From positions 1,006,069 through 1,070,068 of the forward strand of contig CAVRET010000002.1 of the NCBI GenBank assembly GCA_963720265.1: 64,000 nucleotides of DNA. Direction: 5' to 3'. This document shows positions 1 through 64,000 of this stretch, one piece after another. How positions within the stretch are numbered: position 1 is the stretch's first letter; every line of letters begins with the position of its first letter. The DNA is from an uncultured bacterium. GTDB taxonomy: Bacteria; Patescibacteriota; Saccharimonadia; UBA4664. A program made the translations under genes and the position numbers. Below the pieces are notes generated by a model that saw only the letters and a program-made list of their open reading frames with translations, was not told the DNA's origin and did no database searches.

Positions 1-576
1 AGCTACTTAGTGGTTGGCGGTACTTTCGAAGAACAGTATCTCTACTACCTCATGATCCCTGCCATAATATCGAGCGTTGTGGCCGCCTTTGACCTGTGGG
101 AGCGCATTCATTCTGGCATTCGCGACCTCGTGTTTGCCGTGAGCCTTCTTGAACTCGTTCTGGTTCTTCTGGTCTGCCTCTCTAACTATGTAGTCAACAT
201 GTCTACACCTGATGACGGGTGGACCGTTACCGCTGAATGGGTCGACACAAACATACCGGCCGGAAGCAGTATCTGTGCCTGGGAGCAAGGGGAGTTCTTG
301 CTTGTGCAAAGCCCCAACAACTACGACGTCTGCGATTGGTCAACCCAAAGTGCATTAGCCGCCCACCATGTCCAGTATGTACTCGAATCAGAAACACTGT
401 CGAACTCAGGGTATGAACCCGTGTCCCCGGACGAACTTGCAACACTCAAGAGCACCACAAAACTGGTCTTCACTTATGACTCCAGAGACACGGGCGTATT
501 TGATGTCTTTCAGCTAACTGCTCCACCTAATCCACAGGCCGTACAGGCAACGGCAGCTGCGGAGGCGACTCCGTAA
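1..576 (+). CDS. hypothetical protein; possibly the 3' part of a gene starting upstream of the window (frame open back to nt 1; track start GTG at 10)
   Basis: Frame-1 ORF with no stop from nt 1 to 576. No recognisable motif. Confidence 0.3.
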   Translation, partial: SYLVVGGTFEEQYLYYLMIPAIISSVVAAFDLWERIHSGIRDLVFAVSLLELVLVLLVCLSNYVVNMSTPDDGWTVTAEWVDTNIPAGSSICAWEQGEFLLVQSPNNYDVCDWSTQSALAAHHVQYVLESETLSNSGYEPVSPDELATLKSTTKLVFTYDSRDTGVFDVFQLTAPPNPQAVQATAAAEATP

Positions 577-635
577 ACCTAACACCAAGGTTTTGAGCAT
601 GAGGGTGGCTCACAGGACCAGACAGGAACTACCCC

Positions 636-3038
636 ATGATCACCAAGCTTATCCATCAATTCAAGAACGGCAGTCCGGTCCTTGCTGCGCTCATGACCGC
701 AAACATCCTCAACTTCGCATTTAACGCTTATCTGGCCCGGTCGCTGTCACTGAGCAGTTACGGGTTCGTCGCCCTTCTTAACACTTTTTGGACCATCCTG
801 CTGGTTGGTTCGGGCGCACTCACGCAACTCACGAGCTACCAGGTGGCAAGGTCTTCGAACGATGCGGCGGGACACACGTCGGCCTATTTAGTGTCACGTC
901 AGGTAACGCGTCTGCTCGCGACTGCGCTTATGATGGGCTGGATCATCATAAGCCCCCTGGTCCAAACTTTTTTCCACGCTCCAAGTCTGCTGCCGATTTT
1001 GATCTTTGCCCCGATGATCTGGCTAGGACTCTTGACCGGTACTCATCGCGGATATGTGCAAGGGCGTTTGCGCTTTAGCCAATTTGGCGGCCTATTTCTT
1101 CTTGAATCAGCCGCTAAACTAGTGCTGGCGGTCGCATTTGTTAAAGCCGGCTTTAGCGCCCTGGCCTATTTGTCGCTACCGCTGTCGGTCCTTATCGCCT
1201 GGGGCGCAGCTGTTATCGCGGTCAAGCGTCTTTTGCCGACAGCCGCGAAACCAATCGTGAAGCGGTCAGCTTTCCCCTGGACGTTTCTGGGCGCTAATTT
1301 GACCACTGGACTAGCTGCGATGGCTTTCCTGAGCGTCGATCTTTTGCTTGCAAAGCACTACCTGTCTAACACCGAAGCGGGCCGCTATGCGATGTTGTCG
1401 CTTATCGGCAAAATGATCTACTTTGTCGGCTCACTTCTCAATAGTTTCATCTTACCTTTGCTGGGCGCGGCAGAGGCTCAAGCTACTAGCGCACGCCGGG
1501 TTTTCTGGCGAATGTATGCATTTTCCGCGGCGCTTGCCGTGGGAGGCTTCGTCGTGTTGGGCCCGCTTGGCCACTTGTTTGTGCCGGTACTCTTTGGGGA
1601 CGGCAGCAAGCCAATCGTGTCGGATCTTGTTCCATATAGTGCCGGCATTTTGTTCTTTACGCTTAGCAACACCAACGTCATGTACCACTTGGCGAAGAAG
1701 CACTATCTCTTCCCGGCCCTCTCGCTTGCATCGGCAGCCCTCATGGCTATTCAGATCGTACTGGGCCATGGCTCAATCCCCGCCATTGCCCATGCCGTCT
1801 TCATTTCGGGACTGGTGAGCTTCATCACAATCACTGGTGTTGACCTCATCACCTCACAAGGCCGTCGCACGACAAAGCGGCTACGAGGACTGACCAAGAA
1901 ACTCTTCACTCGTTCAATCCCGGCGCCTGAAGCTGATACCTTACGCATTCTCGTCTTCAACTGGCGTGATACCCGTCATGGCCAAGCCGGCGGCGCCGAA
2001 GTATTCATCCAAGAACTGGCGAAACGGTGGCACGCCGCGGGTCATGATGTCACGCTTTTTTGTGGCAATGATGGCAACAGTAAGCGTCATGAGACTATCT
2101 CCGGTGTACACGTCATACGCAGAGGTAGCTTCTATCTAACCTATGCGTGGGCATTCGTTTACTACGCTTTTCGTTTCCGTAGTAGGTCTGATGTCATCAT
2201 CGACTGCCACAACGGCATACCATTCTTTACGCCACTGTATGCCAAGCAGCCAATTTATTGCGTGGTGCATCACGTGCACCAGGAAGTTTTTGCAAGATAC
2301 TTACCGAAACCGCTGGCGGCTGTTGCTAAGTTTCTAGAAGCCAAGGTTATGCCCTGGGTCTACCGAGACTGCTATTACGTGACTGTGTCCCAGTCATCCA
2401 AGCAGGCTATGATTGACCAACTCGGCATTCGTGCTGACCGGATCCAAATTGTCCATAACGGTATTGACCCAAATGAGCTTAAGCCTGGCAAGAAAACGGT
2501 CCGCCCCACGGTCTTATATCTCGGCAGACTAAAACCCTACAAGTCGGTTGATGTCTTAGTCAAGGCATTTGCCCAAGTAGCAACGAGACGGCCGGATGCT
2601 CAACTTGTCGTGGGCGGCACCGGTGAAGCCATGGAAGATCTAAAAGGACTCACTGCAAAGCTCAAAATTGCGAGCAAGGTCAAATTCCTCGGCTATGTAC
2701 CGGAACCACGGAAAATCCGCCTCATGCAGCAAGCCTGGGTGTTTGTGAATCCGTCATATGCCGAAGGCTGGGGTATTACCACGATTGAAGCTAACGCCTG
2801 CGGAACGCCGGTCATTGCATCTGACGTACCAGGTCTGCGAGATTCGGTAAAATCACCGGAAACCGGCCGCCTGGTGCCGTACGGAGATGTCGCAGCTTTT
2901 GCTACAAGCATCCTTCACGTGATAGACGACAACGAGCTACGGCTGACCATGTCAGTGAGCGCAAAAGCCTGGTCTGATACCTTCGACTGGCAAGCGAGTG
3001 CCGATGTGTTCCTTGAACAAATCGGAGGCATATCATGA
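636..3038 (+). CDS. fusion protein: N-terminal polytopic MOP/Wzx-like polysaccharide flippase domain plus C-terminal GT4 glycosyltransferase
   Basis: 800 aa. The first ~430 aa contain about 12-14 hydrophobic helices typical of Wzx/MurJ-type exporters. The C-terminal ~370 aa carry GT4 (Glycos_transf_1) signatures: GGAEVF, EGWGITTIEANACGTPVIASDVPG and an EX7E-like motif. An AGGAA SD lies upstream. Confidence 0.75.
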   Translation: MITKLIHQFKNGSPVLAALMTANILNFAFNAYLARSLSLSSYGFVALLNTFWTILLVGSGALTQLTSYQVARSSNDAAGHTSAYLVSRQVTRLLATALMMGWIIISPLVQTFFHAPSLLPILIFAPMIWLGLLTGTHRGYVQGRLRFSQFGGLFLLESAAKLVLAVAFVKAGFSALAYLSLPLSVLIAWGAAVIAVKRLLPTAAKPIVKRSAFPWTFLGANLTTGLAAMAFLSVDLLLAKHYLSNTEAGRYAMLSLIGKMIYFVGSLLNSFILPLLGAAEAQATSARRVFWRMYAFSAALAVGGFVVLGPLGHLFVPVLFGDGSKPIVSDLVPYSAGILFFTLSNTNVMYHLAKKHYLFPALSLASAALMAIQIVLGHGSIPAIAHAVFISGLVSFITITGVDLITSQGRRTTKRLRGLTKKLFTRSIPAPEADTLRILVFNWRDTRHGQAGGAEVFIQELAKRWHAAGHDVTLFCGNDGNSKRHETISGVHVIRRGSFYLTYAWAFVYYAFRFRSRSDVIIDCHNGIPFFTPLYAKQPIYCVVHHVHQEVFARYLPKPLAAVAKFLEAKVMPWVYRDCYYVTVSQSSKQAMIDQLGIRADRIQIVHNGIDPNELKPGKKTVRPTVLYLGRLKPYKSVDVLVKAFAQVATRRPDAQLVVGGTGEAMEDLKGLTAKLKIASKVKFLGYVPEPRKIRLMQQAWVFVNPSYAEGWGITTIEANACGTPVIASDVPGLRDSVKSPETGRLVPYGDVAAFATSILHVIDDNELRLTMSVSAKAWSDTFDWQASADVFLEQIGGIS

Positions 3039-4180
3039 CTGCTTACGATATAAAGCCAAAAATCGTTATCTCTTCCTATGATGACATTAAGAATCCGTAC
3101 TACGGCGGGGGAGGTGCTCGTTCCATTCATGAAGTCGCCAGTCGGCTTGCTCACAAGTTTGATTTCTTGATTCTAACGGCGAATTATCCGGGTGCAAAAA
3201 GCCAGGTGCTTAGTGGAGTTGAATACAAACGCATCGGGCCGGCTTTCATTGGCCCCAAATTTGGCCAGCTTCTCTTTCATGTAATGCTGCCATTTTACGT
3301 ACGTTCACTTGAGTACGATCTCTGGATCGAAAATTTGACTCCGCCGTTTTCCACTTCGTGCCTGCAGCTCTATACCAAGAAACCAGTAGTCGGCCTCGTA
3401 CATATGCTTGCAGCGGAGGACATGGAGCGCAAATACAAGTTACCGTTTCACCTTATTGAGAACCTCGGACTCCGCACCTATCGCTACTTCATCACGCCGG
3501 CAGAGATAACTGCTGCCAAATTGGCACACCTGAGTCACCAACCCCGTACTTTTACCATTCCCAACGGGCCCATCGGCGTCGACCAGCCATTAGCTAGCCT
3601 CAAGTCTCCTGTTAAAAAAGACTATATCCTGTATCTTGGCCGCTTGGAGGTAAATCAAAAAGGACTGGATCTCCTCCTGACATCCTTTAAGAAATGCGTT
3701 GAGACATCCCCTTGTCGGCTTGTCATCGCCGGTTCCGGCACGCCTAAGGAAGAGCAGAAAGTGCGGACGCTTATCAAAGAGCTTGGCCTGATCCGGAAAG
3801 TGAAACTCATTGGCCAGGTCGAGGGTCGGCGCAAACAGCAGCTGTTAGGAAGCTGCCAGGCGATGGCCGTACCGTCTCGACTTGAAACGTTTGGCATGGT
3901 TGCTCTTGAAGCCATGCATTACGGTAAGCCGGTTGTAACATTCGATATCCCAGGCTTTCAGTGGATTCCAGAAGGCTGTGCTCTTAAGGCAACCGCTTTT
4001 GACACTGACGCCTATGCCGCTGCCATGACCAGAGTCTTAACGGATAAAGGTTTGAAAAAATCGGTTGCAGTAGCCGCAAGACAGTCGATGCCCAACTATT
4101 CCTGGGATAGGATCGCGACGCGGTACTCACGCACGATTATCCAATTACTCAAAACTCCGGAGGCAGAGTATGGAAAATGA
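3035..4180 (+). CDS. glycosyltransferase family 4
   Basis: 381 aa. Glycine-rich N-terminal motif YYGGGGARS and C-terminal ETFGMVALEAMHYGKPVV (EX7E). The ATGA start/stop overlaps the upstream gene, indicating an operon. Confidence 0.8.
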   Translation: MTAYDIKPKIVISSYDDIKNPYYGGGGARSIHEVASRLAHKFDFLILTANYPGAKSQVLSGVEYKRIGPAFIGPKFGQLLFHVMLPFYVRSLEYDLWIENLTPPFSTSCLQLYTKKPVVGLVHMLAAEDMERKYKLPFHLIENLGLRTYRYFITPAEITAAKLAHLSHQPRTFTIPNGPIGVDQPLASLKSPVKKDYILYLGRLEVNQKGLDLLLTSFKKCVETSPCRLVIAGSGTPKEEQKVRTLIKELGLIRKVKLIGQVEGRRKQQLLGSCQAMAVPSRLETFGMVALEAMHYGKPVVTFDIPGFQWIPEGCALKATAFDTDAYAAAMTRVLTDKGLKKSVAVAARQSMPNYSWDRIATRYSRTIIQLLKTPEAEYGK

Positions 4181-4931
4181 CATGCTTGAACGTATTCGCA
4201 CATCGAAGCGCACCTGCTACTTTGTTTCGCCCCATCTTGATGACATGGTCTTTTCGGCCAGCGCACTTGCTACTGAGCTTGCGAAAACCAACCGCATTGT
4301 AGTCGTAAATGTTTTCACCGACACTCCGACGGGCCCCAATACCCGTTCTGCCGCGGCATATTTAAAACAATGCGGCTACAACGATGCTGAGGCACTATAT
4401 CAGAATCGCCGAGATGAGGATGTACGAGCACTTGCAGGGCTTGCGGATGAAATCATAAACCTGGCTATGACTGAGGCGTTATGGCGCCGCAAACCTGGTA
4501 GGCTCGCAAGCCTTATAGCTAGGCTGCTCCCCGAGCTGGCCGCCCTCTATCCAACCTACCGCTGGCACATCATAAAGGCCAAGCTGTCACGGCATGATAG
4601 ACAAACCGTTGACCTGATCAGGCAAAAACTAGGAGAGGTCATTGGGTCGGACGCCTTTGTTTTTTGTCCGCTTGGCGTAGGCAACCATATTGATCATGTG
4701 ATTACGAGTGCCGCGTGCGACGCGATGTTCGATAGCCCCATCCACTGGGTTGATTTCCCGTACTCAGCACGAGGTGACAGCAAGTCTACCACCGGCCTCG
4801 AAGGGTTCTCATTCAATGGCGACAGTCAGGAGAAGCTTTCCCGGATGCAAAAGTACGAAACTCAATACAGTACCATCTTTCCGAACGGTGCCGTATTGCA
4901 ACCTGAAGAGTATTTCGTGCGCACAGCGTAG
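4170..4931 (+). CDS. PIG-L/LmbE family N-acetylglucosaminyl deacetylase
   Basis: 253 aa with VSPHLDDMVFS (PHxDD motif) and HIDH (HxDH) motifs of the LmbE-like zinc deacetylase family. Overlaps the upstream GT4 gene. Confidence 0.7.
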   Translation: MENDMLERIRTSKRTCYFVSPHLDDMVFSASALATELAKTNRIVVVNVFTDTPTGPNTRSAAAYLKQCGYNDAEALYQNRRDEDVRALAGLADEIINLAMTEALWRRKPGRLASLIARLLPELAALYPTYRWHIIKAKLSRHDRQTVDLIRQKLGEVIGSDAFVFCPLGVGNHIDHVITSAACDAMFDSPIHWVDFPYSARGDSKSTTGLEGFSFNGDSQEKLSRMQKYETQYSTIFPNGAVLQPEEYFVRTA

Positions 4932-5049
4932 TGTCAGACCTTGCCGCATTCGTGTGCTTCATGCTACAAACAATCTAGATAGTGTTGTGGGGTGAGCCGA
5001 ATTTGAGTACTGCAGGTACAAGAACGGTTCTGACTATCGCAAGGCAAGG

Positions 5050-5073
5050 CGAGCCGAAAGGCTCGTTTTTGTT
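5050..5073 (+). terminator. rho-independent terminator ending the 636-4931 operon
   Basis: GCGAGCC-GAAA-GGCTCG stem-loop followed by TTTTTGTT. Confidence 0.6.
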
Positions 5074-5323
5074 CTTACTATGTGAACAAGAAGAGCGACT
5101 CAGCAATGAGTCGCTCAGAGGCCGAGGAGTCGTCTGCCCGGTACCAGTTGAATCATAGCACCTCTTAGGCACAAAGCTACCCAGAACTGAAGATTTCGGA
5201 CTGGCTAATCGAGATCTCTCGTTGGGCAGCCACCACAAAGCACCCTGCCATGTCTCCTATTGAGATCGTGGTGAGGGTACTTTGGGTAGAATGGGCACCG
5301 ATTTTCGTTTGACCACCTGTGGC

Positions 5324-5428
5324 CTACAGGCCAATGAGCGACAGGATAAACCCGCCGGTCGTCAGCACATGGTAAACCACATAGGCGGTCAGCAAACCGG
5401 CTCCAGCCCAAGCCGCGATGCGCTTCAT
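5324..5428 (-). CDS. possible 34-aa hydrophobic peptide (MKRIAAWAGAGLLTAYVVYHVLTTGGFILSLIGL). It is not in the ORF track and starts 2 nt after the LPXTG ORF stop.
   Basis: Manual translation of the minus strand. Single TM-like peptide; coding status uncertain. Confidence 0.2.
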   Translation of the reverse strand: MKRIAAWAGAGLLTAYVVYHVLTTGGFILSLIGL

Positions 5429-5430
5429 GA

Positions 5431-5613
5431 TTAGCGCTTCTGGAATTTGTTTTGAGCGATGTAAACCACGCCCCACGCAACGAGGCCAGCGGCCACGGCG
5501 ATAGCGATGTCAACAACGTTGCTCATACCGGTTTGCGGCAAAACGGCTAGACCAGTAACGGTGGCCACAGCGCCGAGCGCGGTGGGGGTAGAGGAAGATC
5601 CTTGTCCGTACAT
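5431..5613 (-). CDS. small protein with C-terminal LPXTG-type sorting signal (LPQTG, hydrophobic stretch, basic tail)
   Basis: 60 aa. ...LPQTGMSNVVDIAIAVAAGLVAWGVVYIAQNKFQKR is a textbook sortase signal, but the protein has no obvious N-terminal signal peptide. Confidence 0.35.
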   Translation of the reverse strand: MYGQGSSSTPTALGAVATVTGLAVLPQTGMSNVVDIAIAVAAGLVAWGVVYIAQNKFQKR

Positions 5614-5628
5614 ATCGACTCCTTTAGA

Positions 5629-6729
5629 TTAATTACTTACAGCATCAGTCGCGATGCGGTATCGGCGCCCAGCCACAGTCCAGCCCGGTTTGACCGTGCG
5701 GAACTTGCGCTGGACGACGATTTCGAACCACGCCCTGAAGAAAGCAAATAGGTTAGCAAGCCGTAGAAAGTAAAACAGCGGGAAGGCACCAATGACATCT
5801 GCCCTACGGTTGAGGATGGCGGCCCACAGCGTGAGGGCGAAGAAGATCACGAAGTCATTGAGGAACATGAGTGCGAGCGGCTTGTAGTCATGCGTCAGAA
5901 TCCCGACGACCGGCAGGACGGTGAGCTCTAACAATAAGACGATTTCCTCTAGGATCATGTAGGCCATATAGGCATCGAGCTTATGCGGACGAAGCCCGAC
6001 CCGATGCCGGATCATGGCCTGCCAGGCACCGCGATACCAGCGCATAATCTGTTTGAAATAGTCGGCAAAGTCTTTGGGGTCTTGGGTAAAGGCCTTGGCC
6101 TGGGGGATGTAGGCGATGCGTCCAAGCTTCTTCCGGTGAATCTGAATGGTAATATCCATATCTTCGGTCAGCGAGTGGACAGCAAAATCGAGTTTGTCGA
6201 TGATATCAGTGCGCAAAACGCAGGTAGCACCGGGGATGACCGGAATGGTGTTAAAGAAGTTTTGCACCCGGCGCATGACTTCGAGACCGAGCGTGTATTC
6301 GTAGAGCCGGTATTTGCTGATCCACTCACCTTTTAGGCTTTGGAGGTGGCCGGTCGCCGCCACGAACTTATCGGCATCGAGGCGCTTTTTAAGCTCACTA
6401 AAATACGTCGGCGCAAACGTGCCGTCAGCGTCAGCGATGTGCACCCAAGTGTAACGTTCAGGGATTTTAAAGTATTTGAGGCCGTTAGAGATCGCCATAG
6501 CCTTGCCGGTTTGAGCTTGGTCGAGCACGTTGTATGAGCTTAGGTATTGCCAGGCAATGGCAACGGTTTGGTCAACCGAACCGTCACTGACAACATAGAT
6601 GTCACAGGCTTCTTGGCCAGCAGCTAAAGCCGAGCGAATGGTATCACCAAGAACCACCTCTTCGTTGTGGGCGGGAAGGATGAGGGCAAGTTTACGCTTG
6701 TGTTTAATTGTGATCTCGTATTGGTCCAT
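5629..6729 (-). CDS. processive GT2 glycosyltransferase (cellulose/chitin/PNAG-synthase-like) with C-terminal TM helices
   Basis: 366 aa. ILPAHNEE...VVSDGSVDQT (GT2 DXD region), TED motif and QIMRWYRG (QxxRW). C-terminal hydrophobic helices. Confidence 0.75.
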   Translation of the reverse strand: MDQYEITIKHKRKLALILPAHNEEVVLGDTIRSALAAGQEACDIYVVSDGSVDQTVAIAWQYLSSYNVLDQAQTGKAMAISNGLKYFKIPERYTWVHIADADGTFAPTYFSELKKRLDADKFVAATGHLQSLKGEWISKYRLYEYTLGLEVMRRVQNFFNTIPVIPGATCVLRTDIIDKLDFAVHSLTEDMDITIQIHRKKLGRIAYIPQAKAFTQDPKDFADYFKQIMRWYRGAWQAMIRHRVGLRPHKLDAYMAYMILEEIVLLLELTVLPVVGILTHDYKPLALMFLNDFVIFFALTLWAAILNRRADVIGAFPLFYFLRLANLFAFFRAWFEIVVQRKFRTVKPGWTVAGRRYRIATDAVSN

Positions 6730-7009
6730 CGCGCAAATTAAAACAGCGAGGGGCGAATTATCTTCGCACTACCCTCGCTGATCTTTTTACTGAATATAAG
6801 TGTATATGATTATGCTTAATTTGTCAATAGGTTGTTTAGTGTCGCTGTTTATGCCTTATTATAGGTATAATCTTCGAACTCTACGACGTTTTTTGCCTGC
6901 TTATAATTACGGTCTGAGCTCATTTTTATTAGCTCTAATGATATCAATATCTACGTGTGTCAAGACATGTGGCCGGGTACGGACTTTCCCGTACCCGGCC
7001 ACTCGTTGA

Positions 7010-8035
7010 CTACCTCTTCCACCAGGTTGAAGCCCGGATGGTCCGAACAGCCTGCTTGATGGCCCGCAATTGGCCCGGATCGTTCATGTTGTCCATATAG
7101 GAGTAGAACAACAGGTTGCGAACGCCGGCTTTCACCGCGAGCTTGGCCATCTTCACCATTTGCCGAGCGGTCGGAGGCGCTGGATCAGCCGGGAAGCCGA
7201 GGGCGGCCCCTTCCGGGTGCATGACTCGATTCCAAGCGAATGCCTGGACTACGAACCAAGTATTTTTGCCTGCCGCAGCGCGGAGTGCCCGGCCAATCGT
7301 GGTGATGGCGCTGACGGGACCGTAGGTCGCACTGGCCGGTATCGGGTAGTAGTCGATGCCTAGTTGGTCCGTTGCCTGCGCTATTTGCTGGTAGTAATCC
7401 GTGCTGCCCGGCGACCAGTCGAGAACCACGAGCGTCGGCTTGTGCGTCAGTCGTTGGATCTGGCGCTGCCGCGCCTGGATGGCCGGCAGCCATTGGCTGA
7501 GATTACTTGGGTCGGTCGGCTCTTCATCTGAGGTATAGAATCCCCAGACGGCCGGGTTAGCGGCATAGGCTTTCACGATCCCGCTAACCTCTGCCGTTGT
7601 GCTGGCGCCGTATTGGCGGTGCCAGCCGGCGTCGGTCGGATCCTGGTCGGTCGGGCCGAGCAGGTCCTTTACCGAGAGAATCACCTTCATGTGCAGGCTC
7701 TGGGCCAATGCAAGGTAAGCTATGACCGCTTGCGGCGTGGCGTTGACGCTGGAGTAGTTGAGCAGGAGGTTGAAGCCTGCCTGACTCGCATACTCCAGCT
7801 CGGCCTGGGCGGTAGGCGTTCCCGGCACGGCCGAGCCGTAGATGCCAAGCAGCCGTGAAGACCCAGCTTGAATCTTGGGCGCGGCCACCGGCGCCGAGTG
7901 CGTGGGCGAAGCGGCAGCGGTACGCATGATCGTTGGCGGTGAGCTGGGAACTGAAGTCCCGCCGCAACCACTGATCAGCGCAGCACCTACCAACAGCGTT
8001 ACGCCCGTTAGTGTGAGGCTCGTGACGCGAGGCAT
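7010..8035 (-). CDS. secreted lipoprotein, putative TIM-barrel glycoside hydrolase-like (paralog A)
   Basis: 341 aa. Lipobox LISGC after a signal peptide. Shares NPAVWGF..DE.P....L..W, LDYYP and LLxYSY motifs with the divergent neighbour at 8180-9289. Confidence 0.5.
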   Translation of the reverse strand: MPRVTSLTLTGVTLLVGAALISGCGGTSVPSSPPTIMRTAAASPTHSAPVAAPKIQAGSSRLLGIYGSAVPGTPTAQAELEYASQAGFNLLLNYSSVNATPQAVIAYLALAQSLHMKVILSVKDLLGPTDQDPTDAGWHRQYGASTTAEVSGIVKAYAANPAVWGFYTSDEEPTDPSNLSQWLPAIQARQRQIQRLTHKPTLVVLDWSPGSTDYYQQIAQATDQLGIDYYPIPASATYGPVSAITTIGRALRAAAGKNTWFVVQAFAWNRVMHPEGAALGFPADPAPPTARQMVKMAKLAVKAGVRNLLFYSYMDNMNDPGQLRAIKQAVRTIRASTWWKR

Positions 8036-8075
8036 GAAACACCTTCGGTATCTGGTAGGGTTGGGTTGTTAAACC

Positions 8076-8104
8076 TTATTATTATATTATATTATATTAT
8101 TATG
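8076..8104. repeat. AT microsatellite (TTATA/ATTAT)n in a divergent promoter region
   Basis: ttattattatattatattatattattatg, seen directly in the sequence. Confidence 0.8.
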
Positions 8105-8109
8105 CTATT

Positions 8110-8129
8110 TGTCAACTTTTAGGTTGACA
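8110..8129. promoter_or_regulatory. perfect 7-bp inverted repeat TGTCAAC-N6-GTTGACA. It can equally be read as two divergent -35 hexamers (TTGACA on each strand) serving the paralogous genes 7010-8035(-) and 8180-9289(+).
   Basis: Palindrome seen directly. TATAAT-like -10 elements lie 17-18 nt away on both sides (inside the microsatellite for the minus gene; TATGCT at 8148 for the plus gene). Confidence 0.45.
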
Positions 8130-8179
8130 CGTCATCTGGGGCCAGCCTATGCTGGGTTGGCTACTAGCGGGGGAAATGG

Positions 8180-9289
8180 ATGCACATACCAACAAGCGGG
8201 CGGGGTTTCGGGATATGGCTTGCCGTAATTGCAGTCATTTCAGCCGGTTGCGGTGTCGCCAGTGCCGAGGTCGTTGCCGGCATTAGTAAGCAGTACAAAA
8301 CGGCAGTTGCGATAAAAGCTACTACCGCAAACTCGCGCACCCGGGTTATAGCCATTGCTAAGGCATCGCCTGCTGCATCCGGTCAGGTTTTGGGGGCCAG
8401 TACACAAGCTACCAAGGTAAATACAGGAGCAACCTCAACGCCAATGCCTAATACGATCACTCCGCAATACATCGGTATGTTTGTCACAAGCTCACCGAAC
8501 GATCCGGCAAGCCGTACAGTGATTGATGCCGTGGCTGCCACCGGCTGCAATTTGGTCTACAACTACACGGCTTTTGACGGTACACCGGCCCAGGTTGAGG
8601 CGTATTTGAACTATGCCGGTTCCAAAGGGATTAAGGTGATTATTGGGCTGCAAGATCTGTACGACCAGTTGCCGAATGGCGCACAGACAGCCCAAACGTA
8701 TGCCCAGTACGGCAGCACGAATGACGCGATTGCTACAACTGTCGTACGGGATTTTCAGGCGAACCCAGCAGTGTGGGGGTTTTCGATTACGGATGAACGC
8801 CCGGAATCAGCGACCGATCTTGGTACATGGCAGCCGATTCTCGCGTCCCGCTACGCTGCGATCAAGCAGCTTACGGCCAAACCAGTCATGGCCGTTCTCG
8901 AGGGATGGAGCGACGGCAACGCCAGTGGGCGTCAGGAGTTGTTTCAGGGTGTGGCCGGTAGTGCCGACGCCCTGGCGCTTGATTACTATCCAGTGCCGTT
9001 TATGCCGCTTGCACGTATTGGAACGATTATGAATGAAGCCGCACCCTACAAAGGCGGATGGTTTATTGAGCAGGTCTTTAGCTGGTCGTCATATCCCGAC
9101 GTTATCCAGGGCCTGGGCTATAACCCGTCAGAGGCCAGACCGCCGAGTGCAGCTGAGATGGTTGCCATGGGCCGGGACGCCCTGGCCGGTGGGGCGAGGA
9201 ATTTGCTCTTGTATTCGTATTTCGATATCGCTAGCAATCCCGGCCAGTTGGACCTCGTGCGGCAGGCCGTGCAGGAGCTCAAAAACTAG
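8180..9289 (+). CDS. secreted putative TIM-barrel glycoside hydrolase-like protein (paralog B)
   Basis: 369 aa. N-terminal signal/TM and S/T-rich linker. Motifs shared with 7010-8035 (QANPAVWGFSITDERP, LDYYPVPF, LLLYSYFD). Confidence 0.5.
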   Translation: MHIPTSGRGFGIWLAVIAVISAGCGVASAEVVAGISKQYKTAVAIKATTANSRTRVIAIAKASPAASGQVLGASTQATKVNTGATSTPMPNTITPQYIGMFVTSSPNDPASRTVIDAVAATGCNLVYNYTAFDGTPAQVEAYLNYAGSKGIKVIIGLQDLYDQLPNGAQTAQTYAQYGSTNDAIATTVVRDFQANPAVWGFSITDERPESATDLGTWQPILASRYAAIKQLTAKPVMAVLEGWSDGNASGRQELFQGVAGSADALALDYYPVPFMPLARIGTIMNEAAPYKGGWFIEQVFSWSSYPDVIQGLGYNPSEARPPSAAEMVAMGRDALAGGARNLLLYSYFDIASNPGQLDLVRQAVQELKN

Positions 9290-9300
9290 GGTTTTAAGGC

Positions 9301-12129
9301 TTATTGGCTAACTTGGGGTGTGAGTTCGGCAAGCGCTTGCTGCATGGTTTCAACCGTGACGCCACTCGCTTTGATGGCCGCCAACTGGTCGTTTAGCTGG
9401 TCGGGGGTGACGTTGTAGATGCCGCCGTCGATGGTTGAGTTCACGTCCGGGTCCACCGAGTGGTAGACGAGGATCAGCCAGGTGTTGGTGGCCTGGGCCT
9501 GAGCTACCCAGTCGGCGATTTGGGCTGTGGTCGTGGTGTTGTAAACGTTTTGGACCTTGAGGTCATAGACGTTGAAGTTGTCTTTGCTGTTGTAGCCGTC
9601 TTCGACACCACGCGCCGCCGTGTAGTCGGCCTTGGCCGCACTGATAACCGAGGTATTGTAGAGACCATACGGGTAGGCAATGTCGGTCACTGGGTGGCCA
9701 GTAATGGATTCGAGGGTAGACTGTGATCCGGACATTTCCGTCTTGAGCTGCTTGGCGGTTTCTTGCGTAAGGTCGTCGTGGGTAACCGTGTGGGAGGCAA
9801 TTTCGTTACCTGATGTATAGAGATCTTCAACCTCAGCGTTGGTCAGGTAGCCGGTCTGGCCAAGCAGGTCGGTGATAATAAACTGGGTCGAGGTGAAGCC
9901 GTACTGCTCGAGCAGCGGCAGAGTCTCAGTGTATTGGTTGACGTAGCCGTCGTCGAAGGTCAGGGTAACGAGCGGACGGTTGAAGCCTACCGGGGTATAC
10001 GGGGTGAGGCTGAAGTTACTCGTTGTCAGTGAACCGACGCTTTGGATCAGGTGATAGATCGTCATAGTCTGCGCACCTTCAGGAACCGCGAATTCGGTGG
10101 TGAAATTGGTCCAGGTCGTAGCGGGTTCGGGCTGGCCGATGATGTCGTAGATGATAGAGCCGTCCGACATGTTGAAAACAGCTTCAACTTCGGTCTGGAC
10201 ATTTGATTCGTAGTACTCGGAGAACTTGTACTGTTGGTCGACGGTCACGGGAATGGCATCGAAGGCCCACTTGCTATCGCCACTCGTGTAAGCCGTGGTT
10301 TTGACATTTAAGGCCTTAGAGCCGCTGTACCCACTGGTTTGGTAGGTGAAGGTGGTGGTGTTGGTGCCCCAGGTGTCAGTTGACCAGTTTTCGGGGAGTT
10401 TTGCATTGGCCGGGTTTGCCGTCTGGACGAGCGGGTTAGGGACCAGGTTGCCGCCTGATGTGGCAGCATTATTTACGTCGACGCTGACGGCCGCTGAAGT
10501 TGCGGTTTTCCCGTTGGTGTCCGTCGCGATAGCGGTTAACGTGTGCGTGCCGTTGGCAGTTGTCGTCGAGTTCCAGGTGTATTGGTAGGGTGCGGCCGTC
10601 ACGGGCGAGCCCAGATTTACCCCGTCGAGCTGGAATTGGACGCTTTTAATGCCGGTGTTGTCGGTGGCGGTGGCCGTAATGGTTTGCGTGCCGGTGACGT
10701 CTTGGCCTCCGGTCGGTGCGGTTAGGGTAACCGAGGGCAGGCTGCTGGCCGCTAGCGAGTAGTCATCGGTGGTTAAGCTTCCGACAGACTCAATGAGGTG
10801 ATAGACCGTCGCACTTGTGGCGCCGGTTGGGGCCACAAAGTTAGCGCTAAATTGCTTCCAGCTGGTGCTCGCGGCCGGTGCGCCGAGGTAGAGATACTGA
10901 GTCGATCCGTCCGACATAGTGAAGGCAACATCGACTTCAGTCGCGACATTTGATTCGTAGTAGTCGCTAAAGGTATAAGTGAGGCCGCCTGTGACCGAAA
11001 CGGGATTGAAGATCCATTTAGCGTCACCGGACGTATAGCTCGTCATCTGCACCTCGACACTATGCGTGCCGGTGTGTCCGGTCTTTAAGTAGGAGAAGGC
11101 CGTGGTATTGGTTCCCCAGCCGCCGGTTTGCCAATACTCGGGGGTCGTGGGGCTCGTGGGGCTTGCGGTCTCAACCGATGAGTTAGCGATGAGGTTCGTG
11201 CCGATCGCAACTGGATTATTTACGGTAATAGTGAGAGCAGCTGAAGTCGTGTTCAGGCCGTTGGTGTCAGTCGCCACAGCCGTTAGACTATGGGCGCCGT
11301 TTGTTGCCGCCAGCGTATTCCAGCTGTACTGGTAAGGGGTAGTAGTAACTGGGGAACCCAGGTTTGCTCCGTCCAATTGGAATTGGACGCTTGCAATACT
11401 ACCATTGCCGCTGGTGTCGGCCGCGGTGGCCGAAAGCGTGGTCGTGCCACTAACTGAGGCGCTCGCGGCCGGGCTCGAAATGCTCACGGTGGGAGCAGTT
11501 GCCGCGGCTTGGGCGGTTAAGGAAAAATCATCGGTGGTCAATGAACCAACGCTACCTAAGAGGTGAAAGACGGTAACATTTTTGGCGGTCGAAGGAGCCG
11601 TGAAGGTGGCAGTGGCCTCAGCCCAGCCGGCACTGGCAGCTTCGGCACCAAGGTCTTGATAGGTATAGTTGCCGTTACCATCATCAAACTGGGCTACCAA
11701 TTCGGTTGCAACGGTTGATTCGTAATAATCACTAAACGCGTACTGGCCACCACTTGTAATGGCAACGGGCGTAAAGTACCATTTGGCGTCTCCGCTGGTG
11801 TAGCTTGTCATCTGCACTTCAACGCTGCGGGTGCCAGTGTGGCCGGTGTTTAAGTATGAGAACGTGGTCGAGTTCGTGCCCCAATTTCCTTCGAGCCAGC
11901 CTGCGGGCACGGCACTATTGGAAGAGTCAGCGGTTTCGACTGAAGGGTTAGCGATGAGGTTGGTGGGCGTCGTTGTGGCGGCCGCCTGAGTCAACGACAG
12001 CATACTGCTGAGCATTACAAGAACGCTTGCCAAGATGAGAAAGAATTTTTTCATAACTGGTTTTGCCCTTTCCGGAGCCCATTCGCTAACCCACCTAGCA
12101 GTTGATTGAATTGGTATATTACTATACAC
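9301..12129 (-). CDS. large secreted modular protein: 3x (CBM-like beta-sandwich + Ig-like) repeats plus C-terminal CE4 polysaccharide deacetylase (NodB) domain
   Basis: 942 aa. Signal peptide. Three ~300-aa diverged repeats, each with NWGTN...SYTSGD(A/S)KW...(S/D)(E/D)YYES...SVGSLTT then VQFQLDG.NLGSPVT..PYQY.WN. The C-terminus has LTFDDGY and SHTVTHDDL (NodB motifs 1 and 2). Confidence 0.75.
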   Translation of the reverse strand: MYSNIPIQSTARWVSEWAPERAKPVMKKFFLILASVLVMLSSMLSLTQAAATTTPTNLIANPSVETADSSNSAVPAGWLEGNWGTNSTTFSYLNTGHTGTRSVEVQMTSYTSGDAKWYFTPVAITSGGQYAFSDYYESTVATELVAQFDDGNGNYTYQDLGAEAASAGWAEATATFTAPSTAKNVTVFHLLGSVGSLTTDDFSLTAQAAATAPTVSISSPAASASVSGTTTLSATAADTSGNGSIASVQFQLDGANLGSPVTTTPYQYSWNTLAATNGAHSLTAVATDTNGLNTTSAALTITVNNPVAIGTNLIANSSVETASPTSPTTPEYWQTGGWGTNTTAFSYLKTGHTGTHSVEVQMTSYTSGDAKWIFNPVSVTGGLTYTFSDYYESNVATEVDVAFTMSDGSTQYLYLGAPAASTSWKQFSANFVAPTGATSATVYHLIESVGSLTTDDYSLAASSLPSVTLTAPTGGQDVTGTQTITATATDNTGIKSVQFQLDGVNLGSPVTAAPYQYTWNSTTTANGTHTLTAIATDTNGKTATSAAVSVDVNNAATSGGNLVPNPLVQTANPANAKLPENWSTDTWGTNTTTFTYQTSGYSGSKALNVKTTAYTSGDSKWAFDAIPVTVDQQYKFSEYYESNVQTEVEAVFNMSDGSIIYDIIGQPEPATTWTNFTTEFAVPEGAQTMTIYHLIQSVGSLTTSNFSLTPYTPVGFNRPLVTLTFDDGYVNQYTETLPLLEQYGFTSTQFIITDLLGQTGYLTNAEVEDLYTSGNEIASHTVTHDDLTQETAKQLKTEMSGSQSTLESITGHPVTDIAYPYGLYNTSVISAAKADYTAARGVEDGYNSKDNFNVYDLKVQNVYNTTTTAQIADWVAQAQATNTWLILVYHSVDPDVNSTIDGGIYNVTPDQLNDQLAAIKASGVTVETMQQALAELTPQVSQ

Positions 12130-12311
12130 AAGTTGAAATATTTGTCAAGTATTTTGTGGTGAAGAGCTATATTGTGGTGAAGAGCCAAGACAACTAGCTG
12201 CGTGCGATGGTCGTTTGCTTGCATAATCACTATTATTGTTGTAGTGTTCTCTACCGTGCACGCCAGATGAGGTGAGATAGCGGCCAGCCGGGCTGCGGAT
12301 ATTGAACTGGC

Positions 12312-12503
12312 GTGCCACGCTACGCCATGTTTTTTCTTACGCAGCCGAACTCTTCCAGCCCCTATTTGATCTTGTTCCGCATTTTTGTGGCATTTGTTGC
12401 AATCGTTTTGGCGGTCAATGTGGTCGCGTTATTGTTGACCGGACTTTACCGCTTTCGGATTCGGCGGCTTACCCGTAAATATAATCACGAGATGCCTAGA
12501 TGA
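12312..12503 (+). CDS. small membrane protein, first gene of a 4-gene operon
   Basis: 63 aa with one TM helix and a basic tail. Its stop overlaps the next start (ATGA). Confidence 0.35.
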   Translation: MPRYAMFFLTQPNSSSPYLILFRIFVAFVAIVLAVNVVALLLTGLYRFRIRRLTRKYNHEMPR

Positions 12504-13141
12504 GGCTGCTTCGTTTTCTGGGGACGGCCGTGATGATGACATGGCGTGGCATGGTAATGACCGCCTGCGCGCTTATCAGTGTGTTTGTGCTGGCCTCGGC
12601 CTATGAGTCGGTGTTTGATAAGCCGGTGGCGTTTGTGGACACGATCCAGGCCGTGAACATGTCAGCGTTTGAGCAGTCGTTTAACCTCGTCCAATCTGCA
12701 AACGATAGCTCGAGCGAATTCGGAGCCTTTGGGCAACCGGTGGTACTGAAATTGCCGTCGAGCAGCGTGCGGCTTAATGTTGTACCCGCGATCGTTAGCG
12801 GTAATTCGTTTTTGGCGCAAACCTCGACCCTGCAACTTGTGGTGACCGCGCCGCCTAACGCCGGCAATATCGGTACAGCATTTTTGTATTGCCGGTCGAG
12901 TTTTCGGACGATTTCAGACCAGAATGTGCCGAGTGCCGGCCAGAACATATTCATGGACACTAAATCCGGGTGGCGCTATATCTATAAGATTACGAGCGTG
13001 GGGTTATATCCGCAGACGCGGCCGTTCGTACCGGCCGACCCTGGTGGCAGCAGCGTTGTCATTGATGCCAATGACGCCAAGGCCGGGACAAACTTGATCA
13101 TTACCGGTACATTGCTTTCGGTGCAGGGGACAAACCAATGA
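12500..13141 (+). CDS. signal-anchored extracytoplasmic hypothetical protein
   Basis: 213 aa. N-terminal TM. Overlaps both flanking genes, indicating an operon. Confidence 0.45.
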   Translation: MRLLRFLGTAVMMTWRGMVMTACALISVFVLASAYESVFDKPVAFVDTIQAVNMSAFEQSFNLVQSANDSSSEFGAFGQPVVLKLPSSSVRLNVVPAIVSGNSFLAQTSTLQLVVTAPPNAGNIGTAFLYCRSSFRTISDQNVPSAGQNIFMDTKSGWRYIYKITSVGLYPQTRPFVPADPGGSSVVIDANDAKAGTNLIITGTLLSVQGTNQ

Positions 13142-14424
13142 CCAATGCCGACCTATTCGAGTTCTTTCGCAATGCGACGATCTTTTTTGCCACGCTGATG
13201 CTTACTAAGTATTTTTTGTTTCTCAATTTGGCGGCTTGGTTCCCGGTGCGGGAGCAGCGCCGGCGTTTCAAATTGCTCAAGCGCCAAACAAGGGCCGTGG
13301 GGCGGATCCCGGTGTACCGGCCGCTTGTTTCGGTAATCGTTCCGGCTTGGGACGAAGAGGTTGGCATTTTGCGCACAATGCTTTCGGTGCTGGCCAATGA
13401 TTACCCATATATTGAGCTCATTGTGGTAAATGATGGCTCGACTGACGGATCGCGCGCGAAAGTGGACCGTTTTATCGAGTCGAACGCGGGGTATCTAGGA
13501 CTGAGTGGTAGCCTGATGCGTCAATATTATGTGTCGCGGGGCGGCAAAGGCCGGGCCCTTAATTATGGCGTGCGACACAGCCAGGGCAAGATTGTACTGA
13601 CGCTCGATGGGGATTCGGCCCTGGCGGCGGATGCGATCTCCAAGTTGGTCGAGTATTTTCGCGATCCGGGTGTGTCGGCCGTGGTGGGCCAGGTGCGAAT
13701 TGCGAAAACGCACGGCCGGTTGATCGGGGTGATGCAGCGGCTCGAATACTTGTTTGGCTTTTACTTTAAGCGGGCTCATTGCGTGCTGGGTGCTGAGTAT
13801 ATCTATGGCGGTGCGTGCGCGGCCTTTAGGCGCAGCGACATATTTGATGCCATTGGTTTGTTTGATGAGGCCAACAAAACCGAGGATATTGAGATGTCGA
13901 TGCGGACGAAGTTTTTTGGCTTGAAGTCAGTGTATGCCGAAGATGTAATATGCTACACCGAGGGCGCGTCCACGTACGCGGGCTTGATCGCGCAACGGCT
14001 GCGGTGGAAGAAGGGGCGGTTTGATACCTTCATAAACTACCGGCGGATGTTTTTCTCGCTCGCGCGGCATCATAATAAGCCGCTGGCTTGGATGGTTTTG
14101 CCGCTGGCGCTCATCTCAGAGCTGCAGCTGTTGCTTGAACCGATCGGCGCGACGCTACTCGTGACGTATAGCATTATCGCAGGCGAATACGTTTCCTTGG
14201 CCTTGAGCATGCTGTTTATTGGTATTTCGTATTTGGCCGTGGCATTGTTCGCCAGGAATTTGCGGCTAAGCGAGCGGCTTAGGGTCATGTTCTTGTGGCC
14301 GCTGACGTGGCCGCTGTTTTACGTGCTCGTGTGGGTGGAATTTCATGCGTTACTCCGCAGCATCCATATGGGTTTACGGGGCGAGCCGATCACCTGGCAA
14401 AACTGGGGGCGCGAGGGCATATAA
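13138..14424 (+). CDS. processive GT2 synthase (QxxRW type) with C-terminal TM helices
   Basis: 428 aa. VIVPAWDEE...VVNDGSTDGS, DGDSAL (DXD), TED and QRLRWKKG (QxxRW). C-terminal hydrophobic helices. Confidence 0.75.
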   Translation: MTNADLFEFFRNATIFFATLMLTKYFLFLNLAAWFPVREQRRRFKLLKRQTRAVGRIPVYRPLVSVIVPAWDEEVGILRTMLSVLANDYPYIELIVVNDGSTDGSRAKVDRFIESNAGYLGLSGSLMRQYYVSRGGKGRALNYGVRHSQGKIVLTLDGDSALAADAISKLVEYFRDPGVSAVVGQVRIAKTHGRLIGVMQRLEYLFGFYFKRAHCVLGAEYIYGGACAAFRRSDIFDAIGLFDEANKTEDIEMSMRTKFFGLKSVYAEDVICYTEGASTYAGLIAQRLRWKKGRFDTFINYRRMFFSLARHHNKPLAWMVLPLALISELQLLLEPIGATLLVTYSIIAGEYVSLALSMLFIGISYLAVALFARNLRLSERLRVMFLWPLTWPLFYVLVWVEFHALLRSIHMGLRGEPITWQNWGREGI

Positions 14425-15603
14425 ATGAAGTTTCGGCAGATCCTTATTATTAATCTGATCTTTTGTGGGCTGGCACTGTTTTCAGTGGGGACTGTTTATG
14501 AATACCTCACCGGACAAAAGCCACTGGCCATACTATCAGCTATCGCGCCGCAGGCGGCGGCCATAAGTGTAACAACGAGCAAATGCAGCAATCAGGCGCC
14601 GCTTGATCTTGCCGGCGTCAAGGCGCCTGAGCTTCAGAAGCTGGCGGTTTACCAGCAGGCGTGCAGCAATTCGTATGTGACCGGTACGATGATGACGTTT
14701 GAGGGCATGCCGACGTCAAATGCCGAGGCTGATTCGACCGCGACCCAGATGGCTATCAAACTCAAAGAATTCGCGGCCCATGGGGTGCGGCCGCTCGTGA
14801 TGGTGGAGCCGACCGATTACACTACTAATGCCCAGCTTGATTTCGCGCAGGTGGCGTCAGGCGCCTATACGCCATATATTGACCGGTATTTCTCCGACCT
14901 GAAAGCTGCCGGCGTAACCGATGCGCAAATGGGCATTTGGAACCCGTTCCCCGAGGCTAACCTCCCCTATTGGAACAACAACCAGCCGCAGTACTTCGCG
15001 CCGGATGTGAATCTGTTTGTGTCTACGATGCGCAAGTATTTCCCGACGGCGCAGGCCTCAATCATGCTCAATTCGGCGACGTATCAGACCACGGATTTTA
15101 ACTGGCAGAACGGCGATTACGAGAGTTTATTGCCCTATGTGAAAGGTATTACGCCACAATCGATCCAGTACGCCGGTCTTGAGGGCTTCCCGTGGCTGCC
15201 GCCGGCCGGGGGTAGTGGGCCGATTTTGAACGCGGCCGAGTTCCTCAACCCGTCGATCATCAGCGAGACGGCCGATTATCTCGGCACGAAGAACATTTGG
15301 TTTAATACGGGCACGTTTAGCGAAAAGTACGCGCTTGATCCGAGCCAGATCGCATATATGACGCCTTCGGTACGCAAAGAAGTGTTGGAAACGGTGGATA
15401 CACAGGCGCAAATTTTGCAGCGCGAGGGTTATAGTGTAGCGGTGAATTTGTTTGCCCAGGATAAGAGTAAAGATTCCGAAGAGACTAATTGGTCGTATTG
15501 GCCGGGCAATGATCCGCAGGGCTCACTTTCGACCGTGGTGCTTGGGGATTTCGTACAGCAGCTGGCGCAGCAAAGGATTGGATTTTGGCTGTTTGACGAA
15601 TAA
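14425..15603 (+). CDS. membrane-anchored extracytoplasmic protein, possible polysaccharide-processing partner of the GT2 synthase
   Basis: 392 aa. N-terminal TM. The stop of the GT2 gene abuts the ATG (TAAATG). No confident domain. Confidence 0.45.
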   Translation: MKFRQILIINLIFCGLALFSVGTVYEYLTGQKPLAILSAIAPQAAAISVTTSKCSNQAPLDLAGVKAPELQKLAVYQQACSNSYVTGTMMTFEGMPTSNAEADSTATQMAIKLKEFAAHGVRPLVMVEPTDYTTNAQLDFAQVASGAYTPYIDRYFSDLKAAGVTDAQMGIWNPFPEANLPYWNNNQPQYFAPDVNLFVSTMRKYFPTAQASIMLNSATYQTTDFNWQNGDYESLLPYVKGITPQSIQYAGLEGFPWLPPAGGSGPILNAAEFLNPSIISETADYLGTKNIWFNTGTFSEKYALDPSQIAYMTPSVRKEVLETVDTQAQILQREGYSVAVNLFAQDKSKDSEETNWSYWPGNDPQGSLSTVVLGDFVQQLAQQRIGFWLFDE

Positions 15604-15683
15604 CTCGTATGGTCCAATTTTTTGTTAATGTGATGAATGCACGGACTACGTGATTCGGCTATTGTTTAAAAAAGGAATAAATT

Positions 15684-15857
15684 ATGCGATCAATTTCTTG
15701 GGGCGGTGTCATTTATTTGCTCATCGGGCTGTATATTGCCAACGTTAACGGCTACTTTGTCGATATTGCCAGCTTGAACGGGCTGTTTTCGGCAGTGCTG
15801 GCGGTGCTGTTGTGGCCGCTCGTGTTTTTGGGTGCCAATTTGCATGTGGTGATTTAA
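15684..15857 (+). CDS. small membrane protein (57 aa; below the ORF-track cutoff)
   Basis: ATG with an AAGGA SD 8 nt upstream. Two hydrophobic helices (MRSISWGGVIYLLIGLYIANV...LAVLLWPLVFLGANLHVVI). The opposite-strand track ORF 15690-15980 looks spurious. Confidence 0.3.
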   Translation: MRSISWGGVIYLLIGLYIANVNGYFVDIASLNGLFSAVLAVLLWPLVFLGANLHVVI

Positions 15858-15907
15858 ACAAAGGTTTGCGTCCAGGCCGACAATTAGGTAATTGATCTTA
15901 GCATAAA

Positions 15908-15941
15908 ATGAGGCACCCTCCTTGACGGCAGGGTGCCTCAT
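15908..15941 (-). terminator. rho-independent terminator of the sigma-factor gene (12-bp perfect stem ATGAGGCACCCT/AGGGTGCCTCAT; U-run TTTTATGC on the minus strand)
   Basis: Seen directly in the sequence. Overlaps the stop codon of 15938-17008(-). Confidence 0.5.
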
Positions 15942-17008
15942 ACGTTGCCTCCTTCTTGGAAGTTGAGCGCACTGATCCACAGATCTGGCAGTGAGACTGG
16001 AATTTCGGCCTGCCTGAGTTCAGCTATGGCGCCGGCCGCTGTGCGCCTAGCCTCGGCATTCGTTGCTAGGAGCTGAGTCAGACCGCGAATTGCGCTACCA
16101 AGGGTGGCTTGGCTGATCTCAAGGTATTCGGCCAACCCTGCGAGCAGCGGTTGCGCGAACGACCTGCCGCCGTCGCTTGCAGTCACAGCTGCTGCCAGTC
16201 CAAACCTGATCCGGTTTCTTTCCGACGCAGTCAGACGAACAACGCCGGGCGGTGCACGGTAACGGTCGACGGCCGCGATGGCGGCATCGGCCCAGCGACC
16301 AAGAGGCTTTGGCCAGGTTGCGGCCGCAGGCTCGCAGGCCGGCTGCTCGGTCTTTGCCGCGGGTCGATGTGCCTGTGGTAGTGATCTCGTTCGCCTTCGC
16401 GGCTTCATGGGAGCCGGCTGTGGTCTTCTGCGAGCTGGGGTCGGGGGCCTGCGCACGGCAGGCGCTGGCGGGCTCACCGGTGGGTTTGGCTCCTGCATGG
16501 CGGTTTGCCAAGCCGCTCTGAGTTTGCGCCTAGCCTTCCACAAGTGACTTTTGACCGTGTGCTCAGATATCCTAAGTCTATCCGCCGTTGTCTTCGAATC
16601 CAGACCGAGGAAAACGCGAAGCTGAAGCACCTCACGCTGCCTCGGGGGCAGCTTACGAATGAGCGGTGCCAGTCTGGCCAGCGCTTCATCTGTGTCCAGA
16701 CCGTCAATCGTATCGCCGTCGCCCGACAGATCGGCTACAGCCAGAATGAAATAGTCGGCGTAGCGTTCGGTCTCTTTGGCGCGGCCGCGTATCAGGTCGA
16801 CACACAGTCTCCGGGTAGTCGTGTATAGCCACGCCCTGCGCTTAGGGTCTGTGATCATGCCGGTAAATACGTCATCCCCAAGCGCCCTGACAAAGGCTTC
16901 TTGCACACAATCTTCGAGATCCTCTGTGCTCAAGCCTCGGAACCTGTGCCGCAGGTGGCGCAGCAGCGGGACGGACATCTGCGCAAACAGCTCGTTTTCA
17001 TCCATCAT
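15938..17008 (-). CDS. ECF-type sigma-70 factor with a ~180-aa C-terminal extension (Pro-rich linker plus an uncharacterised domain)
   Basis: 356 aa. Region 2 (DLEDCVQEAFVRAL...WLYTTTRRLCVDLIR) and region 4 (QREVLQLRVFLGLDSKTTADRLRISEHTVKSHLWKARRKL) in the first ~170 aa, then PPVSPPAPAVRRPPTPARRRPQPAP... and a further ~130 aa. GC-rich. Confidence 0.7.
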   Translation of the reverse strand: MMDENELFAQMSVPLLRHLRHRFRGLSTEDLEDCVQEAFVRALGDDVFTGMITDPKRRAWLYTTTRRLCVDLIRGRAKETERYADYFILAVADLSGDGDTIDGLDTDEALARLAPLIRKLPPRQREVLQLRVFLGLDSKTTADRLRISEHTVKSHLWKARRKLRAAWQTAMQEPNPPVSPPAPAVRRPPTPARRRPQPAPMKPRRRTRSLPQAHRPAAKTEQPACEPAAATWPKPLGRWADAAIAAVDRYRAPPGVVRLTASERNRIRFGLAAAVTASDGGRSFAQPLLAGLAEYLEISQATLGSAIRGLTQLLATNAEARRTAAGAIAELRQAEIPVSLPDLWISALNFQEGGNV

Positions 17009-17122
17009 TGGCTCTTCAATCTAGAAAGGTGCCTACGGGTGCACGAACGGATTGTGACAGTAAGTTCTCGGCTGATCAAGCGTAGCGGCAGCAGTTGATG
17101 GTAACGCCACGTTTTGGTATAA

Positions 17123-17980
17123 ATGGCGCACTCGCTTGTTGCGACCCAACAATCCGGATGGGAGTTCTTCATGACAGAGCCGCAGTGGGCTGCAGGTAGC
17201 AGGGACCATTCCGAGGGCGACCAAGTGGACGAACTGGTACGTACGCTTCAAGGTGACATTGAGGCTATATCAGACTTTCAGGACGAGGTCTGGGCGCTGA
17301 TCGCGAAGCTTCGGGGGCCACGGGCCGGAATGGGGAAGGGTCAGGCGGAGGCGTTTGTCCTCCGGCTGATGGCTGTTACCCGCATATCAGTCAAGTCAGA
17401 TGCCGCCGCTATTAAACTGGTGGTTCGAGCCTGGCTTGAGGCGGCGCAACGACCCGCCGGCCACGAGTCTGCCGACGCCCCTAAGGATTACTCAAGGCTG
17501 TGGGCACCGCCACAGGGGTCCGGATTTGTGCGTAACCCGGCAGGAGTCTGGCTACACCGCGTGCAGGGCTTGTCACGTGTCCGGCGGGAAGAGGCCAAGC
17601 TCTCGATTAATGCCGAGATGGCGAGGATAACCCGTGCGCCTGAGTTCCCGCGCGAACACGTTGGGGCACTCGTGCTACACGTGTTCGAAACGCCGCTCGT
17701 GCCGAGTGACGGCTACCGCAGGATGTCTGACAAGCTGGCCGCGATTCACTGGACACTCGCCTATATGGAAGGCGGCCAGCGGCCGGACTGGGAGCCGTGC
17801 ATTCTGTGGCACGGTTCGAAGAGTTTACAAGAAACAGGGTGGAGCGGCACGCACAGGCTGCTCCACCCTGAGGTTTTTTGGATCCCGTATAAGAGTCTTG
17901 TATGCAATAATTCGTCGGGCTTTAAGGGTACCACTGGTTGGCGCGGGGCCTTGCGCAGTCCCTGTGGGCTAAAGACTTAG
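17123..17980 (+). CDS. hypothetical protein (GC-rich block), divergent from the sigma-factor gene
   Basis: 285-aa ORF with no recognisable motif. Confidence 0.35.
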   Translation: MAHSLVATQQSGWEFFMTEPQWAAGSRDHSEGDQVDELVRTLQGDIEAISDFQDEVWALIAKLRGPRAGMGKGQAEAFVLRLMAVTRISVKSDAAAIKLVVRAWLEAAQRPAGHESADAPKDYSRLWAPPQGSGFVRNPAGVWLHRVQGLSRVRREEAKLSINAEMARITRAPEFPREHVGALVLHVFETPLVPSDGYRRMSDKLAAIHWTLAYMEGGQRPDWEPCILWHGSKSLQETGWSGTHRLLHPEVFWIPYKSLVCNNSSGFKGTTGWRGALRSPCGLKT

Positions 17981-18580
17981 GCCTCGTTCGAGTTCTTCGA
18001 GTGCCGCATCAAAGGCGGCGATGGAATCTAGCCGTTTGGGGCGGCCGCTGTCTGCGATGAGGGCGGCAATGCCTGCACCAATAATGGCGCCGGCGAGGTT
18101 TCTGACTCTTAGATCGGTGGGGTCTTTTTTTGACCTGTGGGCGATAAGGGCAGCAAAGAGGTCGATGGATCTGGCCATTTCGTCGAGGACCCTGGCCCTT
18201 AGTTCCGGAATGGTGCGGATAAGGGCGAACCGCTGCATTTCCTGTTCGTACTGACTTGGCTCCAGACTGGCAAACGATTGCCGGATTGCACCCCTTAAGG
18301 CCGGGATGATATCAAGGTTTGCCGGTTGGTTACGAAAGGCTTCAATGATGATCGGGTCGAGCGAATCATACATGACAATGGATTCTTTGGTCTCAAAGTA
18401 GCGAAAGAACGTGGAGGGAGAGACTTCTGACTGTTTTGCGATCTCATCAACCGTGGTTTTGGCATAGCCCTCACTTGCAAACAGCCTAAGAGCAGTTTGC
18501 TGGATGTGTCGCTTGGTCCTTAGCTTCTTAGCTTCTCTTAGTCCTGACATGGGTGTTAGGCAAGAATAGCACTGCGACAA
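17969..18580 (-). CDS. TetR family transcriptional regulator
   Basis: 203 aa. N-terminal HTH RHIQQTALRLFASEGYAKTTVDEIAKQSEVSPSTFFRYFETKE. Overlaps the 3' end of the MFS gene, indicating an operon. Confidence 0.8.
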   Translation of the reverse strand: MSQCYSCLTPMSGLREAKKLRTKRHIQQTALRLFASEGYAKTTVDEIAKQSEVSPSTFFRYFETKESIVMYDSLDPIIIEAFRNQPANLDIIPALRGAIRQSFASLEPSQYEQEMQRFALIRTIPELRARVLDEMARSIDLFAALIAHRSKKDPTDLRVRNLAGAIIGAGIAALIADSGRPKRLDSIAAFDAALEELERGLSL

Positions 18581-20048
18581 CGGCCGCGACCAGTGCGATT
18601 AGACTGCAGACGACGAGCATGTCGGTCAGGCCTTGGACAAAAGCAGTTCTTACCGCCGTGAGCAGGGCCGGCAAATGGCTAGCTTTGGCCACAGTGACAC
18701 CGGCTATGACGCTTTGGCCAATGTCGGTTTGGAGCCGTGCGGGCAGATAGCCGATATCCAGGTGACGGCGATAACTTGAGCCAAGCAATGTACCTAAAAG
18801 GGCGATGCCAAGCGTGCCGCCGACTTGCCGGACGGCTGATATGAGCGCCGTACCGGAGGCCGCACGATCCCCGTTTAAGGGTGAGATGGCAGCAGCGGCA
18901 ACAGTAGGCATGGCGACACCCAGGCCAAGGCCAATGACGGCTGACCAGGCGACAATAAACTGGCCGGACGAGGCGAGCGTGGTCTTGGTGCCCCAATAGA
19001 GACCGAGCGACATGAACAGAAAGCCGGCCGGCACGATGATTTTGGTTGGAATGCCGGCCGCAAACTTACCGGCGATGACCGAGCCGATGATGAGACCTCC
19101 AATCATGGGCAAGAGAAAGTAACCGGCGTGGAGGGCGTTATCCGCCCTTACCCCCTGGAGGTATTGCGGCAGGCCAAACAACAGGCCAAAGAGGGCAAAG
19201 TTGACCGAGGTCATGAGAATGGTGCCCCAGGTGAAGGCGCCGTACGTAAAGAGCTTGAGGTCCACGAGCGGTGAGCCCTTTAACCGGGTTATCCGTTTTT
19301 CCCAGGCAACGAACGCCAGCAAAAGGATAGCTCCCAGGACGAGTGAGGCAATCACGGCGCGATCTGACCAGCCACTTGACTCAGCCTGAATGGCGCCGTA
19401 GGTAATGCCGGTAAGACCGACGCTCGATAGCAGAATGCCTGTTTTGTCGATAGCGCGCTTGGCCTTGGATTTGGACTCCGGCAAAAGCATAGCAATCGCT
19501 ATAAAGGCAAAGGCGCAGACCGGCAGGTTGATGAGAAAGACCGATCCCCACCAGAACCTGGTTAGCAGCCAACCGCCCAGGATTGGGCCCAAAGGGTAGG
19601 CTAAAAAGACGCCGCCCATTAAGATGGCCAGCGCTTTCGTGCGTTCGGCGGGCTTGAAATAAAGAGGCATGACGGACATGCCAAGCGGCAGGATGAAAGC
19701 AGCGCCGGCACCGAGCAGAACTCTGGCTGATATAAGCATGCTGACCGAGGTGGAATAGGCGCAGGCAGCGGAGGCCAGGCCGAACAGCGCAATCGCAAAC
19801 AAGAGGAGTTTCTTGCGGCCATAGCGGTCGCCAAGCAGGCCGGCCGGGAGCGTTAATACGGCCAGGGCTAGCGCATAGACATCGGCAATCCACTCCAGTT
19901 GGCCGGCGGTGGCATGCAAGTCTTTGGCCAGGGTCGGCAGGGCAAGGTTTAAAACGGTGAGATCAAGGCTGAAAGCAATGGCGGCGAGCGAAATGGCTGC
20001 GACAGCCCACCATTTACGCGGTCCAATATCTTTGATCTGGCTCGCCAT
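18528..20048 (-). CDS. MFS transporter, DHA2 (EmrB/QacA-like, 14-TMS) drug:H+ antiporter family
   Basis: 506 aa. About 14 hydrophobic segments. Motif A-like GLLGDRYGRKKLLL. Confidence 0.8.
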   Translation of the reverse strand: MASQIKDIGPRKWWAVAAISLAAIAFSLDLTVLNLALPTLAKDLHATAGQLEWIADVYALALAVLTLPAGLLGDRYGRKKLLLFAIALFGLASAACAYSTSVSMLISARVLLGAGAAFILPLGMSVMPLYFKPAERTKALAILMGGVFLAYPLGPILGGWLLTRFWWGSVFLINLPVCAFAFIAIAMLLPESKSKAKRAIDKTGILLSSVGLTGITYGAIQAESSGWSDRAVIASLVLGAILLLAFVAWEKRITRLKGSPLVDLKLFTYGAFTWGTILMTSVNFALFGLLFGLPQYLQGVRADNALHAGYFLLPMIGGLIIGSVIAGKFAAGIPTKIIVPAGFLFMSLGLYWGTKTTLASSGQFIVAWSAVIGLGLGVAMPTVAAAAISPLNGDRAASGTALISAVRQVGGTLGIALLGTLLGSSYRRHLDIGYLPARLQTDIGQSVIAGVTVAKASHLPALLTAVRTAFVQGLTDMLVVCSLIALVAAVVAVLFLPNTHVRTKRS

Positions 20049-20083
20049 GTTTTACTCTCTTTTATGCTTATGCTTAATCTTAC

Positions 20084-20115
20084 TGACAGTTAATCGTAAA
20101 TGACAGTTACTGTCA
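20084..20115. promoter_or_regulatory. candidate TetR operator: perfect palindrome TGACAGT-T-ACTGTCA (20101-20115) plus an upstream half-site TGACAGTTA (20084-20092), 36-70 nt upstream of the MFS start
   Basis: Seen directly in the sequence. Position matches the typical autoregulated TetR/efflux operator. Confidence 0.45.
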
Positions 20116-20250
20116 AATTGTAGATGAGCGGCTAACACGGCAGTTAGAGAGGAGATTAATCTGATGACCTTCAGGCATGCAGACAAGCAAACGCCCCGTC
20201 GGTCAAGCAACACCGGCGTTGACGTTGCTTGCCCGATGGGGGGCATAGGG

Positions 20251-20973
20251 CTACTGAGGCTTGCCCTTGATGTGGGCGCGTGCCCGCTGCGCGGTCCAGC
20301 CGACCGGGATGCTCGCGCGTCCGAGTTCGTCGACCTGGATTCTTAGGCTTGAGCCGATTTCCGGACAGGGGTTGAACTCGACGATGGCGAGCCGCCCATT
20401 GCCCGTCCATCGACACTTGGGTGCAAGCGCGGTGGGCATCTGATAGCTGTCTGAGGCCGGGATGCCGATGTGTTGGAAGGCTATGGCCTTGGCTTCGTCG
20501 AGTGTTACGGTGTCAGGGATATCGCCTTGACTGCGCGGAGTGGTCGCAAAACGCGCCCACCCGATGGTCTGACCCGATCCGTCATCGCCCCGGCCGATGA
20601 GGAAGACGTCGTAGTACCAGCCGGAGAGCAGATCAATCTGTGTAGGCCTGCCGCATGCGACAAGCGTTGGCAGCTCTCCCAGGATGACCGGCGTGCCGTT
20701 CCAGCTTGCGACTTCGCGTTCGAGACCTGCGAAGGTCGCAACATCGGTCCTAAAGATCAGGACAGCGACATTTGCCGGCACGTTCGGGCCGGTGGGCCAG
20801 CGACTGGGGTCTTGGACATGTACGGCCAGACGTGAGCCTTCGATATGGGCGGTCCGGAAGGGCCGCGGAAGGCCGCCGACCGTAATTGTGGCGAACCGAC
20901 CCGGGTCAATACGGGTCATATGACCCGGCGTGTCACCTGAACGCGCGGTTCCGGCGGGTTGTTGACTGCTCAC
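20251..20973 (-). CDS. hypothetical protein (GC-rich)
   Basis: 240-aa ORF with no recognisable motif. Confidence 0.35.
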   Translation of the reverse strand: MSSQQPAGTARSGDTPGHMTRIDPGRFATITVGGLPRPFRTAHIEGSRLAVHVQDPSRWPTGPNVPANVAVLIFRTDVATFAGLEREVASWNGTPVILGELPTLVACGRPTQIDLLSGWYYDVFLIGRGDDGSGQTIGWARFATTPRSQGDIPDTVTLDEAKAIAFQHIGIPASDSYQMPTALAPKCRWTGNGRLAIVEFNPCPEIGSSLRIQVDELGRASIPVGWTAQRARAHIKGKPQ

Positions 20974-21117
20974 GATGCCTCCTGGGGCTCGTTTGCGAAT
21001 GAGTCATTACGACTCACATATATTACAATGTTTCTTTATAATTGCAAGGCATTGCCAATGGACCGGCCGCCTGTCTCGGGCGGCCGGTCCATTGGTTTTT
21101 CTACAAGCGGGTGGGGC

Positions 21118-21978
21118 TCAGCGGCGGTGCCACGTCTGTAGGAACCCCTGGTTCTTGTCGTTGAATGGTCGTATGGAGGTGGGCGAAAGGTTGAGGTCAG
21201 GGGCCGTTAGCACCGGCGGAATTACCGGACCATTCTTTTGTGGCGGAGCCGGGCGTTCCAGAGCCGACATGGCCTGGCCGTTCCGCCATACCCAGACATA
21301 CTTACGGCAATCCCCAAGGCGCACCTGCTTGCCGCTGTAGGCCAGGCAGACCCTAGGGTCCTTTACCCAGTAGATGACTACGAGCGGGTCGCCGTTATGC
21401 GCATCGAGCCAGGACTGGGGCACGTTGAGCACGTTGGGATGCTTGGCATCTACTGTGTCGTATTCCACCACCCGCCACTGGCCGGCTCGGCCGACGTCGT
21501 TGTAGTTACGTTGTACGACGACAGGCGAATTGCCTCCCGGATGAGGAGACGTGACCGTTAGGCAGTACTCCTGGTTGGGTGTCGGGTCCGGTTCGAGCGT
21601 AGCGGGGGTACAGATTCGTGTAATGACCGAAGATATCGCCTTCGCGTTCTCCGGCAGGATCACGTATGGACCGGAGGTTCCGGATTCGCCCGAGAGCAGA
21701 GACGCTAGGCTGACGCCGCTACCTGCTGTCACCGCAGTCGACGCGCCGACGAAAGGAAGCCCGGCTGCCAGCTGCTCAGACAGGCTACCGTCACTGACTG
21801 CCGTTGCGGCGCCCGATACGCCGGTAGCCAGCTGGGATTGCGGCGCGGGCTGAGGCGAAGTCCCGGCATAGGCAGGGGCTGTCATGCCGCTGGCGAGGAC
21901 GGTGGTGGCGCTTAGCCCCGCCAGCCAGCGCAGGAGTCTGAATCTGCCCGGTGGGCGGGGTCTGCGCGATGTGCGCAT
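21118..21978 (-). CDS. secreted hypothetical protein (Arg-rich n-region signal peptide ending AYAGT)
   Basis: 286 aa. N-terminal RRPRPPGRFRLLRWLAGLSATTVLASGMTAPAYA. Confidence 0.4.
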   Translation of the reverse strand: MRTSRRPRPPGRFRLLRWLAGLSATTVLASGMTAPAYAGTSPQPAPQSQLATGVSGAATAVSDGSLSEQLAAGLPFVGASTAVTAGSGVSLASLLSGESGTSGPYVILPENAKAISSVITRICTPATLEPDPTPNQEYCLTVTSPHPGGNSPVVVQRNYNDVGRAGQWRVVEYDTVDAKHPNVLNVPQSWLDAHNGDPLVVIYWVKDPRVCLAYSGKQVRLGDCRKYVWVWRNGQAMSALERPAPPQKNGPVIPPVLTAPDLNLSPTSIRPFNDKNQGFLQTWHRR

Positions 21979-22060
21979 CTTCCACCTTCCCTTGTCCGTA
22001 GGAACTGGTCATGTTTGACCATGCGCTTAAGTTTATCACGGTGGGTAGGCTTTTTACCTA

Positions 22061-22246
22061 GTGGCAGCTATAAAAGGATTCGGTGTTGGTAAAAACGGAG
22101 TGAGCTCCAAAGAGATTGAACGGCGTCTAGGAGTCACCTACAAGGCCACTTGGCGTATGACTAAGCAGATCCGCCTTATGATGCACGAAAGCGGCAATAT
22201 GCTGACAGGTATTGACTGGGGCTATGGTCGGATTTCAGAACTTTAA
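22061..22246 (+). pseudogene. IS1595-family transposase fragment (central segment only)
   Basis: 61 aa. GVTYKATWRMTKQIRLMMHE is similar to GMTYKCAWRIARQIRKVMTDE of the intact IS1595-like transposase at 37142-37975. Confidence 0.5.
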
Positions 22247-22379
22247 GCCTTGTTATCGTCCCTTCGTCGATGGCAAGAGTGAAGGCTCTGTTAGCTTAGT
22301 TAGCCATTTAGTTCAGCGTTAAACACTGTCTAGAGAGCTTCAATCAAACTAACGGCTACACCACTGGTATAATGTAAAT

Positions 22380-22649
22380 ATGGATGACGAGCAGACCGAA
22401 CAGGTGATTCAACAGATTAAAAAACATGGCAAACTCCATGAAATTTTGAAGGTTCTGACATTTACTGGCTTGACGGAAAATAATACAAGGGTAAGAGTCA
22501 AGATTTTTGATATAGGACCTTCCGGTGGCTCTAACAGGTACAAAGTTAAAGCTTCTACCGTAGGGAAAATAAAGCAAGTTGCAACCGGAGACGCGGCTGA
22601 AAGTATTGATGCCGCACTATCCAAAGTTCATTGGGAAGACTTAAATTAA
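22380..22649 (+). CDS. small hypothetical protein in an AT-rich segment
   Basis: 89-aa ORF. Local composition differs from the flanking sequence. Confidence 0.3.
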   Translation: MDDEQTEQVIQQIKKHGKLHEILKVLTFTGLTENNTRVRVKIFDIGPSGGSNRYKVKASTVGKIKQVATGDAAESIDAALSKVHWEDLN

Positions 22650-22726
22650 ATATCTACTAGCATGGCTTAGCATGTCGGTCTAAAACCTTTTCAGTCTTTG
22701 TTCTATTTCGTCTTAAAGCATACAAT

Positions 22727-22939
22727 ATGATCATGAATAAAACGAAAAAATATCCGTATTGGATTTATATAGCAGGTATTTTGGTGGTTTGGGCAATAGT
22801 ACTATTGGCTGCATGGAGGTTAATCAGCCCCCATAGATTCCACGGCTTAGTTATTTTCTGTGGCGGTTTCCTATTCGGTGTTCTGATTATAAGTATTGTT
22901 AGGAGTAAGTATTTCGAGAAGCCATTCAATAGAGATTAA
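22727..22939 (+). CDS. small membrane protein (2 TM)
   Basis: 70 aa with two hydrophobic helices. Confidence 0.3.
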   Translation: MIMNKTKKYPYWIYIAGILVVWAIVLLAAWRLISPHRFHGLVIFCGGFLFGVLIISIVRSKYFEKPFNRD

Positions 22940-23051
22940 ACCTAAGACCTTATGGCTGAGTATGCAGGTTATGAACAATAACAGTTGACCAGACTATATT
23001 TTTGACTAAGTTCGAATTTTTAGCTTGGCTGGGGCGATAGCATTCGAACTG

Positions 23052-23441
23052 TTATTTTTTGTCGGCTATAGAATGTCGCTGAATCCACCCCGCTACTTCG
23101 GCTAAGTCTGGGTGACTCGTAGCCAGATTGAGTGTATATTCTTCAAGCTCTTGATTGGTGGCCGTTAGATCATAGCCATTTATAACGAGGAAGCGGTACA
23201 TGGAGACGACTGCAGTGCGCTTATTGCCGTCGAGGAAGACGTGATAATTACAAAGGGCCTCATATAGCGCCGCCGCTTTTGCAAATATATTGGGATATAA
23301 GTCTTGACCGCCGAAGCTGGCCTTGGGCTTCTGTGCAATAGATTTGAGCAGCTCAGGCTCGCGGACACCAAGAGAGCCACCGGTGGCCTCAATGATCTGG
23401 TCGTGTATGGCCGCGATGTCGGTGGTTTCAAGGTGCCGCAT
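23052..23441 (-). CDS. doc: Doc/Fic family toxin
   Basis: 129 aa. Fic motif HVFLDGNKRTAV (HxFx(D/N)GNKR). Confidence 0.85.
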   Translation of the reverse strand: MRHLETTDIAAIHDQIIEATGGSLGVREPELLKSIAQKPKASFGGQDLYPNIFAKAAALYEALCNYHVFLDGNKRTAVVSMYRFLVINGYDLTATNQELEEYTLNLATSHPDLAEVAGWIQRHSIADKK

Positions 23442-23668
23442 TACTTGTCAGCTAAAGCTTTAAGCGCGGGTCGATAGCGGTCAATGGCTTGGGCTGTCCA
23501 AGCAGTGAGTTCTTCGTCGACCGAGACAGAATCGGTGACCGGTACGAGACGAAAGATCGGCTTGGAGCGCTTAACAACTATAAAAGTTTCGCCGAGACCA
23601 GCGCGCTCTGCGACAGCCTCGGTGTTTTCTCGCAGTTCTTTGAGCCCGATAATAGTAGTCATAATCAT
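23441..23668 (-). CDS. phd: Phd/YefM-type antitoxin
   Basis: 75 aa. Overlaps the doc start by 1 nt. Typical small antitoxin fold signature (IGLKELRENTEAV...IVVKRSKPIFRLVP). Confidence 0.7.
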   Translation of the reverse strand: MIMTTIIGLKELRENTEAVAERAGLGETFIVVKRSKPIFRLVPVTDSVSVDEELTAWTAQAIDRYRPALKALADK

Positions 23669-23894
23669 ATTCTCGTTATGTTTACGTAAAGTTTATCTTA
23701 AAAGTCACTTTATGTCAAGAAAGGTGTACGGAATACTCCTTGGCTGGGAGTCTGGTCGGATTTCCGCACTATTGACATAGCCGTTAGCGAATCATCAATA
23801 CTACGCATCAAGAGCCCGACGATATTGAGGTCAATGTGGAGCAAATCCGCGAGTTGCTCGATGAAGATGATCAGGCCAGGGAGGAGGGCTCGAC

Positions 23895-24380
23895 ATGCTA
23901 AGTCAACTCCTCCGTCGATCTCAGGCTCCCTCGCCCGAGCTGGTAACTTCAAAGCTGTTTAACGAGAGTTCATTTTACGATACTTTTCTTAAGGGTTTAG
24001 AGAAGTGTCACAGTGAGATGATAATCGAGTGCCCGTTCATAGTTTACCGACGAGTGGCAACGTTATTGCCGGTCATGCGGAAGCTGAAGGCTCTACGCGT
24101 GAGGATCGTTGTCAACACCCGAGACCCGCAGGAACATGACGCGGACCGCCGGGAAGATGCGCACGCGGCCCTAGCTTACCTGCAGCACATCGGAGTCCAC
24201 CTTGTATATACCGCCGTGCATCATCGTGAGCTCGCGGTACTAGATCGAAAAATACTGTACGAAGGCAGTTTGAATATTCTCTCGCAAAATAACAGCAGCG
24301 AAATAATGCAAAGCATTGAATCTGTGGGGCTCGCGTGGCAGATGGTACGGTTTGTAGAGCTTGATAGACTGATCAGGTAG
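23895..24380 (+). CDS. PLD-superfamily (HKD-like) small protein, possible nuclease, with a variant motif
   Basis: 161 aa. HHRELAVLDRKILYEGSLN reads as H-x-R-x5-D-x6-G-S-x-N, i.e. the HKD motif with K replaced by R and one extra residue. Confidence 0.45.
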   Translation: MLSQLLRRSQAPSPELVTSKLFNESSFYDTFLKGLEKCHSEMIIECPFIVYRRVATLLPVMRKLKALRVRIVVNTRDPQEHDADRREDAHAALAYLQHIGVHLVYTAVHHRELAVLDRKILYEGSLNILSQNNSSEIMQSIESVGLAWQMVRFVELDRLIR

Positions 24381-24563
24381 ATTAGGCCGGAAGTGTTCTG
24401 CTTTAAATGTCCACGCATTGCCCTGGGAAGTCATAGCTGGTACTATGCACGCCTACCGTCGCTAGTTTAAACGGAGGGTGCCAAGAGGAGTAGCAGGTGC
24501 CCGCATGCGACTTTCGCTAACTTTAGAAAAGATATTCGGTACCTCGCCCCTTTGATTCGAAGA

Positions 24564-24941
24564 CTAAGAAGTTCCTACAACAGTTATGCCATACTGCTCA
24601 AGAAATATGTCGCTTGTAAGTAGTGCACTTCTTTCTACGCTGGCCTGGGCGACAAGCATTCGATCAAATGGGTCGTGGTGAAGCATTGGTAATGATTCGA
24701 AGGCGCGCAAATAGCTGTCGGCTAGCGAAAGTCGACGAAATCCAAGGTTGCGTACCGTTTCAAGCAATTCAGGGATTGGAGCGAGCTTAGAAGTAGAGAT
24801 CTTGATAGATATTTCCCACAGTGAAGCTTCCGAGATTGCAATTTCCTGAGCGCCTTCAATCGCTCGTCGCGCAGCCACCCCAAGTCGTTCGTCATCGTCT
24901 AGTATCCACAGCAGAGCGTTGGTATCTAGGATTAGCTTCAT
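24564..24941 (-). CDS. vapC: PIN-domain toxin VapC
   Basis: 125 aa. LILDTNALL N-terminal Asp plus further acidic residues typical of PIN. Confidence 0.85.
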   Translation of the reverse strand: MKLILDTNALLWILDDDERLGVAARRAIEGAQEIAISEASLWEISIKISTSKLAPIPELLETVRNLGFRRLSLADSYLRAFESLPMLHHDPFDRMLVAQASVERSALLTSDIFLEQYGITVVGTS

Positions 24942-25192
24942 TACGGTTTGTTGGTGCTTTCCTGAAACAGCTGCAAGATCTCCACGTCCGCTTTATCGTA
25001 GTCGTCAGAGTATTTGATTTTGCCCTTCAGCGCCCCGAACAATTTGATTTTACTTGGCTCCTCAAGCGGCTGGAGCTTGAAGCGCGTCACCTTGCCCCCA
25101 CGACGAGTAATGATTACCTCATCACCCTCAGCGGCTGCGTTCAGAAGCTGGCTAAGATTCGTTTTTGCCTGATGTACGTTTGCGGTAGTCAT
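24941..25192 (-). CDS. vapB: type II antitoxin (Phd/YefM-like) paired with VapC
   Basis: 83 aa. MTTANVHQAKTNLSQLL...EVIITRRGG. Stop/start overlap with vapC. Confidence 0.7.
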   Translation of the reverse strand: MTTANVHQAKTNLSQLLNAAAEGDEVIITRRGGKVTRFKLQPLEEPSKIKLFGALKGKIKYSDDYDKADVEILQLFQESTNKP

Positions 25193-25441
25193 GCTTAAAT
25201 ACTAGCTAGATTAGCTAGTTAAGTCAACTCACGTGTGGCGATAAGTTCTTTGGCTGGGGACATCGTTCTTGATTCAAACTCCACGGTCTCGCCCAAAGAA
25301 GCGGGCGCGATGGGACGCCCAGCTCGCGATAGGTGTGCGACACAATGCCAAGACGAATCATTAACCCGTCTTATAAACAGATAAGGTGGGGTGTTGACCC
25401 CCACCTTATCTGTTTATATTGGATTTTACTTACTTTCTCAC

Positions 25442-25987
25442 TTAGTCTGTCTCGCTCGGATCGTAAATCCCGAAACAGTATTCCCCGGAGTGATTTAGGT
25501 AGAACGAGGTACCGTTTGAAAATCCACCAGGTGCCAGGTATCCTCCCCAGTGGATATTTTTGAACGCAACTCCTTCACCACTACTGCAGGTCGATATCTT
25601 GAAGTTGGTTCCCCAGCCCCCACTGTTACTATTCGTCGGACACTGGTCGAGCCCGGTGTCGGCGTTGCCGGAGTTATTATTGAAGTCACCTACGCAAAAG
25701 CCATTGTAATTACCGCCACCAACAAACTCTAAGTAGCCGTTGCCATTGCTTAAGGTGTTTTGGCTGAACTCGTCGTTGGGTACCGCCCCCATGTTTGTGA
25801 AGACATTCACCTCGGGCCCACCATACCACGCGTTTAGGCATGCATTAGTGGTGCCATTATTCACGCAATACTGCAGGGCAGAGTTCGTCGCCAATGCGGG
25901 ACTCGCTCCCAGGGCTATTAATGTACCCATTGGCAGAACAATAGCAGTAGCGATTACCGCAAATTTAGTTCTTATTCTATGAAACAT
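25442..25987 (-). CDS. small secreted Cys-containing protein, possible beta-trefoil/lectin-like
   Basis: 181 aa. Signal peptide. Gly/Asn-rich with paired Cys. Confidence 0.4.
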   Translation of the reverse strand: MFHRIRTKFAVIATAIVLPMGTLIALGASPALATNSALQYCVNNGTTNACLNAWYGGPEVNVFTNMGAVPNDEFSQNTLSNGNGYLEFVGGGNYNGFCVGDFNNNSGNADTGLDQCPTNSNSGGWGTNFKISTCSSGEGVAFKNIHWGGYLAPGGFSNGTSFYLNHSGEYCFGIYDPSETD

Positions 25988-26207
25988 AGACTCCTCCTTG
26001 TTTACTCTACCCTTCCTGTCACTCGAACTTAGTCGCTAGTATTCTGAGAAATTCCTTGGCTTCGGGCTATGGTTCTTATTACAAATCTTTGACAATGTAT
26101 TCGAGCTGGACGGCAGGGTTCGGACACGCGTAGCATGGGGCTGAACGCTTGACATCCATCAACCAAAAACTGTATAGTTTCGAATAAACATAAGAGTTAT
26201 AAAACAA

Positions 26208-27059
26208 ATGCCCAGAAAAACCACCGCCCGCAGTTCCAGGTCGAGACCATCCACTCGCAAAGTGTTTAATAAAGCGTTACTCGCCAGGTTTCGTGGCCGT
26301 TTGTTTACGAGGACTTCGCTGGCGATTTTTTTGGGTCTTTTCGTCGTTATTGGCGCCTACCTCGTGTATAGCGTTAGCCGCGCCTCGTCGGAGCAGCTTG
26401 AATCCGGGGTCAATGGCAATCAAAGTCCTTCATACTGCCTGGATGACACCGGTGGCGGTACTGTGCGCACTGCGGCGTGCAACGGTATGTACGGCCAACA
26501 ATATAGTCTCGTCGGTGATGTCATCCACCTAGGCGGCTATTGCCTCGGGGTATCTGGTGCCAACTCTACTTCAATAGGTAGGTTTCTTGTGGCGGACGGT
26601 TGCTCGCCAACGCCGTGGGGCGCCGTATGGACCCCAAGCGGCAATCGGTTGTTAGATAATCACGCCGATGCTCTCGGCCATGGAACACAATATTGTCTCG
26701 ACGTGTCCGGAAATGTCGCCGGGCACAATGTAGATATTTGGCCTTGCAACGGCGGTTCAAACCAGAACTGGTACGAACAGGCCGTTGGCGGCGGAAGCGG
26801 CGGTAACACACCCCCCGTTACGCCCAAGCCGACCACGCCTGGTCCATGCACGATAGACTGGTATGGAGTGCAATTACCTTGCCAAAGTAGTTTCAATCTC
26901 TCAAGCTATAGCAGTTCAACATCATACAACAGTACTCTCTGTGTTGATCTTCGGGCCTACGAATTTGCTAGCAATAACGCGATCACGCTTCTTGGTCTAA
27001 CGTACGACTCGGCCATATCGCGATACCCAAACTGCTTTAACGCAAATTCATTCCGATAA
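26208..27059 (+). CDS. secreted ricin-B (beta-trefoil, CBM13-like) lectin domain protein
   Basis: 283 aa. N-terminal TM/signal. Repeated C-L-D-x-sn-G...IW.C-NGG-x-NQ-x-W subrepeats (YCLDDTGG..., YCLGVSG..., YCLDVSGNVAGHNVDIWPCNGGSNQNW). Confidence 0.6.
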   Translation: MPRKTTARSSRSRPSTRKVFNKALLARFRGRLFTRTSLAIFLGLFVVIGAYLVYSVSRASSEQLESGVNGNQSPSYCLDDTGGGTVRTAACNGMYGQQYSLVGDVIHLGGYCLGVSGANSTSIGRFLVADGCSPTPWGAVWTPSGNRLLDNHADALGHGTQYCLDVSGNVAGHNVDIWPCNGGSNQNWYEQAVGGGSGGNTPPVTPKPTTPGPCTIDWYGVQLPCQSSFNLSSYSSSTSYNSTLCVDLRAYEFASNNAITLLGLTYDSAISRYPNCFNANSFR

Positions 27060-27564
27060 AGATACATCTTCAAGCGGTTAGGTATCTTGAGGGTTCGCTA
27101 AAAGATTGAAGCCAGTTCGTTTGCATGCCTAAGACCGATGAAAGAGGGCTTGTCAGCCCTAAGGGCAGAAAAAGGTTCAACCGCTAGATTTACAGATGGG
27201 AAATCGTGAACTTGAACCCATTCGTACCATGAGGCTGGGGCTACGGGACGTTATCCGAACCTCGCCCTTTTAGGGCATTCGCTCGTCAGCCCATTCAAAA
27301 GTGGTTTTAAAATCATCCACGGAACGATATGTCATTCGCGAAATGGCCTCCCACTCGGGTCGCGTGAATAAGGGAACATAAACTATTACTTCTTCATGGG
27401 TGTCATGATGATGCGCGAGCCAATAAGTCAATAAAGTAGTTCCGGATGCTCTTTGTGCCGGTAAACTCCGGGTTTCATTTCACTAGTATATCAAGCCAAA
27501 AACTAGCGGAGGTGTGCTGTCCCCGGGGTGGCGTGGCAGCCGGGCCCCGGGGTCAGCGACTAAC

Positions 27565-28218
27565 TCAGTGCTGGTGATCGTGATTGGTGGCCTCGCAAAC
27601 CCCCCTAATCACGGGAACACCGTCCCTGAAGAGCCAGCAGGCGGCGGTGCGCTCCGCTCCGGCCATCAGCTCGGCGCTGCGCGGAACGATCGTCACCAGC
27701 TGCCGCCGGCGCCCCTCATCCGTCTGCTCGTAGGTGAGCTGGGTGTCGGGGTCGGCCGGCATGCGCGCGGCCGAGAGGTTGAGCTCGAGGTATTCGTGCC
27801 AGCCCGCGGCCGCTATGGCCTGGGCGTAGCCGGCGAGCTCGGTCTGGAAGCCGGGGGCGGTGACATCGATACCGCAGCCCTCATGCATTGAGGCGGCGGC
27901 ATAGCGCACCGGAACGGCTTCGCCATTGCTGCCGATGGCCCAGCAGGAGGGCAGCCCCATCTGGACCGCGTAGTCCAGCTCGACGGGGTACATGGCGAAC
28001 CGGCCCGGCCCGAGCGGTTCTTCGAACAGCACCTGGCCCGGCGGCACGTCGTAGTGCTGGTGCCGGAGGTAGACGCACAGGCCTGAGTCCTTCAGGACCT
28101 GGCAGCCCCCAGATAGCGCCTTCACGAAGGCCGCGTCAGACGGATTGGCCCGCGAGATGTGCGGTGCTGCGGTTAGGGTCATGACACCCTGTCCTCTCTC
28201 GATTGCGAGGGTTCGCAA
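27565..28218 (-). CDS. hypothetical protein (very GC-rich)
   Basis: 217-aa ORF. Plus-strand overlapping ORFs have antisense-artefact composition. Confidence 0.35.
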   Translation of the reverse strand: MRTLAIERGQGVMTLTAAPHISRANPSDAAFVKALSGGCQVLKDSGLCVYLRHQHYDVPPGQVLFEEPLGPGRFAMYPVELDYAVQMGLPSCWAIGSNGEAVPVRYAAASMHEGCGIDVTAPGFQTELAGYAQAIAAAGWHEYLELNLSAARMPADPDTQLTYEQTDEGRRRQLVTIVPRSAELMAGAERTAACWLFRDGVPVIRGVCEATNHDHQH

Positions 28219-28671
28219 GGTTTGTGACTATGGTGCGCTAGACTAGCGCATGCCACGACACTGCGACGCACGGACATGGTTCCGGGCCGCTCTTGCAGCG
28301 AATAGTATGGCATAGGCTGTGACCTATCGGCAATAGTGAAGGCGTAGATCAGTGCAGATAGCAGTCCGGCCACCAACATCTGAATTGTTTGATCAAGAAA
28401 CTTCTGTAGTGTTTCCCCAAAAATTAAATGGATCAGAGGATTTTGCATCAAATAAGCATATGTACTTCGGCTGGGGCGCTATCCCTCAGATGGAACCAGA
28501 TTTATCCAAGTTTGTCGGCTTTGGCTCAAAAATTCGAGGATTTAGGCTTTCACTTTGTGAATGGCGAGGTTCGGTATGATGGCTGAATTCGTGCCAAAGG
28601 AAACCCGCCCCCACGGGTTTCCGGTTGCAGGGGCGGGTGTAGTCATGATCGCAGGCATGCGATCGTGATCA

Positions 28672-29058
28672 TTACTCGAGGGCTGACAGCTGTGCTAGAA
28701 GTTCTGGTGGCAGTTGTGCTTCTGGGGGCGCCCAGTCGACGAAGCCTTTTCGGCTGCGAAAACTGTAGTAGCCGACCCAGCGTCCCAGAAGATGAACAGG
28801 TGAATCAGGTGCGAACGCCAGTTCCACGCCGAGGACCCAAGCGCTGTTCAGCGATGCGGGCCACCGCATGCCGTTCACCAGGAACTTTGCCCCTGACACA
28901 TGCCCGACGCCGTCATCTTCTGAGATGTTGCATCGAAGCGTCAGAGGTTGACCGGTGTCGGCGAATCCGTTTCGCCAACGGAAGGCCGCCCATAGAGCAT
29001 CGGACGGCTGGCCGCGGTATAGGTCGAGGTGAGTGATATCGGGAGCCAAAAGGCTCAC
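28672..29058 (-). CDS. hypothetical protein
   Basis: 128-aa ORF. A GGAAACCCG/CGGGTTTCC hairpin lies downstream. Confidence 0.3.
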   Translation of the reverse strand: MSLLAPDITHLDLYRGQPSDALWAAFRWRNGFADTGQPLTLRCNISEDDGVGHVSGAKFLVNGMRWPASLNSAWVLGVELAFAPDSPVHLLGRWVGYYSFRSRKGFVDWAPPEAQLPPELLAQLSALE

Positions 29059-29243
29059 CTCCTAGCAGGAACTACCCGGAAAGACGCCGAGCACGTCACT
29101 CCCTCCACGAGAAAGTAAGCGAAATAATAACATCCAGACTATGAAAAGTCCAGAATATAAATACTAAAAGTTCGACAGGCCTGGAAGGGTTAGAACCCAA
29201 ATTAACAGATTGGAAGCTATGGGAAGTGGATGAAATGCAAAGT

Positions 29244-29317
29244 AATTAATACATTCTGGAAATACTCCATCTGGAAAAATGTTCCAGAGATACTGGCTGG
29301 GGCGGCAGTTCTGGAAC
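29244..29317. promoter_or_regulatory. cluster of four TCTGGAA heptamers, including the inverted pair CTGGAA-N5-TTCCAG, about 60-130 nt upstream of the T4SS-like operon
   Basis: ttctggaaa (29244), tctggaaaaa (29260), ttccaga (29272, inverted), ttctggaac (29309). Seen directly in the sequence. Confidence 0.3.
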
Positions 29318-29374
29318 CCAGGTTTTTAGAATGCTGATGGTGGAGCAGTAATTTGTCCATGAAAGCCCTCGTGC

Positions 29375-29776
29375 TTGGTTTTTGCCTTGCTTGTGCTATT
29401 GTCTTGCCTATTAGCTTCGAGTGAGGACTATCTCGTGAAACGAATTCTCAGTCTGCCGTATCTGTCCGTGTTGGCCGCGTTTGCTGCGCCCTTGTTTACG
29501 GCGCACGGGGCGCTTGCGTCGGATGGTAATGTGACACAAGTCGAGACCTTTATCCGCAGTCTGATCAACGTGGTCACGGGGCTAGCCGCCTTAATTGCAG
29601 CCGGCTTCTTTGTGGTAGGAGGGCTTGGTTATATCACGAGTTCCGGCAACCCCGAGCATCTGGAGCGTTCAAAGCGGACGCTACAATATGCAGCCATAGG
29701 CCTTGCCATTACTCTCGGGGCATTTGTTCTTACCGGTATTGTCGCAGGCCTCGCTACAAGCGCGTTCGGAAGCTAG
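29375..29776 (+). CDS. VirB2/TrbC-like T4SS pilin (likely true start GTG at 29435, giving a signal peptide MKRILSLPYLSVLAAFAAPLFTAHGALA)
   Basis: Signal peptide plus two TM helices. Central motif GLGYITSSGNPEHLERSKRTLQYAAIGL resembles the TrbC/VirB2 family. First gene of the T4SS-like cluster. Confidence 0.6.
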   Translation: MVFALLVLLSCLLASSEDYLVKRILSLPYLSVLAAFAAPLFTAHGALASDGNVTQVETFIRSLINVVTGLAALIAAGFFVVGGLGYITSSGNPEHLERSKRTLQYAAIGLAITLGAFVLTGIVAGLATSAFGS

Positions 29777-29781
29777 CTTTT

Positions 29782-31182
29782 ATGGCCTTTTTCGCATCCG
29801 GCCCGGTGCTTGCAAGTATGGCCGGGGCGACACGGGTCATCGGCGCGTATGTAACACCGGTTATGACGGTGCTTGGTGGCTTTGCTGCGGTGGCGGCAGC
29901 GCTGCTTTTGGCTTACGGCGGCATCCGATATATGACGAGTTCCGGCAGCCCGGAGCGGCTTGATGAGGCGAAGCGCGTTATCCGTAATGCCTTAATTGGC
30001 CTCGGAGTTGTGATAGCGGCCGGGACGCTGGTTGCCGTTCTTGCGCACGCCTATGGCAGTCCCGCTGCGAGCGGCGGGGCGAAGCTGCCGGCTCTTGTTT
30101 CGGTGCAACCTGCACCAACTACGAACGGCCTGGTGAATGCCCTGATTGATGCAGTCACGGGGTTGTTTCGCGTTTTGATCGACCAGGCGGCACAGCCGTT
30201 TTTGTCAGCTCTGGCCTACTTCACGGATGGGACGCCGCTCATGGCTTCTAATGGAAGCGTGTTTTCGCTGTGGCTGGCTACGGTTGCCATCGCGGACGGC
30301 TTGTTTGTACTGGTTACGGCGTGCTTGGGATTTCATATCATGAGCTACGAAATGTTTGGGACGACTGAGCTTGAGTTTAAGCACATGCTGCCTCGGCTGG
30401 CCCTCGTATTCGCGGCGGTGAACACATCGATCTTTGCGATTGATGCGGTTATCGGGTTGTCCAACGTTATGATTTCGGCCGTCAGACAAGCTTTTCCAGG
30501 GGTGTCGGTGTGGCAGTCGCTTAGTACGGTTGTGAGCGCAAAAGGTGATGTGAGTCTGGCCGCCCTTTTGATTATGGTGGCGTTTTTGGTGCTTTCCGTC
30601 ATGCTCATGGTGTATTACGTCATGCGGCTCGTAGCACTGTTTATCGGGGCGGTCCTTGCGCCGATTGTTATTTTGCTGTGGCTTGTGCCGGGATTTAAAA
30701 GTTTTGCTGAAGCGGCCGCAAAGGTCTACGCCTCGACCATCTTTGTTTTGTTTGTACACGTCGTAATATTAGAGCTCGCGGCATCATTGTTAAGCGGTAT
30801 GGCGGCAAGTAGTCCAGATCATACCTTAAATCCCCTTATGTCGATGATCGTGGGCGTAGCAACGGTCCTGGCACTACTCAAAACTCAAGGTTTTATGAAC
30901 CAATTGTCGTATGTGAGTCTGGGCCCGCAAACGGCGGCGAAGCTGGGCGGTTTATTTATGAATGCGTTTAGCTACTATGCCGGCAAGTCGGCCGGTGCGA
31001 CTTCTAATCCGGCTTCAGAGCGCACCTCGCGGCGGGGCGTATGGCCGGATTTCGGATTTGAGCCGAGTCCGGCACCGACACTGGCACTGGTACCGGTGCC
31101 GCAGACTACCCGGCCGGGTACGGCACGCAGCGGGCGACCTAGTTCCGGGGGAAACGTACCAGAAGAAGGAGAAACAGCGTGA
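29782..31182 (+). CDS. VirB6/TrbL-like polytopic membrane protein with an N-terminal VirB2-like pilin domain
   Basis: 466 aa. The first ~100 aa repeat the pilin architecture (GGIRYMTSSGSPERLDEAKRVIRNALIGLG is similar to the upstream pilin motif). At least 6 further TM helices and a hydrophilic C-tail. Confidence 0.6.
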   Translation: MAFFASGPVLASMAGATRVIGAYVTPVMTVLGGFAAVAAALLLAYGGIRYMTSSGSPERLDEAKRVIRNALIGLGVVIAAGTLVAVLAHAYGSPAASGGAKLPALVSVQPAPTTNGLVNALIDAVTGLFRVLIDQAAQPFLSALAYFTDGTPLMASNGSVFSLWLATVAIADGLFVLVTACLGFHIMSYEMFGTTELEFKHMLPRLALVFAAVNTSIFAIDAVIGLSNVMISAVRQAFPGVSVWQSLSTVVSAKGDVSLAALLIMVAFLVLSVMLMVYYVMRLVALFIGAVLAPIVILLWLVPGFKSFAEAAAKVYASTIFVLFVHVVILELAASLLSGMAASSPDHTLNPLMSMIVGVATVLALLKTQGFMNQLSYVSLGPQTAAKLGGLFMNAFSYYAGKSAGATSNPASERTSRRGVWPDFGFEPSPAPTLALVPVPQTTRPGTARSGRPSSGGNVPEEGETA

Positions 31183-31658
31183 GATCGTCGATTGTTCCGG
31201 CCCAGATTACCACGGTTGAAGATAAGGTGGCGGGGGCTTTAAGCTTTTCGCAGCTGGGACTCCTTGGTGCTCCAGTATTTCTGGCCGGTGTCATGTATGC
31301 CTTGCTGCCACCATTTTTCGCCGCGTCACCATATAAGCTGGCCGGTTTTTTCGCTGCTGCCGTTATATGCGGTGTGCTTGCGATCCGGGTGCGCGGACAA
31401 CTTGTGCTTACGCAAGCCGTCCGATTTGGGCGGTATAGTCTCAGGCCGCGTTTTGTCTTGTATGACAAGAACGACCTGTATCTCAGGCCCGAGCCGGTAC
31501 CGGATGCGCGCCCAGAAGTTACCCAGTGGTTATCCGAAGCGGATGAAGAGCATGCGGCTGCTCAGCGTCAAGCGGTCGTGTTCTATGAGCGGCCGACTCG
31601 CGGCCGCACTGACCACATCAGTCAAGGAGGACGGCGTGTCCGCACTACCCAAAAATAA
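31179..31658 (+). CDS. VirB3/PrgI-like small membrane protein
   Basis: 159 aa with two TM helices. Immediately upstream of, and overlapping, the VirB4 N-fragment, as is typical for VirB3 ahead of VirB4. Confidence 0.4.
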   Translation: MRSSIVPAQITTVEDKVAGALSFSQLGLLGAPVFLAGVMYALLPPFFAASPYKLAGFFAAAVICGVLAIRVRGQLVLTQAVRFGRYSLRPRFVLYDKNDLYLRPEPVPDARPEVTQWLSEADEEHAAAQRQAVVFYERPTRGRTDHISQGGRRVRTTQK

Positions 31659-32244
31659 CCGCTCATCGAGGCGGCAGATCCGGATCCAGGATGTGCGCGA
31701 CGGGATCCTTATGCTGCCGGATAACAACTACCGGGTAATCCTTGCGGCTTCGTCGCTTAACTTTGAACTTAAAAGCGAAGACGAGCAGGACGCTATTATC
31801 GATGCGTTTAAGAGCTTCTTAAACTCGCTGCCGTGCCCGGTGCAGTTGCTCGTACGCACGCGCGAGCTTGATGTTGCCCGGTACCTGGACGGGTTTCGTG
31901 AACTTGAGGGCGCAGAGAGTGAAGGCGTCTACCGGGCGCAGATTGCCGGATACCGGGCGTTCGTACAAAGCCTGGTTTCAAACAACAAGATCCTTGCGCG
32001 GCGGTTTTACGTGGTAGTCGGCCGGACGGCCACCGACAAGGAATCGTTTGAAGCGGCTGGCGAGCAGCTTATAACCGACGCCGATATCGTAGCAAAGGGC
32101 TTAAGCCGGCTAGGCATTCAGACGCACCGCCTGACAAGCCTTGAGGTACTCAATTTGTTTTATAGCTTTTACAGTCCCGATGGCGCCAAGCGACAACCGC
32201 TGACGCCTCTTATCATGCAGACGCTTCGAGATGGGTACTTGTAA
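31636..32244 (+). CDS. VirB4-like ATPase, N-terminal fragment. Start inferred at GTG 31636 with AGGAGG 5 nt upstream; the track ORF 31264-32244 starts too early.
   Basis: RQIRIQDVRDGILMLPDNNYRVILAASSLNFELKSEDEQDAIIDAFKSFLNSL matches the VirB4/CagE N-domain. Ends at TAA 32242-32244, in the same frame as the downstream ATPase ORF. Confidence 0.55.
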   Translation: MSALPKNNRSSRRQIRIQDVRDGILMLPDNNYRVILAASSLNFELKSEDEQDAIIDAFKSFLNSLPCPVQLLVRTRELDVARYLDGFRELEGAESEGVYRAQIAGYRAFVQSLVSNNKILARRFYVVVGRTATDKESFEAAGEQLITDADIVAKGLSRLGIQTHRLTSLEVLNLFYSFYSPDGAKRQPLTPLIMQTLRDGYL

Positions 32245-32250
32245 GGGGAA

Positions 32251-33990
32251 ATGATGGAACGGTTTTACGAAAGATTTACGTTTAAAAAGAGACCTACTTC
32301 CACCGTAGGGCGCCGGCAGGCGCTCGCTAACGGCGAGCAGGACGTCATGGATATCATCTCCTATGCCGGGATGGAGGAGCGGGCTGGCTATCTTGTCATT
32401 GACGGGCGGTATGTGCGGACGCTGTTTATCTCCGGTTATCCTTATGTCGCGACATCGGGATGGCTTGGTAGTCTCGTCTCGTTTAACCACAACGCCGATA
32501 TCACGTATCACATGACGGCTGTTGCGGCAGCGCAGGCGTTGCCCAAGCTGCACCGCAAAATTACGGAAATGGAATCAACCAGACGGGCCATGATTCGGGC
32601 CGGTAAGATCGTGGGGGCGGAACTAACGGACCCGCTCGAGTCGGCCATGGAACTTAGGGACAAGATTATGCGCGGGCAGGAGAAGTTGTTTCAGGTGTCG
32701 ATTTATGTGGCGCTGTCCGAGGCCAGTTTGTCCGAGCTTGATAGGGTGACGAGACTGCTTGAAACAGAGCTCGGGGCGCGGCTGTTTTACACGAAGGTGG
32801 CGAGGTATCAGCAGGCTGAAGGGCTGCAGTCGGTGCTGCCTAGAAGCGAAAACGTGCTGGCCCAGCGCAGGAATTTGGATAGCTCAACGGCGGCTTTGAC
32901 ATTTCCGCTCGTGTCATCTGAGCTCGTACAGGAATCAGGCATTTTATACGGGGTCAACAAGTCCAACAACTCGCTTGTCATTCTTGATAGGTTTAGTTTG
33001 CACAATGCCAACAGTATTGTATTTGCACAGTCCGGCAGCGGTAAGAGCTACGCCACTAAGGTGGAGATTTTACGGCAGCTTATGCAAGGCGTGCGGGTGA
33101 TCGTGATTGACCCGGAACGGGAATATAAGCTGCTCGCCGATTCGGTCGAAGGATCATATATCAAGCTGTCGGCCAGATCCAGCGCCAAGATTAACCCGTT
33201 TGATCTTGCAACAACTGTCACTTTGGCTGATCATGTGACGGAACACATTCAGGAACTGACTGCAGTCATCTCGCTGATGGCGGACGGTCTTAACGCGCGG
33301 GAGAAAGCCGCGGTGGATAAGGCCTTGGTGCGGGTGTATAAAGCCTGCGGCAAGCTGACTCCCCTGTTGGGTGATTTGTATGACGAGTTTAAGCGGCAGG
33401 GGCAAGAGGCGTTATGCGAGCGGCTCGACAAATACCTTACAGGGTCTTTGGCCGGTATCTTTAATGAGCAAACTAACATCAGCCTCGATAACCGGCTGGT
33501 GGTATTTGATATCAAGGACCTGCCGGAATCAATACGCCAGATCATGATGATGATCGTGGCAAATTTCGTGCAAAACGAGGTTAAAGCCAGACCTGCGAAG
33601 CGGATGCTTGTGATTGATGAGGGCTGGTTGCTTTTGGAACATGAAGAGAGTGCTCGGTTTGTGACGGGTCTTGTCAGGCGCGCCAGGAAGTATTACCTCG
33701 GCGTTTCGATTATTTCGCAGCAGGCCAGCGACTTTTTGCGCAGTGACTGGGGCCGCGCGATTGCTTCTCAAAGTGCGCTTAGGATTTTAATGCGGCAGGA
33801 TACGACAACGATTCGGCAAGTGGCTCACGAGTTTAACTTAAGCGAGTGGGAGCAGAGTTTTCTTTTAACCTGCGAGCGCGGGGATGCGCTTATGATCGCC
33901 GACCAGAACCATGTAGCGGTGAGGGTCGTTGCGTCGGATAAAGAACATCCGCTTATTACGACGAATCCGGCCGAGGTATACCGGCATTGA
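32251..33990 (+). CDS. virB4: VirB4/TrbE-like T4SS ATPase, C-terminal (NTPase) portion
   Basis: 579 aa. Walker A AQSGSGKS. Walker B-like hhhhDE (RMLVIDEGW). AAGGGGAA SD 5 nt before the ATG. Confidence 0.85.
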   Translation: MMERFYERFTFKKRPTSTVGRRQALANGEQDVMDIISYAGMEERAGYLVIDGRYVRTLFISGYPYVATSGWLGSLVSFNHNADITYHMTAVAAAQALPKLHRKITEMESTRRAMIRAGKIVGAELTDPLESAMELRDKIMRGQEKLFQVSIYVALSEASLSELDRVTRLLETELGARLFYTKVARYQQAEGLQSVLPRSENVLAQRRNLDSSTAALTFPLVSSELVQESGILYGVNKSNNSLVILDRFSLHNANSIVFAQSGSGKSYATKVEILRQLMQGVRVIVIDPEREYKLLADSVEGSYIKLSARSSAKINPFDLATTVTLADHVTEHIQELTAVISLMADGLNAREKAAVDKALVRVYKACGKLTPLLGDLYDEFKRQGQEALCERLDKYLTGSLAGIFNEQTNISLDNRLVVFDIKDLPESIRQIMMMIVANFVQNEVKARPAKRMLVIDEGWLLLEHEESARFVTGLVRRARKYYLGVSIISQQASDFLRSDWGRAIASQSALRILMRQDTTTIRQVAHEFNLSEWEQSFLLTCERGDALMIADQNHVAVRVVASDKEHPLITTNPAEVYRH

Positions 33991-34480
33991 CGCCCAAGTC
34001 ATCATTGCCGCGGTCTCATTTAAACGCGAGATCCGGGTTGTTCTCATAACGCTTGGCGTACTGATGGCACTTCCTATTATTGTGCTTTCAGCCGCGACCA
34101 ATATTGTGGCGCTGGCAAGCCCAGGTGTTAGTTTGTATACGGGACCGGTATCCACGACCGACACCTATGCGTTCGGCAACTGCACATACTGGGTGGCATT
34201 GAGGCGCGAGCAGACCGGGCATCCGATTCCAAATACCTGGGGTAATGCCAACACCTGGGCGATTCGGGCTCAAGCAGACGGATACACGGTAGATCATACG
34301 CCTTCTATGGGTGCGATTATGCAAACCACGGCTGGACAGTTCGGGCACGTGGCCTTTGTTGAAAGCGTGGGTGCAGACGGCAGCTGGACGATTTCAGAAA
34401 TGAATTATGACGGGTGGGACGAGGTGGACAGCCGGACGCTTACAGCAGTCGCAGCTTCCCAGTTTTCTTTTATCCACTAA
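33929..34480 (+). CDS. CHAP-domain peptidoglycan hydrolase (T4SS-associated cell-wall hydrolase); N-terminal TM; start uncertain
   Basis: FGNCTYWVALRR (catalytic Cys) ... GHVAFVESV (His) ... EMNYDGWD. Overlaps the end of virB4. Confidence 0.8.
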   Translation: MRRIKNIRLLRRIRPRYTGIDAQVIIAAVSFKREIRVVLITLGVLMALPIIVLSAATNIVALASPGVSLYTGPVSTTDTYAFGNCTYWVALRREQTGHPIPNTWGNANTWAIRAQADGYTVDHTPSMGAIMQTTAGQFGHVAFVESVGADGSWTISEMNYDGWDEVDSRTLTAVAASQFSFIH

Positions 34481-34674
34481 GGTGCGAAGCGTTTTTGGCG
34501 TGTACGCGTGCGAGTCGGGAGATGGAGTTTGTACTGATCAATAGCCAACTTTAAGTTGACTCAATTTGGCTAACAGGTTGTAATCGGCTATTTGTGCACG
34601 TAAACTGATTTGGTGCAGCTTACAAGGGGCTGCATGCGCTAGCCACACTCAGGCATAACGAACGGAAGACAGGT

Positions 34675-35439
34675 ATGCGCGACCGCGATAGTCATCTGAT
34701 GTCTATTTGCACGCCGATATATGATCCCGATCCGCAGTTTCTTAGGGAAAGCCTCGCATCGATCCAGACACAAGAGCTCCCTGACCTGTGGGCCCTCGAG
34801 TGGCTCCTCGAGGAAGACAGCCCAACCGGACAGCTTAGTCCCTTCCTGCCCACGCTTCCCTGGGTCTTGCCGGAGCTTGGGACGATGCGGAGCATCGCGG
34901 AGGCTCGCAGTAAGGCGCTGCGCCGGTCGCGAGGGATTCTCGCCAAGCACTTCGACTACGACAATGTACTCGGGCCGGGGGCTCTCCGACGGGACATATT
35001 GGCGTTTGAGAAGTACCCCCAGATCGGATGGACAGCGTCATATGCCCTTGATCTCACACCCGATGGCTTGGAAGAGCCGCATATTCCGCCACCCACCGGT
35101 CTGATCCCGCCGGGATTCATCCTCGAATACTGGCTCGAGCATGGCTACCGGTTCCCGATCCACCCGACGACGGCCTGCTACCGGTACGAAGCACTTGCGC
35201 TGCGCGGAGGATGGCCCGCCATTGGACCATCTGATGATACCGGCGCGTTCCTCGCGATTACGACCCTGTTTCCTGGTTATATACACAAGGAAGTGGGACT
35301 ACACTACCGCCGGTGGTCTGGTCAAATCACCCAGTCACCCGCATACACCCGGCCCGGGGAGCTCGAAGAACGTTACGAGTTCCTGGCAGACATGGGTCGC
35401 GCGATGCTTGCGCTTCAGAGCGGCAACCGGCCATGGTAG
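34675..35439 (+). CDS. hypothetical protein whose N-terminus is GT2-like (SICTPIYDPDPQFLRESLASIQTQ) but that lacks downstream GT2 motifs; possibly degenerate
   Basis: 254-aa ORF. Confidence 0.35.
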   Translation: MRDRDSHLMSICTPIYDPDPQFLRESLASIQTQELPDLWALEWLLEEDSPTGQLSPFLPTLPWVLPELGTMRSIAEARSKALRRSRGILAKHFDYDNVLGPGALRRDILAFEKYPQIGWTASYALDLTPDGLEEPHIPPPTGLIPPGFILEYWLEHGYRFPIHPTTACYRYEALALRGGWPAIGPSDDTGAFLAITTLFPGYIHKEVGLHYRRWSGQITQSPAYTRPGELEERYEFLADMGRAMLALQSGNRPW

Positions 35440-35757
35440 CTTAGGGAGACGATACATCGGCCGTAGCTGACACACGAACGGCGCATTCCTGGGCCGCGCC
35501 TGCCGCGCTGACTATGCATCGACTAGCTAGACGGCAGGACGCCCCAAGTCCAGTCCCCGGTCCGGCGCCTTTATGCGGCCGGACCGGGATCGTCCCAAGT
35601 GTTTAAGGGCGAGCTTGAACATTTAGGAAGAGCGGGAGCTGTATCATTTGAACAATTCTCAAGTGTTTAAGCCTAAAAACGCCCATAAAAGCAAGGTGCC
35701 CCGCCGCATAACGCGCGGCGGGGCTGACCTTGATACTTCTAGTTGTGGGCCCAGGGG

Positions 35758-36141
35758 TTAGAGGTGGCCCGTGAGCCGAACGACCTCGTAGATCGTCCAG
35801 GCGTAGGAAGCGGCGAGCACCAGTCCGACCAGGCTCAGCAGCACGTTGCCCGTGAGGGACTTGCGCGGCCTTGTCAGGTTCGAGACGATGTTGGCCGCCA
35901 GGGTACCGATCATCACCAGGCCCGCGAGGGCGCCGATGACCACGTGCACGAGGATGGTCTGTACCGGGCTGGTCGAGTACGGGCCGCTCGAGGACCAGGC
36001 GTAGACCTTGAGCACCGTGCCGATCATGAGGATGCCGAAGGCAATCACGGCCGACAGCGCCGACTGCCTGAGCTCCGCGCCCGAGGGGCGGTTGGACTGG
36101 GCGTGGCGTCCGCGGCGTGCGGTGGGCTGGGTGGCGTTCAT
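35758..36141 (-). CDS. small 4-TM membrane protein in a GC-rich patch
   Basis: 127 aa with four hydrophobic helices. The overlapping ORFs 35603-36178(-) and 35743-36171(+) are Arg/Pro/Gly-rich and probably artefacts. Confidence 0.35.
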   Translation of the reverse strand: MNATQPTARRGRHAQSNRPSGAELRQSALSAVIAFGILMIGTVLKVYAWSSSGPYSTSPVQTILVHVVIGALAGLVMIGTLAANIVSNLTRPRKSLTGNVLLSLVGLVLAASYAWTIYEVVRLTGHL

Positions 36142-36483
36142 GGAGGGCCTTCCTGTGGGAGCCAGAACTAGATATCAAGGTTACATATACTATTATAACG
36201 CTTGTGCTTCATTTTGTCAAGGCTTGCGCCCTGAACAACCCTCACTTTCAGGCTAATACATAGAATTTCCCGAGGGCAACTTCTACCAATGTTACCTGAA
36301 GGCTCTTTTCTGCGACTAGTTCCCGGGTCAATGACGTGTACAAATTGGAAGATCGCGAAACAGGGTAGGGCGTAAGGATTACGGGGATATTTATAAAATA
36401 ACAATGGCGGAGGTGGCGGCTGCAGGGCCGAACCGATGTAGTAATGGGTCCGGCCCTGCATGGATTGGAATGGCCGGAGGCGC

Positions 36484-37050
36484 TTAGGCGACCGGGCGCT
36501 CGAAGTACTTGTAGCCCCCACGTTGGATGGTGTAGATCGGGCCTCCTTTGGCTTCAACCCCAAGTAGGTCCCGTAGCGTCGCCAGGCCCGTCCTGATGCC
36601 ATCATTAGGGTTGGGGTGACCAGGCCAGAGGATGCAGGCGATTTCCTCTTTGGTTAGGACGCGGCCGGCGTTGCCGGCCAGAAGCGCCAGGAGCTTGAAC
36701 TGGATGGGCGGGAGGTGTACTGGCTGCCCGTCGAATACGCAGGCGTGTCCTGGGATGTCGAGCGTGAGCCGGTTGGTTTCAATGAGACCCGGGATCTCGG
36801 TCAGGTCGAGCGGGACGACCCCAAATACCTTCAGCAGGCGCCGGCGTATGAGTTCGTCAACGCTTGTTTGCTGTGCGGCTGCTTGCTGAACCAGTGGCGC
36901 TCCGTGCCTCCTTAGAAGTTGAATGAACATGGCTTGGAGTGTCAGCTCGCGGCTCGTTATGTCTTGGGGCTCGGCGGTAAGGGCTGTGGATGCCATACCG
37001 TGTTGTATCCCTTCTAGGGTTGGAACATGGATAAAACGTCCGTTACACAC
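36484..37050 (-). CDS. OmpR/PhoB-type winged-helix DNA-binding protein with no receiver domain
   Basis: C-terminal LTKEEIACILWPGHP...GIRTGLATLRDLL...YTIQRGGYKYF (trans_reg_C-like). Confidence 0.5.
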   Translation of the reverse strand: MCNGRFIHVPTLEGIQHGMASTALTAEPQDITSRELTLQAMFIQLLRRHGAPLVQQAAAQQTSVDELIRRRLLKVFGVVPLDLTEIPGLIETNRLTLDIPGHACVFDGQPVHLPPIQFKLLALLAGNAGRVLTKEEIACILWPGHPNPNDGIRTGLATLRDLLGVEAKGGPIYTIQRGGYKYFERPVA

Positions 37051-37141
37051 TATATCAGAGTTTTTGTAAAGTTTCTATTCGGATGAGTGACCAAGGTAAT
37101 TATACCTTGACATCAAGTAATATCTGGATTAGTATTAAAGT

Positions 37142-37975
37142 ATGACTATTCGAGATTTTGAACGCGAGTTCCCCGACGACAATGCTTGCTTAGAGTATAT
37201 GTTCAAATTGAAGTTTGCGGATAAGCCTTGCCCGAAGTGTGGTAAGGTTAACGGCTTCTATCGCGTTCGTGCTCGCAAATGCTATGCCTGCTCAGTTTGC
37301 GGCAAGCAAGTTTCCCCAACTGCTGGAACTATCTTTCACAAGTCCGAGACACCGCTTCGGACATGGTTTTACTGCATCTTGCTCATGACCAACGCTAAGA
37401 ACGGTGTAGCGGCCCTGGAGCTGCAACGGCACTTCGGAATGACATATAAGTGCGCGTGGAGAATTGCCCGCCAAATCCGCAAGGTAATGACCGACGAGGG
37501 CGGCGTGTTATCCGGAATTGTCGAGGCTGATGAAACCTACATCGGCGGCAAGCACAAGTTTGACGAGCGTTTTAACTCTAAGACTCCGGTGCTCGGCTTG
37601 GTCGAGCGCGGCGGTTCCGTGAAAGCTAACGCCGTAAACACGGCCAGCGTCAGTAACGCTCGCAATTTCATTAACGCCAACGTAGCGGCCGAAGCCGAGC
37701 TTCATACCGATACCTCACGAATTTACGACCATGTCTCGCGGCTCAGACTGCATCAATCAGTTAACCACGCTGCCCGCGAGTATGCGCGTGGCAATGTCAC
37801 CACAAATACTATTGAGGGTTTTTGGGGTCAGTTGAAGCGCTCTCTGTCGGGGACGTACCATCATGTGAGTCCACAGCATCTACAGCATTACGTTGATGAG
37901 TTCGCGTTTCGCTACTCTCATCGTCACGATGTCCGTCCTCTGTTTTACGCTGTGGTTGATCGGACGCTAGAATAG
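37142..37975 (+). mobile_element. IS1595-family (ISXO2-like) transposase gene
   Basis: 277 aa. N-terminal zinc ribbon CPKCG...CYACSVCGKQ and an ISXO2-like DDE region. A fragment of a related copy lies at 22061-22246. Confidence 0.8.
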
Positions 37976-38074
37976 CGCGGTCAAGCGTCGTCCGAAAGCG
38001 GCGTTCGTCGATTGGCGCGTCTTTATCGTCATTCATTGCAAGGCTCCTTGATTCTACAGTGATAATACCAGGCA

Positions 38075-38638
38075 TTACTGATTAAGCTGCTTTATTTCCG
38101 CCGCCACGGCCTCTATAGCCGTGGTGCCCTGCTGCATTTCGCTTCCGCCTTGCGTAATTAGGCCAGTATCCATACCGGCTACGCCCGATACACAATCTTG
38201 GGCACCCGACTCCCATGAGGCCAGACCCGTGCTCCAGTTCTTCTCCATGGAACTATCTGGAATTGCCGGGTCCGACTGGGCGATTGTGACTTCAGTCTCA
38301 ACTTGCTGGCAGTCATTGGACGAAGCAGCCATGTTTTCGTTGTTGGCATCCGACCGTAGCTTGCCCAGATCAGTGGCAAGAATGCTACTTACTGGTTCAC
38401 CGTACTTGGTAAACCAAGCATCTACCTGTTGGGTCGTCGAACTTACAGCCGGGGCCGGGGTTGGTGTTGGAGTTGACGACGAGGCCGTGTTGGTACTTTG
38501 CGAGTTGTTACTGGCAGCTCCCACGATCATAAATACGGCCAGGAGTGCCAAAACGACAGTCCATACCGGATGGCGCTGAAACCAGTTTTTCTCTTTAGGC
38601 TGCGGGCTCTCCACGAAGTATCTCCTTGGTAGAGGCAT
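38075..38638 (-). CDS. membrane-anchored extracytoplasmic hypothetical protein (N-in TM, S/T/P-rich linker)
   Basis: 187-aa ORF. Confidence 0.45.
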   Translation of the reverse strand: MPLPRRYFVESPQPKEKNWFQRHPVWTVVLALLAVFMIVGAASNNSQSTNTASSSTPTPTPAPAVSSTTQQVDAWFTKYGEPVSSILATDLGKLRSDANNENMAASSNDCQQVETEVTIAQSDPAIPDSSMEKNWSTGLASWESGAQDCVSGVAGMDTGLITQGGSEMQQGTTAIEAVAAEIKQLNQ

Positions 38639-38671
38639 TATAGCGCAGAAATGAGCGTTTTGGAGCTATGG

Positions 38672-39439
38672 CTAATCGGATTGGATAGGAATTACGTCCA
38701 GCTCCGTTGTTGGTACTTCGGTAATGCCGGACTTGCTGATATGCCAGGCGAATATTTGGCCGCCGATAGTTTGTGGGTAGCCGTCCAGCCTTTGCTTTGT
38801 TACAGATTCTTTCATTGCTCTTTGGATTATCCTAAGAGCCGATTTCGGTGTCAGTCTAACGTCCCTTATTCGTTGGTCGAGAAAATCATCAGCTTGTTTG
38901 TTGTTACCTATGCTGCAGAAGTTCCCCTCGACCAGAGTTACCTTGTAGCCGTTTGCCTCGTCATCAATATGGTATATTTCAACTTCGCCATCTACGCCCA
39001 CTCCTGCTATCAGAAGCTGCATTGATGCCTGGCGGTCGCCTGCGGCTTTCGTCTCATCCACAAGGCGTTTTGTAACACGGGCGGCCTTTCTTGCCACGTC
39101 TTCAACTGAAGCCATCGGATTGCCCTCGCAATAGCCCTGCAAGAACGCATTTATGTTATCAGCTCGCTCCTCGCGCATATAAACCATGGTTCGGCTGAGC
39201 ATTATGCGCTCTGAGACGATGAAAGCTTTGGGGTGCGTATCAAGATATGATAATTCGCCGGTCTCATCGCTGATCCTTTTTGCCAAACCATCGGAGGCAA
39301 CAGTTACGCCGTGACACTGTTTGATGTTTGTTGCCAGTGTCATTGTATCGAGTCGTCCTTTAGGCGCAAGTATTATATCAACATTATCACTTGACGTCAT
39401 GGTACAATCGCCGTGACCAACTATTGCTTGATCGGCCAT
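38672..39439 (-). CDS. hypothetical cytoplasmic protein
   Basis: 255-aa ORF with coding-like composition and no confident motif. Confidence 0.45.
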   Translation of the reverse strand: MADQAIVGHGDCTMTSSDNVDIILAPKGRLDTMTLATNIKQCHGVTVASDGLAKRISDETGELSYLDTHPKAFIVSERIMLSRTMVYMREERADNINAFLQGYCEGNPMASVEDVARKAARVTKRLVDETKAAGDRQASMQLLIAGVGVDGEVEIYHIDDEANGYKVTLVEGNFCSIGNNKQADDFLDQRIRDVRLTPKSALRIIQRAMKESVTKQRLDGYPQTIGGQIFAWHISKSGITEVPTTELDVIPIQSD

Positions 39440-40132
39440 AATATGCTATAAAGATAACAAGTGTTGCAGCACTCGCGCTATTGAGAGACGATTGGATATG
39501 GACCTGTGCTATCTGAAAGCATGGCACATGACCTTGCTTTTGCAATAGCTGTATTCCATCTTTCTACATGGATCCCGTGTGTCCCTGGGCTAGACGTATT
39601 GTACTGCCCACGTCTTGCCAACCGGATTGGCTGCCACCTAAAAAGACGCTGTATACGGCTGCTGATAGCATGGGTAGCGGTATTTGTTGTGTCCGACGGA
39701 ATATTTGTTAGTTGTCCTGTGTCGATTCTTTCGCAGGCAATCTACAGGCTGCACTATAGCAGCCAGACCATGAGCCCATCGTTGTTCACGCGGCCTATAC
39801 CAGGGCATCCGCAACTTTGGTGGACGCATCTGTCCCCGTTGACCCTGGTAACATTGACCACGCTTGACTTGACGAGCGCGATTATTTGCCTCGTTGTATC
39901 AACGGTCTGGCCGATCATCACTTCAAGGCGACACCCAGTGAAGGGAGGCGGGGCAGAGTAGACGCGCGGTTCTGCTCGCCCAAGCGGCTCAAGCTACGGC
40001 TTGGACCGCTTTTTGCTTTAGTGGTCACACCTTACGAACATCAAACCCTTTGCCCATCTCGAATTCGAATGATAAAATCACGAAATAATACCTTAACAAA
40101 AGGATAAGATAAGCATAACTATTTTGGTACAC

Positions 40133-40170
40133 CACGGTGTGAGATGTTCGAACCAAAATCCGGGAGACAA
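40133..40170. repeat. left copy of a ~35-nt imperfect direct repeat (CACGGTGTGAGATGTTCGAACC-N6-CGGGAGAC) flanking the relBE-like cassette
   Basis: Seen directly in the sequence. Partner at 40724-40762. Confidence 0.6.
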
Positions 40171-40179
40171 CTCGACCGG

Positions 40180-40431
40180 CTATCGATAAACGTCCCGTCG
40201 ATGGCCAATACGAATAACTTCAACTACTAATTGCTTATCCTCAATCGTGTAGATTACACGATAATCACCTAGGCGAATTCGCCAAGCGTTTACGCCTGAC
40301 ATCTTCTTTATACGGTTCGGCCGCGGCAATTCCGCCAAGGAGTCAATGACACTCGATACTTGTTTTAGGCTAGCAGCGGGCAATTTTCGCAACTCTTTGG
40401 CAGCACTCGAACGGAATGTGATTTGATACAT
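40180..40431 (-). CDS. relE: RelE/ParE family toxin
   Basis: 83 aa. ...WRIRLGDYRVIYTIEDKQLVVEVIRIGHRRDVY, a typical RelE/ParE C-terminus. Confidence 0.8.
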   Translation of the reverse strand: MYQITFRSSAAKELRKLPAASLKQVSSVIDSLAELPRPNRIKKMSGVNAWRIRLGDYRVIYTIEDKQLVVEVIRIGHRRDVYR

Positions 40432-40437
40432 CCTGCG

Positions 40438-40668
40438 CTAAAGCAGGCCATCTCTAATGAGATCTGCCTTGACCTTGTCCCAAGCAACTAGTGATTCAGA
40501 CTTACGTTCTTCAATCGTCGCAATATCCTGGGCGTCTTCTAATAGCTCAGCCAACTGGTCATTAATTAGCTCTGAGATGGATTTGCCTTGCTCGACTGCC
40601 TCATGTTGTAAATACTTTTTGACATAGGGGTTTAAATATACAGTTGTTCGCTCACTTAGAGACGCCAT
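40438..40668 (-). CDS. ribbon-helix-helix antitoxin paired with RelE
   Basis: 76-aa ORF located 6 nt upstream of the toxin gene. Confidence 0.65.
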   Translation of the reverse strand: MASLSERTTVYLNPYVKKYLQHEAVEQGKSISELINDQLAELLEDAQDIATIEERKSESLVAWDKVKADLIRDGLL

Positions 40669-40723
40669 GATAATGTCCTCGTTTGGGTTGATAATAACGT
40701 TCTAACGTTATAGCGTCAAGACG

Positions 40724-40762
40724 CCACAGTGTCAGATGTTCGAACCGTCCTTCGGGAGCCAA
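40724..40762. repeat. right copy of the direct repeat (CACAGTGTCAGATGTTCGAACC-N6-CGGGAGCC)
   Basis: Seen directly in the sequence. Confidence 0.6.
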
Positions 40763-40854
40763 AGGACTTATGCTTAGATAGCGGCTTGGTGGAGCCGTTA
40801 TTTTTTGTTGCGTTTGTTACCCCAGTCTGGACGCTCGAACCGTACCATTTGAAC

Positions 40855-41115
40855 TTACTGGGCCTGGAGAATAGCCAGTGTAGCCTTTACAGAAGGGTTA
40901 TCGCTCGGAAGATAGATGATATGCTCACCATACAATTCTTTGAGTGCCCTAAAGAACTCATCTGCCCAAGAAGGCGAGAGCGAGAGCACACCGGTAAAGT
41001 CAATTTGGATTTCTTTTGTGCCTGGATCTAACGTGGGTCGAATCGCTGCAAATGCCTCCCTCCCGGCTGGCCGGGAAGTTAATACATCTCCGAATTTCTT
41101 TAGTTCAATTCTCAT
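40855..41115 (-). CDS. DUF4325/STAS-like small protein (anti-sigma-antagonist-like)
   Basis: 86-aa ORF located 2 nt downstream of the GHKL gene. Its profile resembles STAS-like DUF4325. Confidence 0.5.
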   Translation of the reverse strand: MRIELKKFGDVLTSRPAGREAFAAIRPTLDPGTKEIQIDFTGVLSLSPSWADEFFRALKELYGEHIIYLPSDNPSVKATLAILQAQ

Positions 41116-41117
41116 GG

Positions 41118-41849
41118 TTAATACTCAATTCTAGCTAATACCCCGCGAACATTGCGATCTGCGAGGGTTACTTTTAGTTTCTTGGAATTATTCTTTTCAA
41201 TTGTGGCGATTGCTATGCCCGATTGTAAAGCGATTCCGATTGGATTTTGGATGGCAACCGTACGCACAAACTTAAGCCCATTCCCTCGCTGCTCGGGTGT
41301 CCTACCTGATACAAACTCAGTCATGGCGACGGTCAAAGCTTCGATGTCATCTTTAAGCCCTGGGCGTACTCTCAATAACGTTGATTTAATACCCACCCCT
41401 CGGTCCGCCAACACAATTACTCGCTTATTCAAATCATACCCGAAGAATAGGCCTGGAATATCGGGCCAGTTCCCAAGATTATGATCGAATGAGTTGTTGC
41501 CAATCTCTCCGGCCACGGCAGTTACAAGAGGTGCTGAGCCAGAAGTTCCAGGATCTCGATCTATAAGGCCTGCCATTCGATCGAGTCTGGCCCTGAACCG
41601 ATCCTGCGTATCGGAATAGTCGGCATCAGCGATAGCTGGCGCAACTTCGCTTGCGGCCCAGACTTGAGCCAGGCTAAAGAGTTCGGCATTATAGCGTTCA
41701 AGCATATCTCGGTGATAGTATCTGTGGCCTCCCGGACTTTTTAGTGCGGGCAATTTGCCCGATACATCCCAGCGACGCAGAGTCATCACTGTGACACCCA
41801 GGTACTTGGCGGCTTCACCTATTGAGATGAGGTTGTTATTTTTCGTCAT
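41118..41849 (-). CDS. MerR/excisionase-type HTH fused to a GHKL (HATPase_c, RsbW/SpoIIAB-like) domain
   Basis: N-terminal ISIGEAAKYLGVTVMTLRRWDVSGKLPA (HTH_17/MerR). C-terminal N-box EIGNNSFDHN, G1 DRGVGI and G2 GNGLKFV. Confidence 0.6.
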   Translation of the reverse strand: MTKNNNLISIGEAAKYLGVTVMTLRRWDVSGKLPALKSPGGHRYYHRDMLERYNAELFSLAQVWAASEVAPAIADADYSDTQDRFRARLDRMAGLIDRDPGTSGSAPLVTAVAGEIGNNSFDHNLGNWPDIPGLFFGYDLNKRVIVLADRGVGIKSTLLRVRPGLKDDIEALTVAMTEFVSGRTPEQRGNGLKFVRTVAIQNPIGIALQSGIAIATIEKNNSKKLKVTLADRNVRGVLARIEY

Positions 41850-42134
41850 GTATAGAAATTACCTCAAAACTATACAATTTGTCAAATATCTATACATTCT
41901 TTATTGATTCCTCGGTATTTGTATACTTTTGGAGAATCTTAGTGCCCCTTTGCTATCTTGCCCTTGAGCAAATAAGTTCTAACGTCGTCCGCTATGCGGA
42001 TCACACGGCGCCAATAGGAGAGGGCGCCCGGGCACAGAGATTTGCATAATGGCAACGTCACTCCATGAGGCTGGTTTAGAGGCGCTACTTTTACTCCAAC
42101 GCCGGCGAGTTCCGGGGATAATACAATCATTGGC

Positions 42135-44024
42135 CTAGCGGGTGAGGAGTCCGCCCCATTCGACGACGGTGAAGCCAGTACGGGCGGGCTTGGTGAAGGT
42201 CTGAGGTTGCATTGAGATGGGGGCAGAGAGGCCCTTGGCGTCGAGGAAGACCCTGATGAGTGTTTGCGGCTGGGGCGAAATGCTAAGCGGTGCCAGCTCA
42301 TTCATTTGAGCAGTGTTCAGCCAGGATAGACGCACATAGGGGGTGGATGGCAAGCGCGGTCCCCAGTACGCTATGAAGTCACTGGCCTCCTTTTGGTTTA
42401 TTCCTTGGGCGGCGAGCTGGGTAAGGATCGTGGATATAGCCTTATTCGTCGGAACGACCGAACCTTGGGTAATGAGCGGATAGGTGCCGTAGCCGGTGCC
42501 CTCCCAATATAGCGATGGGTAGTTTTGGCCCTGGTAGGTGAGATCGCCATTCGGGCGGGCTAACACATTACGCCAGCCGGAGATAGGATAGGCGGGATCT
42601 GAATTTGTTACGTTCGCACCAACGGCCACATTGACGTTTTCGGTATGGGCCGGATACAGGTAGATGACCGGCTTACCGCAGCCACCGTAAGAATACAAAT
42701 CGGAACGCTCATAGAGCACATACTCTCCGAGGCTATTTTTGGCAACGATGACGGCATGATCGGTGTTAATTTGCGACGGTGTGAGGGCGTTGCCAAGCAG
42801 ATTCTGCCCGTTGATCGTGGCAAAGAGTGGGCTGTTTTGGGGCAATTCGTAGATGGTTTCATTGCCCGGGCCAAATCCAGCGTATTCGAGCGAACTCGGA
42901 GAGACGTCCGCTAGTGTCACATACCCATCTGAGCCGCAACCAAACGTCCCGCTCAAGTAGGTCTTGAGATTATCCCCGTCTGTAAACTCAATGGACGGAG
43001 AGTTGGTGGCTGTGAGAGGGTCGGTGGGAAGATATTCGGCTGCAAAGACTCCGCCGACAACCGCGTATATTTCTTTGACGCTGTATGCTGATTTAGATTG
43101 GACAGTTACTTCGTAGTAGGTGGTATCGCCGATGGTACCGAGCTTGGCGATTTGCGAGGAGGGGGTTGACTGGTAGTAGGCGCCACGCAGGCCGGTCAAG
43201 CTCGCAATGAAATAGCCGTCAGGACCAGCGTAGTCGTCCGCCAGGTGTATGGCCAGACCTGAGACGATCGCGTTTTGAGGCAAATCGAGGGCCGCAATGG
43301 TATCCCATGTATTAAGGGTGACGTTTGTCTCAAGCGAATCTTCGGTCTGGTTGATTTGGCCCTTATTGGAGGGGATGCCTGGATTTAATGCGTCGTTGTA
43401 CAGACCTAGAATTTCGTAGCGAGCCGGGGTGGTTTCAATCGCGATATACCAGAACGTCTGCATCGGATGGTCGTAGTTGTAGGCGACAATAACGGGCTGG
43501 TTTTCGGCCGTGAGGCCAATTTGGACATAATGGATTTGGCTAGAGGTTATGGTAGGCGGACAGTCGGCCGTCTCGCTTATGCCGCTGCAATTTGTACCAA
43601 ACATCGCCTCTACACTCGAAGGTTTAAAGAAGTTAAGGTTTGTAAGAGGCACGGCAGCATTATATGTCTGGGCGCTGATCTCATTTGCGGGGGTTGGCGA
43701 ACTGCTTGGTGAAGGCGTGGGTGTTGGGCTCATGGTGGAGCTGGAGGACGGTTGGGGCGTATGGCTGGCCTTATGAGCAGAGGCCAGGTGATACTGCCAG
43801 AGGCCTACCACCAGTAAGAGGACGATCGCAAGCACGCTTATGCTGAGTTCGATCGTCCGATGAATTCGAGATCCTGATGGCTTCGGCGAGGCGGACTTGG
43901 GTGCAACTGCCGGTGGTAATGCCTCGGGCGCAGAGTTTGCTACGACTGGAACATTCACTTTTTTGGCTATTCGTGATTTTGCTGCCTTAGTGGCCTTAGG
44001 GTCGCCTGGTGCATTTGCGCTCAT
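42135..44024 (-). CDS. bitopic membrane protein: disordered basic N-tail, one TM, S/T/P linker, large extracytoplasmic domain
   Basis: 629-aa ORF with no confident domain. Confidence 0.5.
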   Translation of the reverse strand: MSANAPGDPKATKAAKSRIAKKVNVPVVANSAPEALPPAVAPKSASPKPSGSRIHRTIELSISVLAIVLLLVVGLWQYHLASAHKASHTPQPSSSSTMSPTPTPSPSSSPTPANEISAQTYNAAVPLTNLNFFKPSSVEAMFGTNCSGISETADCPPTITSSQIHYVQIGLTAENQPVIVAYNYDHPMQTFWYIAIETTPARYEILGLYNDALNPGIPSNKGQINQTEDSLETNVTLNTWDTIAALDLPQNAIVSGLAIHLADDYAGPDGYFIASLTGLRGAYYQSTPSSQIAKLGTIGDTTYYEVTVQSKSAYSVKEIYAVVGGVFAAEYLPTDPLTATNSPSIEFTDGDNLKTYLSGTFGCGSDGYVTLADVSPSSLEYAGFGPGNETIYELPQNSPLFATINGQNLLGNALTPSQINTDHAVIVAKNSLGEYVLYERSDLYSYGGCGKPVIYLYPAHTENVNVAVGANVTNSDPAYPISGWRNVLARPNGDLTYQGQNYPSLYWEGTGYGTYPLITQGSVVPTNKAISTILTQLAAQGINQKEASDFIAYWGPRLPSTPYVRLSWLNTAQMNELAPLSISPQPQTLIRVFLDAKGLSAPISMQPQTFTKPARTGFTVVEWGGLLTR

Positions 44025-44367
44025 GCTTTAAGCATAAGTTGTATGGGACGTGTTCTGCAAATGCACCCCAGCTATCTTTGACACGCCCTTGCCCATACAT
44101 GGTAAGCCTAAGATTGTAGTCCTCTAAGCTGGCGTATTGCTTTCATCCATAATGCATTGCCCGCCAGAGATACGCTGGATGGACGAGGTACCTAAGGTAG
44201 TCGGATTTAGTGAGCCATTTCATACGCGAGTATTATAGGAGCGGCTGCGCGCCGGCTGATCGTGGCTATTTTCCCTTACCATTTGGGTTCAACACGCTTG
44301 TGCTCGCTAATTAGTGCCGGATTTTTGTAAAATTGTCTAAAGGTGGGCCGCAGCTAAAAAGGAAGAT

Positions 44368-44712
44368 ATGGCTCCGCCACAGGAACATGAAACAGAATAT
44401 GTTAGCTTACTCGGTACTGGGGAGGATCGGGTGGTTACTCGCTTCCGCAGGCTGGGCAAGGTGGCGATCGAATTTTCAGTTGTATACGAAGCTCTAATTG
44501 GCGGTAAGTGGCGCAAAGTTACCGCTTTCGATAACGCCCATGACTCGGAACCGCATCAGCGTATTTGCCGTATTTCGAGCCCAGAATATAAAGTACTATT
44601 CCCGTGGTTGGATTCGAACCAGGCGCTGACCGAATCCAAACGAATCATCCGCGTCAACTACCAGAAAATGCGCGCAAACTATCTATATACTAAGCATAAG
44701 AGGTTACAATGA
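44368..44712 (+). CDS. hypothetical protein, upstream member of an overlapping gene pair
   Basis: 114 aa. Overlaps the next ORF (ATGATGG). Confidence 0.4.
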   Translation: MAPPQEHETEYVSLLGTGEDRVVTRFRRLGKVAIEFSVVYEALIGGKWRKVTAFDNAHDSEPHQRICRISSPEYKVLFPWLDSNQALTESKRIIRVNYQKMRANYLYTKHKRLQ

Positions 44713-44966
44713 TGGCAATGGACAAAGCATTCATAGACAAGAACGTCGAGCTTTCCCTCGAGTTAGACAGTTACCTGGCTGAACATTTTGACTTGTATGA
44801 GCACATTCCTAACGGTGCGCTTGTGATAATTACCGTCAAAGCAGATGACGATTTCAACTCTAAGAGCCTGAGCCTTGTACGCAAGTCTCGCTCGAAGCGC
44901 CCCGTGGTTGAGGCTGAGAAGTCCGGTAGCGTTTGGACGTTGCGCCCTTTGGCGGCTGCCGCTTAG
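44709..44966 (+). CDS. hypothetical small protein, downstream member of the pair
   Basis: 85-aa ORF followed by a terminator. Confidence 0.4.
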   Translation: MMAMDKAFIDKNVELSLELDSYLAEHFDLYEHIPNGALVIITVKADDDFNSKSLSLVRKSRSKRPVVEAEKSGSVWTLRPLAAAA

Positions 44967-44994
44967 CGCGGATTCACTGATATAGACGTATAAC

Positions 44995-45024
44995 GAGCTC
45001 CCCCGAAAGCGGGGCTCTTTTTTT
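44995..45024 (+). terminator. rho-independent terminator (GAGCTCCCC-GAAAG-CGGGGCTC + T7)
   Basis: Seen directly in the sequence. Confidence 0.55.
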
Positions 45025-45389
45025 GAAGCCATTCGTATCTTCCAAGCGCCAGACTAGATTCCAATGCTCGTCAGTGACTGCGGTGGCGTAGCATTAAATA
45101 GGCCCCTCCGGTCGCAGGAGTTAAGGTCAGCAGTTTGGCACAGCATTGTCTACGAACGGCGTCCCGTGCAGAGATCCCGAGGTCTGTCCGTCGTTATAGA
45201 AGGCGTCGGCAGAGACATAGAACCCATTGCATATCTTTCACCCTTGCGGCACGTCCTGGGCTAGCGCATAGTTTAGCCATAATGAGGGTTCGCAAGGGCG
45301 GCGATGATTAGGTTTGAACCGAGTTCTTGAGTTCCAATAATTTCAGCGGGTAGTATTCCTCTTAAGGAAAACAAAAGGAAAAACTACCC

Positions 45390-46199
45390 ATGTCAAAGCG
45401 TACCTTCTACTTGGTACCGCAACAATACCAATGGCTATCCCAGGCACTACCTGCGCCCGTAGCCAAGACCAAGCCGCCGGTGGCAAACGAAGAGCTACTC
45501 GGTGGTATTTTGTTTGTGCTCAAAACTGGCAGCCGGTGGCAGGATATCCCAACTACCATCTGTCCGCATGACCCCAGCACCTGCTGGCGCCGACTCAGCT
45601 TTTGGCGTGGCCGAGGAGCGCTGGTCGGGACTTGGCGTGAGGTTCTCGGACTGCTCGACCGGCAAGGCAAAGTCGACCTGTCACTCGGCGCGTTAGATGG
45701 TTCGCTCGTCCAGTCACCGGCTTTTAAGGATGGCACTGGTTACTCCGGCAAACACCACCGGACTGGCACCAATATTTCGCTTGTGACTGACAAACAAGGC
45801 TTGCCACTGGCCAACGTCCTGGCTAAAGGCAACCGTCATGACCCGACCAATGCCGAGGCCACTATCCGGAAGATTCGCGTGGGTGCTAAGCGGCGGGTTA
45901 AACAACTCAACGCCGACAAAGGGTACGACTCTCGTACCTTCCGGACTGCCTTACGTAAGCGCGGCATTAAGGCCAATATCCCTGAGCGCATATTCAAGAA
46001 GCGGCGCAAACGCGGCCGCAAGCCCAGTTACGACAAAGCAACGGCCAAATTCCGGGCCTTTGTCGAGCGCACTAATGCCTGGCTAAAATACTTCCGTAAG
46101 TTACGTTACCGGTGGGAACGAAAGAAAAGCATGTTTCAGGCCTTTGTTGATCTGGCCTGTCTGCTTATCTGTTTGCGGCGGGTTGGAGATATGCAATGA
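45390..46199 (+). mobile_element. IS5-family (DDE_Tnp_1) transposase gene
   Basis: 269 aa. GAGGAA SD upstream. Conserved IS5 blocks LDGS..., LVTDKQGLPL and NADKGYDS. Confidence 0.8.
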
Positions 46200-46658
46200 G
46201 TTCGTAGTCAAAAGAGGCTCAGTTGGGCCTCGATTAGTCTGTGGAAGAAGATCGAACCATTCTATTGGATCGAGTGAAGCGCCTGATGTCTTTCTTATGA
46301 GCAGCCCTTAACCCCCATGCGGGTGTCTTTCCCTAGAAGGAGCTTGCCATCCTTATGCGACAACAACAGCGACTCCAACGCTCGGCCTATCATTCATCTC
46401 AACTCCTTTCGGCTTTCCAGTAACATACTATGACCAGCCCAAATCCGCTCGACCAGTTCTTGATATAGACCGGCACGATTCACCATAGAATAATTTAAAT
46501 AGTCAAATGCAAAGCTAAAATAATTCATTGCGGGGAACCGCAGCTCTCACCGCCGTGAGAGCTGCGGTTCCGCCAGTCGCCGACGAGCACGATCGTCAGC
46601 GATCTATGTTATGCGCGCCTGATGGAACCCCCCGTTGGGTGGGGTCCGCGCGGAGATG

Positions 46659-47849
46659 TCAGAGAACCTGACTGGAAGTGTAGGGCTGGACGCAGCCCTT
46701 CTTGCAGTTGTTGTGTACCGGTCGTTGGTTGCGGGGCCTGACCTGCCTGTGTGCCACCTGGGGGCGGCACTGGGACCGGCAGGTGTTGGAGCAGCAGACC
46801 CGCTTGGACTTAGGCGGCGGGCAGTAGCTGCACTTGTTGTTGACCCACTTGTAGTACTTGGTCGTGCAGGGCGCGGGCTTCAGCTTGTGCACGACCACGA
46901 CCGTCGTGACCACGTGCTTCACCGGCGGGCAGTAGGTGCACACGTTGTTGACCCACTTGTAGTACTTGGCCGTGCAGGGCGCGGGCTTCGGCTTGCACAG
47001 GACGCACTTGCCGTTCACCTTGACGGTTCCCTTGACGCACTTCAGCGGCGTGTTGTGATGCACGACCACCTTCGTGCACGTGCAGCGGACCACGGGAGTG
47101 ACAACACGCTTCGTGTGGTACACGACGACCACCGGCGTGGACGGCCCGGTGCAGAACCCGTTGACCAGCTTCCATCCCTTGATGGTACAGGGGTTGTGGC
47201 CTATCTTGTGGACGGCCACAGGCTTCGGCGGGCACTTCACGCACTGGCCGTTCACGAACTGGTATCCGTAGTGGTTGCCCGAGCAGTTCGGGTTGTGAGA
47301 CACGACCGGGCGGCAGTTGTTGTCGCCGTAGCCGTTCGGCGGGCCGCGGCTCCCGTAGGGGCTATTGCAGCTCACGGGCGGCCGGTTCACCGGGCACTTC
47401 GGCTGTATCCACCCCATCTGCTGCGGCGGGCTGGACCCGTTGTTCGGCGGTCCCGTGGACACGCCGCCGTACTGGCCACCTCCCTGAGCGGCCGTGACGT
47501 TGGAATCGGTCGAGTAACCCTTGTGAGGGTTTCCCTGCTGGTCGTTGAGGCCGGGGCAGTCGCCGCCGTTCGGCTGGGCCGGGGTGCTGATGCCGGTGTT
47601 GTCGCCGGTCAGGGCGAAGTTCCCGATGCCAGAGTGGCTCCCGAAAGCGCCGAGAAGGAGCATGGCGCCGCCGGCCGCGATGGCGACAGGCAGAACAAAG
47701 CGGGCAAGTAGCCAGCGCGCGTAGGCGGGCATCCCGCTGCCACGCGGCGGCCTAGCCACCAACGTACGGATCTTATGCATGGAACAACAGCCTTCCTGAA
47801 TCGGTTCCTGCGGTTTTTTCGATGAACTACGAACAACGAACTCGAACAC
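46659..47849 (-). CDS. secreted/membrane-anchored cysteine-rich repeat protein (very GC-rich)
   Basis: 396 aa. N-terminal TM. Tandem modules CxxKPKPAPCT(A/T)KYYKWVNN(V/K)C(T/S)YCPP. The plus-strand ORF 46635-47711 has antisense-artefact composition. Confidence 0.5.
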   Translation of the reverse strand: MFEFVVRSSSKKPQEPIQEGCCSMHKIRTLVARPPRGSGMPAYARWLLARFVLPVAIAAGGAMLLLGAFGSHSGIGNFALTGDNTGISTPAQPNGGDCPGLNDQQGNPHKGYSTDSNVTAAQGGGQYGGVSTGPPNNGSSPPQQMGWIQPKCPVNRPPVSCNSPYGSRGPPNGYGDNNCRPVVSHNPNCSGNHYGYQFVNGQCVKCPPKPVAVHKIGHNPCTIKGWKLVNGFCTGPSTPVVVVYHTKRVVTPVVRCTCTKVVVHHNTPLKCVKGTVKVNGKCVLCKPKPAPCTAKYYKWVNNVCTYCPPVKHVVTTVVVVHKLKPAPCTTKYYKWVNNKCSYCPPPKSKRVCCSNTCRSQCRPQVAHRQVRPRNQRPVHNNCKKGCVQPYTSSQVL

Positions 47850-48263
47850 ATGCTGTCATTACCCTGTATAAACACAACAACGACCGCTGGGTGCGATCTT
47901 GAAGGTCTCAGTGTCTCCTGTCCTGCAATGGCTTTGCAGCGACCTTGGAGAACTACTAATTTTCAGAGTAACCGGCAACCACGGCACTCTACATGAGATG
48001 GAGCACAAAAGCAATAGTTATTATGCACAAAAATCGCCCACGCAATCCCGTTACATTGCCCGAACTGCACAGCTGCCACACATTACAGTGCCCGCGGTCC
48101 CGCCCGACGACGATCGCGACCGAGGACTCGAGGGTGCGAGCCCCTCATTGCTCACCAGGGATTTATTGGCTTGATAGAGCCGCACAATTCTTAGTCATAA
48201 ATCCATGATGAAAGCCCCGGGGTTGATTTGCATGGGTGTATATGACTCATATATACAATTATC

Positions 48264-48572
48264 ATGCAGATACTTCCTGAATTTGAAGGCTTCATTTGGG
48301 ATTGGGCCGATCTTGAAAAGAACCTAATAAAGCATAAAGTTACCGCGCAGGAAGCCGAGGAACTGTTTGCGAATGAGCCGTTTGTCATTCGTCGCGATGA
48401 CCACCACTCGAACCAGCACGAAGTGCGTTTGCAAGCCCTGGGTAAAACCAAAGCTGGCCTGAAACTATTCACTGCCTTTACCATGAGGGATCATAAATTG
48501 AGGGTCATTTCTGTGAGAGATATGACTCCGAGAGAGGAGCAAGCTTATGCGAGAATTGAAAGAACTTCCTGA
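48264..48572 (+). CDS. brnT: BrnT (DUF497) toxin
   Basis: 102-aa ORF. FIWDWADLEKNLIKHKVTAQEAEELF. Confidence 0.8.
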   Translation: MQILPEFEGFIWDWADLEKNLIKHKVTAQEAEELFANEPFVIRRDDHHSNQHEVRLQALGKTKAGLKLFTAFTMRDHKLRVISVRDMTPREEQAYARIERTS

Positions 48573-48828
48573 ATTCAAAAGCCCTGAAGAAGAGTCTGAG
48601 TTTTGGTACACCCGTGACTCAACCGAGTATGTAGATTGGTCCAACGCCGAGAGAGCCGTCTTTCCGAACCTGAAATTCGCTACTGAATCCATTTCAATTC
48701 GCCTGCCTGCGCCGCTTTTAGCACGCATTAAAGAATTGGCAAATGAAAAAGACGTTCCGTACCAATCACTCATGAAGGTGTATCTTAGCGAGCAGGTCGA
48801 TAAGGAACTAGCTGCCAAGACCAAATGA
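48547..48828 (+). CDS. brnA: BrnA antitoxin (CopG/RHH-like)
   Basis: 93 aa. Overlaps brnT. ISIRLPAPLLARIKELANEKDVPYQSLMKVYLSE. Confidence 0.75.
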   Translation: MRELKELPEFKSPEEESEFWYTRDSTEYVDWSNAERAVFPNLKFATESISIRLPAPLLARIKELANEKDVPYQSLMKVYLSEQVDKELAAKTK

Positions 48829-48913
48829 GGTTCACTCACCTCCAACGCGTTAATGCTTGCCAAGATAAAACCATAAGCATTATACTCGTGCTAATTAAAC
48901 GTCAAATACAAAC

Positions 48914-49639
48914 ATGGCTCGAAAACAGGCCGCATCTTCGACCCGCAAGAATAGATCAAACAAAAAAAATGCCACAGTTCGTAGCCGCGCGTTGCCGTCC
49001 CGGCGGTTTTCGCTGTCATTGGTGGCAATATTCGCTGCCGTTTGTGTGGTGGTGGGTATTAAGTACACGTTTTACAGCCAGGCCGACGGTGGTTACTCTC
49101 AGATGTGCGACTACAACTATTCGGCCGTGCAGTGTTTTCACGTACCGAGCGGCAGTGGCATAAGCAAACCTGTTACCACCACGAGCATTAATAACGACAC
49201 GCTGAAAGAAGATTTTGAGCAGGAATCAATGTACCGCTGCAACGGCGGCGACCGCGTCACTTCGACCTGCCCATTTACGGTCGGATCCGGACTTAATAAC
49301 CGCTACCTTAATGACCTCATCGTTCAATACGCCTACGTCGGAGACGGATCAGGCGGGAAATACTGTCTAGGTGATGAATACAATGAGTCGACCATTGCTG
49401 GGCTCCAAGGCTGCAATAGCTACTATGGTACCGGCGGCGGACCGGGCACGATATTTGTAGTGAACATCGGCGGCGGTGGCGGCACGGCCGGCTTTGTGGA
49501 AAGCAACTATTGGTCGAATCAAAATTACAAAAACGGCTTCTACAACGACCCCGGCTGGTTGTGCGCCGAAAACGGCAACAATCTTGGCCTCAACGACAGC
49601 AACGGCAACGGCGACTTGTGCCAGTGGCACCAGCTCTAG
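48914..49639 (+). CDS. secreted Cys-containing hypothetical protein (basic N-tail, TM/signal)
   Basis: 241-aa ORF. Confidence 0.45.
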   Translation: MARKQAASSTRKNRSNKKNATVRSRALPSRRFSLSLVAIFAAVCVVVGIKYTFYSQADGGYSQMCDYNYSAVQCFHVPSGSGISKPVTTTSINNDTLKEDFEQESMYRCNGGDRVTSTCPFTVGSGLNNRYLNDLIVQYAYVGDGSGGKYCLGDEYNESTIAGLQGCNSYYGTGGGPGTIFVVNIGGGGGTAGFVESNYWSNQNYKNGFYNDPGWLCAENGNNLGLNDSNGNGDLCQWHQL

Positions 49640-49650
49640 CGGCTATTTTA

Positions 49651-50148
49651 CTAGCGCGTCACCCGGCCGCTCTCAGCATCAAGCGCCTGATCAAGCAGTT
49701 TCACCAGCCTGGCGTTGGCAGCGGTCAGCTGCTGCCGCGCCTGTACCAGGTCAGTTATATCAATATTGACTGACATCAGGCCATTGATGTTATCGGCATC
49801 GTCGTACGTTGGCTCAATGCTCAGGTCAAAGGTACGCGCTTTGTGGCCGTTCAGCGGCAGTGACACGGTTTCATGATAGGGCCGACCGGTTGCAAGGACC
49901 GTGCGCTTCACAGCGGTAAGTCGCTGCACTTCGGGCTGGTCGTGCACAATATCCTCAAGCCGTTTACCAAGGATATCCATGCCGAGATCCGGACTGGGAT
50001 TGGATACGTGAATATATTTGAGGTCGAGATCTTCCAGGGCGACACTCACACGCGGATGGGAGAACGTCTCCAGATTCTTGGCCGCCCGCGTCAACATCCG
50101 TTTAACTTCTCTCATCTCGCCTCCAATTGTCTTTATCAAGCATATCAC
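49651..50148 (-). CDS. stand-alone PAS-domain protein
   Basis: 165-aa ORF with a PAS-like core (...VALEDLDLKYIHVSNP...ILGKRLEDIV...). Confidence 0.45.
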   Translation of the reverse strand: MICLIKTIGGEMREVKRMLTRAAKNLETFSHPRVSVALEDLDLKYIHVSNPSPDLGMDILGKRLEDIVHDQPEVQRLTAVKRTVLATGRPYHETVSLPLNGHKARTFDLSIEPTYDDADNINGLMSVNIDITDLVQARQQLTAANARLVKLLDQALDAESGRVTR

Positions 50149-50553
50149 GCTGGTAACACGCCCATAATGCTTATGTTTATTGGCTTAGGAAAGCAAAAAA
50201 CCCTTGACGCGCTGCGAGGCTGGCGCTACATTAAAGGTACCTCTACTTTGTGCAGAGGTACCTACCGAAAAAGGAGATGAGGAGGCAACTTCGAGTCACA
50301 CCGTTCGGGTCTGATAGGAGCAGTGAGTGAGGTTGGTGGGGAGGTCGCAAGGCCAAACGAGTAGCCACACGACAGCCACTGAAGCAGCTGGTGAAAACTA
50401 GGCCGACCATCGGTAAATGGCTGTCCGTTTGAGGGGGCGAGCAATCGCATCGGAGGATGAAACTGCAAGATGGGCAAGACGCCGCTGGGAAACCGGTGGC
50501 GTTTTTGTGTTGAGTGCGACCAAGTGTTTCCGCTTGTGCTAAACTAACAGGTA

Positions 50554-52494
50554 ATGAGCGCGCGCGTTGTGAGGGGCTTAACCCCTGTTGGAAAACCGCA
50601 TCCTGCCGCCAAGTGGAGTCTGCTCATGGCACTATTGGCGGTGGTTGTGCTTGGTGTACCGGGCATTGCTTCGGCCGGCCAGCCTACGGTGCATGCGCCC
50701 ACCGGCCCGGAGTCGGGCGGGGTTTTTACCGGACCCTACACCTTTGATACCTATATAAACTGCAGCGGCGGGGCCAGCTTTAACAGCTCCTACACCAACT
50801 CCCTTGACGGCACTCATGCATTTGCGTTTTATGGTGCGGCCGACGGTTCGCTACTTGTTACCATCGACGGCGGCGGACTGCTGCTCATTACTTCCTGCGG
50901 CAATCCGCTCACCGGCCCGATGACTAATGTGGCCGACTACACGGTCACGAAAGGCAACCCACCCAGCCCCACGCCGACGCCGTCAGCCACGCCCTCACCC
51001 ACGCCACGGCCCAGCGCCACACCGACGCCGCCGGCCGGATCGGGCAGCAGCAAGGGCAGTGGAAGCAATGGGGGAGGCAACGCCGCCGCGGCCTCTGGCG
51101 GCACGGCGGACACTCCAACGCCGCAGACGAATCCCGGCCAGCCGACCCCGGTTGCAACCACGCCGACCGCGGCCGGCACCCCGGTCCCAACCGGCGCGCA
51201 CAACAAAACGCCGGCGGTCCAGTTGCCCTTTAGGGTTTCAGGCCAGCCGGAAGGTAAGCAGTTCCCGCTCACCTTGGCCATGATCCTGCTTGGCCTGGCG
51301 TTACTCGGAATATTAATAGTTGTCCTGAGCCGCTCACGGCATGCCCGCGAACGACTCCACTCCGCGATCATGCCGCTAAAATTACGGTTCGAACCGCACT
51401 GGCTGCGCTTCCGTCATGCTGTTAGGACACACTTGCCCACGCCGCACGGCCTCAACGAACCGAAGAAAAAAGGCCTGAGCGCGCACCATCACTCCGGCCG
51501 CCTGCTTGCGCACCATCACACGTCGTATCCAGCGCTGGCCTTCTTACTCCTGGTCTCAGCCATACTGGCCGCTGCAGCTTCATATGCCACACAAGCTGAC
51601 AGCTCGGACAGCTCAGTGGTGTCGCTGACCGTTAATGGACCGCCGCCGTCAACCGCGCCCACAATTGACGACCCCACCACCGGCGACCACGTATCAACGA
51701 ATAGCATTACGGTCCGCGGTACCTGCCAAAGCGGGCTATTGGTTGAAGTTGACCGCAATACCGACTTTGCCGGCGATACCATGTGCGACGCGAGCGGCCT
51801 GTACTCCGTGCTCATCACCCTGGTGCCAAATGAGAACGACCTTGTGGCTCGCCACGCCGACGCGCTTGGGCAGTACGGGCCGGATTCAAATGTCGTGATC
51901 GTTTTCTACGACGTGCCCCCGCCCCCGCCGTCTCCATCGCCGTCGGCTTCACCAACCCCGCTCCCGTCCGGCTCATCCGGATCCAGCTCGGGTACTAAGC
52001 ACACTGCCCAAACCGCTACCCCCACGCCTGCACCCCCAGCCCAGCCCGCGCCGTTGCTTATCAGTGCCGGTAATCAGTTGTATCGCGGCGGCGAGGTCCA
52101 AGAAACTATCCAGTGGCCGGTCACCATCACCGGCGGCCGCGGACCCTACGTCGTCACCTGGGAATGGGGCGACGGCAGCGCAACCGATTCGCTCGTGGCG
52201 CCGGCCGCCGGCCCGGTACAAATGGCCCATGCGTACGCGAATCCCGGATCGTACCAGGTGACGATTCGGGCTACGGACGCCAGTGGTAACCAAGCCGTAC
52301 TGCAAGTCGTGACTGTTATTAATGGCACGGCGACAGCCGCCTCGGCCATCGGCAATTCCAAGCCGGATGCCGGTGTCTTGATAGCAATCTGGCCGACACT
52401 GAGCCTATGCGGCCTTCTCGTGCTTTGCTTCTGGTTGGGAGAACGACACAAGCAAGCTATCGTTGACAGGCTGCGCAATACCGGTTACGCTTGA
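50554..52494 (+). CDS. large surface protein: signal peptide, beta-rich domains separated by P/T/S linkers, C-terminal TM anchor
   Basis: 646 aa. PSPTPTPSATPSPTPRPSATPTPP linkers. C-terminal hydrophobic helix followed by a basic tail. Confidence 0.6.
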   Translation: MSARVVRGLTPVGKPHPAAKWSLLMALLAVVVLGVPGIASAGQPTVHAPTGPESGGVFTGPYTFDTYINCSGGASFNSSYTNSLDGTHAFAFYGAADGSLLVTIDGGGLLLITSCGNPLTGPMTNVADYTVTKGNPPSPTPTPSATPSPTPRPSATPTPPAGSGSSKGSGSNGGGNAAAASGGTADTPTPQTNPGQPTPVATTPTAAGTPVPTGAHNKTPAVQLPFRVSGQPEGKQFPLTLAMILLGLALLGILIVVLSRSRHARERLHSAIMPLKLRFEPHWLRFRHAVRTHLPTPHGLNEPKKKGLSAHHHSGRLLAHHHTSYPALAFLLLVSAILAAAASYATQADSSDSSVVSLTVNGPPPSTAPTIDDPTTGDHVSTNSITVRGTCQSGLLVEVDRNTDFAGDTMCDASGLYSVLITLVPNENDLVARHADALGQYGPDSNVVIVFYDVPPPPPSPSPSASPTPLPSGSSGSSSGTKHTAQTATPTPAPPAQPAPLLISAGNQLYRGGEVQETIQWPVTITGGRGPYVVTWEWGDGSATDSLVAPAAGPVQMAHAYANPGSYQVTIRATDASGNQAVLQVVTVINGTATAASAIGNSKPDAGVLIAIWPTLSLCGLLVLCFWLGERHKQAIVDRLRNTGYA

Positions 52495-53666
52495 TTCAGG
52501 CCTGTTGTAGGCTTAACACTAAATCAAACGTTCGAAGCAAAACCAAACAAACAAAAGTGCCAAGAATTTCAGGATCATACCAATCGTCCAAGCGCCCGTC
52601 ACGTCACCCCGTGCTCTACCGCCGGATCTGGCTTGTGGTAGCTTTTGTTGTTACGGTCATTGCTGCAACGAGTGCGCCTATACATGCCGCCACTTTGTCG
52701 ACCGCTTCAGTGGCAATGTCTGATCCCAGGCCCAATTCCACGGCTGTTAACTATACCGTCACCGCCTCGAGCGTATCGTCCATTGCGCTGCGCTGCATTG
52801 AGGAAACCTACGTCACCACCCCCGGCGGTGCAACGGCTGTGCCTGGCTTCAGCTCCGCTGCCGCCACCGTCAGCGCCGGCTCAACCTTACTGAACGGCTC
52901 GACCGGCACCTGGAATGTCACCGACACTGCCAACAGCATTAAGTACGCCAACACCACCAACGCCACCGCGCCCAGTACTACCACCGGCGCCACGTTTATT
53001 GCCCAAAACATTACCAACGGCAGCACCGGTAACACCAGCTACTGGATTACGTTCCAGACTTTCAGCGACTCGGCTTGCTCAGTACCGGTTGACAACGCCA
53101 CCGTCGGCTTCATCTACAATCAGGGCTCCACACTCTCGCTGACGGTTAACGACACGCTCAGCTTCACAGTCAACGCCGTAGCAGCCAGCCAAGCTTGTGA
53201 TGGCACTACCACCACGGGTGCATCGACTGCCACCACCATTCCGTTTGGCACGGTCACGAGTGCCGCCAATGCAATTGTCTGCCAAGACCTCACTGCCGCT
53301 ACCAACGCGACTAACGGCTACACCATTTACGCGCGCTACACTGCGAAACCCACCAACGCGCTGAACCAAACCATTGCCGACTGGACCGGCACTAATGCCG
53401 CGCCCACGCCGTTCGCGGCCGCCGGCACAGAAGCCTACGGCTACACCACCAACGATGCGACGCTCGGCACCGGCACGGTCAACCGCTTTACTAACCCAGT
53501 CCAAAACTGGGCCGCCATGACCACCAGTAACGCCGAAGTCGCCTATGAGCCTAACGGTGTCACCAGCACCACCTACCGCATCGGCCACCAGGTCGGCGTC
53601 TCGCTCACCACCCGGCCTGGTACCTACACCACGACCGTCATCTACACCTGCACACCGATTTATTAG
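52491..53666 (+). CDS. secreted paralog 1 of a three-member family (variable N-half, conserved C-terminal ~180-aa domain ending YTTTVIYTCTPIY); WxL-protein-like architecture
   Basis: 391 aa. Signal peptide. The C-half is ~85% identical to the 56271-57401 product, with synonymous DNA divergence. Confidence 0.65.
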   Translation: MIQACCRLNTKSNVRSKTKQTKVPRISGSYQSSKRPSRHPVLYRRIWLVVAFVVTVIAATSAPIHAATLSTASVAMSDPRPNSTAVNYTVTASSVSSIALRCIEETYVTTPGGATAVPGFSSAAATVSAGSTLLNGSTGTWNVTDTANSIKYANTTNATAPSTTTGATFIAQNITNGSTGNTSYWITFQTFSDSACSVPVDNATVGFIYNQGSTLSLTVNDTLSFTVNAVAASQACDGTTTTGASTATTIPFGTVTSAANAIVCQDLTAATNATNGYTIYARYTAKPTNALNQTIADWTGTNAAPTPFAAAGTEAYGYTTNDATLGTGTVNRFTNPVQNWAAMTTSNAEVAYEPNGVTSTTYRIGHQVGVSLTTRPGTYTTTVIYTCTPIY

Positions 53667-53767
53667 ATAAAAGTAATCTTTGGCTGCGGCTTTTACGCAC
53701 TGTCACGGTTGACTCTAAAAAACGTCCACGCTAACATTGCCTTGCTCATTTACACCAAGACAGGGAA

Positions 53768-54181
53768 GTGATAAACGTGGACAAACCGAGGTGGCGAGCC
53801 ATCCAAGTCGTCCTGTTTTGCGTATTCCTTCCGTTCTACCTCGGCGGCTGGATGCTGATAGCCTTCGAAATTGTGCTGATCCCTGAAACCTTTGGGCTCG
53901 TCAAACACGCCCATCATCTGTCCGCGACTTGGGCACTAATCTTGGCGGTCGTGTGTCTTTTGGTAACGGCGAACAGTTTTCGGTTTTGGAAAACCGGAAA
54001 CAGCAAGCTCCTGTTTGAAATCCTGTCAGACACCAGCGCCCCTGAGGACCAAGCGCTCAAAATGAGCGAGAGTGGCACCGAGCCGCTTCCACCTACCGGC
54101 CAAGACGTCCCCGGTTGGATAGTTGCAGTCGCACTCATACTCTTGGTGGGTCGAGCACTGTGGACAAATAGGTCACAGTGA
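53768..54181 (+). CDS. small membrane protein with a C-terminal LPXTG-type sorting signal (LPPTG-QDVPG-WIVAVALILLVG-R), CscD-like
   Basis: 137 aa located between paralogs 1 and 2. Confidence 0.45.
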   Translation: MINVDKPRWRAIQVVLFCVFLPFYLGGWMLIAFEIVLIPETFGLVKHAHHLSATWALILAVVCLLVTANSFRFWKTGNSKLLFEILSDTSAPEDQALKMSESGTEPLPPTGQDVPGWIVAVALILLVGRALWTNRSQ

Positions 54182-54311
54182 CCGTTCAATATCGCTAGCG
54201 GGGTCACAACGACGATGGTTCCGCTACACCGAGCGCCGCGCGAAAAATCCGCGGCGTTTGATTGCAAACATAAGCACAATCCGCTACACTCCAATCAACT
54301 CTTGATGGAGT

Positions 54312-55436
54312 TTGTCATTGCAGCGCCTAATTCGCGCCGCCCGGGTTTTGGGTATTTCGTTACCTACACACCCGCGCCGGCCGCTACAATATTTTTTGAT
54401 CGTAATCCTGGGGCTCATGCTGTTGCCGGCCGCCCCAGTCGCGGCGGCAACGCTAAACACCGCCTCGGTTGCTCTATCTGACCCGCAGCCTGCCGCCACT
54501 GGTGTAACGTATGATTTCACCGGCTCCGGCGTTACATCCACGGCTATTAATTGTGTGCAGGTGACTATTGCAACTACTGCCACCGGCACCACCGCGCCCA
54601 GCGGTTTTGACGGCAGTAGCGCCAGCGTTTCGGCCGGGCAATCATCGCTCATTAACTCCAGCGGCGCAGGCTGGGGTCTCGTTGTTTCCGGCTCGGGCAA
54701 CAACGTTTTCAGCTACACCAATTCGTCCGGTGTCACGCCAAGTACGCTATCCGGCGCCACCTTCGTGCTTGCCAATATTACCAATTCTAATACTGCCGAC
54801 ACCGGCTACTTCTTTCAGCTCAACACCTACGCTAATACCAATTGCACGAGCTCGCCGGTCGACAATGTGGTCACGCAATTCATTAACACCAACGGCTCGA
54901 CCCTCTCGCTCACCGTTACGCCCACACTTAGCTTTACCGTGAACGGCATAAGTTCCAGCGCCAGCTGCGACGGCACCACCACCACCGGTACGTCCACTGC
55001 CACCACGATTCCGTTCGGCACGGTCACAAGTGCTGCCAATGCCGTGGTTTGCCAGGACCTGCAAGCCGCTACCAATGCCACGAATGGCTACACGATATAT
55101 TTACGCGACACCGGCCAGCCCACGAGCGGCAGCAATACTATCGCCAACGCTCCGGGCTCCAATGCCTCACCGGCCGCTTTTCCGTCGGCCGGCACCGAGG
55201 CCTATGGCTACACCACCAACGATCAAACTCTGGGCACCGGTACTCCAAACCGCTTCTATAATGGCTCGACCTACAAGTGGGCGGCTGCCACCACATCAGA
55301 CGAGGAGGTTGCCTACGAGTCCGCCGGCGTGGCCACCACCGATTACGACATTGCCCACCAAGTTGGCATTGCCTCAACAACTTTCTCGGGCACCTACACC
55401 ACGACCATTATTTACACCTGCACGCCGGTGTATTAA
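54312..55436 (+). CDS. secreted paralog 2 (same family as paralog 1)
   Basis: 374 aa. Same conserved Cys pair (CDGTTTTG...VCQD) and C-terminal ...TYTTTIIYTCTPVY. N-terminal extended-signal motif RLIRAARVLGI. Confidence 0.65.
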   Translation: MSLQRLIRAARVLGISLPTHPRRPLQYFLIVILGLMLLPAAPVAAATLNTASVALSDPQPAATGVTYDFTGSGVTSTAINCVQVTIATTATGTTAPSGFDGSSASVSAGQSSLINSSGAGWGLVVSGSGNNVFSYTNSSGVTPSTLSGATFVLANITNSNTADTGYFFQLNTYANTNCTSSPVDNVVTQFINTNGSTLSLTVTPTLSFTVNGISSSASCDGTTTTGTSTATTIPFGTVTSAANAVVCQDLQAATNATNGYTIYLRDTGQPTSGSNTIANAPGSNASPAAFPSAGTEAYGYTTNDQTLGTGTPNRFYNGSTYKWAAATTSDEEVAYESAGVATTDYDIAHQVGIASTTFSGTYTTTIIYTCTPVY

Positions 55437-55495
55437 CCTCTTACAATAGTTCTTCACATCCGAGCGCAAGTTGCGCCGACCGAAATGGAGCCGCC

Positions 55496-56095
55496 ATGGA
55501 CGATCCGGTACTGGACGATTTGGCAGTCAATCTGCTGGCGGCTATGCCGCCGGCACCGGGAATGCTGCTTGGAAAAATTTGGTCTGACCACACCGCGCAG
55601 CACGGCGTCCCATCACCCGAGACGTCCGAAGCCCAAGTCACCCCTGCTATGAGCCTCCTGCGGGCGGGCCTGGTTACGGTCAACGGTGCAGGTCCGCTAT
55701 GGGCCGTGACCGAAGCCGGTGGGCTTTTCTGCCTGGTTCTCAGCCGACCGTGGGTCGCGGTGCGCAGCCTCGAGCCGCAGCCACTGAGCAAAAAGCGGAA
55801 AGCCATCCATAGATGGATCGGGGTGATTGACCGACTCGTCGCAAACGGCAGCCAACTCATACTCACTATTAGGTGGGTGCTCAAGAACGATCAGCCCGCG
55901 CCCGACGTCATCGAAGAGATACGTGTAGTTGAGCTGACTCAGCGCAAGGTTTCCGCGGTCGCAGGCGACGACCACGCAATGAATCTGCCGCTGGGCGCAA
56001 CCGGCAACGATTTTGAAGTATCCGCGCCGGGAGGCGAGGTCGCCGCTCTGCTGACCGAAGCCGGCTTTGACCTCAGGTCGGCCGGCGCTAGATGA
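55496..56095 (+). CDS. hypothetical cytoplasmic protein embedded in the surface-protein locus. Start corrected to ATG 55496 with GGAG SD; the track ORF starts at 55277 inside paralog 2.
   Basis: ~200 aa with no TM. Confidence 0.4.
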   Translation: MDDPVLDDLAVNLLAAMPPAPGMLLGKIWSDHTAQHGVPSPETSEAQVTPAMSLLRAGLVTVNGAGPLWAVTEAGGLFCLVLSRPWVAVRSLEPQPLSKKRKAIHRWIGVIDRLVANGSQLILTIRWVLKNDQPAPDVIEEIRVVELTQRKVSAVAGDDHAMNLPLGATGNDFEVSAPGGEVAALLTEAGFDLRSAGAR

Positions 56096-56270
56096 AGGCG
56101 AGCACGCATGCGTTCGCAATGGCGGCCGGGACAAGCGAAACCCGGCCGCCTGGGGCCGGGGATTATCCCCCGGTTCCAAACCTGGAATTATTACTCACAT
56201 AGGTGTTGTAAAAACTGCTTGACGCCGGTTTATATAGCGGTTACGCTTAAAAAGACCTCATTAAAAAGTT

Positions 56271-57401
56271 GTGGAGAGAAGAGTGAAGAGAATTAGCCGT
56301 GCGGCTGAAGCCCTTGGGGTACCAACAGCCAGACAGTTCCGGGGGACGCTAGCGAAAATCCTAGCGTTTGTGCTTGCGTTTGTAAGTATTGGTTTGGCGC
56401 CTGGCCTGGCCAGTGCTGCGACGCTAAATACTGCTTCGGTCGCGCTCAGCGACCCGACGCCTAGTCAAACCGGTGTAAGTTACACCTTCACTGGCTCTGG
56501 TGTCACAACCAGCACGCCTATTAAATGCATTACCGTCCAATTCACCACCACTGCCGGTGGTTCAACCCTGCCCGGCAGCATGGGGATTACGGCTACCTCG
56601 CTCGATGCGTCGAGTAACTTTGTTCCGACCCCGAGCGGATTTGGCTCAGCCTCAAACCCCAACGGTTACACCGTGCAGTTCACCGACAGCTCCGGTGAGA
56701 CTCCGGCATCGAGCTCGGCCAGAACTTTGGAGCTTGACGGCATCACCAACGGCAGTACCGGTAACGTCGGCTACTACGAAACTGTATCCACGTTTTCAGA
56801 CACCGGCTGTTCCACCCCGATCGACAACGCTATGGTCCAGTTCATCTATAACCAGGGCTCGACCCTCTCGCTGACAGTCAACAATACACTGAGCTTCTCG
56901 GTCAATGCCGTGGCGGCTAGCCAAGGTTGCGATGGAACCACGACCACCCAAGCGTCCACAGCGACCACCATCCCGTTCGGCACCGTGACAGCCGCCGCCA
57001 ACGGTGTCGTCTGCCAGGATCTCACCGCTGCGAGCAATGCCACGAATGGATATACGATTTACACTCGTTACACCGCGCCACCAACTAACGCCCTGAACCA
57101 AACTATCCTACCTTGGACCGGCACCAACACAACGCCAACCACCTTCTCGGCACCCGGCACCGAGGCCTATGGCTACTCAACCAATGACGCAACGCTTGGC
57201 ACCGGCACCGCCAACCGGTTCGACAACAGCGGTAACTTCTACTGGGCCGCAGAAACCACCTCCAATGCTGAAGTTGCGTACGAGCCAAACGGCGTCACGA
57301 GCACCACATACCGCATCGGTCACCAGGTAGGCATCTCTCTCACCACGCACCCGGGCACCTACACGACGACCGTGATCTACACTTGCACCCCGATCTACTA
57401 A
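56271..57401 (+). CDS. secreted paralog 3
   Basis: 376 aa. N-terminal motif RVKRISRAAEALGV. C-terminus identical to paralog 1 (YTTTVIYTCTPIY). Confidence 0.65.
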   Translation: MERRVKRISRAAEALGVPTARQFRGTLAKILAFVLAFVSIGLAPGLASAATLNTASVALSDPTPSQTGVSYTFTGSGVTTSTPIKCITVQFTTTAGGSTLPGSMGITATSLDASSNFVPTPSGFGSASNPNGYTVQFTDSSGETPASSSARTLELDGITNGSTGNVGYYETVSTFSDTGCSTPIDNAMVQFIYNQGSTLSLTVNNTLSFSVNAVAASQGCDGTTTTQASTATTIPFGTVTAAANGVVCQDLTAASNATNGYTIYTRYTAPPTNALNQTILPWTGTNTTPTTFSAPGTEAYGYSTNDATLGTGTANRFDNSGNFYWAAETTSNAEVAYEPNGVTSTTYRIGHQVGISLTTHPGTYTTTVIYTCTPIY

Positions 57402-57422
57402 TCCGGTAAGCTAAACTACATC

Positions 57423-58397
57423 ATGATACGCGCAGCCATTTACCGCCGCTTGCCCCTCGTCGCAGGCGGCGTAATGGTGCTTACAAGCCTCCTGGTACCA
57501 ATGTTCGCCGCCGCTGCCAATACAGCCCAAGCTCCATCGAGCAGTGCCGCCACTCAAGGTTTCCAAATCTCGCCGCCCATCACCACGCTCAATATGAACC
57601 GCGGTACCAGCACCCAGGGCAACATGAAGGTGACGAACCTCACTGCCGGGACCCTCACGCTGGCGGTCTCCAAGGAGAATTTCGTTGCCCAAGGTGAAGA
57701 GGGCCAGGTCGCTCTTACCGACAACGCCGATCCACTTTATTCCTTGGCGCCGTACTTCACGCTTAGTACGAGCCAAGTAACGGTCGCACCAACCGCCACC
57801 GCCCAGGTAAACTACACCATTAGTGTGCCGCTCAACGCCGAGCCCGGCGGCCGCTACGGCTCGATCACGTTTACGTCTATCCCGGCGGCTCTGCCCAGCG
57901 GCCAGTCCGGCGCGGCCGTACGCCAACAATTGGCTGGGCTCATATTGCTGCGCATCAACGGCCCCACCCACGAGCAATTATCGATCGCCACATTCAAGAC
58001 CGACAAATCGTTTTACGAATACGGGCCGGTTACCTTTACCACCCGCGTGCAAAACGAGGGCAATGTGCACGAAAAGCCGTCAGGCCAAATCGTGGTAAAA
58101 AACATCCTTGGCGTGACCACTGACAAACTCGCCCTTGAGCAGCAATATGTGCTGCCCGGTGCGGTCCGTCGCCTCACCACCAAGCTTAACCGCCACTTCA
58201 TGTTTGGTCCCTATACCGCCACACTCACGCTGCACAATGGCACGATTCAAACCATCACCGCCAAGGCCAGCTTTACCGTCCTGCCCTACAAGCTGATCAT
58301 CCTGGTGGTGATCATTCTGCTCATCCTATTCCTGATCTTCTGGAAAGGCCGCCACCGCCTGGGCCGCGCCTTCAGGATCTTAAGCGGCCGCGAATAG
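57423..58397 (+). CDS. DUF916/CscA-like bitopic surface protein (signal peptide, ~270-aa ectodomain, C-terminal TM, short basic tail)
   Basis: Architecture and locus context only. Its ectodomain is homologous to the N-domain of 59759-61393. Confidence 0.5.
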   Translation: MIRAAIYRRLPLVAGGVMVLTSLLVPMFAAAANTAQAPSSSAATQGFQISPPITTLNMNRGTSTQGNMKVTNLTAGTLTLAVSKENFVAQGEEGQVALTDNADPLYSLAPYFTLSTSQVTVAPTATAQVNYTISVPLNAEPGGRYGSITFTSIPAALPSGQSGAAVRQQLAGLILLRINGPTHEQLSIATFKTDKSFYEYGPVTFTTRVQNEGNVHEKPSGQIVVKNILGVTTDKLALEQQYVLPGAVRRLTTKLNRHFMFGPYTATLTLHNGTIQTITAKASFTVLPYKLIILVVIILLILFLIFWKGRHRLGRAFRILSGRE

Positions 58398-58415
58398 CCT
58401 GCTATAATTACGCTA

Positions 58416-59762
58416 ATGGTTGTGAGTATACGTCAGCTCGGGTTGGCTTTGGCCGTTGTCGTGGTATTGTTGCCGTCGGCTGCGGCCGCTGATTTACTCC
58501 AAAGTACCCACTATCGTCTTGACCCCGATGTGGCCGATAATTTCGGCGGCACCGGCAGCTCGACTGATTATGGCCTCACCGATGCCGGCGGCGAGGCGGT
58601 CGTGAGCGCCGGCGCAAGCCAAAGCTACATGCTTTCCCAAGGTTACGTAGCATCGCTGCCGCAAAGCATTTCGCTCACGGTCCTACCCTCCGGCACCGAG
58701 GCCTATTATCCGCTCGACACCGGCACCGGCGACCGGGCCTACGACATGAGTGCCAATTCCAACGATGGCGCACTTACCGGTAACCCCAGCTGGATCACCG
58801 GCCAGGTCGGCGACGCACTGAGTTTTAACGGTTCCAGCCAGTACGTCACCATCCCCGATAACTCCAGTCTCGACCAAACCGGCGATCTTACCATCGAAGC
58901 TTGGGTTAATCTCGCAAATTACACCAACACCAACGAAATCGTAGCCAAAACCGTAGGCTCCGGCAGCACCAATACCACATACGACTTGCGTACCCAAGCC
59001 GGCACCGGCGATCTGCAATTTCTTGGCTATGATTCGGCACTACGCACGGTCACCTCCACCGTACCGGTCGGCACCGGCGGCTGGCACCAGGTGGCCGTTA
59101 CCAAAACCGGCGGCACCGCTACGCTCTACATCGACGGCCTAGTGGAAGGACAGGGGAGCGTCGGCACCACCACCACCAATACCAGTAATCTAAAACTCGG
59201 TGCTCGCGACGACCTTAATGCCTCGAACTTCTTAAACGGCGACATTGACGAAGTGCGGATCTACGACCGAGCGCTGTCAGCAGCCGAAATCTCAGGCGAT
59301 TATGCCGCAGGCGTTGCCGGCCTCGAGTTCGCGCAAACCATGCCGAACGTCAACCCCGGTACGTCGTCCACCTATGGCACCGACTGCGTCGTGCGGACCG
59401 ACGCCGGTGGCTACGACCTCTACATTCAAGAGCCCAATTTGCTTACCCACACTGACGGCCACACCACCATTCCGGCCATCTCATCAACCATTGCCTCTCC
59501 CGCAGCCTGGGTGCAAGGCACCACTCAAGGCTTTGGCTTCACGGTCGTAAACGGCACCCAAGTTGAAGCCAAATGGGGAACCAACCCGAATTACGACTAT
59601 GCTGCAGTACCCGCAACCTCCACCGATTTCCACTCTCGTGACGGCTTCACCGGCGGCACGCCCGAAACCACCAGTCTGCAGTTCCGGGCCGATACCTCCA
59701 CCAGCCAAAAATCCGGCACCTACTCAGCCACTATCATCTACACGGCGACGCTCAAACCGTGA
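58416..59762 (+). CDS. secreted LamG (concanavalin-A-like lectin/glucanase) domain protein with a family-type C-terminal domain
   Basis: 448 aa. ...LKLGARDDLNASNFLNGDIDEVRIYDRALSAAEI is a LamG_3 signature. C-terminus ...SGTYSATIIYTATLKP resembles the paralog family. Confidence 0.65.
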   Translation: MVVSIRQLGLALAVVVVLLPSAAAADLLQSTHYRLDPDVADNFGGTGSSTDYGLTDAGGEAVVSAGASQSYMLSQGYVASLPQSISLTVLPSGTEAYYPLDTGTGDRAYDMSANSNDGALTGNPSWITGQVGDALSFNGSSQYVTIPDNSSLDQTGDLTIEAWVNLANYTNTNEIVAKTVGSGSTNTTYDLRTQAGTGDLQFLGYDSALRTVTSTVPVGTGGWHQVAVTKTGGTATLYIDGLVEGQGSVGTTTTNTSNLKLGARDDLNASNFLNGDIDEVRIYDRALSAAEISGDYAAGVAGLEFAQTMPNVNPGTSSTYGTDCVVRTDAGGYDLYIQEPNLLTHTDGHTTIPAISSTIASPAAWVQGTTQGFGFTVVNGTQVEAKWGTNPNYDYAAVPATSTDFHSRDGFTGGTPETTSLQFRADTSTSQKSGTYSATIIYTATLKP

Positions 59763-61393
59763 CCACGCGGCATGTGCTCATGGGTCTCGGCATTACGGCC
59801 GGCTTAGGGCTAAGTCTGGCCGTTGCTCCTGCCGCCAGGGCCAGCACACCCGGCTTGCAGGTTAACCCGCTTGAGTACCAGAGCACACTCAAAGGCACTG
59901 ACATCGAAAGCGGCTTCATCGACGTCGCCAATCCCGGCGACACCAGCATCAACGTGGTCTCAAACGTTGAAGGGTTCCGCCAGGCTGACCTCGCCGGCGA
60001 TCTCGCCTTCTTTAATAGCACCCCGCTAAATCAGGGCATCGTGGTTGGCTTGCCGCAATTTAGCCTCGGCCCTCGTCAGGCCATACGCGTCAGCTTTTCC
60101 GTTGACCCTAGTCGGCTGCCCAAGGGCGGCGTCTATGCCGTGATTTTCTTCCGCACCGTACCACCGAACCAATCCAGCTCCAGCTCATTCATTGCCGAAT
60201 CGGCCAATGTCGGCACGCTGCTGTTGCTCCAAAACGGGCCGGCCCAAAAAACCGGCCGCATCAAACAGCTGAATCTTGGCTTTTGGCAGCTCGGGAGTGG
60301 CATTTCAGGCTCCGGTGAGTACGGGAACACCGGCGGAGATACAGCAGCGGCCGTGAAACCCGTTATTACCAGCCACGTTTGGCCGTGGGGCCGCGCCACC
60401 CGTTTCACCGGGCCCTTGGTATTGCCGGGATCCACGCGCGCGTTTAGCTTCAGTCGGCCAGGCTCGTACGCAGGTCTCTTGCCCGTCACCCTCATTGACC
60501 CCACCACCGGCGCCGCTACCACGCGCTGGGTCGTCGCCTGCACCGGCGGGTACGCCTTTGCCCTGCTTATCGCTGTAATCCTCGCACTGTTCTGGCTCGT
60601 CTACCACCTCACGCGCCGGGCCAAAACCGGCACCACCGCTGCAAAGCCCGTGGTGGGGTTCGCAGTCGGGCACGTCTACAAGCAAGCCTTGCGCCGCCAA
60701 AAGGCGCTTGGTTACCGCCTCAGTCTCAAAGACAGCCCGCCCGGCTGGATCGACACGCTCATGCTAGCTGACATGACGAAAACCTTCCGGGCTGCTAGCC
60801 TGCCGGTCTCAGGCCTCAACTACTTTACACTCGGCTCAGTCGAATATGGCCACTCCGCCCGCTTCAACCCCGACAACCCGCACTATCAGGCCTGGCTCGG
60901 CGGTTACCTTGTGCATTTTGACCAAAAACCAGATTGGACCCCGCAAGACTACTTCAAATTGCCCGAGGCCGACCAAATCAAATGGCTGCACCACTTTGGG
61001 GACCCCAACCCGGTCATGCAATTCGAGCACATTGGCGACCCTGAGCTCATCAAAAATGGCGACTTTACCGGCCGCCTGCACCTCTGGACCGGCACCACGC
61101 ATGCTGATATCGGCCCGGGCAACCGTAGCTTCCACACCCGCACCTACATGGAGGGCATGGCGCACGTCATGAACCAAACCCACCCCGGCCTCGGGCTCAA
61201 AGGCAAGAATTTCATCCCCGGCCCCAGCGATGCAGCCTATGAGCCGCTTAAGCTGGCCGGCTACCTGGCCATTTTCGAGCTCGAGCCAAACCTCGCCGCC
61301 GTCCTCTACGTCTGCGGCACCGGCGAGTTAGTGAAAAACTTGCGTGCGCTGGAGCAGTTGCTCAAAGACCACTTGGTGCTGGAAAAGAACTAG
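59759..61393 (+). CDS. bitopic protein: DUF916-like ectodomain, TM, and a ~260-aa cytoplasmic domain of unknown function
   Basis: 544 aa. TM AFALLIAVILALFWLVYHLTRR in mid-protein. Its start overlaps the previous gene. Confidence 0.55.
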   Translation: MTTRHVLMGLGITAGLGLSLAVAPAARASTPGLQVNPLEYQSTLKGTDIESGFIDVANPGDTSINVVSNVEGFRQADLAGDLAFFNSTPLNQGIVVGLPQFSLGPRQAIRVSFSVDPSRLPKGGVYAVIFFRTVPPNQSSSSSFIAESANVGTLLLLQNGPAQKTGRIKQLNLGFWQLGSGISGSGEYGNTGGDTAAAVKPVITSHVWPWGRATRFTGPLVLPGSTRAFSFSRPGSYAGLLPVTLIDPTTGAATTRWVVACTGGYAFALLIAVILALFWLVYHLTRRAKTGTTAAKPVVGFAVGHVYKQALRRQKALGYRLSLKDSPPGWIDTLMLADMTKTFRAASLPVSGLNYFTLGSVEYGHSARFNPDNPHYQAWLGGYLVHFDQKPDWTPQDYFKLPEADQIKWLHHFGDPNPVMQFEHIGDPELIKNGDFTGRLHLWTGTTHADIGPGNRSFHTRTYMEGMAHVMNQTHPGLGLKGKNFIPGPSDAAYEPLKLAGYLAIFELEPNLAAVLYVCGTGELVKNLRALEQLLKDHLVLEKN

Positions 61394-61489
61394 CTCTCAG
61401 CCCTCGCTCAATGTTGTAGAAATTACCGCCACAAATCTTGCCTATACCATAAGCGTAATGCTAAAATGCTTATGTAAGTCAGGTTGTGA

Positions 61490-64000
61490 ATGGGGCTAGG
61501 CCGCAAGCTTCGAGTTCAAGGCATTGTACTCGTAGCCGCCGGTCTCCAAATCCTAACAGCCCTCTTTGCCGTCTCGATTTTAGTGACGCCCACCGCCACC
61601 TCGGCGGTCAACCAAACCATCCCCTATCTCATCAATTTCCAGGGCCGCCTCACCGACAACAACGGCAACGTCCTGCCCGACGGCAGCTACAACATCAAGT
61701 TCCGCATTTTCAACGCCTCAACCGGTGGCACCAACGAATGGGAAGCCGACCGCGTCTACGGCACCTCGGACCACCGCGTCACAGTTGAAAATGGCCTCTT
61801 CAACATCCAATTCGGCGACACCTCGCAAGGGGACCCAACACTTTCGCCGAGCCTGTTTTCCGGCACCTACCCGCTCTACCTCGAGGTAGAGCTACCTACC
61901 CCAGCCTCCGCCACCTGCGCTTCAAACGGCTGCGCGGTCTGGACCGAAGGCGCCATGACTCCGCGCCAATCACTCGCAAGCAGTCCCTATGCTTTCAACG
62001 CCGACACCCTCGACGGCATTGATTCCACCGCCTTTGGCCAACTTTCCACCGCCAATTCCTGGACCGCCGCCAACTCATTTACGCCCAGCTCCGGCGTTGC
62101 CATCACACTTACCCCGGCCGCCTCCACCGACTCACTCGACGTCAAAAACTCCAGCGGTGCCACCCAAGCCTACTTCGATTCGAACGGCATCCTAAACGTC
62201 GGCCAAACCATCCAAGACACAACTACCACGGTCGACCTTGGCACCTCGGCCAACCCGTTCCGCAGCGGCTACTTTGGCACCAGCGTCCAAACCCCGGCCT
62301 TAAATGCCACGTCTTCCGGTGGCACCATCACCACCAATGCCGGCACCATCCAAAACTCGACCTCATCCACCGGCATGACCATCGACCTCAAGAGCTCGTC
62401 CAACACCACGCTCACCGTCACCAACTCCGGCACCGGCACGGCCGGAGTCAGCGTCGAAGGCGGCCTCACCATTGGCACCGGCCAAACCTACGATGTTGGC
62501 TCCAGTACGGGCGAAGGAGTCACCTGCTCGTCCGGCCAAATCCTTAACGCTATCGCCGTCACCGGCGGCGTGGTTACAAGCGGTTCCTGCGTTGCTGCCG
62601 GCGGCGGCGATCAAATGATAGGCGAGTGGAGTTCCGCAACGGCAGGTGCAACTACGAATCAACTAACCACGGTCCAGTTTACTGGCGCAGCCAATTCCAC
62701 TCCAAGCTTCAGCAACAGCCTGCACACCCTCACACTTCCATCCAACGCTTCTCGGATTGTGGTCGAAACCAAAGGGGCGGGCGGCGGTGGCGGTAGCACA
62801 GGCAGTGCCACGGCTTACTTGGGCGGCGGCGGCGGCGGCGAGGGTGGCTACTCCAAAGTCTCAATTACCAACAGCCTGGCTACAAACTACTACTTCAACA
62901 TCGGTGCGAGCGGTTCCGGCGGCGCTGGTAGTCTCGCGGCCGGCCAAAACGGTTCGCCCGGCGGCAATACTTGTTTCGGGACGAACTCATCTAATGCCTG
63001 CACCACCCCGAGCGCCGAAGCCCTCGGTGGTTCCGGTGGCGCCCTTTCTGACACTGCCGGTGCCAAGGCTGGTGGCGCGGGCGGCACTACATCCGGTGCG
63101 TCCGGCGATGTCACCACTGGTGGAGCTCCCGGCTGCAACTCTACTGGCGTGGCCAACGCCGCCCAAAGTGGTTGTGGCGGCGGTCAAGGTGGAGGCGTTG
63201 GGATTGCTTCAGTAACAGCCGTCGGCAACAATGGCGTAAACGGCGGTGGTGGTAGTGGAGCCATGGGTGAAGATGTTGCAACCACGGAGAAGGCGGGCGG
63301 CGCGGGCGGCGCCGGCTATGTTACCGTCACCGTCTACGTAACGGTTGCCGGCACCGGCAACCCGGCCACGCTACAGTCGTCGTACAGTAACGACACGGGC
63401 TCCGACGACATTACGCTCAGCTCCAGTCACCCTCTCATTGTGCGCGATAATTCCACGCCACTCGGCACGAACCTGTTCGAAGTCCAAGACAACGCTGGTG
63501 CCAACAACTACTTTGCGGTCTCAAGCTCCGGCATCTCCACCAACGGCACGGCTACGGCCGCCACCGTTAATGCCACCTCGGGCTATCAAGCCAACGGCAC
63601 GGCCGGCACCGGTGTAGCCTGCGGCGCCGGCACGGTCAACGAAGCCGCGACTTACACCGAAGGCTTACTCACTACGGCCGGCACCTGCACCGCCGTGCAA
63701 GCCGCGGGTAATTACATCGTGCAAGCGCCGGTTGGTACGGCCAACACTATTACCGCGGCCAGTGGCGCGCAAGACCTCGTATTAAAGGGTACCAACGGCA
63801 CCGGAACCGACCTGCTCGACATCTACAACACGGCTGTTTCCCCCGTGCTTACCAGTTACTTCGATAACAACGGTGCGTTCCACACGACTACTGCCATTTC
63901 AGCTCCGACATCAACGAACACCATTAATAGCCTCATTATTAATGGTGGTGCGGTGTCCGGCGTCACCGGCTACACGCAAGGCTCCGGCAGCTTCAGCGAC
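61490..64000 (+). CDS. giant secreted Gly/Thr/Ser/Ala/Asn-rich surface protein, 5' part (837 aa in window; continues beyond 64000); not in the supplied ORF track
   Basis: Frame 2 is open from ATG 61490 to the window end; I checked it codon by codon across the whole span. N-terminal TM/signal GIVLVAAGLQILTALFAVSILVTP. Long GGxG / TxT tracts suggest a beta-helix or fibre. Confidence 0.6.
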   Translation, partial: MGLGRKLRVQGIVLVAAGLQILTALFAVSILVTPTATSAVNQTIPYLINFQGRLTDNNGNVLPDGSYNIKFRIFNASTGGTNEWEADRVYGTSDHRVTVENGLFNIQFGDTSQGDPTLSPSLFSGTYPLYLEVELPTPASATCASNGCAVWTEGAMTPRQSLASSPYAFNADTLDGIDSTAFGQLSTANSWTAANSFTPSSGVAITLTPAASTDSLDVKNSSGATQAYFDSNGILNVGQTIQDTTTTVDLGTSANPFRSGYFGTSVQTPALNATSSGGTITTNAGTIQNSTSSTGMTIDLKSSSNTTLTVTNSGTGTAGVSVEGGLTIGTGQTYDVGSSTGEGVTCSSGQILNAIAVTGGVVTSGSCVAAGGGDQMIGEWSSATAGATTNQLTTVQFTGAANSTPSFSNSLHTLTLPSNASRIVVETKGAGGGGGSTGSATAYLGGGGGGEGGYSKVSITNSLATNYYFNIGASGSGGAGSLAAGQNGSPGGNTCFGTNSSNACTTPSAEALGGSGGALSDTAGAKAGGAGGTTSGASGDVTTGGAPGCNSTGVANAAQSGCGGGQGGGVGIASVTAVGNNGVNGGGGSGAMGEDVATTEKAGGAGGAGYVTVTVYVTVAGTGNPATLQSSYSNDTGSDDITLSSSHPLIVRDNSTPLGTNLFEVQDNAGANNYFAVSSSGISTNGTATAATVNATSGYQANGTAGTGVACGAGTVNEAATYTEGLLTTAGTCTAVQAAGNYIVQAPVGTANTITAASGAQDLVLKGTNGTGTDLLDIYNTAVSPVLTSYFDNNGAFHTTTAISAPTSTNTINSLIINGGAVSGVTGYTQGSGSFSD

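Follow-up and report, generated by a model that had tools for sequence, protein, structure and literature searches.

The T4SS of the Patescibacteria is the first type IV secretion system (T4SS) shown to be essential to the bacterium that carries it. In Southlakia epibionticum ML1, Tn-seq identified the T4SS cluster as essential for epibiotic growth (Wang et al., 2023, PMC10633639). This cluster has no recognizable relaxase or coupling protein (PMC10633639). A phylum-wide survey found the VirB4 proteins to form a monophyletic clade inside MPF-FATA and reported that TrsD, PrgI, VirB6, and VirB2 are abundant, with relaxases in just 103 of 3,035 genomes (Quinonero-Coronel et al., 2025, PMC12102498). 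The proposed roles are effector delivery or nucleic-acid uptake (PMC11665869), and tubular structures seen at the parasite-host interface of an RNA-feeding patescibacterium may be T4SS pili (bioRxiv 10.64898/2026.06.21.733656). Nearly all Saccharibacteria carry a chromosomal T4SS cluster, which is already described in the literature; the locus analyzed here, within a 64-kb stretch of DNA (the window), adds no new type of system.

The window cluster resembles those of S. epibionticum (SEML1_0006-0019) and N. lyticus TM7x in being chromosomal, in having a Saccharibacteria host, in encoding VirB2-like pilin(s), a probable VirB6, PrgI/VirB3, and TrsD plus VirB4, in the cell-wall hydrolase gene 3' of virB4, and in lacking a relaxase. 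It differs in having just two pilin-like domains, of which the second belongs to the VirB6-like fusion protein, in place of a six-pilin array, in its environmental, GC-rich lineage, and in missing the adjacent ∼860-residue coupling protein (T4CP) of its close relatives. Monoderm MPF-FATA systems offer further likenesses: the window VirB4 reaches the cut-off of the C. difficile CTn CD1110 family, the TrsD-like ORF precedes VirB4 as in pGO1 (compare TrsD-TrsE of pGO1/pSK41), the VirB3 is PrgI-type (compare PrgI/PrgJ of pCF10), the hydrolase is CHAP-type, and the pilin resembles the Mbov_0395 family of the Mycoplasma ICE (Mbov_0395-0397), at 38.1 bits against an NCBIfam cut-off of 40. In contrast to these systems, no relaxase, T4CP, oriT, PrgB-like adhesin, or VirB8-like gene was recognized in the window, and the cluster appears to be inherited vertically in the chromosome rather than on a mobile element. 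The H. pylori ComB, B. pertussis Ptl, and Brucella VirB systems also work without a VirD4-type coupling protein or relaxase; ComB imports DNA, and the PLD-family NucT of H. pylori resembles an HKD protein linked to the window cluster. However, these three come from diderms and have core complexes of VirB7/9/10, and the window cluster shows no sequence-level membership of their group. The match to the NCBIfam profile of the archaeal DNA importer CedB was just 36.5 bits (cut-off 700).

Genes of the cluster

The cluster occupies positions 29435–34480 of the + strand and consists of six tightly packed, uninterrupted ORFs (Table 1). A first-pass annotation of this DNA had counted five genes beginning with a pilin gene at 29244; VirB4 is in fact split into ORFs of 202 and 578 aa, and the pilin starts at GTG 29435, with GAGGA ahead of it (TTG 29375 is the alternative). 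The genes had also been described as co-directional and overlapping. All are co-directional, and the junctions are close: gaps of 5 nt at the first and 9 nt at the fourth, and overlaps of 4, 23, and 62 nt at the second, third, and fifth, the last assuming that the CHAP gene starts at TTG 33929.

Table 1. Features of the cluster and of its surroundings (positions within the window)
Feature	Position	Strand	Length	Remarks
VirB2/TrbC-like T4SS pilin	29435..29776	+	113 aa	Independent gene call agrees on 113 aa
Pilin-domain/VirB6-like fusion	29782..31182	+	466 aa	T4SS_pilin and TrbL matches
PrgI/VirB3-like small membrane protein	31179..31658	+	159 aa	Pfam PrgI 27.3 bits (cut-off 27)
TrsD-like protein (separately encoded VirB4 N-terminal domain)	31636..32244	+	202 aa	NCBIfam
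VirB4 ATPase core	32254..33990	+	578 aa	NCBIfam conju_CD1110 and Pfam
Membrane-anchored CHAP-domain peptidoglycan hydrolase	33929..34480	+		VirB1-like role; Pfam CHAP 69.2 bits
Single-HKD PLD-family (Nuc/NucT-like) protein	23895..24380	+	161 aa	Upstream; possible accessory gene
IS1595 transposase	37142-37975			2.7 kb downstream of cluster
IS4/5-like element	45390-46199			11 kb downstream of cluster

The pilin has a signal-peptide-like N terminus (...HGALA/SDGN) and two hydrophobic helices. It scores above the Pfam cut-offs for both T4SS_pilin (41.3 bits, cut-off 26.6) and TrbC (35.6 bits, cut-off 27.9), as the earlier VirB2/TrbC-like assignment implied, and an orthologue was found in 69 related loci. 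The protein encoded next begins with a second pilin-like helical hairpin (residues ∼13–92), matched by Pfam T4SS_pilin over residues 25–87 at 29.9 bits, above the cut-off. The hairpin is followed by a disordered linker, a VirB6/TrbL-like polytopic membrane domain (residues 116–406, ∼8 helices), and a low-complexity C-terminal tail. Assignment of this protein to VirB6/TrbL is less direct. Its own TrbL score of 21.9 bits falls under the 25.9 cut-off. All 34 orthologues match T4SS_pilin, 29 of them also give TrbL hits with E < 0.01, the strongest at 4e-6, and PF18895 and PF19590 (TrbL_3) are precomputed for most homologues. In the structure prediction that the first-pass annotation had suggested as a check, the AlphaFold model had ∼8 helices with a pLDDT of 67.9 (80–92 in the hairpin region), and the highest-probability Foldseek match was R388 TrwI/VirB6, a weak one (E = 0.41, prob 0.63). 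We lean towards VirB6/TrbL membership, which the profile evidence favors on sub-threshold matches.

The PrgI gene shares its first 4 nt (GTGA) with the end of the VirB6-like gene, and its position is kept in those related loci that include PrgI. The TrsD-like ORF has a GTG start after AAGGAGGA and a TAA stop; it matches positions 11–171 of the NCBIfam CD1110 VirB4 profile (E 2.5e-10) and TrsD/TraD (E 2.8e-5), and its precomputed call is TraC-like/TraC_F_IV. The VirB4 core covers positions 180–732 of conju_CD1110 (341 bits, cut-off 325) and matches Pfam P-loop_TraG (89 bits) and AAA_10. In an alignment of 26 sequences, the columns of its Walker A (AQSGSGKS, residues 258–265) and Walker B (VIDEGW) motifs are invariant or at least 90% conserved, and all ∼300 invariant columns are kept in the window protein. 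The maximal CHAP ORF runs from TTG 33929; for the conserved AVSFKREI motif to be included, translation must begin upstream of 34010. The protein matches its CP064960.1 orthologue over its full length, and the gene lies immediately 3' of virB4 in 55 of 73 loci. The small PrgI-like protein, the VirB4 ATPase with its Walker A motif, and the CHAP hydrolase were therefore all correctly named at first pass.

Related loci and genomic setting

In all 80 related loci, a stop codon separates the TrsD-like ORF from the VirB4 core, and in 77 the two parts are in different frames; the split is therefore not pseudogenization. The window VirB4 has more than 7000 homologues, the best of which are Saccharibacteria proteins 576–596 aa long and 74–80% identical to it; with the genome loci included, the closest homologues, all from Saccharibacteria, span 72–80% identity. 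Almost every one of the best 120 homologues and of the 80 genome loci carries a Saccharibacteria/Patescibacteria label, and cluster gene order is identical across the 80 loci, which come from different species-level genomes. Since the closest homologues are from Saccharibacteria, the cluster is assigned to the Patescibacteria-clade MPF-FATA T4SS, a placement made by profile score and homologue labels. The window holds an MPF-FATA VirB4, a separate TrsD-like gene, an adjacent PrgI/VirB3 gene, and a nearby VirB2-like pilin gene. The earlier reading of a monoderm-type T4SS core in a reduced-genome episymbiont agrees with this MPF-FATA-related, Saccharibacteria assignment. Sequence comparison makes it very probable that the cluster is an orthologue of the vertically inherited chromosomal Patescibacteria T4SS, MPF-FATA-related, carried by a Saccharibacteria (Saccharimonadales) genome of comparatively high GC.

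VirB4, the TrsD-like protein, and PrgI diverge more in the window than at any other locus compared, by a modest amount (p-distance 0.249, against 0.207 for the nearest neighbour). The window GC of 0.549 is also the highest of all loci (maximum elsewhere 0.512) and may explain this divergence.

The first-pass annotation had placed the cluster in an island rich in IS elements and TA modules. Such genes are indeed close by: TA modules (Fic, PIN/PhdYeFM, and DUF7718/DUF5647) and the two IS elements of Table 1. The island itself was not borne out, as cluster GC (0.548) equals that of the window and gene order is kept in the 80 loci. Sixteen window-specific flank genes were tested, and none has a counterpart beside the cluster in any relative; the only flank genes with counterparts are the upstream 161-aa ORF and, distantly in two loci, an MFS transporter. 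No integrase or tRNA adjoining the cluster and no long repeats bounding it were found. The two flanking intergenic regions contain no notable inverted repeat except a 10-nt hairpin at 34542–34572, an oriT being unrecognizable without its relaxase family. The cluster is best described as a conserved core locus with window-specific TA/IS genes in its flanks, not as a mobile island. The window gives no sign of a conjugative element (ICE/plasmid): neither a relaxase family in the ORFs scanned, nor a coupling protein, nor integration hallmarks were found in the 64 kb, IS transposases being the only mobility genes.

Coupling protein, relaxase, and a possibly linked HKD protein

Pfam/NCBIfam searches of 35 of the 38 ORFs of at least 200 aa across the 64 kb found no T4CP or relaxase family; the three left out are minor overlapping ORFs, and other genes near the cluster have precomputed Pfam calls. 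For the relaxase, this negative applies to family profiles, which a very divergent relaxase could escape. Searching the window by tblastn with 144 T4CP/DUF8128 queries returned noise only, and a profile HMM built from 40 full-length T4CPs gave nothing above 5 bits in the six-frame translation. The lack of VirD4 and relaxase genes, first noted over 10 kb, thus extends to the whole window.

The related loci are different. A ∼860-aa DUF8128 plus VirD4-like T4CP is encoded directly 3' of the hydrolase gene/virB4 in 62 of the 64 loci (97%) with at least 4 kb of downstream sequence, and the T4CP is a single ORF in 68 of 70. The adjacent T4CP of the standard Saccharimonadales operon is missing at the window locus, and only two other loci lack it. 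Given the 62 relatives, its absence is lineage-specific and not a system-wide trait, and the earlier description of a "minimal," coupling-protein-free system does not apply. The regular presence of a VirD4-like T4CP in the Saccharimonadales operon also tempers the common claim that such systems lack a coupling protein. The gap in the window represents local loss or relocation, which gives no basis for inferring the system's function. A role other than conjugation, suggested at first pass from this gap, has already been proposed in the literature (PMC10633639, PMC12102498) and draws no support from the gap. With the T4CP in the operon of nearly all relatives, the ancestral system may export cytoplasmic substrates, and the window copy may be impaired, not repurposed.

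In 35 of 81 loci, an orthologue of the upstream HKD gene is found no more than 10 kb away from the T4SS, and from this gene neighbourhood the gene is possibly associated with the system. Among PDB entries, a profile from 34 orthologues matches those of Zucchini/MitoPLD, H. pylori NucT, and PLD3. The lysine of the HxK motif is present in all 33 relatives and is glutamate in the window protein (HHRELAVLD), which has accordingly lost its catalytic lysine.

Alternative readings and possible function

A locus without its T4CP could be a decaying or partial second T4SS copy, with a complete locus and its T4CP elsewhere in the genome. Several Saccharibacteria do have two or three T4SS loci per genome (L056/L077, on one contig; L024/L047; L017/L039/L078; L065/L072; L068/L071), and L047, one of the two other loci without a T4CP, is itself such an additional copy, with two in-frame stops in its VirB6 gene. 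The lost catalytic lysine of the HKD protein and the divergence of VirB4, TrsD, and PrgI point the same way. Yet all six ORFs are intact, the invariant VirB4 columns and Walker motifs are retained, and the translational-coupling overlaps are maintained; the divergence is small and coincides with the highest GC, and the 64-kb window contains no second copy. Decay of a second copy is thus quite improbable. Far less credible still is a remnant of an ICE or plasmid of monoderm origin from which the relaxase/T4CP/oriT module was deleted. The VirB4 does match the CD1110 (clostridial conjugative transposon) family, and transposases of the IS1595 and IS4/5 types, as well as TA modules, are no more than 12 kb away, but the same gene order recurs in 80 species-level Saccharibacteria genomes (VirB4 72–80%), GC does not set the cluster apart, no integrase, tRNA, bounding long repeats, or relaxase was found in the window, and published phylogeny indicates vertical inheritance within classes (PMC12102498).

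Possible, although on the doubtful side, is a fully functional protein-effector exporter served in trans by a T4CP elsewhere in the genome. T4CP genes are often distant from virB4 in Patescibacteria, S. epibionticum included (PMC12102498), effector delivery is a commonly proposed role (PMC11665869; PMC12592800), and the T4CP adjacent in 62 of 64 relatives shows that the machine normally operates with one. Against this, the distant T4CP homologue of S. epibionticum is non-essential whereas its T4SS is essential (PMC12102498), and none of the best 120 database matches to the relatives' T4CP is on the window's contig, a weak argument given that the window VirB4 itself is unlisted too.

For the orthologous Patescibacteria T4SS, which remains our preferred assignment, homology suggests a mechanism. 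With PrgI and the TrsD-like domain as its membrane anchors, VirB4 would power extraction of the pilin from the membrane; the pilin would polymerize on a VirB6 platform that itself bears an N-terminal pilin-like hairpin, while the CHAP enzyme would locally open the cell wall. The resulting pilus or conduit would act at the epibiont-host interface in contact and/or uptake of host material, not in conjugative DNA export. As the T4CP is the normal recruiter of cytoplasmic substrates, the roles left to the window locus alone would be adhesion, import, or the building of pili, provided that the genome has no T4CP gene at another site; such T4CP-less import or adhesion can be likened to the T4CP-independent ComB system.

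An unlikely extension, put forward tentatively, is that the Saccharimonadales T4SS consists of a core (pilin, VirB6, VirB3, VirB4, and hydrolase) and a nucleic-acid-handling accessory module, and that the window lineage is a natural "core-only" variant with its T4CP lost, its nuclease inactivated, and its core under purifying selection. The accessory module may comprise the VirD4-like T4CP, with its DUF8128 membrane domain, and the frequently linked NucT-like HKD nuclease. If this is true, the accessory module would point to nucleic acid as the substrate, and the core would play its own part, as pilus, contact, or conduit, which could be uncoupled from substrate recruitment. Provided that the T4CP is truly absent genome-wide, the window locus, with an intact core operon, no adjacent T4CP, and a mutated HKD protein, is a natural variant that could help to part the core from the accessory functions.

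Gene content of the type IV secretion cluster and its split VirB4

The first-pass annotation had correctly observed a type IV secretion (T4SS) gene cluster here and described it as five genes starting at 29244. The domain content it assigned was borne out, but there are six genes because VirB4 is split, and the start had been placed ∼190 nt too early. The cluster comprises six tightly packed ORFs on the forward strand, 29435-34480 (listed in the table), all of them intact; the TrsD-like ORF is preceded by the ribosome-binding site AAGGAGGA. Gene calls agreed between the window and an independent assembly of short reads from the same organism (Logan ERR11523669). Over 13.3 kb the two sequences differ by a single base, at 34460 in a C-run close to the 3' end of the CHAP gene, where the window has CCC and the Logan contig CC. 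The window version encodes a full-length protein that matches those of relatives; the Logan version is frameshifted. A promoter and terminator consensus scan gave no convincing operon boundaries, and nothing relevant was found by Rfam, tRNA, long-repeat, and oriT-like inverted-repeat scans.

The TrsD-like ORF (the VirB4 N-terminal domain) and the VirB4 core lie in the same frame, with a TAA stop and 9 nt between them up to the ATG used here; a nonsense mutation therefore had to be considered. The N-terminal part ends in a stop codon in all 80 related loci, and the two halves are in different frames in 77 of these, which rules out both a nonsense pseudogene and stop read-through. The stops are mixed (TAA in 35, TGA in 33, and TAG in 12), which also speaks against recoding. 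Among the best 120 homologues of the VirB4 core, all lengths fall within 576-596 aa. From comparison of the coding sequences, read-through, recoding, and pseudogenization are thus excluded, and the split is the normal state of this gene. It matches the TrsD plus VirB4 arrangement, which had been reported as the T4SS component of highest abundance in Patescibacteria (PMC12102498).

Every one of the ∼300 columns that are invariant in 26 VirB4 sequences is retained in the window protein, and both Walker motifs, A and B, map to columns that are invariant or ≥90% conserved in the same set. Among all loci compared, the window nevertheless shows the greatest divergence in its VirB4 core, TrsD-like, and PrgI proteins. 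In a relative-rate comparison with the nearest neighbor, L006 (one of the numbered related Saccharibacteria loci), the window sequence lay at the greater distance from all 80 others (0.249 vs 0.207). An unusually GC-rich composition would be a sufficient, if unproven, explanation for this divergence.

The 466-aa VirB6-like protein carries a pilin-like N-terminal hairpin, and this fusion is conserved: 34/34 orthologues matched T4SS_pilin and 29/34 matched TrbL. In an AlphaFold model (pLDDT 67.9), a helical hairpin predicted with confidence (80-92) is followed by a disordered linker and some eight more helices. The model had no significant match in a Foldseek search of the PDB (R388 TrwI/VirB6 ranked highest by probability, E 0.41, probability 0.63), and the assignment to VirB6 therefore rests on profiles and context. 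A profile of the fusion found nothing among PDB sequences, and the 2025 phylum survey makes no mention of a pilin-VirB6 fusion (PMC12102498). The VirB6 gene has one in-frame stop in each of three related loci (L055, L062, and L067).

Features of the window, with coordinates, strand, and supporting matches
Feature	Position	Strand	Evidence or remarks
Fic + 75-aa partner (TA-type pair)	23052-23668	-	no counterpart near T4SS in any of 81 related loci
Single-HKD PLD-family (Nuc/NucT/Zucchini-like) protein, 161 aa	23895-24380	+	profile vs PDB, motif
PIN + PhdYeFM (TA-type pair)	24564-25192	-	no counterpart near T4SS in any of 81 related loci
Pilin, 113 aa	29435-29776	+	T4SS_pilin 41.3 bits, TrbC 35.6 bits, both above Pfam cut-offs
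VirB6 fusion, 466 aa	29782-31182	+	T4SS_pilin residues 25-87, 29.9 bits; TrbL/VirB6 residues 226-366, 21.9 bits (below cut-off 25.9)
PrgI/VirB3-like protein	31179-31658	+	27.3 bits vs cut-off 27
TrsD-like ORF, 202 aa	31636-32244	+	NCBIfam CD1110 VirB4 model positions 11-171; TrsD/TraD of staphylococcal plasmids
VirB4 core	32254-33990	+	CD1110 model positions 180-732, 341 bits (cut-off 325); Walker A AQSGSGKS
CHAP hydrolase	33929-34480	+	CHAP 69.2 bits; N-terminal membrane anchor
Trans_reg_C winged-helix ORF	36484-37050	-	within 35544-39383
IS1595-family transposase	37142-37975		within 35544-39383
Proteasome-subunit-like ORF	38672-39439	-	in 35544-39383 stretch
DUF7718 + DUF5647 (TA-type pair)	44368-44966	+	
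PKD protein	50554-52494		surface-type neighbor of tandem paralogues
WxL-interacting-like peptidoglycan-binding protein	57423-58397		surface-type neighbor of tandem paralogues
Laminin_G_3 protein	58416-59762		surface-type neighbor of tandem paralogues

Genomic setting of the cluster

The nearest homologues of the cluster are annotated as Candidatus Saccharibacteria or Saccharimonadales, with 72-80% identity in the VirB4 core, and all 80 loci from species-representative genomes have the same gene order. The GC content of the cluster (0.548) equals that of the window (0.549), a value that exceeds every one of the 81 related Saccharibacteria loci (median 0.453, maximum 0.512). No tRNA, integrase, or bounding repeats were found at the cluster. 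Shared gene order, equal GC content, and the lack of such boundary features mark the cluster as a vertically inherited core locus and not a mobile island. It is the flanks that vary: for 16 window-specific flank genes that were tested, no relative has a counterpart close to its cluster. These genes include the Fic and PIN/PhdYeFM TA genes, one for a ricin-lectin-like protein, and several unknowns. The only exceptions are the 161-aa ORF and, distantly and in two loci, an MFS transporter; beyond the cluster, synteny with the closest relatives is absent apart from this 161-aa gene. IS1595 and IS4/5 transposases are located further downstream. The proposal that the cluster sits in an island was consequently not supported, given its GC content, its conserved order, and its variable flanks. 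Several Saccharibacteria have two or three T4SS loci per assembly (L056/L077, on one 892-kb contig; L024/L047; L017/L039/L078; L065/L072; and L068/L071).

Elsewhere in the window, the short-read assembly from this organism is interrupted at either end of 35544-39383, a stretch that probably holds repeated or strain-variable DNA; at 35603-36605 the sequence is GC-rich, and overlapping ORFs occupy both strands. GC skew is positive from 5 to 47 kb and strongly negative from 50 to 64 kb, with genes mainly on the forward strand on both sides and a cumulative maximum near 48 kb. The switch (∼47000-50000) may mark a replication terminus or the boundary of an inversion. At 46815-47003, two direct repeats of 81 nt (90% identity, separated by 108 nt) lie inside overlapping long ORFs, 46635-47711 (+) and 46659-47849 (-), neither of which has a family match. 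Three tandem paralogues of ∼375-390 aa at 52491-57401 (+), also lacking a family match, have repeats of 119 nt (71-73% identity) and 47 nt (85% identity) in common and are placed among genes for surface-type proteins.

A missing coupling protein and a linked nuclease-like gene

No relaxase or coupling protein (T4CP) family was found among the window ORFs scanned against Pfam and NCBIfam (35 of the 38 ORFs of at least 200 aa). These were all but three overlapping minor ORFs, at 17969-18580, 31264-32244 (the out-of-gene part), and 55277-56095; remaining genes near the cluster were covered by precomputed Pfam calls. The T4CP gene is cleanly absent from the window: tblastn with 144 T4CP/DUF8128 queries (E ≤ 1) returned only noise, and a profile HMM of 40 full-length proteins, run with hmmsearch --max on the six-frame translation, gave nothing above 5 bits, so that gene remnants were also rejected. 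A 629-aa ORF (42135-44024, -) was considered as a hidden T4CP or relaxase and rejected, as it is without a Walker A motif or family match; it has an N-terminal hydrophobic, membrane-anchor-like stretch and an S/P-rich linker.

The relatives differ in this respect. CP064960.1 has a DUF8128 gene and a TraG-D_C/TrwB-like gene after the CHAP gene, and both were found in 62 of the 64 loci whose downstream sequence extends for 4 kb or more. They form a single uninterrupted ORF in 68/70 loci, encoding a protein of ∼860 aa in which a DUF8128 membrane domain at the N-terminus is combined with a VirD4/TrwB-like ATPase (for example, L006 12175-14790, after the T4SS operon; set L002, L005-L084). A protein database contains 4,424 such proteins at E ≤ 1e-30, mostly of 840-880 aa, which combine PF26449, PF10412 (TrwB_AAD_bind), PF02534, and PF12696; some are titled [quoted passage not shown] In the consensus of these proteins, Walker A reads GGTGNGKTT and Walker B reads YVDEFQNF, and TrwB gave the only matches when their profile was run against PDB sequences. 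The reported absence of relaxase and coupling protein thus holds for the window, but only a minority of the other loci (2 of 64) lack a T4CP, which weakens the argument built on its absence. One of these two, L047, is itself a second copy in its genome and has two in-frame stops in VirB6; it is therefore a decaying paralogue. The phylum survey counted only 148 T4CPs near virB4 in the whole phylum (PMC12102498), and Wang et al. described the S. epibionticum T4SS as being without a recognizable coupling protein (PMC10633639).

The 161-aa ORF upstream of the cluster matches no Pfam or NCBIfam family. In 35 of 81 Saccharibacteria loci an orthologue is found no more than 10 kb from the T4SS, placed upstream in the same orientation or, on the opposite strand, directly past the T4CP gene. 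The family has the PLD motif HxK(x)4D(x)6GSxN, and its profile retrieved Zucchini/MitoPLD, H. pylori NucT, and PLD3 from the PDB. The catalytic HxK lysine is present in 33/33 aligned relatives and is a glutamate in the window (HHRELAVLD).

Probable mechanism and relation to published systems

The roles of VirB2, VirB3, VirB4, and VirB6 and the R388 structures are established in characterized T4SSs. By homology with these, the cluster as a whole probably works as follows. VirB4, anchored by PrgI and helped by its detached N domain, would pull pilin from the membrane and deliver it to the VirB6 platform; the CHAP enzyme would open the wall, and the resulting pilus or conduit would operate where the cell touches the host bacterium. 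Since the locus has no relaxase, it is unlikely to export DNA by conjugation; relaxases are likewise missing from nearly all Patescibacteria (PMC12102498). Canonical recruitment of cytoplasmic substrates by the locus on its own is also unlikely, since it has no T4CP. Pilus formation, adhesion, or import may be the functions left to it; ComB imports without a T4CP, which the window locus likewise lacks.

The cluster is a Patescibacteria-clade T4SS, a type first noticed in TM7x, and the system is already known. It is essential in S. epibionticum (PMC10633639), has been surveyed across 3,035 genomes (PMC12102498), and is presented in a review as a "newcomer" to the T4SS superfamily (PMC12857230). 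What the Saccharibacteria T4SS does is stated in the literature to be unknown, with effector delivery or nucleic-acid acquisition as the proposals (PMC11665869; PMC12857230; bioRxiv 2026.06.21.733656). A non-conjugative role, as put forward in the first-pass annotation, agrees with these views and restates them, and so is not new. The window-specific features, namely the apparent loss of the T4CP together with mutation of the HKD nuclease lysine, constitute a modest lead.

Follow-up and report, generated by a model that had tools for sequence, protein, structure and literature searches.

A TrsD-like gene and a VirB4 ATPase gene side by side in a type IV secretion operon of a Saccharibacterium

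The window analysed here is a stretch of 64,000 nucleotides from an uncultured bacterium of the class Saccharimonadia, and it contains an operon for a type IV secretion system (T4SS), the features of which are collected in Table 1. The VirB6-like protein matches Pfam T4SS_pilin at residues 25-87 (5.9e-07, above the cut-off) and TrbL at 226-366 (1.6e-4; 21.9 bits, under the cut-off of 25.9), with a weak match to TrbL_3. The genes are tightly packed: the PrgI gene overlaps the stop of the VirB6-like gene by 4 nt at its start, and the start of ORF1 by 23 nt at its end. The CHAP hydrolase at the end of the operon is 138 aa long in the window and 159 aa in another assembled copy of this locus (Logan ERR11523669), because of a one-base difference (indel) at ~34460 between the two copies.

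Table 1. Features of the T4SS operon (positions in the window)
Feature	Position	Strand	Description
VirB2/TrbC-like T4SS pilin gene	29435..29776	+	113 aa; Pfam T4SS_pilin 1.2e-10, TrbC 4.2e-09; gene call in L001 (the Logan copy); first recognisable operon gene
VirB6/TrbL-like membrane protein	29782..31182	+	466 aa; pilin-like N-terminal segment; Pfam
PrgI family (VirB3-like) gene	31179..31658	+	159 aa; Pfam PrgI 5.3e-06, 27.3 bits (cut-off 27)
ORF1, TrsD-like / 'TraC-like'	31636..32244	+	202 aa; separate protein homologous to the VirB4 N-terminal domain over that domain's first ~190 residues
Shine-Dalgarno-like AAGGGGAA	32243..32250	+	overlaps the ORF1 stop codon and abuts ATG 32251; read from sequence
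ORF2, VirB4-family ATPase without the first N-terminal subdomain	32254..33990	+	578 aa (579 from ATG 32251)
CHAP-domain peptidoglycan hydrolase (VirB1-like role)	34064..34480	+	138 aa; Pfam CHAP 2.2e-19

Direct reading of the sequence confirms that two open reading frames in one frame are parted by a TAA at 32242-32244, as an earlier note on this DNA had described. ORF1 is opened by GTG 31636, with AAGGAGGA just upstream; its TAA is followed by GGG GAA, ATG 32251 and ATG 32254, so that two codons separate the frames, and ORF2 then runs open as far as TGA 33988-33990. The Shine-Dalgarno sequence had been placed 5 nt upstream of ATG 32251. In fact AAGGGGAA abuts that codon, and it is ATG 32254 that lies 5 nt from the end of the G-run, while ATG 32251 lies only 2 nt from it. 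ATG 32254 is therefore the better-spaced start of ORF2; it was chosen by the gene caller, and it aligns with the ORF2 start of locus L002, the closest in-frame relative. The junction is identical in the Logan assembly, which may have reads in common with that of the window, and over 13.9 kb the two differ at a single base, a long way from the junction. A sequencing error at the ORF1 stop codon was rejected on this ground, and the question is moot in any case because the split is conserved in other genomes (see below).

ORF1 is a copy of the VirB4 N-terminal domain's first subdomain that stands as a protein of its own. It aligns with positions 11-171 of the 752 in the NCBIfam CD1110 VirB4 model (2.5e-10), and the top 14 PDB matches of its AlphaFold model (pLDDT 77.5), the sole significant ones, are all TrwK/VirB4 chains; a sequence search of the PDB with ORF1 returned nothing even at E<=10. 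ORF1 is also the Patescibacterial homologue of TrsD from the staphylococcal plasmids pSK41/pGO1. It matches positions 30-199 of the 201 in the NCBIfam TrsD/TraD model NF041427 (E 2.8e-5), alignment of its profile with pSK41 TrsD by hhalign gives a probability of 89.8% (E 1.8e-6), and it shares the TrsD trait of a VirB4 N-terminus homologue, here of 202 aa, directly upstream of a VirB4-like ATPase. Its score against NF041427 is 24 bits, far under the curated cut-off of 200 bits, and the link to TrsD is therefore one of remote homology plus position, not of membership by that model. The Pfam family PF26593 (TraC-like) is precomputed for a protein identical to ORF1 (P0001) and for nearly all of its homologues; a local Pfam-A scan of ORF1 found no family, probably owing to a difference in version. 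The secondary-structure pattern of ORF1 looks like that of ORF2's N-terminal part, and this raised the idea of an internal duplication, which hhalign did not support (probability 1.1%).

ORF2 carries the ATPase. It scores 341.1 bits against the NCBIfam CD1110 model (NF045971), over the cut-off of 325, and covers positions 180-732 of 752. Its Pfam matches are P-loop_TraG, AAA_10 and DUF87, and both the Walker A motif (GSGKS in AQSGSGKSYA) and the Walker B motif (LVIDEGW) are present, in invariant columns of the alignment. Residues 226-567 align with the crystallised C-terminal ATPase domain of VirB4, 4AG5 (E 2e-34). Residues 1-225 precede that region, and so the break falls inside the VirB4 N-terminal domain: ORF1 is not the whole N-domain with ORF2 as the NTPase, as the first reading had it, nor does the break coincide with the linker that joins the N-terminal domain to the C-terminal one. 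ORF2 instead consists of a variable tail of ~30-45 aa, the second portion of the N-terminal domain and a RecA-like ATPase domain, and it does not contain the full N-terminal domain within one polypeptide, positions 11-171 of CD1110 coming from ORF1. The structure model of ORF2 was of low confidence (mean pLDDT 57.6; shallow alignment, 72-79% identity) and was not used for a fold search. Taken together, ORF1 and ORF2 are colinear with whole full-length VirB4s (TrwK of R388, PDB 7O41/8RTB; CD1110 of Clostridioides; the T. pseudethanolicus protein of 4AG5), with 11-171 followed by 180-732 on the CD1110 profile, and the suggestion that their combined length is that of a normal VirB4 holds. Those proteins are single polypeptides, whereas the window has two.

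Is the split peculiar to this genome? Among the best 120 homologues of ORF2, all are 576-596 aa long and none is about 780 aa. The best 120 homologues of ORF1 are 202-210 aa long, almost all of them about 204 aa, except for one fragment of 177 aa and one protein of 291 aa. A phmmer search with ORF1 against 1.84 billion cluster representatives gave 2216 matches, and 147 of the best 150 are shorter than 500 aa, the other three being 548, 628 and 734 aa long. Many of the distant ORF1 homologues, at 220-470 aa, carry extra sequence.

The junction itself was surveyed in 80 Saccharibacteria loci, comprising 79 other genomes and the Logan copy of the window locus (L001); one further locus, L004, had no upstream flank and was left out. 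In every one of them virB4 has a TrsD-like ORF immediately upstream, and amino acid identity among the related loci is 50-65% for ORF1 and 72-80% for ORF2, which bears out the proposal of a genuinely split, two-polypeptide VirB4. The split is thus conserved across the clade, and it falls where pSK41 has its trsD-trsE boundary. The details of the junction vary. The two genes overlap in about 63 of the 80 loci, usually with a Shine-Dalgarno sequence inside the end of ORF1, and the commonest overlaps are 4 nt (ATGA; 34 loci), 8 nt (16), 11 nt (7) and 1 nt (5). ORF1 ends in TAA in 35 loci, TGA in 35 and TAG in 10, and in 67 of 76 related loci the ORF2 start has an SD-like tetramer 4-18 nt upstream. 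ORF2 is in the frame of ORF1 in only three loci, L002 and L044 being among the in-frame relatives, and in another frame in 77. The earlier note had put weight on the shared frame; however, three in-frame cases among the 14 non-overlapping junctions are no more than the one third or so expected by chance. With so few loci in frame and so many overlapping, the same-frame layout in the window genome is a coincidence, and the shared frame and the TAA have no functional meaning.

Fused forms do exist at a greater distance. P0290, a protein of 734 aa from a more distant Patescibacterial relative with a 728-kb genome and the same operon order as the window, matches ORF1 9-196 with its residues 7-187 and ORF2 34-575 with its residues 199-732 (55% identity). 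Likewise, residues 1-198 and 199-744 of a 754-aa protein from a Firmicute plasmid (Carboxydocella) correspond to ORF1 1-199 and ORF2 46-572, respectively. Split triplets of PrgI, TraC-family protein and ATPase are found in B. thuringiensis BTB_502p and C. botulinum pCBG, and one metagenomic protein, P0242, is an apparent fusion of PrgI and TrsD.

A close known parallel outside the Patescibacteria is the trsD-trsE pair of pSK41/pGO1 (MPF-FATA, pGO1 subclass), in which a VirB4 N-terminus homologue of ~200-230 aa likewise lies directly upstream of a VirB4-like ATPase. The pSK41 order, trsB (pilin-like) - trsC - trsD (227 aa) - trsE (672 aa) - ... - CHAP, parallels that of the window, and the shared neighbours are a gene for a pilin-like protein, a VirB3-like gene and one for a CHAP hydrolase. 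ORF2 28-558 corresponds to TrsE 31-617, so that residue 28 of ORF2 matches residue 31 of TrsE. Identity is very low, at 19% for TrsD (148 profile columns) and 24% for TrsE. In addition, pSK41 is a conjugative plasmid with a relaxase and a coupling protein, whereas the system of the Saccharibacteria is encoded on the chromosome and, going by the literature, probably does not serve conjugation. VirB3-VirB4 fusions such as those of Campylobacter plasmids (cited in PMC12102498) also show that domain boundaries around VirB3 and the VirB4 N-terminus are fluid; they are, however, the opposite of the fission seen here, and the window contains no such fusion.

Within the Patescibacteria, the arrangement has already been published. 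According to the survey of Quinonero-Coronel et al. (2025, Microb Genom 11:001409, PMC12102498), TrsD next to virB4 is the most abundant T4SS component of the group; TrsD is described there as remotely homologous to the N-terminus of VirB4, and 1,664 of 2,272 Patescibacterial homologues adjoin virB4. The window shares with the survey's systems the group (Saccharimonadia), the adjacent pair, the TraC-like/TrsD signature and the partners (a VirB2-like pilin, VirB6 and PrgI/VirB3), and shows no substantive difference from them as far as the survey describes them. The junction geometry (overlaps and frames) and the fused Patescibacterial variant come from the present analysis.

Could a once contiguous virB4 have been broken recently at 32242, by a nonsense mutation or a sequencing error, leaving a young pseudogene or a lesion rescued by re-initiation? 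The two frames are in register and only two codons apart, and fused VirB4s occur in P0290 and the Firmicute plasmid. Nevertheless, all the close relatives examined have two genes, mostly in other frames and with overlaps that go beyond what a point mutation could produce, so that the comparison with related genomes, put forward earlier as a refuting test, came out as split and not contiguous. Moreover, no full-length protein is found among the best 120 ORF2 homologues, the junction is the same in both assemblies, and 46 columns of the ORF1 alignment are invariant across 60 sequences, which indicates selection on a separate protein. With the close orthologues all split and both pieces strongly conserved, the locus does not look like a pseudogene, and a recent break is extremely unlikely. 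Programmed readthrough of TAA 32242, which would yield a full-length VirB4 of ~785 aa beside the two separate products, had also been proposed. The common frame and two-codon spacer make such a fusion physically possible in the window genome, L002 and L044. However, it cannot be the product that is conserved, since ORF2 is out of frame in 77 of 80 loci and usually overlaps ORF1. The number of in-frame cases matches chance. Any of the three stop codons ends ORF1 among the loci, and in bacteria TAA generally leaks less than the other two. Scanning all of the window for tRNAs and Rfam families gave no matches, so that no known RNA element lies at the junction. The readthrough product would also contain an extra insert of ~35-45 aa, because the fused relatives join ORF1 ~190-199 directly to ORF2 ~34-46. 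Programmed readthrough is thus very improbable.

A different question is whether ORF1 still belongs to the ATPase protomer at all. It might be an independent accessory factor of VirB4 N-terminus descent, for example an assembly chaperone or a PrgI/VirB6 adaptor with its own stoichiometry. TrsD has no assigned function, and Gracilibacteria TrsD homologues do not adjoin virB4, according to the same survey (PMC12102498). ORF1 also evolves faster than ORF2 (see the identities above), and the longer distant homologues and P0242 fit such a role. On the other hand, fusions occur at the corresponding place of the operon in the Patescibacterial relative and among Firmicutes, which argues that the piece still works as the VirB4 N-terminus, and the tight overlap and coupling with ORF2 in most loci suggest co-assembly. 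We consider an accessory role unlikely.

The preferred explanation is that the locus is the normal two-gene VirB4 of a Gram-positive-type (MPF-FATA-like) Saccharibacteria T4SS, with the genes translated separately, and this is very probably correct. A single operon mRNA would run from the pilin through the VirB6-like, PrgI/VirB3-like, TrsD-like and VirB4 genes to the CHAP hydrolase. ORF1 and ORF2 would be translated separately from it, the latter from its own Shine-Dalgarno sequence, which lies at the 3' end of ORF1 or within it, and translational coupling may keep their synthesis at roughly 1:1. From the VirB4 N-terminal domain the TrsD-like polypeptide carries the first subdomain; ORF2 carries the remainder together with the ATPase domain, the two presumably associating non-covalently to rebuild a VirB4-like protomer. 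By analogy with the VirB3-VirB4 structures of R388, the TrsD-like piece may be the membrane-proximal part that docks on PrgI/VirB3. Perhaps the split is not neutral, and the free subdomain is a separable docking or assembly module that connects PrgI/VirB3 and the pilin-VirB6 protein with the ATPase ring, possibly with its own stoichiometry or timing; lineages would then toggle between fused (P0290), split (the window locus) and PrgI-fused (P0242) forms and so tune T4SS assembly in epibiotic Patescibacteria. This is a speculation that we regard as unlikely. More exotically, the in-frame TAA of the window genome could allow a minor readthrough fusion product.

The window locus is therefore a real but ordinary further case of the TrsD + VirB4 arrangement, and adds nothing beyond the 2025 survey (PMC12102498) as far as that account extends. 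[quoted passage not shown] Southlakia epibionticum ML1 (Wang et al. 2023 Cell, as cited in PMC12102498). For annotation, the lesson is one of caution. A VirB4 that seems to be interrupted by a stop is, in Saccharibacteria and other Patescibacteria, the native TrsD + VirB4 pair, and the same holds for plasmids of the pSK41/pGO1 type and for several Bacillus and Clostridium plasmids; such pairs should not be labelled as pseudogenes or recoding sites.

The two same-frame ORFs parted by a TAA, described in an earlier note, are real: they can be read directly from the window, with GGG GAA between the stop of ORF1 and ATG 32251. A Logan assembly (ERR11523669) is identical to the window over 13.9 kb bar one base at ~34460, and the TAA is reproducible because that assembly agrees at the junction, with the reservation that both assemblies may derive from the same reads. 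A Shine-Dalgarno motif had been placed 5 nt ahead of ATG 32251. The motif is present, but a G-run spacing of 5 nt belongs to ATG 32254, with 2 nt to ATG 32251; on this spacing ATG 32254 is the more plausible start, and it is also the one picked by the automatic gene caller. Scans of the whole window for tRNAs and Rfam families found no element.

Features at and around the ORF1-ORF2 junction (both ORFs on the + strand)
Feature	Position	Length	Remarks
VirB2-like pilin gene	29435-29776		first in the listed operon order
VirB6/TrbL-like gene	29782-31182	466 aa	pilin-like N-terminus
PrgI/VirB3-like gene	31179-31658		upstream of ORF1
ORF1 (TrsD-like)	31636-32244	202 aa	start GTG 31636, AAGGAGGA ahead of it; stop TAA 32242-32244 (from sequence)
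Motif AAGGGGAA	32243-32250		overlaps the ORF1 stop codon (from sequence)
ORF2 (VirB4-family ATPase)	ATG 32251 or ATG 32254 to TGA 33988-33990	579 or 578 aa	from sequence
CHAP hydrolase gene	34064-34480		after ORF2

ORF2 scores 341 bits against the NCBIfam model of CD1110-type VirB4, above the curated cut-off of 325, and spans only positions 180-732 of its 752; positions 11-171 fall to ORF1. ORF1 also aligns with positions 30-199 of the 201 in the TrsD/TraD model (E 2.8e-5), with a score far under that model's cut-off. With ORF1, a PDB sequence search gave no match and a local Pfam scan no family. Its AlphaFold model (pLDDT 77.5) has significant PDB matches only to chains of VirB4, including TrwK, the VirB4 of R388 (the top 14, E 4e-4 to 6e-3), the next match being unrelated (E 0.03). 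The predicted model of ORF2 was too poor for use. In ORF2, residues 226-567 cover the match to 4AG5, the crystallised C-terminal ATPase domain of VirB4 from T. pseudethanolicus (E 2e-34), and residue 252 aligns with TrwK residue 445. These alignments place the break inside the VirB4 N-terminal domain, past the first ~190-200 residues, and not at the linker between N- and C-terminal domains where it had been proposed to look for it. The first ~30-45 residues of ORF2 are variable among relatives, are predicted with low confidence and have no counterpart in fused proteins. ORF1 and the N-terminal part of ORF2 show no detectable sign of an internal duplication.

How old is the split? The best 120 database homologues of ORF2 all fall between 576 and 596 aa (74-80% identity), with no ~780-aa protein among them, and those of ORF1 are 202-210 aa long (54-65% identity), except for a fragment of 177 aa and a 291-aa protein. 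An exhaustive phmmer search with ORF1 against 1.84 billion cluster representatives gave 2216 matches; among the best 150, 147 are shorter than 500 aa and the others have 548, 628 and 734 aa. We also surveyed 80 loci from Saccharibacteria genomes together with the Logan copy, which gave 80 evaluable junctions (one locus, L004, lacks the upstream flank). In all 80, virB4 is immediately preceded by a TrsD-like ORF, and at 77 the two ORFs are in different frames, with overlaps of 4 nt (ATGA) in 34 cases, 8 nt in 16, 11 nt in seven and 1 nt in five. The ORF1 stop is not uniform across these loci, being TAA in 35, TGA in 35 and TAG in 10. The only in-frame cases are the window, L002 and L044, out of 14 junctions without overlap; chance predicts as many, and the shared frame is accidental. 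An SD-like tetramer lies 4-18 nt upstream of the ORF2 start in 67 of 76 loci, mostly within the last codons of ORF1. Homologue lengths and junctions thus exclude both a recent nonsense mutation and, as a conserved expression mode, programmed readthrough, two of the explanations offered earlier, and speak for two genes that are initiated separately and coupled in translation. The third, a genuinely split VirB4, was right. At one locus (L009, ~3300-4216 of DASXEX010000002.1) the TrsD-like ORF lacks the usual stop, runs ~85 codons longer and overlaps virB4 in another frame, which is either a MAG indel or a real C-terminal extension.

The arrangement is already known from Patescibacteria and from pSK41/pGO1-type plasmids. 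The pSK41 series runs from trsB (pilin-like) through trsC, trsD (227 aa) and trsE (672 aa, DUF87) to genes for a membrane protein and then a CHAP protein. An hhalign comparison pairs the family profile of ORF1 with TrsD over 148 columns (probability 89.8%, E 1.8e-6), and TrsE 31-617 aligns with ORF2 28-558 (E 1e-37), so that the split position is the same. B. thuringiensis BTB_502p and C. botulinum pCBG likewise carry split PrgI - 'TraC family' - ATPase triplets. According to the survey by Quinonero-Coronel et al. (PMC12102498), TrsD is a remote homologue of the VirB4 N-terminus and outnumbers every other T4SS component in Patescibacteria: they count 2,272 homologues, of which 1,664 are associated with virB4. 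Citing Wang et al. 2023, they add that in Ca. Southlakia epibionticum ML1 the homologue is listed as essential. The Patescibacterial T4SS is also treated in a 2025 FEMS review (PMC12857230).

The neighbouring genes and the two ORFs make up a T4SS operon of the Gram-positive type. Its core is tightly packed throughout, the VirB6-like stop and prgI start overlapping by 4 nt (31179-31182) and prgI and ORF1 by 23 nt (31636-31658), which fits coupled translation along the operon. The VirB6/TrbL-like protein has a T4SS_pilin-like segment (residues 25-87) ahead of a TrbL match under the family cut-off (226-366), a combination also found in L085, a metagenomic locus. The sole difference from the Logan copy, CCC in the window vs CC at 34458-34460, gives the CHAP hydrolase a different C-terminal tail (138 vs 159 aa) and probably reflects a sequencing or assembly indel on one side. 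Just upstream of the operon, ~23000-27100 (1417-5424 of the Logan copy) holds a Fic-domain gene, a PIN/PhdYeFM toxin-antitoxin pair and a ricin-B-lectin-domain protein (26208-27059); this flank of the T4SS may be mobile or accessory DNA.

It could be argued that TrsD-like proteins have turned into assembly or adaptor factors that act partly on their own. The sequence of ORF1 changes faster than that of ORF2, and in Gracilibacteria TrsD does not adjoin virB4, according to PMC12102498. There is also one apparent PrgI(VirB3-like)-TrsD fusion, P0242 (357 aa, on a 1527-bp JGI metagenome contig), with 41% identity to the window PrgI over residues 1-111 and 48% to ORF1 over 161-356; as it is known from a single contig, either the fusion is real or a frameshift error mimics it. 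The 2025 survey reports no VirB3-VirB4 fusions in Patescibacteria. We consider this explanation unlikely.

Fused versions show that both pieces still make up one VirB4. P0290 (734 aa; L085 6001-8205, on a 728-kb ENA metagenomic contig), presumably from a Patescibacterial relative, is a single gene whose residues 7-187 correspond to ORF1 9-196 and 199-732 to ORF2 34-575 (55% identity). Its operon has the order of the window (pilin - VirB6-like - PrgI - fused gene - M23 peptidase - T4CP-like), and therefore fission or fusion occurred within or near Patescibacteria. In the 754-aa protein of Carboxydocella plasmid pCCELLA01, residues 1-198 correspond to ORF1 1-199 and 199-744 to ORF2 46-572.

The membrane-proximal part of the VirB4 N-terminal domain reportedly contacts VirB3 in cryo-EM work on R388. 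ORF1 and ORF2 are two conserved genes jointly colinear with one VirB4, with junctions compatible with translational coupling. Their products would associate into a VirB4-like protomer and hexamer, in which the TrsD-like piece would supply that membrane-proximal part.

Follow-up and report, generated by a model that had tools for sequence, protein, structure and literature searches.

The 64-kb stretch of DNA analysed here (the window) carries a two-gene cassette that is a stripped-down, so far undescribed relative of the CapK/CapS and VapK/VapS systems. The larger gene encodes a 243-aa protein that joins a helix-turn-helix (HTH) to a GHKL domain, and the smaller encodes an 86-aa DUF4325/STAS-like partner. 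On balance, we judge it probable that the pair constitutes a kinase-substrate cassette of the CapK/VapK-CapS/VapS kind, autoregulated and without an effector, in which the larger protein would bind the DNA of its own promoter and would phosphorylate the smaller one.

Published in 2026, CapK/CapS and VapK/VapS are switches that sense DNA damage and control immune operons and a toxin, VapKSC being both a toxin-antitoxin and an anti-phage system (Chambers et al., EMBO J 2026, PMC13373217). Specifically, CapK phosphorylates CapS at S54, a proven phospho-acceptor, VapK phosphorylates VapS at S48, ssDNA activates kinases of this type, and the STAS domain of CapK and VapK helps to form a predicted ssDNA-binding groove (PMC13373217). 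CapS is a repressor with a functional wHTH, the HTH of CapK is dispensable, and 348 of 443 CapKS units precede an immune operon; VapS, a proven antitoxin, blocks VapC through its C-terminal helix, residues 94-116 (PMC13373217).

Two minus-strand ORFs fill positions 40855-41849 exactly (Table 1) and, as an earlier sequence-only reading had noted, are separated by only 2 nt; in gene orientation, the junction reads TAA-CC-ATG, and the genes are apparently translationally coupled. Neither is a chance ORF: the large protein has over 4700 relatives in the databases, and the small one has 430. DNA homology with other loci is restricted to 41901-40868, starting at about 41901 within the promoter region. 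The RelBE-type module and the mobile island reported beforehand were recovered by a Pfam scan of the window, which places a RelE/ParE-superfamily toxin with an RHH antitoxin downstream of the cassette and IS1595 and IS5 transposases on either side of the region. The same reading had seen no adjacent cognate sigma factor, and indeed none occurs among the ten ORFs Pfam-scanned between 36.5 and 46.2 kb of the window; in the Pfam scan, no PIN gene adjoins the pair in the window, and the 629-aa neighbour, taken beforehand for a surface protein, has no Pfam match to bear this out. The only terminator-like hairpin found, at 40776-40803, was rejected as the cassette terminator, since it lies on the plus strand and is followed by no T-run in cassette orientation.

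Table 1 Features of the cassette, in window coordinates
Feature	Position	Strand	Remarks
Large gene, 243-aa HTH-GHKL protein	41118..41849 (stop codon included in end coordinate)	minus	ATG start; CapK/VapK-like kinase without STAS domain
Small gene, 86-aa DUF4325/STAS-like partner	40855..41115	minus	ATG start; VapS/CapS-like, without wHTH and without C-terminal tail
MerR/excisionase-type (HTH_17, BldC-like) DNA-binding domain, residues 8-53	41691..41828	minus	Pfam and NCBIfam matches
GHKL (Bergerat-fold) ATP-binding/kinase domain, residues ~78-243	41121..41618	minus	Motifs, Foldseek, hhalign
Invariant Ser49 codon of the 86-aa protein	40971-40969	minus	
Promoter and operator of the cassette	41850..41926	minus	Direct repeats, -35 box
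Direct repeats TGTATAG	41896-41890 and 41876-41870	minus	20 nt apart
-35 box TTGACA	41885-41880	minus	Read from the sequence; no call by the consensus scanner
Weak -10 (GTAATT/TAATTT)	~41862-41856	minus	Read from the sequence; no call by the consensus scanner
Inverted copy TGTATAG	41849-41855	+	Overlaps the ATG
Further copy TGTATAC	41920-41926	+	

The N-terminal part of the large protein had been read as a MerR/excisionase-type HTH, and residues 8-53 match the Pfam models MerR (40.6 bits, cut-off 28.2), HTH_17 (40.6 bits, cut-off 27) and MerR_1 (34.7 bits, cut-off 21.6) as well as the NCBIfam excisionase domain (36.9 bits, cut-off 28.8). The best PDB matches of this HTH, both by sequence and by fold, are BldC structures (6amk/6ama), and against the NCBIfam model HTH_BldC the large protein scores 29.1 (cut-off 77). 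Residue 22, a Met here, stands at the start of the recognition helix. A linker of about 25 residues (54-77), a single helix in the AF2 model, connects the HTH to the GHKL domain. Among relatives, W64 is nearly invariant, and we would guess that it is equivalent to CapK W68. PADLOC matched the HTH alone (mad1) and left the GHKL domain and the small protein unmatched.

The C-terminal part bears an N box (E115-x3-N119-x3-H123), a G1 box (D149-x-G151-x-G153) and a G2 box (R188-G189-N-G191-L-K), with G236 in the last strand. These boxes, already picked out by eye, are real, as E115, N119, H123, D149, G151, G153, G189 and G191 do not vary among 42 relatives, the most distant of which has 28% identity. 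The sequence-only reading had also tied its GHKL assignment to a direct profile match; here the C-terminal domain of the window protein gives no match at E ≤ 1 to any model of Pfam, NCBIfam or PADLOC. GHKL profile matches of relatives are all sub-threshold (HATPase_c_2 for nine of the 42, best E 0.0021; HATPase_c for two, best E 5.4e-4; HATPase_c_5 likewise), VapK and CapK themselves also fall below the GHKL Pfam thresholds, and profiles A1 and A2, searched against PDB sequences, found MerR-type HTH matches only and no GHKL protein. With the AF2 model of the 243-aa protein (pLDDT 75) as query, 49 of the top 50 Foldseek matches in the PDB are N-domains of Hsp90, TRAP1, GRP94 or GyrB, with probabilities up to 1.0, and the remaining one is BldC, on the HTH part. 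The GHKL matches are modest (E 2e-4 to 2.5e-3, TM 0.25-0.37), the TM-scores being low because the full-length model was used. In hhalign comparisons, whose E-values are pairwise, against single sequences, profile A2 aligns with VapK at 90.6% probability and E 1.3e-6 over 126 columns with 31% identity, and the GHKL domain aligns with CapK at E 3.8e-4, which sets N119 on the essential CapK N218; the matches start at VapK residue 144 and CapK residue 208. Against SpoIIAB, A2 reaches a non-significant E of 0.09, with the N and G1 boxes in register. Family-level motifs, fold search and profile-profile comparison support the C-terminal domain as a divergent GHKL domain.

The small protein, likewise, is DUF4325/STAS-like as first proposed. 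It matches Pfam DUF4325, a family described by Pfam as STAS-like, at 27.8 bits (cut-off 23), and VapS belongs to the same family (62.7 bits); a literature search on DUF4325 gave passing mentions only. The AF2 model (pLDDT 92.8) is a single domain in the order beta-alpha-beta-alpha-beta-alpha. A fold search of the PDB returned nothing significant (best E 0.33), the best meaningful Foldseek match being RsbS (6jhk_B; TM 0.59, probability 0.75, E 0.35), and the A3 profile found no STAS protein among PDB sequences. Ser49, predicted to lie where helix alpha2 begins, is present in every one of 78 sequences. By hhalign, the small protein aligns with CapS (E 3.8e-5), S49 falling opposite the phospho-acceptor S54; the alignment with VapS spans the first 45 columns only, and in a gap-free hand alignment VapS S48 stands opposite P48, not S49. 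The comparison of A3 with SpoIIAA is not significant (E 0.69). At 86 aa and one domain, the small protein has no C-terminal wHTH of the CapS type, and the C-terminal inhibitory helix of VapS (116 aa) is absent as well.

The two genes form an obligatory pair. A scan of 185,579 species genomes confirmed at least 565 relatives, and the best 80 loci are nearly all in genomes of the candidate phyla radiation (CPR); the cassette is found almost only in these tiny-genome bacteria. The small gene lies directly 3' of the large one in all 78 testable loci, the other two being cut by contig ends, and the pairing is kept in HTH-less variants, in one wHTH variant and in one XRE variant. Between loci, the identity of one protein tracks that of the other (pairwise comparison, r = 0.76). 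The surroundings are variable: 304 of 374 neighbour ORFs are singletons, the largest neighbour cluster has six members, and no cluster extends across more than four loci. The downstream neighbour lies on the same strand in 45 cases (median gap 115 nt) and on the opposite strand in 27. No Pfam family recurs downstream at more than 2 of 71 related loci, PP2C is the downstream neighbour at one of them, and genes for a phosphatase, an effector or a target are not repeatedly found beside the cassette in this set; PIN is not among the families listed there (25 of 99). Most neighbours look like housekeeping genes, one example being a copy between def and fmt; AbiEii and Fic genes adjoin the cassette in a few loci. 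Neither tblastn of the C-terminal domain against phages and plasmids nor tblastn of the small protein against plasmids gave a match, and no cassette turned up when IMG/VR viral contigs were scanned by pattern. The suggestion that the pair might travel in defence islands finds no support in these data, and a conserved third gene was likewise rejected, given mostly singleton neighbours and downstream families seen at most twice.

The promoters of the cassette carry two to four in-phase direct repeats of TG[T/C]ATAGAT, spaced by 10 or 20-21 nt, over the -35 box and the spacer. In the 64-kb window, TGTATAG occurs at nine sites, three of them within 48 nt at the cassette promoter, which is also the only place with a perfect (0-mismatch) double site at such spacing; other candidate operator sites in the window are weak 3-mismatch matches and were taken as chance. 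The same repeat architecture is seen at related loci, as three or more direct 9-mer copies are present in 51 of 78 loci versus 1 of 78 shuffled controls, with spacing peaks at 10 and 20-21 nt. TTGAC is present in 41 of the 78 loci; among these, 31 have a repeat core that begins 6-9 nt upstream of the motif, and 28 have a core inside the spacer, which measures 17-18 nt in the loci read by eye. Among 243 positions, residue 22 has the highest mutual information with operator class, D going with TGCATAG in 38 of 39 cases, N with GTAGAT in five of five, and A, M, Q or T with TGTATAG, a covariation that is confounded by phylogeny. Both the operator repeat arrays and the covariation of the repeat variant with residue 22 are new here. 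As judged from these sequence features, the cassette appears to control its own promoter, and its transcript is probably leaderless.

The available data are compatible with a model in which the 243-aa protein would bind the in-phase direct repeats (TGTATAG here) via its BldC-like MerR/excisionase HTH. The bound repeats would cover the -35 box and the spacer as well as the first part of the cassette's own transcript, and we therefore propose that the protein represses the operon. In turn, the GHKL domain would bind ATP and dock the 86-aa DUF4325 partner, whose invariant Ser49 may be phosphorylated by analogy with CapK acting on CapS S54 and VapK on VapS S48. Partner binding versus phospho-release would then change how the kinase oligomerises or binds DNA, and may also decide whether either protein is available to a target encoded elsewhere. 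As the kinase is without the groove-forming STAS domain, its signal need not be ssDNA; as HTH-less variants exist, DNA binding cannot be the essential output. The partner-switching type of module suggested at the outset survives in the sense that a kinase/STAS-partner switch appears to be the best reading of the sequences. A bolder version, possible and yet rather unlikely in our view, makes the kinase itself the transcription factor and the bare STAS partner a phosphorylation-controlled co-repressor or anti-repressor, with in-phase TG[T/C]ATAGAT arrays and a one-residue code at position 22 defining a regulon beyond the cassette's own promoter. In that case, CPR bacteria, which have few conventional regulators, would possess a portable switch for stress or phage response that works without a sensor or effector domain of its own kind set apart from the pair.

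Much of the genetic layout would also suit a toxin-antitoxin or abortive-infection module, in which one partner would inhibit growth when free, for instance as a kinase acting on an essential target, the other would neutralise it, and the HTH would serve conditional autoregulation like that of type II systems. The pair forms a small two-gene operon with apparent translational coupling and an operator over its own promoter, its distribution is patchy and its genomic context variable, a ParE/RHH pair adjoins it with IS elements on either side in the window, AbiEii and Fic genes are occasional neighbours, and the DUF4325 protein VapS sets a precedent as an antitoxin. We nevertheless consider this account unlikely, as the families listed at the 71 loci include no toxin-type domain (PIN or similar), the partner is without the helix that VapS needs to inhibit VapC, and many copies sit amid housekeeping genes such as def and fmt. 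The phages, plasmids and viral contigs searched yielded no copy, PADLOC recognised nothing beyond the HTH, and we know of no GHKL kinase acting as a toxin.

Quite unlikely, in our estimate, is classical partner switching of the RsbW/RsbV type, in which the GHKL protein would sequester a sigma factor or regulator encoded elsewhere, the unphosphorylated STAS partner would release it, and the HTH would only set the dosage of the cassette. Such systems are typified by paired GHKL and STAS genes and a conserved Ser, the weak HATPase_c_2 matches and the RsbS fold match point the same way, and HTH-less variants would fit an output by protein sequestration; against this, no sigma factor is adjacent, PP2C is a near-absent neighbour, and the E-values for SpoIIAB and SpoIIAA (0.09 and 0.69) fall far behind those for VapK and CapS (1.3e-6 and 3.8e-5). 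This account, moreover, overlaps the kinase-substrate reading and does not exclude it. Most improbable of all is that the GHKL domain serves as an ATPase and not as a protein kinase, namely as an ATP-driven dimerising clamp like those of MutL, MORC or GyrB, delivered to DNA by the HTH and regulated by the DUF4325 protein. The best Foldseek matches are indeed the ATPase domains of Hsp90, TRAP1 and GyrB, not kinases, and the N box reads E-x3-N-S-x-D, which we take to be the form found in MutL/Hsp90-type ATPases. However, the domain comprises only about 165 aa without a transducer or second domain, in sequence it comes closest to the kinases VapK and CapK, and it is obligatorily paired with a STAS-like protein bearing an invariant Ser.

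The cassette shows that the kinase/STAS core of CapK/CapS and VapK/VapS can also occur alone, with neither an effector gene nor the STAS domain of CapK and VapK, and in a rewired form, with the DNA-binding domain on the kinase and not on the substrate. Additionally, the family is currently annotated only as 'excisionase/MerR/helix-turn-helix' plus 'DUF4325', and because Pfam does not see the GHKL domain, a new annotation could be given to thousands of proteins. The operator arrays, together with the association of residue 22 with base three of the repeat, provide a directly testable specificity rule.

Set beside known systems, the cassette shares with SpoIIAB-SpoIIAA and RsbW-RsbV a small GHKL domain of the Ser-kinase type and a single-domain partner, here of putative STAS fold with a Ser predicted at the start of helix alpha2, but similarity in sequence is non-significant for kinase and partner alike, its operon contains neither a sigma factor nor PP2C, and its HTH is fused to the kinase. 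MerR-family regulators have a related HTH, followed by a dimerisation coiled coil and an effector domain where the 243-aa protein has GHKL, and their palindromic operator lies in a 19-20 bp spacer, in contrast to direct repeats here and a spacer of 17-18 nt in the loci read by eye. BldC of Streptomyces, a MerR-like HTH protein without an effector domain and the best PDB match of the HTH in sequence and fold, binds head-to-tail on direct repeats, and by analogy the same mode of binding may apply to the cassette; BldC, however, stands alone at about 68 aa, whereas the cassette HTH is fused to a kinase.

An HTH on an anti-sigma-type kinase, noted beforehand as no standard regulator architecture, has a precedent in CapK with its HTH-STAS-GHKL layout (PMC13373217). 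CapK and the cassette kinase share the N-terminal HTH and the GHKL domain with its aligned Asn, the STAS domains of the two partners align with Ser on Ser, and both operons run from kinase to substrate behind an autoregulated promoter, predicted from sequence for the cassette. They differ in that CapK measures 368 aa against 243 aa for the HTH-GHKL protein, in that the DNA-binding repressor is CapS, with its wHTH, whereas the sole DNA-binding domain of the cassette is on the kinase, in that CapS binds palindromes and the cassette elements are in-phase direct repeats, and in that an immune operon follows CapKS in most cases while no conserved gene follows the cassette at the 71 related loci. 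[quoted passage not shown] At the same time, the GHKL domains are homologous over their whole length with the N box E-I-x-x-N-S-F-[DE]-H in both, and the partners belong to the same Pfam family, the conserved Ser of the cassette partner being predicted to open helix alpha2. Taken together, hhalign (E 3.8e-4 and 1.3e-6 versus 0.09) places the cassette kinase nearest to CapK and VapK, and not to RsbW/SpoIIAB, the kin first suggested.

The two minus-strand reading frames at 40855-41849 that had been picked out from the sequence alone, 2 nt apart and joined in gene orientation as TAA-CC-ATG, are confirmed, and with more than 4700 database relatives for the large protein and 430 for the small one both genes are clearly real. 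The MerR/excisionase-type HTH ascribed to the large protein is likewise borne out: residues 8-53 match MerR, HTH_17 and MerR_1 above the Pfam thresholds as well as the excisionase domain of NCBIfam, and 'excisionase family' or 'MerR family' is the best annotation among its relatives. The claim that a GHKL ATPase domain follows stands on less direct ground, as the C-terminal 190 residues have no match in Pfam, NCBIfam or PADLOC at E<=1, but four lines of evidence (motifs, fold model, weak profile matches and profile-profile comparison) agree and make the assignment very likely correct. Specifically, across 42 aligned relatives with identities as low as 28%, E115, G117, N119, H123, N124, D149, G151, G153, R183, R188, G189, G191 and L192 are invariant; they make up the N (E-x3-N-x3-H), G1 (DxGxG) and G2 (RGNGLK) boxes. 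The AlphaFold2 model (pLDDT 75, pTM 0.67) runs helix-helix-strand-strand-helix-helix-helix-four-strand, and 49 of its 50 top Foldseek matches in the PDB are nucleotide-binding domains of Hsp90, TRAP1, GRP94 or GyrB (E 2e-4 to 2.5e-3, probability up to 1.0), with low TM-scores because the whole two-domain model was the query; the remaining one is BldC, on the HTH. Sub-threshold Pfam matches cover the expected region, namely HATPase_c_2 in nine of the 42 relatives, HATPase_c in two, and also HATPase_c_5. The domain is thus a divergent GHKL subfamily missed by current Pfam models, and a compact one, with only 288 representatives at 50% identity in an exhaustive phmmer search that used the C-domain as query.

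The small protein falls, as proposed, into DUF4325, a family that Pfam describes as STAS-like (27.8 bits against a cut-off of 23). Its AlphaFold2 model (pLDDT 92.8) alternates strands with helices and has no significant Foldseek match in the PDB; the best meaningful matches, all non-significant, are STAS proteins, including RsbS (6jhk_B, TM 0.59, probability 0.75), a Dyadobacter STAS protein and stressosome RsbS/RsbR chains. Profile comparisons found no sequence similarity to SpoIIAA or any PDB chain. Across 78 orthologues G9, L12, S14, R15, G18, E20, F40, P48, S49, E53, F54, N73 and S75 are invariant, and D39 and D52 are kept in 77 of them. Ser49 lies at the start of helix alpha2 (residues 48-62), a position that, by secondary-structure register in the model, would match the phospho-serine of SpoIIAA.

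Among 185,579 species, each represented by a single genome, a survey confirmed at least 565 relatives among at least 600 matched stretches. Nearly all of the best 80 of these loci are labelled as CPR (Patescibacteria) metagenome-assembled genomes, among them Saccharimonadales, Parcubacteria-group lineages, WWE3, Gracilibacteria and Peregrinibacteria. Some loci (L007, L008, L015, L018, L019, L045, L072 and others) carry the labels 'uncultured Gammaproteobacteria', 'Woesearchaeota archaeon' or 'Legionellales'; either the metagenome bins were loosely named or the cassette has crossed out of CPR. In 78 of the best 80 loci a small-gene homologue begins 1-75 nt 3' of the large-gene match (about 230 nt in one case), and the other two loci are cut off by the contig edge. 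The two proteins show correlated pairwise identities (r = 0.76), and only over 41901-40868, the promoter and both genes, does the window resemble other loci at the DNA level. The pair is an obligate, self-contained cassette. Its neighbours are not conserved: 304 of 374 flanking ORFs are singletons and the biggest cluster has six members, while the downstream neighbour shares the cassette's strand in 45 loci (median gap 115 nt) and runs the other way in 27, with no Pfam family in more than two of 71 loci (GMP synthase, NusA, Fpg, YchF, sugar transferases, one PP2C and one integrase are included). Searches of 2.9 million viral contigs, 50,697 phage records and 72,556 plasmids did not turn up the cassette. 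A defence-island setting is not supported. In the Francisella prophage vB_FhiM_KIRK, the CI-type repressor and the integrase bracket genes for a hypothetical protein of 293 aa and, next, a DUF4325 protein of 112 aa (PMC7924643), which may be another kinase/STAS pair.

Features of the cassette and its surroundings, in window coordinates
Feature	Position	Strand	Basis and remarks
Large gene, 243 aa	41849..41118	minus	ORF
Small gene, 86 aa	41115..40855	minus	ORF
Direct TGTATAG copies	41896-41890, 41876-41870	minus	sequence
TTGACA	41885-41880	minus	sequence; flanked by the two direct copies
Inverted TGTATAG copy	41849-41855	plus	sequence; overlaps start codon
ParE-family toxin (83 aa, E 1.3e-14) and RHH/DUF6290-like antitoxin (76 aa)	40180-40668	minus	Pfam; downstream of cassette
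Promoter-like site of ParE/RHH pair, TTGACG-17-TATTAT	40719-40691	minus	
IS1595-family transposase	37142-37975	plus	Pfam; flanks region
IS5/DDE_Tnp_1-family transposase	45390-46199	plus	Pfam; flanks region
DUF7718 (114 aa) and DUF5647 (85 aa), 4-nt overlap	44368-44966	plus	Pfam; adjoin IS5 transposase
255-aa protein, proteasome-subunit (Ntn-hydrolase) match, E 3.5e-8	38672-39439	minus	Pfam
396-aa Cys-rich protein, repeated KYYKWVNN-C-YCPP units	46659-47849	minus	ORF

In its source genome the cassette lies in a variable, IS-rich stretch, a setting that does not hold for the family at large; GC content drops from about 55% elsewhere to 45-47% at 40-42 kb, and the upstream 629-aa gene has no Pfam match. 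The ParE/RHH pair is probably independent of the cassette, since it has its own promoter-like site and the window scan found no TGTATAG repeat there. The DUF7718/DUF5647 genes resemble a further TA-like pair. Next to the proteasome-subunit-like gene is one for a 187-aa protein that is rich in Ser, Thr and Pro and has a hydrophobic segment at its N-terminus, and a 358-aa opposite-strand ORF covers the same stretch as the Cys-rich gene.

Upstream of the large gene, most loci carry two to four direct copies of a 9-mer whose version varies by lineage (TGTATAGAT, TGCATAGAT or (T/A)GGTAGAT). With one mismatch tolerated, 51 of 78 loci have three or more copies, compared with one of 78 shuffled controls, and the spacings show sharp peaks at 10 and at 20-21 nt, equal to one or two turns of the helix. 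Of the 78 loci, 41 have a TTGAC -35 element; among these, a repeat core begins 6-9 nt upstream of it in 31, a further core lies within the spacer in 28, and in 28 the distance from the start of the -35 element to the ATG is 35-41 nt, implying a leaderless or nearly leaderless mRNA. In the 64-kb window, three of the nine TGTATAG sites fall within 48 nt at the cassette promoter, the only perfect two-copy repeat site. Two more copies, on the plus strand at 26171-26177 and 26365-26371, are 194 nt apart, a spacing that misfits the operator pattern, so they are probably there by chance. Of the 243 alignment positions, residue 22 is by far the most informative about operator class (mutual information 1.2 bits, next 0.67, values inflated by shared ancestry): Asp accompanies TGCATAG in 38 of 39 loci, Asn accompanies GTAGAT in five of five, and Ala, Met, Gln or Thr go with TGTATAG. 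As the first residue of the recognition helix, directly before the invariant TLRRW, it is the position expected to read bases, and these patterns suggest that the HTH binds its own promoter. BldC, the best PDB match of this HTH, binds DNA head-to-tail, and by analogy the binding mode here is probably the same.

The DNA-binding domain is interchangeable, as relatives begin with MerR/HTH_17, a winged helix (HTH_24/MarR), XRE (HTH_3) or nothing. The DUF4325 gene is retained downstream in the looked-up examples of all four types, which makes GHKL plus DUF4325 the core and the HTH an add-on. An HTH-less cassette (L082 3187-5974), inserted between def and fmt, both housekeeping genes, with rpsP and trmD lying downstream, has a promoter without TAGAT-type repeats. 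In one example each (the pair of loci L087 2960-2990/L086 2930-3000), palindromes take the promoter place of the direct repeats, which are missing: AAACTATATATAGTTT immediately after TTGACA in the XRE variant and ATATAGT-N6-ACTATAT in the winged-helix variant.

CapK, an ssDNA-activated HTH-STAS-GHKL kinase, phosphorylates Ser54 of the STAS-wHTH repressor CapS and thereby de-represses an adjacent immune operon, and the STAS-GHKL kinase VapK phosphorylates Ser48 of VapS, a STAS domain with a C-terminal helix, to release the PIN toxin VapC (Chambers et al., EMBO J 2026, PMC13373217). When the sequences in that paper's supplementary files were compared with the family profiles by hhalign, the kinase profile aligned with VapK (probability 90.6%, E 1.3e-6, 126 columns, residues 105-242 on 144-289) and CapK (E 3.8e-4, N119 on the essential N218), and the partner profile with CapS (E 3.8e-5, S49 on S54) and VapS (E 3.2e-4, N-terminal 45 columns only). 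VapS is itself a strong DUF4325 member (62.7 bits), which explains an older literature remark linking DUF4325 genes with the PIN.4 group of VapC-type PIN proteins. Together, the alignments and DUF4325 matches make the window pair homologous to the kinase/STAS core of both systems.

The best-supported model is an autorepressed operon, in which the HTH-GHKL protein would occupy the in-phase repeats of its own promoter while the DUF4325 partner binds to the kinase domain and is probably phosphorylated there on Ser49; binding or release of the partner would then alter the kinase's DNA occupancy or free one protein for another target. The input signal need not be ssDNA, as the window kinase does not have the STAS-GHKL groove that is predicted to bind it, and the output may lie beyond DNA binding, as HTH-less versions occur and no effector travels with the pair in related loci. 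Classical sigma-type partner switching, a less likely rival, would share the putative phospho-serine, but the RsbW/RsbV-type relatives it implies are distant (SpoIIAB E 0.09, SpoIIAA E 0.69) compared with VapK and CapS. A toxin-antitoxin or abortive-infection module, another less likely rival, would accord with VapS acting as an antitoxin. An ATPase clamp, finally, would suit the Hsp90- and GyrB-type fold matches, beside which stand the alignments with two protein kinases. The earlier interpretation was largely right, with the family assignment moving from RsbW/RsbV to CapK/VapK-CapS/VapS.

The window pair nonetheless lacks some defining features of each of CapK-CapS and VapKSC. In contrast to CapK and VapK, its kinase has no STAS domain; its partner lacks the wHTH of CapS and the C-terminal tail of VapS; and it comes with neither the VapC gene of VapKSC nor the conserved downstream operon of CapKS. 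Furthermore, the cassette's only DNA-binding domain sits on the kinase, whereas CapK's own HTH is experimentally dispensable (PMC13373217). New from the present analysis are the way the operator is built, the covariation between its variant and residue 22, and the modularity of the DNA-binding domain at the N-terminus. Taken together, the cassette adds to a kind of kinase/STAS system described in 2026 a new variant that is widespread and centred on CPR.
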